Below, in pieces: positions 1 to 64,000 of a stretch of 64,000 bases of DNA. Each line of letters opens with the position of its first letter. Within the stretch, counting starts at the first letter, position 1. Both the position numbers and the translations under genes were made by a program. The notes under the pieces were generated by a model. It made no database searches, was not told the DNA's origin, and was given only the letters and a program-made list of their open reading frames with translations. Where the stretch lies: contig JBMRGM010000039.1 in the NCBI GenBank assembly GCA_052327205.1, forward strand, positions 7,874,001-7,938,000. The letters run 5' to 3'. Source of the DNA: Somniosus microcephalus (Eukaryota).

Positions 1-3000
1 GCACATATATTACATTGCAAAGTGATATTTCATTGCAATGTTCCATTGAATTGCAATGAATTTTCTATTGCAAAGTGATACTCCATTGCAAAGTGCTATT
101 GCATTGCAAAGGAATTATATAGCAAAGTGATATTCCATTGCAACGAGCAATTGCTTTGCAAATTACTATTAGAGTGCATAGTGATATTCCATGCAATGTT
201 CTATTGCTTTGCAAACGACTACTCTATTGCAAAGTGCTGTTCCACTGCAAAGTCATATTCCATTCCAAATAACGGTCATATTGCAAAGTGATCTTCCATT
301 GCAATGCTCTACTGCATTGCAAATGACTATTATATTCCAAACTGTTATTCGATTGCAATGTTCCATTGCATTGCAATGACTAATAAATTGCCAATTCATA
401 TTCCTTGCAATGTTCTATTGCATTGCAAATGATGATAGTATTGCAGTGATATTCCTTTGCGATGTTCTTTTGCATTGCAAACTATGATTATGTTGCAAAG
501 TGATATTCCACTGCAATAATCTATTTCATTGCAAATGACTAGTATATTGCAAAGTGATATTTCATTGCAATGTTATATTGCATTGCAAATGCCGAACATA
601 TTGCAAAGCTATATTCCATTGCAATTTTCTATTGCATTGCAGATGGCTATTATATTGCAAGCTCAATTTCCATTGTAATATTGCATTGCATTGCAATGTC
701 TATTATATTGCAAAGAAACATTCTATTGCAATGTTCTATTGCATTGCAATGACTATTATAATGCAAAGTGATATTTGATTGCAATGTTTTATTGCATTGC
801 AAATGATGATCATATTACAAAGCGATATTCCATTGCAATGTGTAATTGCTTTGCAAATGACTATTATATTGCAATCTGCTATTCCATTGCAATGTTCAAT
901 TGCATTGCAAATTAATTTATTTTGAAAAGTGATATTCCATTGCAATATCGTATTGCATTGCAAATGTTGTTCATATTGCAAAGCATTATTCCATTGCAAT
1001 GTGCTATTGCATTGAAAATGAATATAATATTGCAAGTTAATATTCCATTGCAATGTTCTATTGCATTGCTAATGACTATTATATTGCAAAGTGATATTCC
1101 ATTGAAATGTTCCATTGCATGGCAAATGACATTCATATTGCAAACTGATATCCCATTGCAATGTTGCATTGCGTAGCAATGACTATGCTGTTGCAAAGAA
1201 TTATTCTATCATAATATGCTATTGCATGGCAAATTGCAATTGTTTTGCAGTGATATTCCATTGCAATGTTCTGTAGCATTGCAAATGACTTTCATATTGC
1301 AAAGCGATATTCCATTGCAATATTGTATTATATTGCAAGCTTAATTTCCATTGTAATGTTCCATTGCATTGCATTGACTATTATATTGCAAATAAATATT
1401 CCATTGCAATGTGCAATTACATTACAAATGACTACTGTATTGCTAAGCGATGTTCCATTGCAATGTTCTGTTGCATTGCAAATTATTATTATATCGTAAT
1501 ATGATATTCCATTGCAATGTTCAATTGCATTGCAAATTAATTTCTATTGCAAAGTGATACTTCATTGCACTCTCCTATTGCATTGCAAATGGTGATCATA
1601 TTGCAAAGCGATAGTCCATTGTAATATGTTATTGCATTGAAAATGAATAAAATATTGCAAGTTAATATTGCAAAGTGATATTTCATTGCAATGTTGTATA
1701 TATTGCAAAGTGATGTTCCCTTCCAATGTGCTATTGCATTGCAACTGCCAATAATATTGCAAGTTTATATTCCATTGCAATGCTCTATTGCATTGAAAAT
1801 GATGTCTATATTGCAGTGATATTCTATTGCAATGTGCCAATGTATTGCAAATGAAAATAATATCACCGGTTGACATTCCATTGTAATGTTGTATTGCATT
1901 GCAAACGACTATTATATTGCAATTTAATATTTCATTAAAATTTGCTATTGCATTGCAATTGAATATTAAATAGCAAAGCAGTATTCCATTGCAATCTACT
2001 ATTGCATTGCAAATGACGATTATATGGCAAACTGATATTTTTTTGCAAGATTTCTTTGCATTGCAATGTTGTACGGCATTGCACATTAGTATTATATTGC
2101 AAACTGATATTCCATTGCAATGTTCCATTGGATTGCAATGAATATTATATTGGGAAGTGATATTCCACTGCAATGTTCTATTGCATTGCAAATGATGATT
2201 ATATTGCAGTGACATTCCATTGCAATGTGCAATTGCATTTCAAATGGCTATTATATTGCAAAATGATGTTGCATTGCAATGTTCTATTGCATTGCAAATG
2301 ACGTTTCTATTGCAGCGATCTTCTATCGCAATGTACCATTGCACTGCAAATGAAAATATTATTGCCAGTTGATATTCCATTGCAATATTCTATTGCATTG
2401 CAAACGACTATTATATTGCAATGTCATATTTCATTGCAATGTGCTATTGCCTTGCAAATGACTATTATAATGCAAAGCGGCATACCATTGCAATGTTCTA
2501 TTGAATTGCAAATGACGATTATATTGCAAACTTATGTTCCATTGCAAGGTTGATTTGCATTGCAATGACGATCATATTGCAATGCGATATTCGATTGCAA
2601 TGTTCTGTTGCAGTGCAAATGTTTTTCATATTGCAAAGTAATATTACATTGCAATGTCATTTTCCATTGCAAATGAAAATTATACTGCAAGTTAAAATTC
2701 CATTCCAGTATTCTATTGCATTGCAAATGAATATTATATTGCATGGTGATATTCCATTGCAAAGTTCTATTGCATTGTCAAATAAAATTATATTGCAAAG
2801 TGATATTCCACTGCAATGTGCTATTGCATTGCGAATGACTTTAATATTGCAAATTGATATGCCATTGCAATGTTCTATTGCACTGCAACTGACGACAATG
2901 GTGCAGTATTATTCCCTTGCAATGTGCAATTGCATTGCAAATGACTATTATATTGCAAAGTGATATTTCATTGCAATGTCCTGTGGCATTGTAAATGTAT

Positions 3001-3970
3001 ATATTATTTCAAGTCAAAATTCCATTGCAACATTCTATTGCATTGCAAATCAATGTTGCAATGCAAAGTGATACCCCATTGCAATATTCTATTGCATTGG
3101 TTAATAATATTATATTGCAAAGTGATATTCCATTGCAATGTGGTATTGGATTGCAAGAAAATATTATATTGCAAAGTGATATACCATTGTAATATCCTAT
3201 TGCATTGCAAATTGCGATGGTACTGCAAAGTGAAAATCCACTGCAATGTGCTATTGCATTGCAAATGAATATAATATTGCAAGTTAATATTCCATTGCAA
3301 TGTCCTATTGCATTGCAAATAAATATTGTATTGCAAATTGATACTCCATTGCAATATTCTATTGCATTGCAAAATAATATTATAGTGCAAAGTGATATTC
3401 CATTGCACTGTGGTATTGGATTGCAAAATAATATTATATTGCAAAGTGATATACCATTGGAATATCCTATTGCATTGCAAATGGTGATGGTACTGCAAAG
3501 CGATATTCCTTTGCAATGTGCTATTGCATTACAAATGAATATAATATTGCAAGTTAATATTCCATTGCAACGTTCTATTGCATTGCAAATGAATATTATA
3601 TTGCAAAGTGATATTCCATTGCAATGTTCTATTGCAGTGCAAATTACTTATATATTGCAAAGTGTTACTCCATTACAATGTTCTATTGCAGTACAAATGA
3701 TGATCACGTTACAAGGCCATATTCCATTGCAATGTGCTATTGCATTGAAAATGACTATGATATTACCAAGATATATTACATTGCAATCTTCTATTGCATT
3801 GCAAATAACTTTCATATTGCAAAGCGATATTCCACTACAATGTCATGTTGCATTGCAAATGACTATTATATTGCAAACTAATATTCCATTGAACTGTTCC
3901 ATTGCATTGCAATGACTATTATATTGCAAAGGGATATTCCACTGCCATGTTCTATTGCATTGCAAATGAC
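1..3970 (+). repeat. 54-bp AT-rich satellite (3 x 18-bp subunits, each starting TTGCAA), block 1
   Basis: Consensus TTGCAAAGTGATATTCCA-TTGCAATGTTCTATTGCA-TTGCAAATGACTATTATA. The recurring ORF-track peptide LQSDIP-LQCSIA-LQMTII reflects this period. Confidence 0.95.
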
Positions 3971-3973
3971 ATA

Positions 3974-5600
3974 GGCCTAGAAATTTGCTTGGTAGTGCCA
4001 GCGATTAGCGCCTAAAGAGCCTGAGAATTGGGGCGTTACCCAATTTTTGGGCAGGCGCTGTGAATACAGCGCCACCTCCCATATTGAGTATGATTTTAGC
4101 ACTGGCGCTAACTCTTTGCGCGCGCCCGCGGGTGCAGGCAGATCATGACGTCATTTCTTTGTGCAACACCATTTTTGCACCCCGGACCGGATATTCAGTG
4201 GCGCCCACAACCTTTCCGCCTGGCGCTATTAATGACAGTTGGATGGAGCGTTCCCAGGCCATGCTCGGACTCGGGGCCGCTATTTAAAGGGGACAGCATG
4301 AGTATAAAAGCTGCAGCCATTTCGGCTGGCCATCCTAATCGTTGCTGGAGTGAGTTGCTGACCTTCTGTTGGACAGTAATTTTCTCATTGAGCCTTCGGA
4401 GGCACTGGCACTGGCAGCTTGAAGGCCCGGCTCCTGAGCTGGTGATGCAGCATCTGAAAGCAGGGAGGTGGGAGAGTGGATTTAGCAAAAGCACAGGTTC
4501 ACAGCAAGGGATGCCAGATTGTGGCAAGGCTATGACATGGGTCCACAGTGAGAAAGCATGCTGGCAGGGGGAACAAGTAGAAGGAGACAGTTGTAAGAGG
4601 TGAGAACCTTACCATCGCTTTCAACAATGGGGTCGGTAGCTGCATTGGTTACAGGATCACTCAGACATCCTCCAAGAATCTGGTGGACTCTCTCCTCGAG
4701 ATCCGTGAGAGTGACCACTTGTGGATGTCCTCCACTGGTGCTAAGGTGGAATTTGCCAATCCTCGCCAGCATGGACTGCATGGGAAAAGAGGGGAATTTA
4801 TGTTACCTGATGCCCTCAGTGATCATCACATGCCCCCCATGGTGCAAGAGCCCTTACATGATGCCCTGAGTCAAATGTGCATGTGTTTGCCCAGAAAGGG
4901 CCATGGGTGCTTGCTGGCAGATGGCCAATGGGGCACAGGCCACCCTGTAGCCATAAAGTCAGGTGCAAATGAAGGGATGCAGAAGTTTGCAGGAACAACA
5001 CCTACCCTCACAACCCGTGTGAGGTCGTTGAATCTCTTTCTGCATTGGACAGGGCTCCTGGTCACCATGCTGCTGGAGTAGACCCTCTGGCATACATCCC
5101 TCCAAGCTCATCGGTAGTCCTTATGATTCGGCCTCCTGCCATTGCCTGGGTAGAGAACATCTTGCCAGCGCTCCACTGTGGCCACCAATTGCTCCAGAGC
5201 CTCATTGATGAAGCGCTCTGCTCTCTGTCTCACCTTCTCCATCTGGTCCAAGTTTTTATCACCAGAGAAGGGCCTGCGCCGATTCTGAGGCCTGCAAGGT
5301 GCAGAGTGTGGATGCTGAAGTTGACTGCCCCACCCATTTAAGAGCTAGCCGGCGCCTGGAAGTCTCGTGGTCATTGGTAATTGAGTGCAGTTGCGCTGAG
5401 CCCATCCACTCCAATATTGGGTTGCGCCGGAAGTTTAGCACCTTAGGAGTCCTGTGTAATGCCTGAATTTGCGCCTCAATCATCTTTAGGGGCGATGCAA
5501 CCCAATATCGCGCCAGGCGGCGATAAATTTCATCTGGCTATAAACTTTGCACAGCGCCAGTTCTAATGCCTCAAGCCAGGCTATACCCAATTTCTAGGCC
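3974..5600. mobile_element. Non-autonomous PIF/Harbinger DNA transposon derivative
   Basis: Perfect 12-bp TIRs GGCCTAGAAATT (3974-3985) and AATTTCTAGGCC (5589-5600). 3-bp TSD ATA at 3971-3973 and 5601-5603. Carries a Myb/SANT-like gene. Confidence 0.85.
4613..5242 (-). pseudogene. Harbinger Myb/SANT-like DNA-binding protein gene (NAIF1/MSANTD-like), spliced, with an internal stop
   Basis: Exon 5242-5006 reads MEKVRQRAERFINEALEQLV...DYR*AWRDVCQRV...RSPVQCRKRFNDLTRVVR followed by donor GTAGGT. Exon 4775-4613 follows a pyrimidine tract and CAG, reads SMLARIG...SGGHPQVVTLTDLEERVHQILGG and ends at GTAAGG. A further acceptor precedes 4453. Confidence 0.75.
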
Positions 5601-5696
5601 ATAGTATCATACAGACATAGAAGATAGGAGCAGGAGTAGGCCATTCGGCACATTGCAATAGAAGATCACTGCAATATAAATGTCATTTGCAATGCT

Positions 5697-6470
5697 AACA
5701 AGGAAAGGAAATACAAATTAAATGGTAGGACACTGAGTAGTGTAGCGGAACAAAGGGACCTTGAAGTGCATGTCCACAGATCGCTGAAGGTAACAGGCCA
5801 AGTAGATAAGGTGGTTAAGAAGTCATACGGAATGCTTGACTTTATTAGCCATGGCATAGAATGAAAGAACAGATTATGCTTCAATTGTATAAAACACTAG
5901 TTAGGACACAGCTAGAGTACTGCGTGCAGTTCTGGTCACCACATTATGAAAAGATGTGACTGCTCTAGAGAGGGTACAGAGGAGATTTACCATGATGTTG
6001 CTGGGAGTAGAGAACCTTAGCTGTGAGGAAAGACTGCATAGGCTGGGTCTGTTTTCCTTGGAACAGCGGAGGCTGAGGGGACACCTTATTGAGGTGTATA
6101 AAATTCTGAAAGGCATCGATAAAGTGGATAAAAAGGGCCTATTTCCCATAGCAGAGTGGTGAAAAACCAGAGGGCATAGATTTAAAGTAATTGTGGGTAG
6201 TTTTAGAGGGACTTTGAGGGGAAATGTCTTCACCCAGAGTGGCGTGGAAGTCTAAAACTCACTGCCTGAAAGGGTGATATAGGCAGGAACCCTAACCACA
6301 TTCCAAAAGTACTTGGATTTACACTTGGGAAGCTCTAAGATGCAGGGCTATGGCCCAAGAGGTGGGAAGTGGGATTAGGCCAGATAGTTCTTAGTTGGCC
6401 GGCATGGACACAATGAGCCGAAATGACCTCCTTCCATGCTGTAACATTCTTTGATTCTGTGATTCTATGA
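5697..6470 (+). mobile_element. CR1 LINE 3' fragment
   Basis: [10 protein letters not shown]...[17 protein letters not shown]2 C-terminus followed by a TGATTC-type tail. Confidence 0.9.
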
Positions 6471-7644
6471 TAGCAATGGAATATCACTTTGCAATATAAT
6501 AGTCATTTGCAATGCAGCAGCATATTGCAATGGAATATCGATTTGCAATGGAATATCACTTGGCAATATACTAGTCACTTGCAATGCAATAGAACATTGC
6601 AATGAAATATTACTGCAATATATTCGTCATTTGCAATGCAATAGAACATTGCAATGGAATATCGCTTTGCAATATAATAGTCATTTGCAAGGCAATAGGA
6701 TATTGCAATGGAATATCACTTTTCAAAATAATAGCCATTTGCAATACAATGGAATATTGCAATGGAATATCAACTGACAATATTATTTTCATTTGCAATG
6801 CAATGGCACATTGCAATTGTATATCGCTACAATATCAACGTCATTTGCAATGCAATAGAACATTGCAATGGAATATCACCTTGCAATACAATAGTCAGTT
6901 GCAATGCAATAGCACATTGCATTATCGAACATCACTGCAACATAATCGTCATTTGCAATACAGTAGAACAACACAAAGGAATTTTAACCTTGCAGTATAA
7001 TAGTCAGTTGCAATGCAATAGCATATTGCAAGGGAATATTGCCTTGCAATATGATGGCCATATGCAATGCGGTAGAAAATTGCAATGGAATAGAGCTTTG
7101 CAATAAAATAGTCATTTGGAATGCAATAGCACGTAGCAATGGCATATTGCCTTGCTATGTGTTTGTCATTTGCAATGCAATAGAACATTGCAATTGAATA
7201 TCATTTTGAGGTATAATAGTCATTTGCAATACAATAGCATATTGCAATGGAATATATCTTTCCAATGAGATCGTCATTTACATTGCAGTAGAGCATTGCA
7301 ATGGAATATCAATTGGCAATATAATAGTCATTTGCAATGCAATAGAACATTGCAATGGAGTACTAACTTGCAATATTATATTCATTTGCAATGCAATAGC
7401 ACATGGTAATGGAATATCACTTTGCAATATAATAGTCATTTGCAATGCAATTGCACATTTTAATGGAATATCACTGCAGTTTAATCGTCATTTGCAATGC
7501 AATACAATATTGCAATAGAATGTCACTGCAGTTTATTCGTCATTTGCAATGCAATAGAATATCGCGATGAGATATCAGTTCGCAATATAATAGTCATTTG
7601 CAATGCTATACAACACTGCAATGGAATATCACTGCAATAAAATT
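6471..7644 (-). repeat. 54-bp TTGCAA satellite in inverted orientation
   Basis: Reverse complement of the block 1 consensus (GCAATGGAATATCACTTTGCAATATAATAGTCATTTGCAA). Short inverted pieces also lie at about 5650-5696 and 8500-8556. Confidence 0.9.
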
Positions 7645-8495
7645 GTGATTGGGCAGATATATGGCAGATGCAGTATAATGTGGATCAATGCGAGGTTATC
7701 CACTTTGGTGGCAAAAACAGGAAGGCAGGTTAGTATCTGAACAACAATAGATTGGGAGAAGGGGAAGTACAATGAGACATGGGTGACCTTGAGCCCCAGT
7801 CGCTGAAGGTAAGCATGCAGGTGCAGCAGCTGGTTATGAAGGCAAATGGTAGGTTGGCTTTCTTAGCGAGAGGATTTCAGTACAGGAACAAAGATTTCTT
7901 GCTGCAGTTGTACAGGGCCTTGGTGAGACCACACCTTATGTATTGTGTGCAGTTTTGTTTGCCTTATCTGAGGAAGGATGTTCTTGCCATGGAGGGATTG
8001 CAGCAAAGATTAACCAGCATGAGACCTGTGATGGAAGGAATGATGTATGAGGAGAGATTGGGTAGATTGGGCTTATACTAGCTGGAGTTCAGAAAATGAG
8101 AATGGATCTCATTGAAACATATAACATGTTAACAGGACTAGACAAACTAGATGCAGGAAGGATGTTATTGATATCGGGGGAGTCCATAACCAGGGTTCAC
8201 AGTCTAAAGATAAGTGGTATGCCATTTAGGACAGAGGCGAAGAGGAATTTCTTCACCCAGATGGTGGTGAACTTGTGGAATTCTCTACATGAGAAGGCAG
8301 TTGAGGCCAATGCATTATATGTATTCAAGAAGGAGTTAGATATATTTCTTAAGGCTAAAGGGCTCATGGATATGGGGAGAAGGCAGAGACAGGGTACTGA
8401 GTTTGAATAATTAGCCATGATCTCATTGAATGGCGGAGCGGGCTCAAGGGGCCGAATGGCCTACTCCTGTTCCCATCTTCTATGTTTCTACAATT
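7645..8495 (+). mobile_element. CR1 LINE 3' fragment
   Basis: LYRALVRPHL.YCVQF and RNFFTQ.VVNLWNSL motifs; 3' UTR hairpin GGGCCGAATGGCC and CTATGTTT tail. Confidence 0.9.
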
Positions 8496-8565
8496 CTGTG
8501 TCATTTGCAATGCAATAGAACATGGCAGTGGAATAACCCTTTGCAATAAAGTAGTCATTGCAATG

Positions 8566-10424
8566 CATTGCAATGGGATATTGTATTGCCAATGAACATA
8601 CTATTGCCAGTTGATATTCCATTGCACTGTGCTATTGAATTGCAAGTGTCGATTATATTACTGAGTGATATACCACTTCATTGCTCTATTGCATTGCAAA
8701 TGATGATCATATTGCAAAGTGATATTACATTGCAATGTTCTATGGCATTGCAAATGATTATTTTATTGCAAACTGATATTCCATTGCAATGTTCCATTGC
8801 ATTGGAATAACTATTATATTGCAAAGTTATATTCCATTGCAATATTATATTGCATTGCAAGGTTGATTATATTGCAAACTCCAAAGCACTATTCATTTGC
8901 AAAGGGATATTCAATTGCAATGTTCTATTGCACTGCAAATTATTTTATACTGTAAAGAGATATTCCATTGGAATGTTCTATTAAATATGACTATTATATT
9001 GCAAAATGATATTCTATTGCAATGTTGCATTTCATTGCAAACGACTAGTATATTGCAATGTGATATTAGATTGCAATGTGCTATTGATTTGCAATTGACT
9101 TATATTAAAAATGACATTCTATTGCAATGTGCAATTGCCTTGCAAATTACTATTATAATGCAAAATCTGATTCCATTACAAAGACAGATTCCAATCCAAA
9201 GCATTATTATATTCAAAATGATATTCCATTGCAATGTGCAATTGCATTGCAAATGAATATTATATTGCAAATTCTGATTCCATTGTGAAGGCAGATTCCA
9301 ATCCAATGCACTGTTATATTGCAAAGTGATATTCCATTGCAATGTGCTATTGCATTGCAAATATCTATTATATTGAAAAGTAATATTCCATTGCAATGTT
9401 CTATTGCATTGCACATGACTATTACATTACAAAGTCATATTCTATTGCAATGTTACAATGCATTGCAAATGACTACTATATTGTTAAGTGATATTCCAGT
9501 GCAATGATCTATTTCAATGCAAGTGACTACGATATTGTTAAGCGATATCACATTGCAATGTTCTATTAGATTGCAATTGAGTATGATATTGTTAAATGAT
9601 ATTCCATTGTAATGTCCTAATGCATTGTGAATGCCTATTATATTGCAAAATGATATTCCATTGCAATGTTATATTGCACTGCAAATGACTATTATATTGC
9701 AAATTAATTTAAATTTCAACGTGCTATTGCATTTGAAATGGCTATTATATAGCAGAGATACTCCATTGCAATACTCTACTGCATTGTAAATCACGATTAT
9801 ATTGCAAAGTTAAATTCCATTCCAATGTGCTATTGCATTGCAAATGACGATTATATTGCAAAGCGATATTCCATTACAATGTGCTATTGCATTGCAAAAG
9901 ACTAGTTTATTGCAAATTGATATTCCATTGCAATGGTTTGTTGCATTACAAATGACTATTATAATGGGAATTCATATTTCATTGCATTGTACAATTGCAA
10001 TGCAAATGACTATTATATTGCAAATGCAGATTCCACTCCAAAGCAAAATTATATTGCAAAGTGATATTCCATCGCAATGTGCTATTGCATTGCAAATGAC
10101 TATTATATTGTGAACTGATATTCCATTGCAATGCCCTATTGCATTGCAAATGACGTTTACATTCCAAAGTGACGTTTCATTGAAATGTGCAAATGCAAAT
10201 GACGATTATATTGCAAAGTGATTTTCCATTGCTTTCTTCTATTGCATTGAATATTGACTATTATATTGCAATGTGATATTAGATTGCAAGGTGCTATTGC
10301 ATAGAAAATGACTATTATATTCCGTTTTAATGTTCTATTGCATTGCAAATGACTATTATATTCCAAACAGATATTCCATTGCAATATTCTATTGCATTGG
10401 AAATGACGATTATATTGTAATGTC
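8566..10424 (+). repeat. 54-bp TTGCAA satellite, forward block
   Basis: Same consensus as block 1. Confidence 0.93.
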
Positions 10425-13283
10425 ATAGAGTCATAGTCATAGAGTTATAAAGCACAGAAAGAGACCCTTCGACCCATCGCATCTGCGCCATCAAGCCCTG
10501 TCTAACCTAATCACATTTTCCAGCATTTGGTCCATAGCCTTGTATGCTATGGCATTTCAAGTGCTCATCCCAATGCTTCTTGTATGTTGTGAGGGTTCCT
10601 GCCTCTACCACACTTTCAGGCAGTGAGATCCATATTCCAAGCTCCCTCTGGGTGAAAAAATTCTTCCTCAAATTCCATCTAAACCTCCTGCCCTTACATT
10701 GAATCTATGCCCCCTCGTTATTGAACCCTCTACTATGGTAAAAAGTTCCTTTCTATCTACCCTATCTATGCCCCTCATAATTTTGTACACCTCAATCAGG
10801 TCCCCCCTCAGCCTTCTCTGCTCCAAGGAAAACAATCCCAGCCTGTCCAGTCTTTCTTCATAGCTGAAGCGCTCCAGCCCAGGTAACATCCTGGTGAATC
10901 TCCACTGCACCCTCTCCAAAGCAATCACATCCTTCCTATAGCGTGATGATCAGAACTGCACACAGCATTCCAGCTGTGGCCTAACTAGCATATTGTACAG
11001 CTCCATCATAACCTCCCTGCTCTTATATTCTATGCCTCGGCTAATGAAGGCAAGTATCCCATATGCCTTTTTAACCATCTTATCCACCTGTTCTGCTGCC
11101 TTCAAGGATCTATGTACATGCACACCAAGTTCCCTCTGATCCTCTGTCTTTCCTAGGGTCTTACCATTCATTGTGTATTCCATTGCCTTGTTACTCCCTC
11201 CAAAATGCATCACCTCACACTTTTCAGGTTTACATTCCATTAGCCACTGTTCCGCCCATCTGACAAACACATCTATATCATCCAGCAGACTGAGGCTCCC
11301 CTCCTTGCTATTTACCACCCCACCAATTTTCGTGTCATCTGCGAACTTACTGATCATAACTTTTACATTCACATCCAAATCATTAATGTAGACCACAAAC
11401 AGCAAGGGACCCAGCACTGATCCCTGCGGTACCCCACTGGACACAGGCTTCCAGTCACAAAAACAAACTTCGACCATCACCCTCTGCCTTCTGCCACCAA
11501 GCCAGTTTTGGATCCAATGTGCCAAGGCGCCCTGGATCCCATGGGCCCTTACCTTCCTGACCAGTCTACTGTGCGGGACTTTATTGAAAGCCTTACCAAA
11601 ATCCATGTATAACACATCCACTGCGCTACACTCATCCACACACCGAGTCACCCCCTCGAAAAATTCAATCAAATTGGTCAGACATGATCTTCCCTTGACA
11701 AAGCCATGCTGACTATCCCTGATTAATCCTTGCCTCTCCAAGTGGAGACTAATTCTGTCCCTCAGAATGTTTTCCAATAATTTCCCTACCACTGATGTTA
11801 GGCTCACTGGCCTGTAATTCCCTGGTTTATCCCTACTACCCTTCTTGAATAATGGTACTACGTTAGCTGTTCTCCAGTCCTCTGGCATATCCCCTATGGC
11901 CAGATAGGTTTTGAAAATTTGTGTCAGAGCCCCTGCAATCTCCTCCTTTGCCTCACAAAGCAGCCTGGGATACATTTCGTCCGGGCCTTTGGATATATCC
12001 ACTTTTAAGCCAGCTAAAACCGCTAGTACCTCCTCCCTCTCGATGCTAATATGTTCAAGTATATCACAGTCCCCCTGCCTGATTTCTATATCTACATCGT
12101 CCTTCTCCATAGTGAACACAGATGCAAAAAATTCATTTATAACCCCACCTACATCTTCTGGCTCCACACACATATTGCCACTTTGGTCCCTAATGGGCCC
12201 TACTCTTTCCCTAGTTATCCTCTTGCCCTTAATATACTATTAAAACACCTTAGGATTTTCCATTATTTTGCTCGGCGGCGTTATTCCATGGCACCTCCTC
12301 GCTCTCGTAATTTCTTTTTTAATTATCCCCCTGCACTTTTTATACTCCTCTAGGGCTTGCTCTGTCTTTAGTCCTTTGTATCTGCCAAAAGCCCTCCTTT
12401 TTTTCCTAATCCATTCTCGTTCATCCCTTGACATCCAAGGTTCCCTGGGCTTGCTTGACCCACCCTTGACCTTTACGGGAACATGTTGCCATTGTACTCT
12501 CTCAATTTCCTTTCTGAAAGACTCCCATTGCTCCGATGTGGATTTTCCTACAAGTAGCTGATCCCAGTCCACTTTGGCCAGATCCTGCCTTATATATTAA
12601 AATCGGCCTTCCCCCAATTTAGAACCTTTATTTCTGGTCCATCTCTGTTCTTTTCCATGACTGCCTTAAATCTCACCAAATTATGGTCACTGTCACCAAA
12701 GTCCTCACCTACTAACACTTCTACCACTTGCCCGGCCACATACCCTAGAATTAGGTCCAGTACCGTCAGCTCTCTTGTTGAAATTTCTACATTCTGGCTC
12801 AAAAAGCTCTCCTGGATGCACTTTAAAAATTCTGCACGCTCTAAGCCTTTCACACTCTGACTATCCCAGTTAATATTGGGGAAGTTGAAATCCCCCACTA
12901 CTATTACCCTATTATTTGCAAATTTGTCTGAGATTTACCTACATATCTGTTCCTCTATCTCCCCCTGACTGTTTGGGGGCCTATAGTACACTCCCAGCAA
13001 AGTGCTTCCCCCCTTTTTGTTTTTAATTTCTACCCATGAGGCCTCATTAGATGAACCTGTTAATATATCATCCCTCCTTACAGCAGTAATTGACTCCTTA
13101 ATTAATATTGCGACACCCCCTCCTCTTTTACCCCACCCCCCTCTGTCTCGCCTGAAGATTCTATACCCCGGAATATTGAGCTGCCAGTCTTGCCCCTCTC
13201 TCAACCATGTCTCCGTAATAGCAACAATATCATACTCCCATGTGTTCATCAACAGCTTCAGTTCATCCACCTTATTCGCAATG
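10425..13283 (-). mobile_element. CR1 LINE, near-complete degraded ORF2 (endonuclease plus RT)
   Basis: AITETWL, GVYYRPP, MGDFNFP, NYRPVSLTS, GVPQGSVLGP and SKFADDTK motifs are split over several ORFs. The tail is at 10425. Confidence 0.95.
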
Positions 13284-16200
13284 TGATTTTCCATTGGAAT
13301 GTGCTATTGCATTGCAAATGATGATTATATTGCAAAGTGATATTGCATTAAAATGTACCATTGCATTGCAAATGACTTTTATATTGCAAACAGATATTCC
13401 ATTTCCATATTTCATTGCATTGCAAATGGCGATTATGTTGCAGAGTGATATTCCATTACAATGTGCTATTGCATTGGAAATGACTATTTTATAGCAATGT
13501 GATATTTCATTGCAATTTGCTAATGCATTGCAAATGACAATTATATTGCAAAGTGATGTTCCACTGCAACCTTCTATTGAATTGCATGTTGACTATTATA
13601 TTGCTGCGTGATATTAGATTGCATTGTTCTTTTGCATGGCAAATGATGATTATATTTCAAAGCAATAGTCCATTGCTATTTGCTATTGTATTGCAAATGA
13701 CTATTATATTGCAAAGTGATATCCCATTGCAAGGTGCTGTTGCATTTCAAATGACGCTTATATTGCAAAGCGATATTCCATTGCAATGTGCTATTTCATT
13801 GCAAATGATGATTGTATTGCAAAGTGATATTCCATTGCAATGTGCTATTGCATTGCTAATGATGATAATATTGCAAAGCAATATTCCATTGCCATGTGTG
13901 ATTGAATTGTAAATTAATATTGTATTGCCAATTGATATTCCGTTACAATATTCTATTGCATTGCAAATGACGGTTATAGTGCAAAGCGATATTCAAGTGC
14001 AATGTGCTATTGCATTGCAAATAGCGGTTATATTGCCAAGTGATTTTCCATTGCAAAGTTCCATTGCATTGCAAATGACGTTGATATTGCTAAGTAATAT
14101 TCCATTGCAATGTTCTATTGCATTACAAATGACTACGATATTGTTAAGTGATATTCCATTGCAATGTTCTGTCATATTGCAAATGGCGATTAAATTGCAA
14201 AGCAAAATTCCATTGCTTTGTGCTATTGCATAGCAAATGACTATTATATTGCAGTGATATTCCGTTACAATGTTATATTTTATTAGAAATGGCTACGATA
14301 TTGTTTAGTGAGATTCCATTGCAATGGCTATTGTATTGCACATGACTATTATATTGCAGTCAGATTCCATTGCAAGTGCAGAATCCACTCCAACGCACAA
14401 TTATATTGCAAATGTATATTCAATTGAAATGTTCTATGCAATTGCAAATGACTATTATATTGCAAAGAGATATTCCATTGCAATTTCCTATTGCATGGCA
14501 TGACTATTATCTTGCAAAGTGATGTTACATTGCAATTTTCTATCACATTGAAAATCACTGTTATATGACAAAGTGATGTTCCATTGTAATGTCCAGTTGT
14601 TATGTTGCATTACAAATGACGATTATATATCAAAGCAAAATTCCAGTGCAATGTTCTATTGCATTGCAAATGACTATGATATTGCTAAGTGATATTGCAT
14701 TGAATCGTTCTATTGCATTTCCAATGACAGTTATATTACAAACTGATATTCCATTGCAGTGTTCTATTGCACTTCAAATGACTATTGTATTGCAAAGTGA
14801 TATTCCATTGCAATGTGCTATTGCATTGCATATTAATATTTTATTTTAAAGTGAGATTCCATTGCAATGTTCTATTGCATTGGAAATGACGATTACATTG
14901 TAAAGTGATATTACATTGCAATGTGCTATTGCTTGCAAATGACGATTATATTGCAAAACGATATTCCATTGCAATGTGCTATTGAATAGTGAATTAATAT
15001 TGTATTGCAAAGTGATATTCCATTGCAATGTTCTATTGCATTGCAAATGACGATTATATTTCAAAGTAATATTCAATTGCAACGTGCAATTGATTTGCAA
15101 ATGAAGATTATATTGCAAAGTGATATTCCATTGTAATATTCCATTGCATTGCAAATGAGGGTTATATTTCTAAGTGATACTCCATTGCAATGTTCTATTT
15201 CATTACAAATGACAACGATATTGTTAAGTGATGTTCCATTGCAATATTCTATTATATTGCAAATGACGATTAAATTGCAAAGTGATATTCCATTGCTAAG
15301 TGCAATTGCATTGCAAATGACTATTATATTGCAAAGTAATTTTCCATTGCAAAGTTCCATTGCATTGCAAATGACGTTTATATTGCTGAGTGATATTCCA
15401 CTGCAATGTTCTATTGCATTACAAATGACTACGCTATTGTTTAGTGAGATTCCATTGCAATGGCTATTGCAGTCAGAGTCCTTTGCAAGTGCAGAATCCA
15501 CTGCAAAGTACAATTATATTGCAAATGGATATTCAATTGAAATGTTCTATTCAATTGCAAATGACTATTATATTGCAAAGAGATTTTCCATTTCAATTTC
15601 CTATTGCATGGCATGACTATTATCTTGCAAAGTTATTTGACATTGCAATTTTCTATTACATTGAAAACCACTGTTATATTAAAAAGTGAAGTTTCCTTGT
15701 AATGTCCAATTGTTCTTTGGCATTGCTAATGACGATTATATTTCAAAGCAAAATTCCAGTGCAATGTTCTATTGCATTGCCAATGACTATGCTATTGCTA
15801 AGCGATATTCCATTGAATTGTTCTATTGCATTTCTAATGACAGTTATATTACAAAATTATATTCCATTGCAGTGTTCTATTGCACTGCAAATGATTATTG
15901 TATTGCAAAGTGATATTCCATTGCAATCTGCTATTGCATTGCAAATTAATATTATATTTTAAAGTGAGATTCCATTGCAATGTTTTATTGCATTGCAAAT
16001 GACGATTACATTGCAAAGTGATATTACATTGCAATGTGCTATTGCATTGCAAATGACGATTATATTTCAAATTAATATTCAATTGCAATGTGCTATTGCA
16101 TTGCAAATGACGATAACATTGCAAATTGATATTCCATTGCAATGTTCCATTGCATTGCAAATGAGGTTTATATTGTTAAGTGATACTCCATTGCAATATT

Positions 16201-17090
16201 CTATTTCATTAGAAATGACGATTAAATTGCAAAGCGGTATGCCATTGCTATGTGCTATTAATTTGCAAATGACTATTGTATTGCGAAGTCAGATTCGATT
16301 GCAAGTGCAGATTCCACTCCAAAACACCATTACATTGCAAATGAATATTCAATTGCAATGTTCTATTGAATTGCAAATGACTATTATATTGCAAAGAGAT
16401 ATTCCATTGCAATGTCGTATTGCATTGCATGACTATTATCTTGCAAAGTGATATTGCATTGCAATTTTCTAGTACATTGAAAATGACTGTTATATTAAGA
16501 AGTGAGATTACATTGCAATGTTCTATTGCATTGCAAATGATGATTATATTCCAAAATGATATTCCATTGCAATGTGCTATTGAATTTCAAATGATTATTC
16601 TATTGCCAAGAGATATTCCATTGCAATATTCTATTGCATTGCAACTGACTATTATATTGCAAAGTGATATTCCATTGCAATGTGGTATTGCATTGCAAAT
16701 GACTATTATATTGCAAAGTGATATTCCATTGCAATATTCTATTGCATTGCAAATGACTGCGATATTGTTAATTGATATTTCATTGCAACATTCTATTGCA
16801 TTGCAAATGTTGATTATATTTCAAAGTGATATTCAATTGCAATGTTCCATTGCATTGCAAATAACTATTATATTGCAAAGTGATATTCCATTGCAATGAG
16901 CAATTGAATTGGAGATGACTATTACATTGCAAAGTCTGATTCCATTGCAAAGGAAGTTTCTGCAACAAAGCACTTTTATATTGCAATGTGATATTCCATT
17001 GCAATGTGCTATTGTATTGCAAATGACGATTAAATTGCAAAGTTATATTCCATTTCAATGTGCTATTGCATTGCAAATCACTTTTATTTG
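13284..17090 (+). repeat. 54-bp TTGCAA satellite, last block
   Basis: Same consensus; contains higher-order duplications. Confidence 0.93.
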
Positions 17091-17119
17091 AAAGAATATT
17101 TTAAGAGGTCATTTTGATT

Positions 17120-17232
17120 GAGGAGGATTCTTGTGATGATTTTCCCTGTGGCAGACAGCAGCCAAACTCCTATGTTATTACCGCAATCGGACTTGTCACC
17201 TTTCTTGAAGAAGGTTATGATTATGGCGTTGG
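17120..17232 (-). mobile_element. Small RTE LINE fragment at the satellite/CT-array junction
   Basis: Minus strand reads IITFFKKGDKSDCGN..GVWLLSATGKIITRILLN, matching the RTE RT at 25565. Confidence 0.7.
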
Positions 17233-19400
17233 ATTGCAGGATGGTATCAGGTAGCAAATAAATTTGAACTATGTCTGTCTTTCTCTGTCTTTACCTCTCT
17301 TTGTCTGTTTCTGTCGCTATCGGTGTCTCTCTCCATATAGAACAATGTCTCTGTCTGTCTGTATCTGTCTACCTGTCTCGTTCTCTGTCTCTCTGTCTCT
17401 GTCTGTCTGTGTTTCGCTATCTGCATCTGTCTGTCAGACTGAGGCTTGTCTGTCTGACTCTGTCTATCTCCCTGTCTGTATGCCTCTTTGTCTACATCTG
17501 TCACTTTGACTGTCTCTTTCTCTGTGTATGTCGATCAATCTCTCTCTGATTGCCTGGGTCTCTGGCTCTCTGTTTCTATGGATATCTCTCTCACTGGTTT
17601 ATCTATCTTCCTGTCTCTCTATCTCTGGTTCTCACGCTCTGTTGTCCCTCTCAGTCCGTGTCTGGCACTGCCTGTCAGATTGTCTCTGCATATCTGTCCC
17701 TGTCTGTATGTCCATGTCTGTGTGTCTGTTTCTGTTGGACTGTCGATGTCCATCTGTGTCTCTGTCACTGTCTGTCTATGTTCTTGTCTGAATGTGTATC
17801 TGTCTGCCTGTGTGTGTCTTTGTGTTTGATTCTCTGTCTGTGTCTGTCTGTCTCTGTCCCTCTCTCTGGCTGTGTCTGTCTTTGCCATTCACTATGTCAG
17901 TTTCAGCTGCTGTCTTTGTCTGCTGTCTGCCTGTCTCAGTCTGTTTGCTTGTCTCTCTGTCTCTCTGTCTGGCCCTGTCATTCTTTGTCTCACTTCTATT
18001 TCTGTCAGTTGATGTTGCTGTCTGTGTTTCAGTACGTCTGCATCCATTTCTTTTTCTGCCTGTCTTTCTCCATCTATTTCATTCTCTGTGTCTACCCCTG
18101 TCTGGCTCTGTCAACCTGAGCCTATTCCTCTGTCTGTCCGTCTGTGCTCTGCCTGTCTGTTTCTGTCTGTCTCTGTCTATTGGTCTGTCTTGGCATGTCA
18201 ATTTACATACCTCTGCCTATGTCTCTCTCTCTGTCTGGCTCTGCCTGTCTTTCTGTCTCTCTCTGTCTCTCCTTGTTGTTGTCTCTCTGTCTCAGTCTGT
18301 CTATATCCCTGTCTGACTCTTTCTCTGTCTTCCTGTTTCTCTGTCCACATACTTCTCTCTGACTATCGTTCTCTCTCTGTCCATCTGTGTCTCTTTTTCT
18401 GTCTGTCTGTCACATTCTGGCTGTGTTTCTCTGTCTCTGTCTGTTCTCTCTCTCTCTCTCTCTGTCAGTTTCTGTCGCAGTCTCTGTCTCTGCCCGTCTG
18501 TGTCCCTCGCTCTGTCATTCTGTCTCTACCTGCCTGTTTCTTTCCCCTGCCTACCTCTGTCTGTTTCTTTGTCTCGTTCTGTCTCTTTCTCTGTCTCTGT
18601 CTGTCCCTCTGTTTCTCTCTGTCTGTCTGTATCTTTTCGCCCATCTCTCTCTCTCTTAATCTCTCTCTCTCTCTCTCTCTCTGGTGTTTCTCCCTCTGTT
18701 GTGTCTGTTAGTCTGAGTCTGTCCCTGCTTCTCCTTCTATCTCTGCATATCTGTCCCTGGTCTGTCACTGTACATCGTTGTCTCTGTTTGTCTATCTCCC
18801 TCTGTCTGTTTCTTGCTGTTGCTGTCTTTCTGGCTCTTTCTGCCTTTGTCTTTCACGCTGGCAGTTTATGTCAGTGGGTTTGTCTGCAGCCTGCCTGTCA
18901 CATTATGTCTGTCTCTGACTGTCTCTATTTCTGTTTGTATCTGTCTTCCTCTCTCCCGTTTTCTCTGTCTTTCTCTCTCTCTCTCTCTTTCTGACATTTG
19001 GGGTTACTGTCTGTTTTCTGTCCATCTGTGCCCCTCTCTCTGTCTGTGTCTCTTTCTCTGTGTTTAACTCTGTCTGGCTCTGTCAGTCTGAGTATATTCC
19101 TCTTTCTGCCTCTCTAACTCTGTCTGTCTCTGTCTTTCTGTGTCTCTGTGTTCCTGTCTCTCTCTATGTATCTGTCTCTCTGCCTATGTCCATCTGACTA
19201 TCTCAGTCTGTCTGTCACTGTCTGTCTGTATCTCTCACTTTGTTTGTCTCTGTCTGTCTCTATCTCTCTACCAGTCTCTGTCTGTTACTTTTTAACTCTC
19301 TCTTTATGTCTGTCCGGGTCTCTGTTTGTGTCTCTCCCTCTGTCTCTGCATATCTCTCTCTGTCGCTGTTTCTGTATGTCTATCTTTCTCCCTTTCTGTC

Positions 19401-22400
19401 TGTGGTAAACCACTGTTATACCTGTCTGCATGTGTATGTGTATTCCACTAGGTACAGGCTGACTCCTCCCACTATTCCCGGTATATAAGTGACTACCTCC
19501 CAGTCCCTAAGTATTCTGGATGGGTCGACCACTCGAGACAAGACCTTCATTCTTTAGTTAATAAAAGCTTGGTTGTTACTCGCTTAACCTCAGTCTTTTA
19601 AGTAATTGATGGCGCAACAATTTTATAAACTAAATTTTTTATAATGGAGAAGATCCTCACACCAGCATGCCTGGACCCGGACAGTCGGGAAGCGGACGCT
19701 TCCACTAAGTTTGCTCACTGGCTCACGTGCTTCGAGACATTCCTGACTGCCTCCACTGCGGTTGTAACGGATGCGGACGAACTGTCTGTCCTGATCTCCA
19801 AGGTGAACCACCGAGTGTACTCAGTCATCCGGGACGCAACCTCGTACACAGCCACCCTCCAGCTCCTCAAGACCCAGTACACGCGCCCTGTGAACGAAGT
19901 ATACGCCAGGCACCTTCTGGGGAGTCGCAAGCAACAACCTGGGGAATCGACTGAGGAATACCTCCAAGCACTGTCCGTGCTTGGCCGGGCCTGTGGGTGT
20001 AAGGCGGTAATGCCCGCTAAGTACACGGAGGAACTGATCCGGGATGCCTTCGTAGCGGGCCACAGGTCCAACTACACCCGACAGCGACTGCTGGAGCAGA
20101 GTGACCTCACCCTCGACAAAGCCTCCGAAATCGCACTAACGCTGCATGCAGCCTACCGGGGCATGGAAGCCTACTCCTCTGCACCGTAGATGCCGCGGGG
20201 AACGACAACCTGGGACACGGTAGGACAGCCCCATAGCACCGTGCCACCCCAGCCACAGCCCAACAACGGCCCAACTACCACAGCAGTGTCCCAAAGCCAG
20301 ACAGCAGTATCCCAAGGCCAGAAATGCTACTTCTGTGGCCAGGCCAAACACCCCAGAGCGCGCTGCCCGGCGAAGAAAGCGACCTGCTCGGGCTGCGGGA
20401 GAAAGGGACACTACGCCAGCGTCTGCAAGGCCAAAGCCACCCCGAATGCCAGCAGCGCCACGTGTGGGCCGTGTGAGCCGCCATCTTGGGCCCCCAACAG
20501 CGCCACTTGTGGGCCGTGCGGGCCGCCATCTTGGGCCTCCCCAGCCATGTGCGAACCACCGCAGCAGCAGCCATCTTGGACGACTCCAGCCACATGGGAA
20601 TCATGGACGCCGCCATCTTGGACACCAGCCAGGACGCAGCAGACCGCCAACCCCCCGCCATCTGATACCCGCAGCGACACACCGACCCCTACGCTGGCCT
20701 CTGTTACGCTGGACCAAACGAGACCGCACCAACTAGCTCGGTCCAATATGGACGTTAAGATAAACGGCCATGCAATAAACTGCCTTTTTGACTCTGGGAG
20801 CACTGAGAGCTTCATCCACCCCGACACGGTGCGGCGTTGCTCTCTCCCAGTCCTGCCTGCGCACCAGCGGAATTCTATGGCCTCCGCGTCCCAGTCAGCG
20901 GACATTCGCGGCTACTGCGTGGTGACACTAGTAGTAGACGGGACTGTGTTCAATAATTTTAAACTCCTGGTCCTGCCCGACCTCTGCGCTGCCGTCCTAC
21001 TGGTGTTGGATTTCGAGTGCCACCTCAAAAGCGTTACGCTGGCGTACGGTGGCCCCCTCCCCCCACTCATAGTCCGCAGCCAGCAGCCTCCAAATTGCCC
21101 CCCGCGCACCAGATGCAACCTCTCCACACTCAGAGTCCCAGCCCCCCCACTGTTTGCTAACCTCACCCCCGACTGTAAGCCTATCGCCACAAAGAGCAGG
21201 CGATACGGTGCCGAGGACAGGGTTTTCATCAAAACCGAAGTGGAGTGGCTCCTGAAGGAGGGGATCATTGAGGGCAGCTCCAGCCCCTGGCGAGCCCAGG
21301 TTGTGGTCGTTAAGACCGGCGAGAAACAATGCCTGGTCATCGACTACAGCCAAACAATAAACCGCTGGACGCCTACCCACTCCCCCGCATAGCTGACATG
21401 GTCAACCAGATCGCGCAGTACCGCGTCTTTTCGACCATTGACCTGAAATCAGCGTACCACCAGCTCCCCATCCGCCCTGAAGACCGCCAATACACTGCTT
21501 TTCAGGCAAACGGCCGCCTCTATCACTTCCTTAGGGTTCCCTTCGTCGTTACCAATGGGGTCTCCGTCTTCCAAAGGGAGATGGACCGGATGGTCGATCA
21601 AAATGCGCTGCAGGCCACTTTCCCTTACCTAGACAATGTGGCCATCTGTGGCCATGACTTGCAGGACCATGACGCAAACCTCGAGAAATTCCTCCGCACC
21701 GCCCAACTCCTGAACCTGACATATAACAAGGAGAAGTGCATATTCCGCACAGACCGCCTCGCCATTCTTGGCTGTGTTGAGGAACACGGGGTCATCGGTC
21801 CCGACCCGGAGCGGATGCATCCCCTTATGGAACTCCCACTGCCCCACTGCCTAAAAGCTCTGAAGAGGTGCCAAGGGTTTTTTTCCTACTACGCTCAGTG
21901 GGTCCCCTACTATGCAGACAAAGCCCGTCCGCTGATCAAAACCACCTCTTTTCCCCTGATGGCAGAGGCCCGCTTGGCCTTCCACTGTATCAAGGAGGAC
22001 ATTGCCAAAGCCACCATGCATGCAGTGGACGAATCCATCCCCTTCCAGGTGGAAAGCGATGCGTCCGACTTCGCTCTGGCCGCCACCCTTAATCAGGCGG
22101 GGAGACCTGTGGCATTCTTCTCATGAACCCTCCAGGGCCCAGAGACCAGACACTCTGCGGTCGAGAAGGAGGCCCAGGCTATTGTGGAGGCTGTGCGTCA
22201 TTGGAGGCACTACCTGGCCGGAAAACGATTTACCCTGCTCACTGACCAGCGTTCAGTTGCTTTTATGTTCAATAACAAGCAGAGGGGCAAAATCAAAAAT
22301 GACAAGATCTTGAGGTGGAGAATCGAACTTTCCACCTACAATTACGAGATCTTGTACCGGCCCGGGAAGCTCAATGAACCCCCGGATGCTCTATCTCGTG

Positions 22401-23835
22401 GCACCTGCGCCAGCGCACAGATCGATAGGCTGAGGGCCCTCCACAATGACCTCTGCCACCCGGGGGTCACCAGGTTCTTCCACTTCATCAAGGCCCGCAA
22501 CCTGCCTTTCTCCATCGAGGAGGTCAGGACCATGACCAAGAACTGCCAAGTCTGTGCTGAGTGCAAACTGCACTTTTATAGACCAGACAGAGCCCTCCTG
22601 ATAAAAGCCACTCGCCCTTTCGAACGCCTGAGCATCGATTTTAAAGGGCCTCTCCCTTCCTCCGACCGCAATGTGCACTTCCTCAACATCATTGACGAGT
22701 ACTCCCGCTTCCCGTTCGCTATCCCCTGACCGGACATGACCAGTGCCACGGTCATTAAATCTCTGAACAGCCTCTTCACCCTGTTCGGTTTCCCCAGCTA
22801 TATCCATAGCGACCGGGGCTCATCGTTTATGAGCAACGAACTCCGCCAGTACCTGCTCGCTAGGGGTATAGCCACAAGCAGGACCACCAGTTACAACCCC
22901 CGGGGGAACGAACAGGTGGAAAGAGAGAATGCAACAGTTTGTAAGGCCACCCTACTAGCCTTAAAGTCTAGGGGCCTTCCGACCTCCCGCTGGCAGGAGG
23001 TGCTCCCCGATGCGCTCCACTCGATTCGGTCACTGCTCTGCACTGCCACCAATGCTACCCCTCACGAGAAAATGTTTGTCTTCCCAAGGAAGTCCACATC
23101 GGGGACATCGTTACCGCCATGGCTGACGTCCCCAGGGCCGGTACTACTGAGAAGACACGTGAGGGCCAATAAAACGGACCCCCTGGTCGAGAGGGTCGAC
23201 CTCCTCCACGCCAACCCCCAGTACGCTTACATTGCGTACCCGGACGGGCGGGAGGACACAGTCTCCATACGAGACTTCGCACCCTCGGGGACCACTGTAA
23301 CCCACTACGACACAGTCTCCATATGAGACCTCGCACTCTCGGGGACCGCTGTAACCCACTACCCATTACCACCCCCCCCCCACGACCCGATATCCAACCC
23401 CAGCAGCCGGCTCACCTTGGACCATCACCCACGAGGATTACACTCCAGGGCCCCAGCCTACACGGGACACGACACGGGACGCGACGCCGGAAGCTCCACC
23501 ACCCCTGCCGTCGCCACGTCGATCACAGCAGCAGACAAGACCTCCGGAGAGACTCCAATACACGAACATTTAAATACACTTCTCCCCACCGGACTCATTT
23601 TTAAACAAGGGGTGAATGTGGTAAACCACTGTTATACCTGTCTGTATGTGTATGTGTATTCCACTAGGTACAGGCTGACTCCTCCCACTATTCCAGGTAT
23701 ATAAGTGACTACCTCCCAGTCCCTTAGTATTCTGGACGGGTCGACCACACGAGACAAGACCTTCATTCTTTTGTTAATAAAAGCCTGGTTGTTACTCGCT
23801 TAACCTCAGTCTTTTGAGTAATTGATGGCGCATCA
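19401..23835 (+). mobile_element. Full-length Ty3/Gypsy LTR retrotransposon A (4435 bp), decayed
   Basis: LTRs of 219 bp at 19401-19619 and 23617-23835 (TG...CA, 9 mismatches). TSD CTGTC. PPT AAACAAGGGGTGAA before the 3' LTR. Domain order Gag-PR-RT-RH-IN. Confidence 0.97.
19644..23326 (+). pseudogene. Gag-Pol polyprotein of Gypsy A
   Basis: Two Zn knuckles (CYFCGQAKHPRARC, CSGCGRKGHYASVC), protease LFDSGS, RT YLDN, RNase H ESDAS...DALSR and integrase HHCC plus DDE. Interrupted by stops at 20187, 22124 and 22727 and a frameshifting deletion near 21365. Confidence 0.92.
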
Positions 23836-24549
23836 CTGTCTGTCTGATTTTGTTCGTCGGTCCCTACTGTCTATTATGTTCCATTTGTGTCTCTGTCTGT
23901 CTTTCTGCTTCTGTCTGTTTCTCTATCTCTGTCTGTCTGAGTCTCCAATTCTCTGTCTGTCTCCATCGCTGTCTGTCTGTGTCTGCCTGTCATTGTCTCT
24001 TAATCTGTCTATCTGTGTGCCTGTCTGTGTCCCTGTTGTGTCCTCTTTTTATCTTTCTATATATCTCTGTATGTCTCTGCCTCTGTCTCGCTGCCTGTGT
24101 CTCTGGCTTTTTCTGTCTCTCTGTCTCTCTCTGATTTTAAGTCTCTGTCTGATTGCCTTTCACAGTCTGCCAGTCTCATTCTGCCTCATTCTCTATCAGT
24201 TTCTGTCAGATTCAGTTTGCCACTGTCTCAGTCTTTCTTTGTCTGTCCTCTCTGTCTCTCAGTCTGTCTCTTTCTGTTTGGCTGTCTCTCTCTGTCTGTC
24301 TGTCACAACCTGTCTGCTTGTCTCTGTCTGTCTCTTGCTGCGTGTCTGTCTCTGTCTGACTGCCTGTCTCAGTGAGTCTGTCTCTGATTGTCTCTATTTC
24401 TGTCTGTCGCTTTCTCCGTCCCTCCGGCTCTATCTTTCTGTCTCTCTCGCTCTCTCTGTCGGTTTGTGTTGCTGTCTCTGTCTCTGTCCGTCTGCGTACC
24501 TCTGCCTGTCTGTTTGTCTGTCTGCCTGTCTCTTTCTATGTGTCTACCT

Positions 24550-27173
24550 ATGGCCTTGTCATAACCAACACTGTGTTCCATCAGAGGGACAAGTACAAGA
24601 CCTCATGGCTACATTCTCGCTCCAAACACTGGCATCTGCTGGACTATGCCATTGTCCGCAAGGATGTCCACATCACTCGTGCCATGACAGCAGCTGACGA
24701 CTGCTGAACGGACCACCACTTAATCCGCTCTGTCATCTCCATCAAGATAGACCCAAAAGATGGCGGCAGCAGAAAAAATTCCGCAGGAAAATCGAAGCTG
24801 GAGCACTCAAACACCCTGCTAAGAAAGCCCGAATCAGCCTCAGTCCCACATCCAACCGGGCGACTCCCAGTGATTCAGAGAAACAGAGTGTCCACAGCAC
24901 CTGGTCTGCACTCAAGGCCTCCATAATCAGCACCTGTGAAGAGACGCTCAGTCACTCTACTAGGAAACATCAAGACTGGTTCGACGAGAACACCCAGGAG
25001 ATCCAGGCACTAATAAGCGGAAAGTACAAATCATTCATGATCTGGAAACAGCAGCACAACTCGAGAGCAAGAAAGCAGCTCGACAGACGCCTGAACACAA
25101 CCTAAAGAACAGATGGCGCGTGGAGAAAGCGCAGGAGATCCAGCAGCTAGCCGACAACCATGACGTGAGTGGATGTTTTAGCTACCTACAGCCCAAGAAC
25201 GCAAGGTCCTACCCCACTGCGGGCCAAGAATGGAGAAGTACTCATCAAGGACAGAGAGGCAGTCAGTGCCCGCTGGAAGGAGCACTTTGAAGATCTCCTT
25301 AACCAAGACTCTGTCTTCGATGTGAGTGTCCTCAACACCATCTCAAAGCATGCTACCCGCCACCACCTCAGCACAACCCCAGCCCAGCAGGAGTTTGAAA
25401 AAGCCATCCGACAACTGAAGAACAACAAAGTCTCAGGAGCAAATGGAATCCCTGCCGAGGCACTAAAGCATGGTGGAGAAGCACTGCTGGCATGAATTCA
25501 TGAACTAATATCTCTTATCTGGAAGGAGGAAAGCATGCCAGTGGATCTCTAAGGTTCCATAATCGTGACCATCTTCAAGAAAGGTGACAAGTCCGATTGC
25601 GATAATTACAGAGGAGTCTCCCTGCTGTCTGCCACAGGGAAAGTAATTGCAAGAATCCTCCCCAATCGCCTTCTCCCAGTGGCTGAAGAGCTCCTCCTAG
25701 AGTCACAATGCGGATTCTGCCCACTGAGGGGCTCAATGGGCATGATCTTCACCACACATCAACTACAAGGGAAATGCAGGGAACAGCACCAACCACGGGA
25801 CATGGCCTTCTTTGATCTCACAAAGGCCTTCTACACTGTCAACTGTGAGGGCTTATTGAATGTCCTCCTCAAATTCTGCGGCTCTCAAAATTTTTTCACC
25901 ATCCTCTGCCTGCTTCAAGACGACATGCAAGCCGTGATCCTGAACAATGGTTCTACCACAGACCCAATTCAACTACGGACTCGGGTCAAAAAAGGTTGTG
26001 TCATCGCACCAACGCTCTTCTGGATCTTCCTCGCTGCAATACTCCATCTGACCCTCAGTAAGCTCCCCACTCGAGTGCAGCTAATTTACAGAACAAATGG
26101 TAATCACTTCAACCTCCGTTGCCTCCAGTCCAGATCCACAGTCGTTCCATCCACTGTCGTCAAATTACAGTATGCAGACGACGCTTGTGCCTGTACACAC
26201 TCTGAGGTCGATCTCCAATCCACCGTCAACTCCTTCACCGGAAAGGACAAGAGACTGGGCCTTACACTAAACATCCGTAAGACATAGGCCCTCTACCAAA
26301 CTGCCCCTGCCACACAGTACTGCCCCCCAGTTATCAAAATCCACGACGAGGCCTTGGACAACGTGGACCACTTTCCATTTCTCGGGAGCCTACTCTCAAC
26401 AAGGGCAGCCGTCGATGACGAAGTCCAACGCTGCCTTCAGTCTGCCAGTGCAGCCGTCGATGTCTTGAGGAAGATAGTGTTTGCAGACCAGGATCTCAAA
26501 CCTGGCAACAAGCTCATGGTCTACAGAGCAGCAGGGATACGCGCACTGCCGTATGCCTCAGAGACATGGACCATGTACAGCAGGCACCTCAAAGCACTGG
26601 AGACGTACCAGCAACACTGCTTCCGCAAGATCCTGCAAACCCATTGGCAGGATAGGCGCACCAACGTCAGTGTTATCACTGAGGCCAACATCTCCCGCAT
26701 CGAAGCTTTGACCACGCGCGATCAGCTCCGATGGACAGGCCATATCGTCCGCATGCCCGATACGAGGCTCCCTAAACAAGCGGTCTACTCGGAGCTCCTA
26801 CATGGCAAGTGAGCCCCATGTGGGCAGAGGATACCCATCAAGGACACACTCAAAGCCTCATTGAAAAAGTGCGGCATTACATTCAACACCTGGTAATCCC
26901 TGGCCCAAGACCGATCAAAGTGGAGGAGAAGCATCCCGGAAAGCACAAAATATCTCGAGTCTCTTCGCTGGGAGCATGCGGAAGCCAAGCACAAACATCG
27001 GAAGGAGTGCACATCAACCCAAGCACCCCACCCACCTGCCCCTACAACAACCGTCTGCCTCCCCTGTGACAGAGACTGTAGGTCCCGCATTGGACTTAGC
27101 GTTCACCTTAGAACTCATCTTTAGTGTGGAATCAAGTCATCCTCAGTCCGAGGGATTGCCTAAGAAGAGAAGA
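24550..27173 (+). mobile_element. RTE (BovB-like) LINE, 5'-truncated
   Basis: KHWHLLDY endonuclease end, KKGDKSDCDNYRGVSLLS, YADD, QLRWTGHIVRM and an AAG-type tail. TSD GTCTACCT at 24542-24549 and 27174-27181. Confidence 0.93.
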
Positions 27174-27848
27174 GTCTACCTGTGTCTGGCTCTGTCAGTC
27201 TGAGTCTGTTTATTTTTCTGCCTCTCTGTCTCTGTCTGTCACTTCTTTCTATATATCTGTCTCTGTTTCCATGTACGTCTGACTATCTCAGTCTGTCTGT
27301 CACTGCCTGCCTGCTTATGTCTCTTTTTTGTCTCTGTCGCTTTGTTTGTCTCTGCCTGTCTCTATCTCTCTAGCTGTCTGTCTAACTCTATCTCGCTGTC
27401 TGTGTCTGTCTGTCTGTGCCCCTCCATCTGTCTGTGTATATCTCTGCCTGTCTTTGTCTGTCTTTTTCTGTTCCTCTATGTGTCTGCCTGTCTGTCGGTG
27501 TCCCTGTCTTGGCCTCTCTCCTCTGTCTCTCTATATCTATATATCTCTCTGCATCTGTCTGTCTGTATCACTGCCTGTGTCTCTGGCTTTTTATGTCTCT
27601 CTGTCTCCTTCTGTTTATCTGTCTCTTTCTGATTGTATGCCTCATTCTGCGTCGGTCTCCATCAGTCTCATTCAGTCACTTCAACAGTCTTCCGCTGCCT
27701 GTCTCTTCTGTCTGTCTCAGTCTGCCTCTGTCTTGCACTGTCTGTCTGTTTCACGTTGTCGGTCTGTTTCTGCATGTGTGTCTCTGTCTCTCCGTTCGGC
27801 ACTTTCTGTCTGTTCAATGTCATTCTCTGCCTGCCTGCCTCTGTCTGG

Positions 27849-28757
27849 GTGGGCGAGTGTGCTGTGAGGAGGATGCCGAGAAACTACAGGATGATTTGGA
27901 CAGGTTGGATGATTGGACAGAAGCATGGCAGATGCAATATAACGTGGGTAAATGTGCGGTTATCTGCTTTGGTGGCAAAAACAGAAAGACAAATGATTAT
28001 CTGAATGGCAATGGATTGGGAGAAGGGGAAGTGCAGCGAGACCTGGGTGTCCTAGTGCACCAGTCGCTGAAGGTAAGCATTCAGGTGCAGCAGGCGGTTA
28101 AGAAGGCAAATGGTATGTTGGCCTTCGTAGCGATAGGGTTTGAGTACAGGAACAAGGATGTCTTGCTGCAGTTGTAGAGGGCATTGGTGAGACCACATCT
28201 TGAGTATTGTGGGCAGTTTTGGTCGCCATATCTGAGGAAGGATGTTCTTGCCATGGAAGGAGTTCAGCGAAGGATCACCAGGCTGATACCTGGGATGGCA
28301 GGAATGACGTATGAGGAGATATTTGGTCGATTGGGCTTGTACTCGCTGGAGTTTAGAAGAATGAGAGGGGATCTCATTGATACTTTTAAAATTCTGATAT
28401 GACTCGACAGACCAGATGCAGGAAGGTTGTTCCCGATGGTCGGGGAGTCCAGAACCAGGGGTCACATTCTAAGGATAAGGGGTAGGCCATTTAGGACAGA
28501 AATTAGGAGGAATTTCTTCAGCCAGAGAGTGGTGAACCTGTGGAATTCTCTAGCACAGAAGGCAGTAGAGGCCAATACATTAAATATATTCAAGAAGGGT
28601 TGGATAAATTTCGTAAGGCTAAAGGGATCAAGGGTTATGTGGAGAAAGCAGGGACCGGGTACTGAATTTGGATGATCAGCCATGATCGCATTGAATAGCG
28701 GAGAATGCTCGAGGGGCCGAATGGCCGACTCCTGCTCCTATCTTCTATGTTTCTATG
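27849..28757 (+). mobile_element. CR1 LINE 3' fragment
   Basis: VRPHLEYC.QFWSPY motif and CR1 3' UTR/tail; flanked by TCTGTCTGG repeats. Confidence 0.9.
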
Positions 28758-28969
28758 TCTGTCTGGCACTGTCTGTCCATCTCTTTTGTGTTTCTGCGTG
28801 TGTGCATACTTGTGTGTGTGTCTGCGTGCATGTATGTGAGGCAGACAGAGGCAGGCAGACAGAGAAAGGCATAGAAACAGACAGACTGTGCCAGACACAT
28901 AGCCAGAGACAGACACTCAGAAAGTGACCAACAGAGAGAAGTAGACAGACTGTGCCTGACAGAGGCAGA

Positions 28970-29235
28970 CTGAGAGAGGAAGTATTAAGGGGCTTGGAAG
29001 CTTTGAAAGTGGATATACCACAGGCCCGGATGAAATCCCAGGCTCTTAAGAGAAGCAAAAGAGGCAATAGCAGAGGCTCTGACCATCACTTTCCAATCCT
29101 TTCTGGCTACAGTTGTGGTGCCGGAGCACTGGAGGACTGCTAATGTTGTACCTTTGTTTAAATGTGGAGAAAGGGATAGAGCGAGGAATGGTTTCCTTCC
29201 ATGCTGTAAATTTCTATGATTCTATTTCTATGATA
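28970..29235 (+). mobile_element. Short degraded CR1 fragment
   Basis: EEVLRGL..LKVD and ANVVPLFK remnants, followed by a TTCTATGA tail. Confidence 0.6.
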
Positions 29236-30656
29236 CTATGTGTGCATGTCCATGTATGTGTGTGTCTCTCTCTGTCTGCGTTTTTTGTTCAGTCTCTGTC
29301 TGTCTCTGTATGTTTATTTCCATCTGTCTGCCTCTGTCTGTCTCTGTCTCTCTCTCTCTCTCTCTGGCTCTGTTTGTCTATCTGTCTCCCTCTGTCTGTC
29401 CTTGTTGCTGTCTCTCTGTCTCAGTCTGGCTGTGCCCCTGTCTGTCTTTGTCTCTGTCTTTCCCTTTGTCTGACCATATATTTCGGGCTGCTTGACGGAC
29501 TCTTTCTGTCCATCAGTGTCTCTTTCTCTGTCCAGCACTCTCATTATGTCTATGTGCCTCTGTCTCTGTGTGTCCCTCTCTCTTTCTCTGTCAGTTTCTG
29601 TCGCTGTGTGTGCCTCTGTCTGTCTGTGTCCCTGTCTATATCATTCTGTCTCCATCTGCCTGTTTCATTCTCTACCTACCTCTGTCAGTTTCTTTGTCAC
29701 TCTGTTTGTCTGTCTGTCGCTGTTTGTCTGTCTGTATCCGTCTGCCTCTCCGTCTGTGTCTCTCTGTCTGTCTCTCTGTTACTCTCTGTCTGTCTTTATC
29801 TATTCGACTATGTCTCTGTCTCTGTCTCAGTCTCTCTCCCTGGTTCTCTCCCTCTGTTGTCTCTGTCTGTCTGAGGCGGTCCATGCCTATCTCTCTGCCT
29901 CTGCATAACTGTCCCTGGCTGTCTGTCCATGTCTGTGTGCCTGTTTCTGTTGCTCTGCCACTGTACATCTGTGTCTCTGTCTGTCTATCTCCCACTGTCT
30001 GTCTCTCGCTGCTCCTCTCTACCTGGCTCTGTCTGTCTTTTTGTCTCTATCTGTTTGTCTCTTCTGCTGTCTGTCTCTGTCTGTCTATGTCCCCGTCTTA
30101 ATGTTTCTCTGCCGCCTATCTATAGCTGTCTGTCAGTCTGTCCATCTGAATTCGTGTCTCTGTCTGTGTCTCTGTGTTTGTTTCTCTGTCTATGTCTGTC
30201 TGTCTCTGCCTCTATGTGGGTCTGTTTTTCTCTGTCTCTCTCTCTGGCTTTGTCTGTCTTTGTCTTTCACTCTGTCATTTTCTGTCTCAGTCTGTCTGTC
30301 TCTGACTGTCTATGTTTCTGACTGTCTCTGTTTATCTCTCTCCAGCTCTGTCTATCTTTGTCACTCTCTCTCTCTCTGTCAATTTCTGTTGCTGAATGAG
30401 TCACTGACCTTCCGCGTCCATTTCACTGATTCCCTGTCTGTCTGTATCTCTGTGTCTACCACTGTCTGGCTCTGTCTGTCTGAGTCTATTTCTCTTTTTG
30501 CTTCGCTATCTCTGCCTTTCTGTGTCTCTGTCTGCCGGGCTCGATGCATATATCTGTCTCTGTCCTTGTCGGTCTGACTATCTCAGTCTGTCTGTCACTG
30601 CCTGTCTGTCTCTGTCTCTTTGTTTGGCTCTGTCTGTCTCTAGCTCTCTGTCTGTC

Positions 30657-32340
30657 TTTTTTAATTCATTTATGAGATGCGGGCGTCGCTGGCAAGGCCA
30701 GCATTTATTGCTTAAGTAGCTGGTGGTGAGCCACCTTCTTGAACCGCTGCAGTCCGTGTTGTGAAATTACCCTCACAGTGCTGTCCCGGAGGGAGTGGAA
30801 GGATTTTGACCCAGCGACGATGAAGGATGTGCGATATACTTCTAAGTCAGGATGGTGTGTGACTTGGAAGGGAACTTGGAAGTCGGGTGTTCCCTTGCGC
30901 CTGCTACCCTTGTCCTTCTAGATGGAAGAGGTCGCAGGTTTGGGAGGTGCTGCCGAAGATGCCTTGGCGAGTTGCTGTAGTGCATCTTGTAGATGGTACA
31001 CACTGCAGCCACGGTATGCCGATGGTGTAGAGAGTGAATGTTTAAAGTGGTGGGTGGGGTGCCATTCAAGCGGACTGCTTTGTCCTGGATGGTGTCGAGC
31101 TTCTTGAGTGTTTTTGGAGCTGCACTCATCCAGGCAAGTGAAGAGTATTCCATCACACTCCTTATTTGTGCCTTGTAGTTGGTGGAAAGGCTTTGGGAAG
31201 TCAGCAGGTGAGACACTCGCCACACAATATGCAGCCACTGACCTGCTCTTCTTGCCACAATATTTATGTGGATGGTCCAGTTAAGTTTTTGGTCAGTGGT
31301 GACCCCCCAGGAAGTTGGTGGTGGGGGATTCGGCGATGGCAATGCTGCTGACTGTCAAGATGAGGCGGGTAGACTCTCGGTTGCTGGAGATAGTCATTGC
31401 CTTGCACTTCTGTGGCGTGAATATTACCTGCCACTTATCAGCCGAAGCTTGAAATTCATCGAGGTCTTGTTGCATGTGGGCACGGACTGTTGCATTATCT
31501 GTGGAGTTAAGAAAGGCTCTGAACTCATCATCTGCAATCATCATCGAACATCTCCATTTTTATCTTATGTTGGAGGGAAGGTCATTGATGGAGCAGCTGA
31601 AGATGGTTGAGCCTAGGACACTGCCCAGAGGAACTCCTGCAGAGATGTCTTGGCCTGAGATGATTGGCCTCCATCAACCACAACCATCTTCATTTGTGCT
31701 AATTGTGAATCCAGCCAGTGAATAGCTTTCCACTAATTCCCATTAATTTCAAATTTGCTAGGGCTCCTTGATGCCAAACTCGGTCAAATTCTGTCAGTCT
31801 CACCTCGCCTCTGGAATTCAGCTACTTCGTGTATGTTTGGAGCAAGGCAGTAATGAGTTCTGGAGCCGAGTGGTCCTGGTGGAGCCTGAACTGAGCATTG
31901 GTGAGCAGCTTATTGCTGAGTAAGTGCCACTTGATAGCACTGTCGATGACACCTTCCATCACTTTGCCAATGGTTGAGAGTAGAATGATGGGGCGGTAAT
32001 TGGCCGGATTGGATTTGTCCTGCTTTTTGTGGACATGACATATCGGGGCTGTTTTCCACATTTTCCGATTGATGCCAGTGTTGTAGCTGTACTGGAGTAG
32101 CTAGGCTAGAGTCTTGGCTAGTTTTGGAGCACAAGTCTTCAGCACGACAGCCGGGATGTTGTCAGGGCCCATACACTTTGCTGCATCCAGTGCGCTCAGC
32201 CTGTTCTTGTTATCACGTGGACTGAATCGAATTGGCTGAAGACTGGCTTCTGTGTGGCAGGAATGCAGAGCTTTGTTCTGATCCGTTGATTGTGGGATCG
32301 CTTAGGCCTGTCTATAGCACACCGTTTCCGCTGGTTAGCA
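30657..32340 (-). mobile_element. CR1/L2-group LINE 3' part (distinct family)
   Basis: KKQDKSNPANYRPI, YKAQIRSVMEYS and LKKLDTIQDKA motifs; poly(T) at 30657 on the + strand. Confidence 0.8.
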
Positions 32341-32518
32341 TGTTTACTCCACTATAACTTTCCTACGTGTTTGTGGCCAATAAAATACACCTAGTAGTAT
32401 AATGGCACCGCTATTATTTCTTAACTCTAACAAAATAGATTCTGTCCTTGTCACTTCCAGGATATCCTCTCTCTCCTGTACTGTAATATTCCCCTTAATC
32501 AATACTGCCCCATCACCT

Positions 32519-35500
32519 CACAGATAATAGGAGCAGGAGTTGGCCATTCGGCCCCTCGAGCCTGCTCCGCCATTCAATGCGATTATGGCTGATCATGCAA
32601 ATTCAGTACTCTGTCCCTGCTTTCTCCCCATATCCCTTGATCCCCTTAGACTTAAGAAATATATCTAACACCTTCTTGAATATATTTAATGAATTGGCCT
32701 CAACTGTCTTCTGCGGTAGATAATTCCAAAGGTCCACCACTCTCTGGGTGAACAAATTCCTCCTCATCTCAGTCTAAAATGGCTTACCCCTTATCTTTAG
32801 ATTATGACCCCTGCTTCTGGACTCCCCTGCCATCGGGAACAGCCTTCCTGCATCTAGTCTGTCTAGTCCTGTTATAATTTTATAAGATTCAATGAGATTC
32901 ACTCTCTTTCTTCTAAACTCCAGCGATTATATCCCAATCGACCCATTCTCTCCTGATACGTCATTCCTGCCATCCCAGGTATCAGTCCAGTGAATCTTCG
33001 CTGCACGCCCTCCATCGCAAGAATACCCTTCCTCAGATAAGGCGACCAAAAACTGCACACAATACTCAAGGTGTGGCCTCACCAAGGCCCGGTGCAACTG
33101 CATCAAGACATCCCTGCTCCTGTACTAAACCCTCCCGCTATGAAGGCCAATACACCACTTGCCTTCTTAAATGCCTGCCACACCTGCATGCTTAACTTCC
33201 GCAACTGCTGCACAAGGACACCCAGTTCTTGTTGCACTTCCCCTTTGCCCAATCTATTGCCGTTCAAATAATAATCTGCCTTCCTGTTTTTGTCACCAAA
33301 GTGCATAAACTCGCCTTTATCCACATTATACTGCATCTGCCATGCATCTGCCCAGTCACCCAACCGGTCTAAATCATACTGGAGTTTCGCTGCATCATCC
33401 TCAGAGCACACACGCCCACCCAGCGTTGTGTCGTCTGCAAACTTGGAGATATTACCTCTAGTTCCTTCGTCTAGATCATTAATATATTATTCGAATAACT
33501 GGTGCCATAGCACCGATCCCTGCGGCACCACACTATTCACTGCCTGCCACTCAGAAAAAGACTCGTTTATTCCAAATCTTTGCTTCCTGTCTGCCAAACA
33601 GTTCCCTATCCAAGTCAGTACCTTACCCCCATCCCATGTGCTTTAACTTTGTATGCTAATCCCTTATGCGGGACCTTATTGAAAGTCCAAATATACCCCA
33701 TCCACTGGTTCTCCCTTATCTATTCTATCAGTTACACCCTCAATAAATTTCATTAGGTTAGTCAAGCATGATTTACCTTTTGTAAATCCATGTTGACTTT
33801 TTCCGATCCTGTCACTGTATTCCAAGTGCTCTGCTATTACATCTTTTACAATGGACCATATCATTTTCCCCACTACCGATGCCAGGCTTACTGGTCTATA
33901 ATTCCCCCTTATCTCTCTACAATCTTTCTTAAATAGTGGGGTTACATTAGCTACCCTCCAATCCATGGGAACTGTTCCAGGGTCTATACAATTTTGGAAG
34001 ATGACCATCAATGCATCTACTATTTCTAGCACCACTTCCTTAAGTACCCTATGATGTGGATTATCAGGCCCTGGGGATTTATTGGCCTTCAATCCCGTCA
34101 ATTTTCCTAACACCATTTCCCTACAAATACTGATTTCAATCAGATTCTCCCTCATCATTAGATCCTATGTTGCCCGACATCTCTGGGAGGTTATTTGTCT
34201 TCTCCTTTGTGAAGACAGAACCAAAGTATGTATTTAATTGGTCAGCCATTTCTTTGTTCCCCCTTATAAATTCCCCTGATTCTGACTGCAAGGGACCTAC
34301 CCACGCTTGACTTCACCAATCTTTTTCTCTTCACATATCTATAGAATCGTTTACAGTCAGTTTTTTATGTTCCCTGCAAGCTCTCTCTCATACTCTATTG
34401 TCCCCCTCTTAATTAATCCGTTTGTCCTCCTTTGCTGAATAATAAACTACTCCCAATCCACAGGTTTGCTGCTTTTCTGGCCAATTTATATATTCTCTCC
34501 TTGGATCTTATGCTATACATAATTTCTCTTGTTAGCCACGGTTGTGTCACGTTTTTTGTTTTATTTCTATGCCAAACAGGGATGAACAAATCATGTCATT
34601 CATCCATGCGATCTTTAAATGTTTGCCATGATTATTCACCGTCAACCCTTTAAGTAACGTTCCCAATCCGTCCTAGCCAACTCGCACCTCATACCATCGT
34701 AGTGTCCTTTATTTAAATTCAGGACCCCAGTCTCTGAGTCAACTACTTCGCTCTCCTTCTTAATGAGGAATTCTATCATATTGTGAGCGTTCCTGCACAA
34801 GGGGCTACACACAACAAGATTGCTAATTACTCCTTTCTCATTACATGACATCCAGTCTAAGATGGCCTGATCTCCAGTTGGTTCCTCGACATGTTGGTCC
34901 AGGAAACCATGCCGTATCCACTCTAGGAATTCCTCTTCCACAGTACTGTTACTAATTTGGTTAGCCCAATCTACATAGAGATTAAAGTCACCCATGATAA
35001 CTGCAGTGCCCTTATTGCAAGTGTCAATAATTTCCCATTTCTTGCCACCCCCAACCTCAGCATTATTTTTTCGGGGTCTGTATACAACTCCCACTAACGT
35101 TTTGTGACATTTGGTATTTCTCAACTCTACCCATACAGATTCCACATCATCAGAGCTAATATCCTTCCTTACTATGGTGTTAATCTGCTCTTTAACCAGC
35201 AATGATACCCCACGTGCTGTTCTATTTTGCCTGTATTTCCAGAATATTGAATACCACTGCATGTTTAATTCCCAGCCTTGGTCACCCTGGAGCCATGTCT
35301 CCGTTATCTCAATTATATCATATCCGTTATCATCTATTTGCACAACTAATTCTTCCACCTTATTACGAATGCTCCTCGCATTAAGACACAAAGCCTTCAG
35401 GCTTGCTTTTTTAACACTCTTAGCACATCCAATATTAAGAACTGAATACCGGTTAGAGAGTGTGATGCACTCAGGGGACTCCTGAACTACCTGCCTGGTC

Positions 35501-35800
35501 CTGCTTGTCTGTCTGGCGCTCACCCATTCCCTCTCTGCCGGCACACTATAAAGCTGCGGTGTGGCCACCTCCTGAAACTTGCTATCCACGTAGCTGTCAG
35601 TCGCACGGATACACCGCAGTGGCGCCAGTTGCTGCTCAGTGTCCAAAACCCGGACTTCCAGCTCCTCCAGCTGACGACATCTCCTGCACATGTGGTTGTC
35701 CAGGAGATGGAAGATTACTGGTGTTACCACATGGCACAAGATGCGCACTCCACGGGAATGAGGTGCCCTGCCTCGTCTTTATTTAATAGGCCATTATTAA
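32519..35800 (-). mobile_element. CR1 LINE with ORF1 N-terminus fused to ORF2 by an internal deletion
   Basis: ORF 35748-34642 runs from HMCRRCRQLEELE (ORF1-type Zn finger/leucine zipper) into CLNARSIRNK...ITETWL...MGDFN (endonuclease). RT fragments continue to the 3' UTR at 32519. Confidence 0.88.
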
Positions 35801-36118
35801 CTTACCAGAAATAAACTCAGGACTTTCAAAAATATTTTTAGAATTTCCTTTGTTAAGCTGTTCAAATAATCTGTACAAGCAGTTCTTGTTTGCCGCGTAA
35901 TCATCTCATGCTGTCTGCCAAGTGAGATCCCGTGAACTGTGAGTTTGTGGTAACACGAGATTACAGGACTTTGGACCAGAGAGGTAGTGGGCGGGTCTGG
36001 CTAGTAGTTTGAGGAGCTGTAATAGTTTGAGGTGCTGTATTACTTTTGGGTTCGCATTCACTTGAGATACTCTATTAGATTGAAATGTTGTATTAGGTTG
36101 AGGTGCTGCATTAGGGTG

Positions 36119-37582
36119 TGGCAGACTCTGGAACAGTACCCGTGGATTGGAGGGTAGCTAATGTTACCCCACTATTCAAAATAGGTGGTAGAGAAAAAGC
36201 GGGGAATTATAGACCGGTAAGCCTGACATTGGTAATGGGGAAAATGCTAGAGTCTATTATAAAAGATGTAATAGAAGAGCACTTGGAAAGCAGTGACAAA
36301 ATCGGACCAAGTCAACATGGATTTACAAAAGGTAAATCATGCTTGACTAATCTACTGGAATTTTTTGAGGATGTAACTGGTAAAATAGATAAGGGAGAAG
36401 CAGTGGATGTGGTGTATTTGGACTTTCAGAAGGCTTTCGATAAGGTCCCACATAAGAGATTAGTGTGCAAAATTAAGGCACATGGGATTGGGGGCAGGTA
36501 TTGACTTGGATAGAGAACTGGTTGGTGGACAGAAAGCAAAGAGTTGGAATAAACGGGTCGTTTTCGAAGTGGCAGGCAGTGACTAGTGGTGTACCGCAAG
36601 GATCGGTCCTAGGACCCCAGCTGTTCACAATATATATTATTGATCTGGACGAGGGAATTGGATGTAATATCTCCAAATTTGCAGACGACACAAAGCCGGG
36701 TGGGAGGGTAAGCTGTGAGGAGGATGTCGTGAAACTCCAGTACGAACTGGACAGGTTGGGTGATTGGGCAGAAGCATGGCAAATGCACTATAATGTGGAT
36801 AAATGTGAGGTTAACCACTTTGGTGGCAAAAACAGGAAGGCAGACTATTATTTGAACGGCAATAGATTGGGAGAAGGGGAAGTGCAAAGAGACCTGGGTG
36901 TTCTTGTGCACCAGTCGCTGAAGGTAAGCATGCAGGTGCAGCAGGCGGTTAAGAAGGCAAATGGTATGTTGGCCTTCGTAGCAAGAGGGTTCGAGTACAG
37001 GAACAAGGGTGTCTTGCTATAGTTGTACAGGGCCTTTGTGAGGCCGCACCTTGAGTATTGTGTGCAGTTTTGGTCGCCTTACCTGAGGAAGGATGTTCTT
37101 GCCATGGAAGGAGTGCAACGAAGATTCACCAGGCTGATACCTGGGATGGCAGGAATGACGTATGAGGAGAGATTGTGCCGATTGGGCTTATACTCACTGG
37201 AGTTTAGAAGATTGAGAGGGGATCTCATCGAAACCTATAAAAATCTGTCAGGCCTGGACAGACTAGATGCAGGAAGGATGTTTCTGATGGCCGGGGAGCC
37301 CAGAACCAGGGGTCATAGTCTAAGGATCAGGGGTCAGCCATTTAGGACTGAAATGAGGATTAATTTCTTCACCCAGAGAGTGGTGAACCTGTGGAATTCT
37401 CTGCCACAGATGGCAGTGGAGGCCAGTTCATTAAGGCTAAGGGGTTCAAGGGATATGGGGAGAAGGCAGGGACAGGGTACTGAATTTGGATGATCAGCCA
37501 TGATCTCATTGAATGGCGGAGCAGGCTCGAAGGGCCGAATGGCCTACTCCTGCTCGAATCTCCTATGTGTCTATGTTTCTAT
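36119..37582 (+). mobile_element. CR1 LINE RT/3' fragment
   Basis: NYRPVSLT, YLDFQKAFDKVPH, GVPQGSVLGP and FADD motifs, then a CR1 tail. Confidence 0.95.
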
Positions 37583-37985
37583 GTATTAATATAATGTGCT
37601 GCATTATTTTAGGTAATGTATTAATTTGAGCGGCTGTTATCGATTGAGGTGCTGTGTTAGTTTGAGGGGCTGTATTAGTTTGAGGTACTGTATTAGTTTG
37701 ATGAGCTGTATTAATTTAATGGGAAGTATTAATTTCAGGCACTGTATTAGTTTGAGGTACTGTATTAGTTTGTCGGTCTGTATTATTTTGAGGTACTGTA
37801 TTAGTTAAAGGGGCTGTATTAGTTTGAAGAGCTGTATTAGTTTGAGGTACTGTATAAGTTTGATGAGCTGTATTAATTTGAGGGGAAGTATGAGTTGAAG
37901 GAATTGTATTAGTTTCAGGGGCAGTATTAGTTTGAGCTGCTGTATTAGTTTGAGGGGCTGTATTAGTTTGCGGTACTTTGGTTTG

Positions 37986-38610
37986 AGGACAGCTTTAAGT
38001 TCCTCGGAGTCCACATCATGGAAGACCTCTCCCAGCAGCGCCTATATTTCCTAAGGAGGCTGAAGGAATGTAACCTGTCACCCCTGATCCTCTCTAACTT
38101 TTACCGCTGCACAATAGAGAGCATCTGATGAACTGTATCACAGTGTGGTATGGCAGCTGTAGCTACTATGACCGGAAAGCCCTGCAGCGGGTAGTCAAAA
38201 CTGCCCAACGCATTAAAGGCACCCGGCTACTGACCATAGAGCACATATACCAGAAACGCTGTTTACGGAGGTCACGGACCATCATCAAAGACCCTACCCA
38301 TCCCAGCCACAGTCTGTTCGCCCTCCTGCCATCTGGGAGACACTGCAGATGCTTTCGCACCCGAATGACCAGATTTAGGAACAACTTATTTCCCAGGGCT
38401 GTCATCCTACTGAACTCCACAAATAAACTCTAAAGTCTGCACATCTGCCAATGCACTTTAATTATGGTTATGTTTATGTTAATGCATTACAAGACAAATG
38501 AATGTTGAAATGTATAATCTTAGTATCCACTCTCGGGAGCCGCAAGCCTACATTTCGTTGTACTGCACTTGTGCACTAACAATGACAATAAATTTGATTA
38601 TTATTATTAT
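37986..38610 (+). mobile_element. Rex1/Babar LINE 3' fragment
   Basis: FKFLGVHI, QQRLYFLRRL, CITVWYG, DRKALQRVVKTAQRI and LLPSGR motifs; AATAAA followed by an (ATT)n tail. Confidence 0.85.
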
Positions 38611-38760
38611 AGTTTGAGGTACTGTATTAGTTTGGTGGGCTGTATTAGTTCGAGTATCTGTATTATTTTGATTGGGTTTATTAGTTTGAGGGATTGTATT
38701 AATTTTAGCGGCTTTATTCGTTTGAAGGGGTGCATTAGATTGAGTTTCTGTATTAGTTTC

Positions 38761-39057
38761 ACAGAATCACAGAAACCCCACAGTGCAGATAGAGGCCATT
38801 TTGGCCCATCGGGCCTGCACCAACACATATCCCACCCTATCCCCGTAACCCCACGTATTTAATCCCCCTAACACTAAGGGTCAATTTATCATAGCCAATC
38901 AACCTAACCCGCACATCTTTGGACTGTGGGAAGAAACCGAAGCAAACCCATGGAGAATGTGCAAACTCCACACAGACAGTCGCTCGAGGCCGGATTCGAA
39001 CCCGGGTCCTTGGTGCTGTGAGGCAACAGTGCTAACCAGTATGCCACCGTGCTGCCC
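38761..39057 (-). mobile_element. tRNA-derived SINE (HE1/V-SINE-like) with a CR1-type tail
   Basis: Minus-strand head GGGCAGCACGGTGGCATACTGGTTAGC (A box) and GGTTCGAATCC (B box), V-domain-like GTGTGGAGTTTGCAC, and a TTCTGTGA tail. Confidence 0.88.
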
Positions 39058-40046
39058 TTGAGGCGGTGTATTTGTTTGAGTGTCTTTATCAGTTTGAGGG
39101 GTGTATTAGTTGGAGGGTTTGTATTAGATTGACGTACTGTATTAGTTTTAGGGGCTGTATTGGATTGAGGTAATGAATTAATTTGATAGGCTGTATTAGT
39201 TTGAGGTGCTGTAGTTGTTTGAGGTGCTGCATTAGTTTGAGGTTCTGTATTAGTTATTGGGTCTGTATTAGTTTGAGGGTCTGTTTTAGTTTGAGGTACT
39301 TTCTTCGTTTAAGGGGCTGTATTAGTTTGAGGTGATGTATTAGTTTGAGGGGTGTATTATTTTGAGGAACTATATTAGCTTGATGGGGTGTATTAGTTTC
39401 AGGGGCTGTATTAGTTTGAAGGAGTGTATTAGTTTGGCAGACCGTTTTATTTGAGGTACAGTATTAGCTTGAGGTGCTGTATTGTTTGAAGGTCTCAATT
39501 AGGTTGAGGTATTGTATTAGTTTGAGGGTCTGTATTCGTTTGAGGTGCTGTATTCGTTTGAGGAGCTGTATTAGTTTGATGTACTTTATTAGTTTGAGGT
39601 GCTGTATTAGCTTTGAGGATCCATCGACACACATTTCCCACTTTAATTGTTTAACTAAATGGCCATATTTAAGGTGGACAGCCCCATTCCAGAGTGGAGC
39701 AGAGCAGCCCTGAGAGGACACTCTAACATTTGAAATTTAATTACTGAATGGCCACAGCAGAGTGAAGGACATCACTGAAACAATATGAGGTCTAGAGATG
39801 GGCCTGGTGGTGTTTGCAACAACAACGCCATTGCTGGGAGAATACAGCTGGCAATTTTCATTAGTTCATTCATGTGATCAGAATTCTCCGGCCTTTGTGG
39901 TTTTCAATTTCAATCTCAGCACTAAATATATTCCATCACATCAGGGAATTAACTCGGCTGTCGTCATCTGTTTGTTCAATTGTTTTTTAAAAATAATATT
40001 TTCAGCGATGTTGAAACCTCAATGTCCCCGTGGAGATCCGGCAGCG

Positions 40047-40053
40047 TATAAAT
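40047..40053 (+). promoter_or_regulatory. Candidate TATA box of the GPCR gene
   Basis: TATAAAT 92 bp upstream of the exon 1 ATG. Confidence 0.4.
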
Positions 40054-40138
40054 GAAAAGCTCTGGGAATGTCCCACCTCAGAGTTTAATTCAGAGAGATT
40101 GCCTGCACCACGAAAGAACACATCGCTTCAATCAGAAA

Positions 40139-40205
40139 ATGCATCAGCCAATTCAACATGTGGAAAAATAATTCTACGTGATCATTGCTGTCATTGGTGT
40201 TCCTG
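40139..40205 (+). pseudogene. GPR139-like class A GPCR, coding exon 1 with an in-frame TAA
   Basis: Reads MHQPIQHVEK*FYVIIAVIGVP followed by G|GTAAGT (phase 1). TAA lies at 40169-40171. It supplies the first half of TM1 that exon 2 lacks. Confidence 0.85.
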
Positions 40206-40519
40206 GTAAGTGAGTATAACTATTGAAGTTGTGTGAATCTTTGTGTGAGCTGGTCTCTGGTTTTGCTTTGTGACTGATATTGTTACATCCTGAACTAGTG
40301 GTCACCGTTATACAAACACCCGATCAATTATAGCATTTCGTTTCGTCAAATGTCCAGAATTACCTCTGAAGTTTTATTCAATTGCCTCGAAGAAAGGTTA
40401 AGCTCCGTTTGTATCACATGGGCTCGCTGTGTTATGAAGTTATTGCCTTTAGTGTAATATTGTGTACTGTTGAAACAGACCTCAGTGTAAGCAACTCTCT
40501 GAGTGAAGGTATCAGTGGA

Positions 40520-42075
40520 AGGGACTGTCACTGTAGAACTACGCAGTGTGGGTCGCTAATTGAAGTGGAACACCTGACCCCAGTGTCCATGTATTATTGG
40601 GAGTATCAGTCACTGTAGAATTGCACTGAGTGTGTCTCATTAACAGGAGTGGAACACTTGACCCCAGTGGCTATGTATTATTGGGAGTATCTGTCACTGT
40701 ATAATTATGTTGAGTGTGGATCAATAACCGGAGTGGAACACCTCATCCCAGTGGTCATGTATTACTGGGAGTATCTGTCACTGTAGAACAACTGAGTGTG
40801 GTTCACTAACTGGAGTGGAACACCTCTTTCTTGTGGCTCAGTATTACTGGGAGTATCTGTCACTGTAGAACTGCTGAGTGTGGTTCACTAATTGGAGTGG
40901 AATACCTCATCCCAGTGGCTAGGTATTACTGGGAGTATCTGTCACTGTAGAAATGCACTGAGCGTGGGGCACTAACCAGAGTGGAACACCTGACCCTAGT
41001 GGCCAAACAATACTGGGAGTATCTGTCATTTTAAAATTGTATTGAGTGTGGGTCACTAACCGGACTGGAACTCCTGACCCCAGTGGCCATGTATTATTGG
41101 GGGTATCTGTCACTATCGAATTATACAGAGTGAGGATCACTAACCGAAGAGGAACACTTCATACCAGTGGCCATATACCACTGCGATTATCTTTCACTGT
41201 AGAATGGTAGTGGGTGTAGGTCATGATGCAGAGTGGAACACCGCAGCCCAGAAGCCATGTATTACTGGGAATATCTCTCATTGTAGAATTGTACTGAGTG
41301 TGGGTCACTTACCGGTGTGGAACACCTTATCACAGTGGCCATGAATTACTGGGTGTATCTGTCACTGTAGAACTACTGAGTGTGGGTCACTAACAAGTGT
41401 GGAACACCTGACCCTTGTGGCCAGGTGTTACTGGGAGTATCTGCCATTTCAGAATTGTATTGAGTGTGGGTCACTAACCAGAGCGGAACAACTGATCCCA
41501 GTATCCATGTATTAATGGGAATATCTGTCACTGTAGAATTGTACTGAGTGTGGGTCACTAACTGGAGTGCAACACCTGACCCCAGTGGCCATGTATTGCT
41601 GGGAGTATCTGTCACTGTAGAATTGTACTGAGTGTGGGTCACTAACCGAAGTTGAACATCAAACCCCAGTGGTCCTGTATTACTGGGAGTACCTTGCACT
41701 GTAGAACTGTACTGAGTTTGAGTTGCCAACCGGAATGGAACACCTGGCCCCTGGCCAAGTATTAATGGGAGTATCTCGCACTGTAGAATGTTACTGAGTC
41801 TGGATTACTAACCGGAGTGAAACACCTCACCCCTGTGGCCATGTATTACTGGGAGTATCTGTCACTGTAGAACTGTACTGAGTGTGGGTCACTAACCGGA
41901 GTGGCACACCTGACCCGAGTGGTCATGCATTAGTGGGAGTACCTGTCACTGTAGAACTGTACTGAGAGTGGGTCACTAACCGGAGTGGAACACCTCATCC
42001 CAGTGCCATGTATTACTGGGAGTATCTGTCACTGTAGAACTGTACTGGTGTGGGTCACTAACTGGAGTCGAACAA
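40520..42075. repeat. 84-bp tandem array, about 18 copies, in the GPCR intron
   Basis: Unit GTATCTGTCACTGTAGAACTGTACTGAGTGTGGGTCACTAACCGGAGTGGAACACCTGACCCCAGTGGCCATGTATTACTGGGA. Confidence 0.92.
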
Positions 42076-42204
42076 CTCAGTTCCAATTTTACTTTTTTTT
42101 AGATGACTGATCGCTCCCCTTCATGGAGCTGCATTTGTGTTTTCCGATTATAATCAATGGCTAAGTGGAAGATTTTTGCTGTTGGTTGAATAAGTTTGGT
42201 TATA

Positions 42205-42715
42205 AGCATATGTGGCACTGCAGTGAAGGTTCACGACATTGATTCCTTGGATGAGAGGGCTATCCCATTATGAGACATTGTGTAGAATGGGCCTATACTC
42301 ACTGAAGTTCAGAGGAATGAGAGGTGATCTCATTGAAACATACAGGATTCTTAAGGGGATTGCCAGATTTGGATGCTGACAGGTTGTTTCCCCCTGTTTG
42401 AAGTGTCTAGAACTAGGGGCATAGTCTCAGGATAAAGGATAGGTCATTTAAGACCGAGATGTGAAGGATATTCTTCACTCTTTTTGGCTGTGAATCTTTG
42501 GAATTCTCTGCCCCAGAGGCCTGTGAATATTGAGTCTTTGAGTATATTCAAGACTGTGATAGATGGATTTTTGGACCCTGGGGGAATCAAGGGATATGGA
42601 GACCGGGCAGGAAAGGGCTCTTGAGGTCGATGATCAGCCATGATCTAATTGAATGGCGGAGCTGGCTCCAGGGGCCGTATGGCCTACTCCTGCTCCTATT
42701 TCTTATGTTCTTATG
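42205..42715 (+). mobile_element. CR1 LINE 3' fragment
   Basis: MRGDLIETY motif and CTTATGTT tail. Confidence 0.85.
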
Positions 42716-43329
42716 TACATACGTAATTTGAAATCTATTGATATTGCATTTTTGCCCATTGAACTGCACCAACAGAAACAGATGTTAACTAATTACTGAC
42801 AGGTAAGCAGCAGGATAGCAGTGTTACAGTATTCAAATCCTCTGTATAATGAGTCATTCTTACTCTATGTAGAGTTATCATAAACACTTTAATTGTTTTG
42901 GTGCTGATTAATCCCCTTCCCCCCACATGTTCCTGAGAATCTGTGTGTCTTGAGTCCTGAAAGTTTCCGTTAGACAGGATGAATATTGTGCTGTGGTTAT
43001 TGATTATTCCACTTCTATACCGGATTATGTTTTGACGAACCAGTTCTTATCTCTGATTCAGTCTCTACACAGGTAACCTGCACCGATCTCAGTGAGGTGA
43101 GACCCTGCGAGAAGAGTGACGTATAACTGAAGAACATGCATATCAGGTTTTCATAATACAGAGATCAGTTCGGGGCCAGTGAATTACAGCATTAAAATGG
43201 ATAATAATGAAATAAATAGTGCAGTGCTTCAATAAATAGCACACTTCAATATCTGCAATGATTAACTGAACTGATGAATGTGATTAATTTGTAATCAAGT
43301 TACGGAGAACTCCTTGGAATTTGCTTTCA

Positions 43330-44415
43330 CCCTCGTGTACTTCTCCAGCTTCCCCTTTAATGAATCTCTGCTATTCGCCGCAAGTACTCCAAGTTGTAGC
43401 GATTTCCACATTCTAACCAACCTCTGAATAAAGAACCATCTCCTCAATTCCATATGGGATTTATTAGTTATTATCTTTTACCGATAATCTCCAGTGTTGC
43501 ACTCACGCCACAAGTATAAACATCTACCCTGTGTTATCCTTTCAAAATTTAAAGCCCTCTATTAGGCCACCTGTCCACCTTCTCTTTTGTAAAGAAAGGA
43601 GCCCCAGTCTGTTCAACCTTTCCTGATGGTTATAATGTCTCAATTCTGGTGCCATCCTTGTAAAAAATTGCACTTTCTCCTGAGCCTTAATATCCTTTAT
43701 GTAATATGGAGATCAGTACTGCACACAGTACGCTCAGTGTGGTATAAACTAGGTTCTATATAAGTTTAAGCTAACCTCTTTGCTTTACGATTCTATTCAT
43801 CTGGAAATGAACCCCAGTGCTTTGATTGCATGTTTATGGCTTTGTAAACATGCATTGCTACTTTAAATGATTTGGTAATCAGCACCCCTCTACCCCATTT
43901 CCACTCTGATTTTCCAAGGAGGATTTGGAAACATTATTCTTTCTACCAAAACGCAGTGCCTCTCACTGAGCTATATTGAAATTAATTTTCCATTTAAACG
44001 CCCTTTCTGTAAGTTTATTGCTGTCTTCAGGTATTGTGTTGCATTCTTCCTCTGTATTAACTGTACTCGTAATTTGGATTCTTCTGCAAGTTTTGACTTT
44101 GTGCTTCTGCTTTCCGAATCAACATCGTTTATGTAAATGGTGAACAACAGTGGTCGCAACGCCGATCCTTGTGGAACATCATTTCTCACCATCCACCGAT
44201 CTGAGTAAATAGCTTCATGCACTTCTCCCTATTGTCTGTTCTTGCAGCCATCTTTCTATCCATTCTGCTGCTTGTCCCCAACTCCATTTGCGCTGTGATT
44301 CAGTCTGCTATGTGGTACTTTATCAAATGGCTTTAAAAAATCAATGTATATTACATCGACTGCATTACCGTTATCAACTCTTTCTGATATGTATTCAAAG
44401 TATTCACTAAGGTTA
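43330..44415 (-). mobile_element. Old degraded CR1 fragment (resumes at about 49670-49840)
   Basis: VPQGSALRPLLFTIYIND and VIYIDFLKPFDKVPH remnants. Confidence 0.7.
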
Positions 44416-44940
44416 CTCAAACAAGACATTCTAAAGCGGGTGCAGGAACAGAGGGACCTGGGGGTACATGTACACAAATCGTTGAAGGTGGCAGGGCAGG
44501 TTGAGAAAGCGGTTAAAAAACCTTACGTGAATCTGGCCTTTCTAAATAGAGACATAGAGTAAAAAAGCAAGGAAGTTATGAGGAACATCTATAAAACATT
44601 GGATCGGCCACAACTGGAGTATTGTGTCCAATTCTGGGCACCGCACTTTAGGAAGTGCATGACGGCTTTAGAGAGGGTGCAGAAAAGATTTACAAGAATG
44701 GTTCCAGGGACAAGGAACTTCAGTTACGTAGATATACTAGAGAAGCTGGGGTTGTTCTTCTTAAAGCAGAGATGATTGACAGGAGATTTGCTAGATATGA
44801 TCAAAATCATGAGGGGTCTAGACAGAGTAGATTGAGAGAAGCTGTTCCAATTGGCAGAACGTTCGAAAACCAGAGGACACAGGTTTTAGGTGATGTACAG
44901 AACATCCAAAGGCGACATGAGGAAAAACTTTTTAAGGCAG

Positions 44941-47900
44941 TGATGCGCTATCAATTACTCATAAAAGACAGAGAGTTAGGAGAGTAACTAAAAGGCTTTT
45001 ATTAGCAAAGAACAGAGCATGCCTCTCGTGGTTGACTGGGTTCCAAGAAGGCAGGCGGCTGCAGAGCAGTCACCTTTATACCTGGGCCTGTGGGTGGAGC
45101 CAGGGGCGGGGCCAGCAGAGACATGCTGAGGCATGCATAGGTACAACAGTGTGCAACAACAACAACAACGGTGAACAACAATAAAAGTGGTTTACCACAT
45201 TCACCCCTTGTTTAAAATTGAGTCCGGCGGGGTGAAGTGTACTAAAGGTTCGTGTAAGTAAGTCTATCAGGTGGCCTTGTATGCCGTCCTGATCGTCGTG
45301 GTGGCGGCGGTGATGGTGCAGCATCCAACGTTGAATCAGGCGTCTCATTGAGTGGTTGGGTGGTCAATGACGGGTCCTGGGGCTGCGGCATGCCGTCTAG
45401 CCGTGTTGGGTTGTGGGTAGTGGTGGATGGCAATGGTAGTGTCTCAGGGGCACCCGAAGGTGCGAGATCTCGTGTGGAGGCTGTGTCCTCCCGCCCGTCT
45501 GGGTACGCTACATAAATGTACTGGGGATAGGCGTGGGTAGTGGTGGGTGGGGAAGGAGGTGTTTCGGGAGCACCTGAAGGTGCGAGGTCTCGTATGGAGA
45601 CTGTGTCCTCCCGCCCGTCCGGCTACACCATGTAAGCATACTGAGGGTTGGCATGGAGGAGGCTCACCCTCTCGACCAGCGGGTCTGTCTTATGGGACCT
45701 CACGTGCTTCCGCAGTAGGACGGGTCCTGGAGAAGTCAGCCATGTCGGTAACGAGATCCCCGATGTGGACTTCCTGGGGAAGGAGAACATTCTCTCATGA
45801 GGGCTGGCATTGGTGGCTGTACAGAGCAGTGACCGAATGGAATGAAGCGCCGCAGGGAGGACCTCCTGCCAGCGAGAGGTTGGAAGGCCCTTAGATTTCA
45901 AGTTTAAAAGGACTGCCTTCCAGACCGTCGCATTCTCCCTTTCCACCTGGCCATTCCCCCGGGGGTTGTAGCTGGTGGTCCTGCTTGTAGCAATACCTCT
46001 CACGAGCAGGTACTGACGAAGTTCGTTGCTCATAAAGGATGAGCCCCTGTCGCTATGAATATAGCTAGGGAAACCGAACAAGGCGAAGAGGTCATTCAGA
46101 CATTTAATGACCGCGGTACTGCTCATATCTGAGCAAGGGATGGCAAACGGGAAACGGGAGTACTCGTCAATTATGTTGAGGAAGTACACATTGCGGTCAG
46201 AGGAGGGGGGGGGCCTTTAAAATCGACGCTCAGCCGTTCAAAGGGGCGCGTGGCTTTGATCAGGCTTGCTCTGTCTGGCCTATAAAAATGCTGTTTACAC
46301 TCGGCACAGATTTGGCAGTTCCTGGTCATGGTCCTGACCTCCTCGATGGAGTAGAGCAGGTTACGGGATTTGATGAATTGAAAAAACCTGGTGACCCCCG
46401 GGTGGCAGAGGTCATTGTGGAGGGTCTTCAGTCTATCAACCTGCACGTTGGCGCATGTTCCACGTGATAGGGCATCTGGGGGCTCATTGAGTTTCCCGGG
46501 CCGGTACAAGATATCATAATTGTAGGTGGAGAGTTCGATTCTCCACCTCAAGATCTTGTCATTCTTGATTTTTCCCCTCTGCTTATTATTATACATAAAA
46601 GCTACTGAACGCTGGTCAGTGAGCAGGGTAAATCGTTTTCCGGCCAGGTAATGCCTCCAATGTCGCACAGCTTCCGCAATGGCCTGGGCCTCCTTTTCGA
46701 CAGAGCAGTGTCGAATCTCGGGGACCTGGAGGGTCCTTGAGAAAAAGGCCACGGGACTCCCCGCCTGGTTAAGGGTTGCAGCTAGGGCAAAGTCGGATGC
46801 GTCGCTCTCCACTTGGAAAGTGATGGACTCATCCACTGCGTGGATCGTGGCCCTCGCAATATCTCTTTTTATGAGAGTGAAGGCTGCACAGGCCTCTGCT
46901 GTCAGGGGGAAGGAGGTGGAATGGATGAGGGGTCTGGCTTTGTCTGCATAGTTGGGCACCCACTGAGCATAGTACGAGAAAAACCCTAGGCATCTCTTCA
47001 GTGCTTTTTGGCAGTGGGGGAAGGGGGAGCTCCATAAGGGGGCGCATCCTGTCGGGGTCGGGGCCGATGACTCCGTTCTCCACTACACAGCCAAGAATGG
47101 CAAGGCGCGTGGTACGAAACATACATTAGTCCTTGTTGTATGTTAGGTTCAGCCGCTGGGCCGTACAGAGGAATTTCTCTAGATTAACATCATGGTCCTG
47201 CTGGTCGTGGCCGCAGATGGTGACGTTGTCTAGATAGGGGAAAGTGGCCTGGAGCGCGTTCTGGTCAACCATCCGGTCCATCTCCCGTTGGAAGACTGAA
47301 ACCCCGTTGGTGACGCCGAAGGAACTCTGAGGAAGTGGTCGAGCCGACCGTCAGCTTCAAAAGCTGTGTACTGGCGGTCCTCACCCCTGATGAGGAGCTG
47401 GTGGTATGCCGACTTCAGATCAATCGTCGAGAACTCCCGGTATTGTGCTATCTGATTGACCATGTCAGATATGCGGGGGAGTGGGTAGGCATCTAGCTGG
47501 GTGTAGCGATTGATCGTCTGTCTATAGTCAATAACTAGGCGCTGTTTTTCGCCAGTCTTCACTACCACCACTTTTGCTCGCCATGGGCTGGTGCTACTTT
47601 CAATCATCCCTTCCTTCAGGAGTCTCGCTACCTCAGATTTAATGAAGCTCCTATCCCCGGCACTGTAACGCCTGCTTTTGGTAGCGATGGGCTTACAGTC
47701 GCGGGTGAGGTTAGCGAACAAGGAGGGGGGGGACTTTAAGGGTGGAGAGGCTGCAAATGGTGCGCAGCGGGCGATTTAAAAGCTGCTGGCTGCAGACTGT
47801 GTGTTGGCGGAGGGTTCCATCGTACGCTAATGTGACACTCTTAAGGTGGCACTGAAAATCCAACCCCAGTAGAACGGCAGTGCAGGGATGTGGCATGACC

Positions 47901-49443
47901 AGAAGTTTAACATTTTTGTATTCTGTGCCCCGTACTGAAAGGGTCACTACACAGTAGCCACCGATGTCCGCTGACTGGGCTTTGGAAGACAAAGAGATCC
48001 GATGGCGCGTCGGCAGGACCGGGAGAGAGTAACTGCGCACCGTGTCGGGGTGGATAAAGCTCTCCGTGCTCCCGCTGTCAAAAAGGCAGGTAGTGGCACG
48101 GCCGTTTACCGTAATGTCCATCATGGACCTGGACAGTTGATGAGGGAGAGATTGGTCCAGCATCACGGAGGCCAGCGTTTGGTCGAGCGAGTTGATGTGG
48201 TCGTCAGATGAGGCGGTGGTTGAGTCCGGGTCCCCCGTGCTTGAAGTTGGAGACGTCCAAGATGGCGGACAAAATGGCGGCGCCCATGATCCCGAACCCC
48301 ACGCGGCTGGGGGAGCCCAAGATGGTGGACAAGATGGCTGCCCCCACGGTTCGCACGCGGCGCTGCTGGCGTTAGCGGTTTTACCTTTGCAGGCACTGAC
48401 ATAGTGTCCTTTCTTCCCGCAGCCAGAGCAGGTAGCGTTTCTCGCCGGGCAGCTTGCTCTGGGGTGTTTTGCCTGGCCACAGAAATAACATTTCTGTGCC
48501 TTGGCGATCACAGCAGCAGTTGAAGGTGGCGGTCCCATGACCCAAGGTTGTGGCGTCCACGTTGCGGAGCGGTTAGGGGAGAAGGCATCCATATTCCTGT
48601 GGGCCGCGTCGAGCGAGAGCGTGAGGGACACTGCCTTTCTCAGGTCCATTTCTCCCTTTTCCAACAGTCTCTGCCGGGAGTAGTCGGACCTCAGACCACA
48701 ACGAAAGCATCTCGGATCAGTCCCTCCGTGTGTGCTGCGGCTGATACTTCTTTGCAATCGCAGCCTCAGCCGAGTATCCGTAGTGCCCGTAGGAAGGCCT
48801 CAGCCGATTCCCCGGGCTGCTGTCTGCGGGATCTTAAGAGGTGCCTGGCATAGACCGTATTTACCAGGCGTGCGCATTGCCCTTTTAGCAGATCGATAGC
48901 CACTGCATAGGTCGTCGCATCCTGGATTATTGTATAAACTTGGTAGCTCACCTTTGAGGCCAGGATTTCCAGCTTGTTTTCGTCCAGGGTCACAGTTGAG
49001 GCTTGCAGGTAAGCCTCGAAGCAACGCAGCCAATGCGCGAATTTGGTAGCCAAACCCGCTTCTTGGGGGTCTAGGTCCAGGCATGTTGGTCTGAGGGCTC
49101 GCAGCAGCTCCTGCTGCTCAGCGTTTGGTGCAGCAGCCTGCTGCTCAGCGTTTGTTGCCGACATTTTGTTTTTGCTAATAAAATTGATGCGCTATCAATT
49201 ACTCATAAAAGACGGAGAGTTAGGAGAGTAACTAAAAGGCTTTTATTAGCAAAGAACAGAGCATGCCTCTCGTGGTTGACTGGGTTCCAAGAAGGCAGGG
49301 GGCTGCAGAGCAGTCACCTTTATACCTGGGCATGTGGGTGGAGCCAGGGGCGGAGCCAGCAGAGACATGCTGAGGCATGCATAGGTACAACAGTGTGCAA
49401 CAACAACAACAACGGTGAACAACAATAACAGTGGTTTACCACA
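44941..49443 (-). mobile_element. Full-length Ty3/Gypsy LTR retrotransposon B (4503 bp), same lineage as A
   Basis: LTRs of 259 bp at 49443-49185 and 45199-44941 (5 mismatches). TSD GGCAG at 44936-44940 and 49444-49448. PPT and LTR start TGTGGTAAACCAC are identical to A. Confidence 0.97.
45260..49164 (-). pseudogene. Gag-Pol polyprotein of Gypsy B (frameshifted)
   Basis: ATG at 49164; Zn knuckles, LFDSGS, YLDN (47236-47225), ESDAS, HHCC and DDE motifs spread over about six ORF pieces. Confidence 0.9.
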
Positions 49444-49979
49444 GGCAGCGAATGGTTACGATCTGGAATGCACTGTCTTAACGCGTGGTGGAGGCAGATT
49501 CAATCGTGGCTTTCAAAAGGAAATGGGATAAGTAACTGAAGGAAAATCATTGCAGGGCTTCGGAGAAAGGGTGGGGGTTGGGACTAGCTGAAGTGCATGT
49601 GCAGAGAGTGAGCACGGGCTCGACGGGCCGAATGGCCTCCTTTTGTGCTGTAACCATTCTATGGTTCCATTTTGGAAAACCTACTGACTACTTGTTATTA
49701 TATTTTGTGTTTCTAGATATTTTTCTGTTAAACCTTTGAGTAGGGATTCAATTACCTTTCCTACCATCGACGTTATGCTAACTGGTCTGTAGATCCTTGG
49801 AATTGTTCTATCTTCCATTTTAAACACAGGAATAACGTGTAAATGGTGAACCACAGAGGCCTTCCCTTCCCTTCCTCGAATTCTCGATCTTCATTTCAAG
49901 GGCTCGGCCGTCCACCAATATCTACTTTTAGCCCACCGACTCTCGCAGGAATCTTGAGTAGACTTCCTCCCACCCGGCT

Positions 49980-51400
49980 TCCTGGAAGGGCACTATTCTA
50001 TTCTCACAGTTTTCCACCTCGGTTGCATATGTCCTGACGATGCCACCTTCCACACCCGTGCTTCTGAAATGTCTTCATATTTCCTCAGCCGAGTAATCAC
50101 CTGCATTGTGATTGACAGGGCCCTCGACCATGTCAATCCTCTGTTGCTGCCATCACCCCTTGCCCTCCCTGCTAGAACCTAGTCAGGGTTCCACTTGTCC
50201 TCAGCTTCCTCTGCAACAGCCTTCACATTCAACGGATCATCCTCTGCCATTTCCACCATGTCTAGCTAAGTCCAACAACAAACATATCTTCCCCGGCCCT
50301 CCCATCGCCCCGGCCTTCGCAACACCCTGGCCCACTCTTCCTTCACCCCTAACATCTGCCTTCTCCAGCACCTTCCTATGCAAGCGCAGGAGATGGAACA
50401 GCTGCCCTTTCCCCTCGTTCGTTCCCACCATCCAGGACCCCAAACATTCCAACCACGTGAAAGACTAACGTACTTGTACTTCTTCCAATTTAACACGTCA
50501 TATTCGCTGCCCACGATCCAGTCTCCTGTACATTGGGTGGACTAAATGTAGATTGAATAATTGCTTTGATGAACGCCTCCATTCAGTCCACAAGTGTGAC
50601 CCTGAGCTTCAGGTCAATTGACACTTTAATTCTACATCGCACTCACAATCTGAATTCTCTGTTCTCGGCCTTCTGCACTGTTCCCCTTTTAAACTCATTG
50701 AGGAACAGCACTGTATTTTTCGATTAGGCATTTTATTGCCTTCCAGACTCAACACTAAGTTTACAAACTTCAGATCATAACCTCCGCTCCAGTTTTCTCG
50801 GACGACATGCGCAGATAATGGAGGATGGCTCCACCAGAGCCACTGAGAGTGGAGGAGGTGTAGGCTGGGGCTTGGGTGGCGATCCCGGTACACGGCCACT
50901 GCGAGTGGAGGATGTGTGGGCTGGGGCTTGGGGTGGTGATCCCAGTACATGGCCAGTGGGAGTGGAGGAGGTGTGGGCTGGGCCTTGGGGTGGCGATTTT
51001 GATACATGGCCATCGGGCTAGTCCAAATACCTGCGGTCTACCCAAATTTCTCTTCCACGTGTGCTACCCCTCCCCCTTGTTATTCTGCTGTAACCATTTA
51101 CACCTCCTCTAGAACCATCTTCTGTTTCTTTAATTGTCCCATTCGCTTTGCACCATCAGTCATTTTGTCATTCAATCACTCCTGCCCTCCACTGATCTCA
51201 ATCCTTCATCGTTGTTCTTTCTTGATGCTACCGCACATGTCTCTGAATCTAGCATTGCTTTAATACTGTTCATCTCTGATATCTTCCACTTCTGATGAAA
51301 CGTCATCGACCTGAAATGATCAGGCTGTCTCTCTCTGCACAGATGCTGCCTTAGCTACTGAGTATTTTCAGCAATGTGTTTTTTATCAGACTTACGGCAG
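49980..51400 (+). mobile_element. Degraded Penelope-like element (GIY-YIG remnant and pLTR tail)
   Basis: TCTSSNL...IRCP...LYIG.TK.RL...F.E remnant at about 50470-50590. Tail CTGATGA...GACCTGAAA...CACAGATGCTGCC at 51292-51350. Confidence 0.7.
50839..51012. repeat. 56-57-bp G-rich tandem repeat, 3 copies
   Basis: GCCA(C/G)TG.GAGTGGAGGA units start at 50839, 50895 and 50952. Confidence 0.8.
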
Positions 51401-51599
51401 TCGCAGCACTTTGCTTTTGGTCAAATACTTATGCATAGTTAATAAGAGGGGTGGGTTACATAGGCGATGACACGCATGGTTTGGGGTGGATATGTAATAT
51501 CAGCAAGGTGGGGGACGCCGGAGCAGGACCAGGTAGGTCTGATGCACAAATCTGGAGGGGAATGGAGCCTCCAATCCGCTGGTGTGTCCGATCACAGAC

Positions 51600-52228
51600 C
51601 AGGGGGTTTCACTGGTCCCAGGTGTTAGACTGAGACCGGGGGTTTGACCAGTCCCGGGGGTTTGACTGGTCCAGGGTTTTGACTGGTCCCGGGGGTTTGA
51701 CTGGTCCCAGGGGTTTGACCGGTCCCGGGGGTTTGAATGCACCCGGGGGGTTGACTGGTCCCGGTGGTTTTACTGTTCCCAGTGGTTTGACTGGTCCCGG
51801 GGGTTTGACCGGTCCTGGGGGTTTGACTGGTCCCGGGGGTTTGACCGGTCCCAGGGGTTTGAACAGTCCTGGGGGTTTGACAGGTTCGGAGGGATTGACT
51901 GGTCCCATGGGTTTGACTGGTCCCGGGGGTTTGACTTGTCCTGGGGGTTTGATTGGACCCGGGGGTTTGACAGGTTTGGAGGAATGGACATGTCCCGGGT
52001 GTTTGACCGGTCCTGGGGTTTGACCGGTCCCAGGGGTTTGAACAGTCCTGGGGGTTTGACAGGTTCGGAGGGATTGACTGGTCCCATGGGTTTGACTGGT
52101 CCCGGGGGTTTGACTGGTCCTGGGGGTTTGATTGGACCCGGGGGTTTGACAGGTTTGGAGGAATGGACATGTCCCGGGTGTTTGACCGGTCCTGGGGTTT
52201 GGTTGGACCCGGGGGTTTGACCGGTCAC
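51600..52228. repeat. 18-bp G-rich minisatellite GGGGGTTTGAC(T/C)GGTCCC
   Basis: About 35 units, including a 179-bp higher-order duplication (51842-52020 and 52021-52199). Confidence 0.92.
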
Positions 52229-52682
52229 AGGGGTTAGATCCTTCCCGGTGGTGTGTCCAATTCCCAGTCTTGGGGATGTGGGAACCCGGGGTTCTATCCA
52301 TGGGAGTCGGGCGATGGGTAGAACTTGGGGGTGCGTGGTGAAAGCATTCCAGAAGCCCAGCAAGCCCGGCCAGTCGTAGTTAAACAGGTAAAACAGGTTA
52401 AATCCGAAGCTGCCCGCCTCATTAAAAAATGTATATTGTGTACCCGCCTCTTGGGCGCGCTTCATTGCCCCACCCACCCCCAGCTTCCGTCTCCTTTAAA
52501 CTCGGAAGCGGGCGGGTTGGAGGTGGGTTGGTTCGGGAGGATGTTGTTCAATTTTCACCTCAGACCCGACCCGAACCCAACTGTTTTTGGTGCGTTAAAA
52601 TCCAGCCCTTACTGTCTGGGCTCATACACGGAGAATGTGTGATCAGTAATTACCAGTCTCTTTTCCCTTCTGTGTTTTACAG

Positions 52683-53590
52683 TGAATTTGCTGGCGATTG
52701 TGATCCTGTCCTGGGGAAAGTGCGGGCTCTCCACCTGCACCACTCGCTACCTGGTGGCCATGGCAGCGGCCGATCTCCTGGTCATTGTCACTGAGGTCAT
52801 ACTGCGGAGAATCAGCATGTATTATTTCCCATGGTCTTTCCAGTCCATCACCCCTGTGTGTAGTGTAAACACTGTCCTGACCGCTGCAGCCACAGACTTT
52901 TCTGTCTGGTTCACCGTCACTTTCAACTTTGATCCATTTGCGGCCATTTGTTGCCAGAAGCTGAAATCTAAATATTGCACCGAGAAAACTGCGGCTGTGG
53001 TTCTAGCAACAACCGGCATTCTGCTCTGTTTTAAAAACGTTCCCTTCTACTTTGCAATTCAACCCAGGTGTACAATTGACAACGTGCCGTGGTTCTGTGA
53101 CTCAATCCTGAGCTATTATACTGAACCCGGGTGGGTGGGATTTACCTGGTTTGATCGGGCTTTAACCCCATTGCTCCCATTCGCTTTAATTCTGTCGCTC
53201 AACGCTCTGACAGTCAGACACATTTTAGTGGCCAGTCTGATCCGTAAGGGGCTGAAGGGTGAGAACAAGGGAGAGAAAGCCAGAGACCCAGAGATAGAGA
53301 GCAGAAAGAAGTCTGTAATTTTGCTCTTCACCATATCTGCCAGCTTCATACTGCTCTGGCTGGTCTATGTTATAAATTTCTTATTTTATAACATTGCAGG
53401 AACAAGTCCCCATTATTACAATGGCTCTTTAATTAACTTCAGACAAGTCGGAGTTATGCCGCAGATTTTAAGTTACTGCAGAAACACATTTATTTATGGG
53501 GTGACCCAGTCCAAGTTCAGAGAGCAGCTGAAGAGCGCCGTGAAATATCCACTTACCTCAATTATTCAATACATTAATAATCAGAAATAA
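52683..53590 (+). pseudogene. GPR139-like class A GPCR, exon 2 (TM1 end to C-terminus)
   Basis: Polypyrimidine tract and ACAG acceptor, phase 1 (G|TG = Val). Reads VNLLAIVILS...YLVAMAAADLLV...FDPFAAICC...NTFIY. The frame is open but DRF has become DPF and TM7 carries substitutions. Confidence 0.9.
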
Positions 53591-54429
53591 CTGAATGCAG
53601 CCCAGAGGCGGCTCCCACTGTTTCCAGCCCAGGAATGTAATATTCAGCCCCAGACTGCCATCCACTGACTTACACCAGCAATCGTTGGAGATCTGAAGAT
53701 ACGGCCAGCGGCGGGGCGAGCACTGTATTTAGGACTCGGCGCTGTTTCTAACTGACATTTCCCACGTTGTCTTTCGGGCAGGAACACTAGTTTGCTGCTT
53801 TCACTCTGAGCTCTTCTGTAAAGAGTCCCTTCAGCGACTGAGGGCAGCAATTCATTTGCAGCTTCCAGAGCAACAGCCTGGTCAATAAGTAGGCAGACAG
53901 AGCTGAGCTGCAGTTCAGAGGATTATATTACATGGAACATACAGCACACAAACAGGCCATTCGGCCCAATCAATCTGTGCTGGTGTTTATGCTCCACTCC
54001 AGTCTCCTCTCATTGAATCTACCTCACCTCAGCCTCTCAGAATATCTTTATATACCCCTTTCTAGCATTTACACGTCTAGTTTCCTTCTGAAAAAATCTA
54101 AAGTATTTTCCTCAAACACTTCCTGTGCTAATATGTTCCACATTCTCAACACTCTCTGAGTACAGAAATTGCTCCTTATTTACCTATAGAATTTATTAGT
54201 AACTGTCTTGTATTTATGACCCCAAGTCTTGCATTCTCCCACAAGTGTAAAGAGTCTCTCCACATCCACCCTGTCCAACCCATTCATAATTTTCAAGATC
54301 TTTACCAGGCCTCATCAAAGTCGTCTCTCTTCTATAGCAGAAAGGCCCAACCTGGTTAATCGTTCCCGATAGCTGCAATCTTTCAGTTCTGGTGCCATCC
54401 AAATAAATATTTGTAAGACCGAAGCTATT

Positions 54430-55228
54430 CTTCCCGTTCACAAACTCCGTTGCCTAGGCAACGACTCCATCCCTCTCCTTAGCACCAGTTTGCTGTTTGC
54501 AACATTGGTGTCTTATTTGAGCACGGGATGATCTTCCGACCAGATATTCACTCCATCACCAGGACGGCATACTTCCAACTCCGTAATATCGCCGAAATTC
54601 GCCCCTGCCTCAGCTCATCTGCTGCTCAAACCATCATCCATGCTTTTGGTAGCTCTCGTCTTGATAACACCAACACTCTCCTAGCCAGTTTCCCATCTCC
54701 TACCCTCCCTAACTTGAGCTCCTCCAAACCTGTGCTTCCTGTAACCTAAACCGCACCAAATCCCGGTAAACCACCAGCCCTGTGCTCCGCTGAATTACAT
54801 TGGCTCCCGTTCCGGCAATTCCTCCATTTTAAAATGATCATTCTTGTTTTCAAATCCCTGCATGGCCTCGCCCTCCCTACATCTGCAAGCTCTATCAGCC
54901 CCTCAAAACTCCCGAGATCTCTGTGCTCCTCTAATTCTGGCCTATTGCACATCATTGATTTTAGCTGCTCCACCATTGGCGGCTGTGCTTTCAGTTGCCT
55001 GGGCCCTCAACTCAGGAATCCCCTCCCTAAACCTCTCTGCTTCTCTAAATCGCCCTCCCTCTTTAAGATACTGCTTAAAACATACCACTTTGACTAAGCT
55101 TTTGGTCATCTTTCCTAATATCTTGCTTATGTGGCTCAGGGTAAGGTTTTGTTCAATAACGCTCGCATGAATCGCTTGGGCAATTTTGCTATGTTAAAGG
55201 CGCTATATAAATGAAATTGTTCTTGTTG
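54430..55228 (+). mobile_element. L2 LINE 3' fragment
   Basis: AYFQLRNIA.IRP.L...IHAF.SSRLD and LHWLP motifs; L2 tail TAAAGGCGCTATATAAATG. Confidence 0.88.
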
Positions 55229-55696
55229 TAAGTCTTTTTTTGCACGTTCTCCATTTGTTCTATTCCATTTTTATGTCATGGTGAGCATAACTATGCACAG
55301 TTCTCTAAGTGTGACCTGACCCGGGTCCTAGACATGTTTAATACTATTTACAAAGTATTTACAGCACAGAGACAGGCCAGTCGACTCAAAATTCCACGTG
55401 GTGTCCATGCTCCACAGGACCCTCCTTCATCTAACCCAGTAAAAATATCGTTCCATTCCATTCCCCCTCATGTGCTTGTCTCACTCCCCTTTAAATATGT
55501 CTCTGCTATTCGCATCAACTGGTCCTTGTGTTAGCAAGTTGCACATTCTGACCAGTCATTTCTTAAACAGTTTTCTCCTCAATTCCCTATTAGGTTTATT
55601 AATGATTATCTTAAATCTATGACCCCAAGTTCTGGTCTCCCCTGCAAGTGCAAACACCTTCATCAATCTACCCTATGAAACCCTTTCGTAATCTCA

Positions 55697-58520
55697 AAGA
55701 ACATAAGAACATAAGAACATATGAAATAGGAGCAGGAGTAGGCCAATCGGCCCCTCGAGCCTGCTCCGCCATTCAATAAGATCATGGCTGATCTGATCCT
55801 GACCACCAATCCACTATCCCAGAACCATCTCCTGAATCTAACAGAATCAGACACACGAAATAGTAGCAGGATCAGGCTACACGGCCCCTGGGCCCGCTCC
55901 ACTACCCACAGGGCCATGACCGATCCGAACCTAGTCTCATGTCCAATTCCCTGCCCGCTCCCCGTAACCTTTAATTCCCTTTACTTGTAGGAAACTGTCT
56001 ATTTCTGTTTTAAATTTATGTAATGATGTAGCTTCTACAGCTTTTTGGGGCAGCATATTCCATGGACCTACCACCCTCTGAGTGAAGTAGTTCCTCCTCA
56101 TCCCAGTTTTGAAAGAGCAGCCCCTTATTCTAAGACTATGCCCCCTAGTTCTAGTTTCACCCATCATCGGGAACATCTTCCCTGCATCCACCCGATCCAA
56201 CCCCTTCACAATCTTATACGTTTCAATAAGATCGCCTCTCATACTTCTGAACTCCAATGAGTAGTGTCCCAATCTGCTCAACCTCTCCTCATATGTCCAT
56301 CCCCTCATCCCCGGGATTAACCGAGTGAACCTTCTTTGTACTGACTCGATAAGAAGTATGTCCTTTCTTAAGTATGGACACCAAAACTGTACGCAGTATT
56401 CCAGGTGCGGTCTCACCAATACCTTGTACAACTGAAGCAATACCTCCCTATTTTTATATTCTATCCCCCTAGCAATGAAAGCCAACATTCCATTGGCCTT
56501 CTTAATCACTTGCTGCACCTGCATACTAATCTTTTGAGTTTCGTGCACCAGGACCCCCAGATCCCTTTGTACTTCAGTACTTTCCAGTTTCTTGCCATTA
56601 AGATAATAACTTGCTCTACTATTTTTCCTGCCAAAGTGCATAACCTCGCACTTTCCAGTATTGTATTCCATCTGCCAAATCTCTGCCCACTTACTTAGCC
56701 TGTCTATGTCCCCTTGCAGTTTTTTTATGTCCTCCTCACTCACTAATTTCCCTCCCATCTTAGTATCATCTGCAAACTTTGATATGTTACACTCGGTCCC
56801 CTCCTCCAAATCGTTTATATAGATTGTAAAGAGTTGGGGACCCAGCACTGACCCCTGCGGAACACCACTAGTTACTGATTGCCAGTCTGAGAATGAACCA
56901 TTTATCCCAACTCTCTGCCTTCTGTTAGATAGCCAATCCTCTATCCATGCCAGAATATTACCCCCAATCCCGTGATTTTTTATCTTAAGCAATAATCTTT
57001 TATGTGGCACCTTGTCAAATGCCTTTTTGAAGTCTAAATACACTACGTCCACTGGTTACCCTTTATCCACCCTATACATTACTACCTCAAAGAACTCCAG
57101 CAAATTTGTCAAACATGACTTCCCCTTCATAAAACCATGCTGCCTTTGTCCTATTAAATTATGATTATCCAAATGTCCTGTTACTGTCTCCTTAATAATG
57201 GACTCCAAAATTTTGCCTACCACAGATGGTAGGCTAACCGGTCTATAGTTTCCAGCCTTCTGTCTACTGCCCTTTTTAAATAAGGGTGTTACATTTGCAG
57301 TTTTCCAGTCTGCCGGGACCTTTGCCGAGTCCAGGGAGTTTTGGAAAATGATTACCAACATCCACAATCCCTACCGCCACTTCCCTCAAGATCCTAGGAT
57401 GTAAGCCATCAGGTCCAGGTGATTTATCCGCCTTGAGTCCCATTATTTTACCGAGTACCACTTCCTTAGTGATTTTGATCGTGTTTAGCTCCTCCCCCCC
57501 TTTAGCCCCCTGTTTGTCCAGTGTTGGGGTATTCTTAGTGTCTTCTACTGTAAAGACTGATGTAAAATATTCATTCAGTGTTTTTGCCATCTCCATATTT
57601 CCCACCATTAATTTCCCGGTCTCATCCTCTAAGGGACCAACATTTACTTTAGCCACCCTTTTTCTTTTTATATAACTATAAAAACTCTTACTATCTGTTT
57701 TTATATTTTTTGCTAATTTACTTTCATAATCTATCTTCCCTTTCTTAATCAATCTTTTTGTTATTTTTGGCTGTATTTTAAAGTTTTCCCATTGCTCTAT
57801 CTTCCCACTTGATTTAGCTACCTTATATGCCCTTGTTTTTAGTCGAATACTATCCTTAATTTCTTTACTTAGCCATAGATGGCTGTCTTTGCTTTTACAC
57901 ACTTTTCTTCTCAGTGGAATATATTTTTTTTGGAAGTTGTAAAATAACTCCCTAAATGTACACCACTGATCATGTATCGTCTTACCCTTTAATCTATTTT
58001 CCCAATCCACTCTACTCAATTCCGCTCTCATACCTTCATAGTCTCCTTTATTCAAGCTTAGCATGCTTGTTTGAGATCCAACCGTCTCACCCTCTAATTG
58101 AATATGGAATTCAGCCATGTTATGGTCACTCATTCCAAGGGGATCCTTTACTAGGACATTTTTAATTAATCCTGTCTCGTTACACAGGACCAGATCTAAG
58201 ATGCTTGCCCCCTGGTCGGTTCAGTTGCATGCTGCTCAAGAAACCCATCCCTAATACAATCAATGAACTCATCTCAAGGCAGCCCTGCCCAATTTGATTT
58301 GTCCAATTAATATGATAGTTAAAATCCCCCATAATTATAGATGTTCCCTTATTGCAAGCCTCAACTATTTCCTGATTGATACTCCGTCCAACAGAGTTGC
58401 CACTGTTCGGCGGCCTATATACTATGCCCACTCGTGTTATTTGCCCTTATTATTCCTTACCTCCACCCAAACTGTTTCATTATCCAGATCTTTTGACCCA
58501 ATATCATTTCTCTGTGTTAC
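55697..58520 (-). mobile_element. Relatively young CR1 LINE ORF2 fragment, inserted in an older CR1
   Basis: 371-aa open RT/C-terminal ORF with FADD, upstream endonuclease pieces and an (AAGAACAT)n tail on the + strand. Confidence 0.95.
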
Positions 58521-59034
58521 ATTATCTGATTATCCCTCAGTCTTCATTTCCCTAAAGAAAAGAGCCCCAGCCTGTTGAGTCTTACCTGACAGGTATAACC
58601 TCTCAGTTCTGGTATAATTCTAGTAAATACTTCGCCTTCGCCAGTGCCTCTGTGCCCTTTTTTTAAGATGGAGACTATGCTCACAGTACACCAAGTGTGG
58701 TCTAACCAAGGTTCCATACAAGTTTAAAATAACTTCTATTTATTTACAAATCTATGCCTCTGGTAATGAACCCCAGTGCTTTCTTTGTTTTTATGGCCTT
58801 ATCAACCTGCATTGCAACTTATACTGATTTATATAACTGTACCCTCTCATCCCTCTGTCCCTCAACCCCGTTTAGAACTTATTTTCGAAGGAGTATGTGA
58901 CCTCTGTACACTTCCTATTAAAATGCACTACCTCACATTTTTCTATATGAGGTTCATTTACCCATTCTGCTAGTTGAATAAAGTCTTCCTGGATTTTGTC
59001 GCAGTCCTCTGTATTAACTGTGAACCCTCATTTT

Positions 59035-59632
59035 AGGTAAGAAATCACACAACACCAGGCTATAGTCCAACAGCTTTATTTGAAATCACAAGCTTTCGGA
59101 GCGCTGCTCCTTCTTCAGGTGAAGTGGAGAAATGCATAAAGACACAGCTTATATAGTCAGAGAATCATGTCAGATGTTTACAGGTAACCTTTCCAACTGC
59201 CATTTATCGCACCTCGGCAGAGAGATAATCACAGCAGTCAAAGGTGTGAATGGTGTCCAAACAGGTCAGTCAGGGAAACATTACATCAAAGAACAATGAG
59301 GTGGGGTCACAAGGGGTCAAATATTGCAGATGCTGGGGTCTGTATGAAAAACAAAAAAACAGACAAAAAACATTTTTTTTGGCTGGAAATCACAGCAGGT
59401 CCAGCCGCATGTGTGTAGAGAGAACAAGCCAATGTCGACTCGAGTCTGGATGACCCTGCATCAGGTGGGGTTACATGTAGCGTGACATGAACCCAAGATC
59501 TCGGTTAAGGCCGTCCTCATGGGTGCGGAACTTGGCTATCAGTTTCTGCTCGACGATTTTGCGTTGTCGTGTGTCTCGAAGGCCACCTTGGAGAATGCTT
59601 ACCCGAAGATCGGAGGCTGAATGTCCTTGGCT
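59035..59632 (-). mobile_element. Penelope-like fragments
   Basis: GHSASDLRVSILQGGL...EQKLIAKF.T...GLNRD GIY-YIG C-terminus, with pLTR-type tails containing hammerhead cores. Confidence 0.8.
59086..59122 (-). ncRNA. Minimal type I hammerhead ribozyme (Penelope-associated)
   Basis: UCAC-CUGAAGA-A-GGAGC-agc-GCUCC-GAAA-GC-UU-GUGA has the conserved cores, a 5-bp stem II, a 4-bp stem I and a palindromic stem III. Confidence 0.75.
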
Positions 59633-59939
59633 GAATGTCACTTTAGGTGGCATCCACAATGTTTGCAATTGCACTTCCGATTCCTGAGTCCGAATTGTTT
59701 AAGTAAATGGTGAACAAATGTGTTCCCAGCACCGATGCTTGTGAATCATCACTTCCCACCATTGGCCAACTTCGCTTCTTTTGAATTCTATCACCTTAGA
59801 AATAAACCCCAAATCATTGTTAGCATTTTAATTGCTTTGCTGTCCAGTGATACTGCTTTTAATTTTTTGTTCACCTCTAGCCCTACAGCCCTTTGCACTT
59901 CTGCCAGGTTCAGTTTCTTATTTTCTAACGTATCTGTGA

Positions 59940-62200
59940 TTATAGAATCATGGAATGATACAGCACAAAAGGAGGCCATTCGGCCCACCATACCTGTTCC
60001 GGCTCTTTGGAAACACTGTCCAATTAATCCCACTCCTCTGCTCTTACCCCTGTATTTTTTTTATCTCAAATATTTTTTCCAAATCCACATTGAAATTACT
60101 ATTGAATCTGCTTCCACCGCCCTTTCAGGCAGCGCATTCCAGATCACAACAACTCGCTGTATATAACAAAAACTTCCTCATGTTGTCTCGGGTTCTTTTG
60201 CATTAAGTATGTGTCCTCTGGTGACCCCACTGCCACTGGAAACAGTTGCTCCTTAATTACTCTATTAACTCTATTTAGGCTTATGAACAGACCGTGCACT
60301 CAATCGTCTCCACACCTTCTGCGTCTCGCTTATTCAGATAGCCACCACTTTTACATTGTTGTTTCTTCCATTTTTTACAATCTATCGACTGCCCCCCCCA
60401 TTGCTGCCACTCTCGCACCCACCATCTATCCGCCGTTAAGCCGTTCACCCTTCCAAACTTGCTGTTTGAACCGCACCTGCCATCTGCTCCTGTGCTCCAA
60501 TCCGATTAATATAACATGAATATTTTTTTTCCAATCTAACCTTTCCAGACAGTGAAAATACATTAAGACAAGGATAAGCCAAGTTCCGTTCTCTATAAGT
60601 AGGTGGTGAGCAGGAGTCTGTGTTCAGGATGCTGGTCAGATGTGTTTTTCATTCCATTAATCTGAGGAATGTTTGATTAGGAGGGCAAATATTCCCTTTT
60701 ATTGTCTCCTCTTATAATTGTGGTAACTTTCACGCTCAATGCGTCAGGAATAGTTCAGTTCAGAGAGCTTTAGAAGGAAGGTCACAATGAGCCACCTATG
60801 CTCAGAATTTTATTACCACAATTGGCACAATTCTCAAATATTTTCCTATGGAAATGGTTGTCGTTCTTTCTACCGTTGTTTTTTTCTTCCCTCAGGCTCG
60901 TTCTCTCCACTCTCACTGACTCTCTGCCGCCGGTTCTCTCGTTTTATTTGTTGTCCTCTTGCACTGTTTCCCATCAGGTTCACATTCTCCGCTCAAAATT
61001 GCACTTCCTTAGCGCCTTTCACCACCTCAGGGCATCCCAACGCTCTTTACAGCGAATGAAGTATTTTAAAGTGTATCAATATGACAATAATACATTTTCA
61101 GCCTGACACAGAGAGAGGAATGGATTCGATTTTAGGCGTTGTTACTTTTCCAGAGAGCACGAACGATCAGAGACTCAGAAGGCACAACACCAGCCGGCAA
61201 CTCATTTCTGCCACTGGGAACAGTTGCTCCTTAATTACCCTATTAAACCTATTTAGGCTTTTGAACAGCTCTATCAAATCTCCTCTTAACATTCTCAGCT
61301 TTAATCTGAACAACCCCAGCTACTCCAGTCTCTTCACATAACTGAAGTCCCTTATCCCTGGTACCATTCTCCTAACTTTCCTCTTAACCTTCTCTGCTCT
61401 AATCAGAACAAACCCAGCTTCTCCAGTCTCTCCACATAACTGAAGTCCCTTATCCCTGATACCATTCTAGTAAACCTCCTCTTAACCTTCTCTGCTCTAA
61501 TCAGAATAACCCCAGCTTCTCCAGTCTCTCCACATAACTGAAGTCCCTTATCCCTGGTACCATTCAAGTAAATCTCCTCTTAACCTTCCCAGCTCTGATC
61601 AGAACAACCCCAGCTTCTCCATTCTCTCCACATAACTGAAGTCCCTTATCCCTGGAACAATTCCAGTAAATCTCATCTTAACCTTCTCTGCTCTAATCTG
61701 AACAACCCCAGCTTCTGCAGTCTCTCCACATAACTGAATTCCCTTATCCCTGGTACCATTCCAGCAAATCTCCTCTTAACCTTCTCAGCTCTAACCTGAA
61801 CAACCCCAGCTACTCCAGTCTCTTCACATAACTGAAGTCCCTTATCCCTGGTACCATTCTAGTAAATCTCTTCTGCACACGCTCAAAGGCCTTAAAATTT
61901 TCCTAAAGTTTGGTGCCCAGAATGGGACACAATACTCCACCTGAAGCCTAATCAGCTCTTTATAAAATGTTCTCATAACTACTGTGCTTTTGTACTTTAT
62001 TGCTTATTAATAAAGCGAAGGATCCCATATGCTTTATTAACATACTTATCAAATTGTCCGGCCGCCTTCAAAAATTAGTTCACATACATGCCTAGGTCCC
62101 TCTGTTCCTGCACTCCCTTTAAAGATGTGCCATTGAGATCACATTGTTTCTTCTCATTTTTCACTTCACAATTCTCTCTGTTAAATAGAATCTGCCAAGT
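59940..62200 (-). mobile_element. CR1 3' fragment, interrupted and internally amplified
   Basis: Tail at 59940 and CR1 ORF2 C-terminal sequence continuing to about 62200. A Deu/SacSINE-like remnant lies at about 61003-61075 within the interruption. Confidence 0.75.
61277..61874. repeat. 98-bp tandem array (6 copies) derived from CR1 ORF2
   Basis: TTAAC anchors at 61286, 61384, 61482, 61580, 61678 and 61776. Confidence 0.93.
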
Positions 62201-63216
62201 GCCTGCCTAATTGAATCAGATTTCGGATTATGCTGCATGCAAAGTGATTGGATTCGGAAAGAAACGCCATCAGAGAAGAGCAGGATCATGTCAAGGACGT
62301 ATCTGAAGCACTCAAAACCTCCAGCCTGAGGTACAGTTTATAAGGGTAAAGACACAGCAAACTTTTCTTGGCCTTTAGATTCTTGCTTTCGGCTCCAATT
62401 ATATTTTATTCTGTTAATGCAAAATATGTCAGTAAACTGAGTAACGAGATAACTTTATATGCATGAATGAGGGTCAGTTAGAAGGTGTTGCATGAATGAC
62501 ATTTTAACCGAAGTAAGTCATGATCATATTGAATGGTGGAGCAGGCTCGAAGTGCTGAATGGCGTACTCTTGCTCCTATTTCTTATGCACTCTTGTTGAC
62601 CTGTCAGTCTGCATCCCCTTGAAGTATGTTACTATCCTCCTCGTTGTGTGCTGCTTTTCTGAGTTTCGATGCCCTATATACTTCCCTCCAGTATGAAAAA
62701 GAACCCGTCACCACAACTCTCTGCTTTCTGACCCTTAGCCAATTTGGTATCCATGCTGCCCTGTCCCATTAATCCCATGGGCTATAATTTTGCGACCAGG
62801 TATGTCATGTGGTACTTTGTCAAACGCCTTTTCAATGTCCATATACACAACATCAACCACACTACCCTCATGATGCTTCTATTTTCCGACCAAAGTGCAT
62901 CGCCTTGCATTAATCGATGTTAAACTTCACTTGCCACTTAACTGCGCAGTCTGTACGTTTTCTAATGTCTACTGTGAGAAGTCATATAGAGAAATGACTT
63001 TTCAATATTTGAAGCAAAGCATCAGTGTATTGAATATAAAACAATAATCCATATATATAAAAGGATTGTGGTGTCTGTCTGTCTGCCTACCTACACATAT
63101 GCTATAACAAATGAAAGCTTATGATTAGGGGAGTGTCATAGACGTATTTACTTTTTGGCCAGACAAACGTTGTTCGGACAGTATACAAAAAACGTTCACA
63201 AAACGGACAAAATCCA

Positions 63217-63390
63217 CTCATTAGCTGTTGACCAATCCTACGGGGGAATCTGCTCATTAGCGTTGACTGACGTGAAGGTTGACCAATCCTACGGGGGGAG
63301 CGCGCTGCGTCACGGGGGGCGTTTCATGGTGTGTGTGGGCGTGGCCTAATGCTTCAAACTGCCGTTAGTGCCTCACAAAATGGCAGCCAC
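63217..63390 (+). promoter_or_regulatory. CpG-rich housekeeping-type promoter
   Basis: CCAAT boxes at 63232 and 63283, CRE-like TGACGTGA at 63268 and TGCGTCA at 63306, GC box GGGCGTGGC at 63337, YY1-like CAAAATGGC at 63376. Confidence 0.7.
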
Positions 63391-63571
63391 CCATCTTCAC
63401 CCACAAAATCTCCCTCCGGCTCTCACCTTTTACCGGGGGAGAGGCTGCTTTAAATTAGATTCACTCAGTGGCGTCTCTCTTTATCTGCTTTGATGCGGCC
63501 CGAGAGACAGCGTGTGGGGGAGCAGCGGCGGTGGGGTGTTTGTTATGGATAAACTCTGCCTCTGTCCGACC

Positions 63572-63737
63572 ATGGGCCCCAGTCCCACCCTCTGTCTCCT
63601 CCTCCTCCTTCTCGCCGCTTTCTCCCCTCTCTCCTGTGACCCCGGCCTCTCCGCTCTGCAGGATGTCACTGCCGAGCTCATCGGGTCGGGGTCCCGGGGA
63701 ACCATGGCCGCTTTCGGAGACTTCAACTCGGTGACAG
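63572..63737 (+). CDS. ITFG1: T-cell immunomodulatory protein (ITFG1/TIP/LINKIN)-like coding exon 1, with an in-frame deletion
   Basis: Kozak ACCATGG, a signal peptide, then ALQDVTAELIGSGSRGTMAAFGDFNS, compared with human (from memory) ALHNVTAELFGAEAWGTLAAFGDLNS. Strong donor CAG|GTGAGG, phase 1. Confidence 0.85.
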
Positions 63738-63769
63738 GTGAGGAGGGTGTTTGTTATTCACGTTAGGTG

Positions 63770-64000
63770 GCGGGCCAAAGTGGGAGCTCAGCTCAGGTGA
63801 CTCGGGCCGGGCCTCAGGTGCTACGCCGCCCATGGGGGCTCCGGGGCAGCGGACCGCAGCGCGAGCTCAGCTCGGGTGACTCGGGGCCGGACTCAGGTGC
63901 TACGCTGCCCACTGGGGCTCCATGGCAGCGGGCCACAGTGGGAGCTTAGCTGCGGTGACTCAGGCCGGGCCTGAGGTGCTACGTCGCGCACGGGTGCTCT
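63770..64000. repeat. 79-bp GC-rich tandem repeat in ITFG1-like intron 1
   Basis: GAGCT(C/T)AGCT units at 63784, 63863 and 63942; the array runs off the window. Confidence 0.8.

Follow-up and report, generated by a model that had tools for sequence, protein, structure and literature searches.

Two Gypsy-type LTR retrotransposons, elements A and B, lie in a 64,000-nucleotide stretch of the Somniosus microcephalus genome (contig JBMRGM010000039.1, positions 7,874,001 to 7,938,000; hereafter the window). They raise the question of whether a reverse transcriptase (RT) can work in nature with asparagine in place of the second aspartate of YxDD. The initial annotation reported YLDN in both elements, and a six-frame scan bears this out. 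In element A, the RT motif C lies at 21626–21637 (+) in the context ATFPYLDNVAICGH, with AAT as the Asn codon; in element B, it lies at 47236–47225 (−) in the context ATFPYLDNVTICGH, with AAC as the Asn codon. The Asn of each element occupies the aligned position of the second Asp of YLDD in Ty3 RT (PDB 4ol8). The canonical three-aspartate active site is absent from both, as the third acid is Asn and the other two are conserved; the motif A catalytic Asp of element A (IDLKS; 21440–21442, +) is intact.

Element A spans 19401–23835 (+). Its 219-bp 5′ LTR (19401–19619) and its 3′ LTR (23617–23835) are 95.9% identical and are flanked by the target-site duplication (TSD) CTGTC, at 19396–19400 just upstream and at 23836–23840 just downstream. 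Its primer-binding site (PBS) lies at 19620–19634, the coding region for gag, protease, RT, RNase H, and integrase at 19644–23326, and the polypurine tract (PPT) at 23599–23616. Element B spans 49443–44941 (−) and has 259-bp LTRs (5′ LTR, 49185–49443; 3′ LTR, 44941–45199) that are 98.1% identical, with the TSD CTGCC outside; its PBS is at 49171–49184 and its PPT at 45200–45217. The paired LTRs and TSDs claimed for both elements are thus confirmed. Pfam matches run in the Gypsy order of protease, RT, RNase H, and integrase, and the paired LTRs (TG...CA), TSD, and PPT of Ty3/Gypsy elements are present in A, in B, and in sampled genome loci. Membership in BEL/Pao was considered and rejected, since the RT matches Ty3 and the Pfam matches are Gypsy-type. 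A chromodomain after integrase is typical of chromoviruses; no Pfam match to a chromodomain is found in the frames scanned, which exclude the C-terminal tail of element B, or among the listed domains of the homologs.

Both elements also contain short internal tandem duplications, in the Gag–protease gap and after integrase (20460–20620, 23206–23380, and 45413–45656), at which RNA reads vary in length. Elsewhere, the window holds a large 18/54-bp satellite in both orientations (7–3970, 6473–10423, and 13273–17078) and LINE RT fragments with canonical FADD/YADD motifs (11345–11334, 26171–26182, 33441–33430, 36678–36689, and 56776–56765), which we take to be CR1-like and RTE-like.

The coding region of element A is interrupted by one stop within gag, by a frameshift close to the start of RT, and by two TGA stops, one in RNase H and one in integrase; the pol region of element B carries several frameshifts and stops. 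Because both copies are broken, the window alone cannot decide whether Asn is fixed, and two dead copies could share one mutation by accident. We therefore turn to the 6.45-Gb genome. The codon pattern FPYLD-x-(V/I)-(T/A)-I-C, in which a Ser version serves as a control for neutral A-to-G change, gives 30,255 matches with YLDN, 48 with YLDD, and 52 with the YLDS control, and the reversed codon patterns give 0 matches. The equivalence of YLDD and YLDS counts indicates that the YLDD copies in this context are background point mutants within Asn subfamilies. A broader codon pattern gives 33,664 YxDN against 3,472 YxDD in the same genome. The more than 30,000 copies belong to several subfamilies and use both AAC and AAT, and YxDN is found in rays, sharks, cnidarians, and a nematode as well. 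A shared accident of decay is refuted by the pattern counts, and the probability left to it is practically nil. Asn is fixed in the lineage rather than a product of decay, as the initial annotation had proposed.

That annotation had also considered that the youngest intact copies might carry YLDD. They carry YLDN, as seen at young loci with long frames. At 5 of 20 sampled N loci, the LTRs are 98.3–100% identical and open frames of 1,247–1,350 amino acids contain YLDN. Clean boundaries with exact 5-bp TSDs are present at 9 of the 20; TSDs and PBSs were counted without the other 11, which had no usable LTR boundaries. Open frames of at least 1,200 amino acids hold about 22 of the best 150 genome matches, and the best 30 all read YLDN, a count that is biased by the query. 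The 20 N loci, of which 16 came from the Asn pattern and 4 were picked because of their long frames, and the nine-subfamily set described below were selected by Asn patterns, so that the unbiased evidence is the genome-wide pattern counts. At four loci (L124, L127, L134, and L136), an LTR start directly abuts an LTR end in long repeated blocks, which suggests tandem or nested copies.

Strong purifying selection acts on the RT of this lineage. A comparison of A with B gives an RT dN of 0.071 and a dS of 1.53 (ratio 0.05); among 10 copies, pairs with an RT dS above 0.8 have RT dN/dS ratios of 0.03–0.08, with similar values for RNase H and integrase. Asn is kept in 9 of 9 subfamilies, and neutral two-fold A/G third positions are invariant at only 5 of 50 sites. 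With Asn in every subfamily and no Asp subfamily in this context, Asn seems to be held against Asp in the shark lineage.

Conservation across 245 N-type homolog rows is 95–99% for the catalytic Asp of motif A, the first Asp of motif C, the Lys of motif D, and the four RNase H acids. In an AlphaFold prediction for P0280, a YLDN relative found in nature (mean pLDDT 86.2), the motif sits at the usual β-hairpin turn, and the predicted structure matches Ty3 RT with an E-value of 2.6e-19, as well as the RTs of CaMV and MMLV. Ty3 RT (4ol8) is the best sequence match among solved RTs; by fold it ranks third behind the MMLV and CaMV RTs, with similar E-values. The initial annotation had called for a search for compensating residues. 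When 245 N rows and 96 D rows are compared column by column, no residue tracks N versus D (the largest frequency shift is 0.63), and none is found to pair exclusively with Asn.

The family has transcripts in an organism in which about half of its indexed words also occur. In two RNA runs, chosen by species label (the indexed runs of the organism share up to 47% of the element's words), 16,201 and 18,809 reads map to element A, predominantly in the sense orientation; they do not place the transcription start. The depth at the motif is about 1,000 per run, and synonymous third positions vary. These reads bear on the possibility that Asp is restored after transcription, by A-to-I editing or by Asn deamidation, so that the working enzyme is YLDD. 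Under the genetic code, a single A-to-I change of the first Asn-codon base would yield an Asp codon. However, this base is not among the 40 best-supported RNA differences (63 further rows lie beyond these), making wholesale RNA editing to Asp unlikely, and edited genomic RNA would leave YLDD copies in the genome, where YLDD stands at background, 48 against 52. Deamidation, in turn, is slow for Asn before Val or Ile. Restoration of Asp thus has very little to recommend it, and we regard it as very improbable.

Most of the 3,472 YxDD matches (about 3,400 copies; 99 of the first 100 listed) are accounted for by a separate YLDD family of the same clade. Its RT is 58–59% identical to that of the YLDN elements and its Gag 32–40% identical, with little alignable DNA. 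The LTRs are 227–231 bp long and start with TGTGGT, and the PPT is similar to that of the YLDN families (loci L153–L172). Clean, young LTR pairs with 97.8–99.6% identity are present at 12 of 20 sampled loci; the other 8 lacked usable LTR boundaries and likewise do not enter the TSD and PBS tallies. This family is a natural control for the YLDN families.

It is also a conceivable source of enzyme. The YLDN elements could be non-autonomous for polymerization and borrow the RT of the YLDD family, which coexists with them in the genome as young copies and resembles them in PPT and LTR start. Such borrowing is possible in principle, but it fits poorly with the strong purifying selection on the YLDN polymerase domain, in which the other catalytic residues are kept, and with the abundance of the YLDN elements, which outnumber their supposed donor about tenfold. 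The donor is, moreover, as distant as the RT, Gag, and DNA comparisons above indicate, and Asn is present in 16 of 16 rows of the elasmobranch branch. We therefore consider borrowing highly unlikely and take the YLDN RT to act for its own elements.

The closest named homologs, at about 80% identity, are in rays and catsharks. Among the best 120 longer homologs, 104 have YxDN (89 L, 12 M, and 3 I) and 16 have YxDD. More broadly, 102 cluster representatives at no less than 36% identity comprise 43 N, 57 D, and 2 other, and all 47 of the more distant (outgroup) Gypsy RTs have D; this comparison used 149 of 150 rows. The clade is split from other Gypsy elements by a long branch (SH-aLRT 100), and D rows are nested inside N branches. 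The N/D label requires 14 changes in the cluster-representative tree, of which starred branches force 7; the near set requires 8 and the rooted set 9. As judged from these trees, which are quick IQ-TREE runs (LG+G4, with SH-aLRT only) that leave the direction of change unset and are built from homolog searches that lean towards the query, Asn and Asp have been swapped at least 7–8 times in the clade. Hosts of N members include rays, catsharks, Actinostola, and Paramuricea; the Trichinella member has YVDN, and the Trichonephila member has FIDD. Members P0013, P0055, and P0128 are deposited under bacterial metagenome-assembled genomes and are probably animal DNA there.

Many departures from other Gypsy RTs are common to the N and D members, among them TNGV in place of the NAP motif, SAYHQ, WRAQ, one additional residue in the fingers, and TDQ in RNase H. 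Since these departures are clade-wide and no residue tracks N versus D, they point to a permissive background rather than to a paired suppressor.

In size, the clade presumably resembles Cigr-1. The metazoan Gypsy clades named in the available text of PMC6238403 are Cigr-1, Tor2, MolGy, Mag, and CsRn1; YLDN, GVTNG, and SAYHQ are absent from its text-readable supplements. Term look-ups in the accessible parts of PMC2836005 and PMC2996953 return no name for the clade. The name "Selgy" was considered and rejected, as it denotes a Selaginella clade. A viral_contigs scan gives no relative, and an Atlas search gives generic RT clusters only. The literature searched, which lies outside Repbase, GyDB, and most subscription journals, contains no report of YLDN or YxDN in Gypsy elements and, within the same limits on subscription journals, none of self-priming in such a clade. 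The YLDN/YxDN families described here may already be catalogued in Repbase or GyDB.

These elements have a PBS that starts with ATTT, not TGG; its pairing partner is a segment of the element's own LTR that lies over an AATAAA-like signal. The paired LTR stretch is 11–18 nt long and co-varies with the PBS. An exact own-LTR complement of 12–17 nt is present in 15 of 19 elements, as compared with a cross-family median of 5–6 nt. In element B, the PBS is the exact complement of 13 nt over AATAAA (49241–49253, −), and the fold-back is significant (z = −4.05). The four elements that fail the exact-complement test include the decayed window copy A, in which the LTR stretch (19553–19566, +) pairs with the PBS with one mismatch and the fold-back is not significant. 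Of 55 metagenome loci with a readable motif, many of which are not long enough for a PBS, 12 N-type and 4 D-type loci have a complement of at least 11 nt (11–14 nt in the latter). The YLDD family of the shark has the same type of PBS, self-complementary over 11–13 nt in 9 of 12 clean copies. By likeness to Tf1 and Tj1, self-priming is likely to be clade-wide and independent of Asn.

The initial annotation had suggested that YLDN is coupled to the unusual priming and had called for a check of their co-segregation. The two do not co-segregate, as YxDD members, including the YLDD family of the same genome, share the self-complementary PBS while N and D switch repeatedly, which indicates that Asn is not tied to the priming. 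In another form of coupling, Asn would be a specific adaptation to self-priming: polymerization might, for instance, be slowed to suit the RNase H cut from which the primer arises. In the samples used, Asn is seen only inside the clade with the self-complementary PBS (0 of 47 outgroup rows), and it is apparently held against Asp in the shark lineage. In Ty1, RNase H suppressors give the corresponding D211N mutant back 5–10% of its transposition (available text of PMC2148107). However, the 4 metagenome loci and 9 YLDD-family copies with the same PBS speak against such an adaptation, and the nesting of D states within N branches leaves a link that is at most permissive. We consider such an adaptation unlikely.

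Elements A and B are therefore best explained as broken copies of a Gypsy lineage of more than 30,000 copies, whose fixed-Asn RT is probably self-sufficient with the two remaining catalytic aspartates, a reading that we hold with good confidence. That the YLDN RT still works as a polymerase is likely from the selection on it and from its copy number. The two aspartates would bind the metal, and the amide of Asn would take the third position; the clade-wide changes (TNGV in motif B, SAYHQ in motif A, the extra fingers residue, and the altered RNase H) may have made the site tolerant of N or D; and RNase H would cut the PBS–LTR fold-back to make the primer, by analogy with Tf1. Evidence from Ty1 falls on both sides. 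Ty1 D211N RT keeps polymerase activity in vitro and prefers Mn2+, but its kpol is 223-fold lower and its transposition is blocked (available text of PMC2148107), and this drop and block count against our explanation, as does the lack of a residue that tracks N versus D, whereas the activity retained in Ty1 and the partial rescue by RNase H suppressors count for it.

A broader reading, which we put forward tentatively and would rate somewhat below an even prospect, is that these elements represent an undescribed, widespread, self-priming Gypsy clade in which the third carboxylate is optional and Asn and Asp toggle across animal hosts. On this reading, the Asn form would be measurably distinct in its kinetics, use of metal, or template switching and would rank among the LTR families that have done best in a 6.4-Gb vertebrate genome, with ten times the copies of its Asp sister.

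Natural RT function without the second Asp of YxDD is left open for nematode YVDN in the available text of PMC554778; in Ty1, the mutant does not function in vivo. Strong arguments for such function here come from the copy number of more than 30,000, from purifying selection, and from young copies with long frames. Several independent N/D sister pairs, one of them within a single genome, make the role of the third carboxylate and its suppressors testable with natural proteins. Annotation rules that score YxDN elements as dead would misjudge this family, which could span an estimated 100 Mb or more at 4.4 kb per copy, if most copies are full length.

Among known systems, Ty3 is similar in the PR–RT–RH–IN order, the 5-bp TSD, and the PPT. 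It has YLDD and a NAP motif B, whereas the clade described here has TNGV, SAYHQ, one extra fingers residue, and a self-complementary PBS. Ty3 uses a tRNA primer. Tf1/Sushi and Tj1 have an upstream LTR stretch that complements the PBS and has been proposed as a self-primer (PMC4600332 and PMC6317226, in the portions available). The elements here resemble them in that the PBS complements the element's own LTR. Compared with Tf1/Sushi, no chromodomain is detected here in the frames scanned, and the complement overlaps an AATAAA-like signal about 20–65 nt before the LTR end.

Ty1 D211N has the same substitution at the same position; the available text of PMC2148107, which also cites active-site mutants of Ty3, reports that, in Ty1 RT, the second Asp of YxDD alone tolerates Asn. 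That mutation is engineered, crippling, and in a Copia-type RT, whereas the substitution here is natural and present in tens of thousands of copies.

The closest natural counterpart, which the initial annotation left out, is in nematode BEL/Pao RTs. YVDN is cited for Cer7–Cer12 of C. elegans, with the statement that retention of activity "remains to be determined" (PMC554778), and is described as a distinguishing feature of nematode belpaoviruses, in connection with the hookworm Atlas element (PMC9094657), both in the portions available. An Asn in place of the second Asp is therefore not without precedent. BEL/Pao integrases have the spacing D(45–53)E (available text of PMC554778). Both systems have LTR-element RTs in which Asn replaces the second Asp of YxDD naturally and throughout a lineage. 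Unlike BEL/Pao elements, some of which have env, the elements here are Gypsy-type, lack env, and have a PBS that pairs with their own LTR; and unlike in BEL/Pao YVDN, N and D alternate among sister families, even within one genome. The GDN and ADN motifs of some viral RNA polymerases are a parallel. With Asn at this position itself known from BEL/Pao, the interest of the present lineage lies in the scale of more than 30,000 copies, the repeated switching between N and D, and the presence of a D sister in the same genome.
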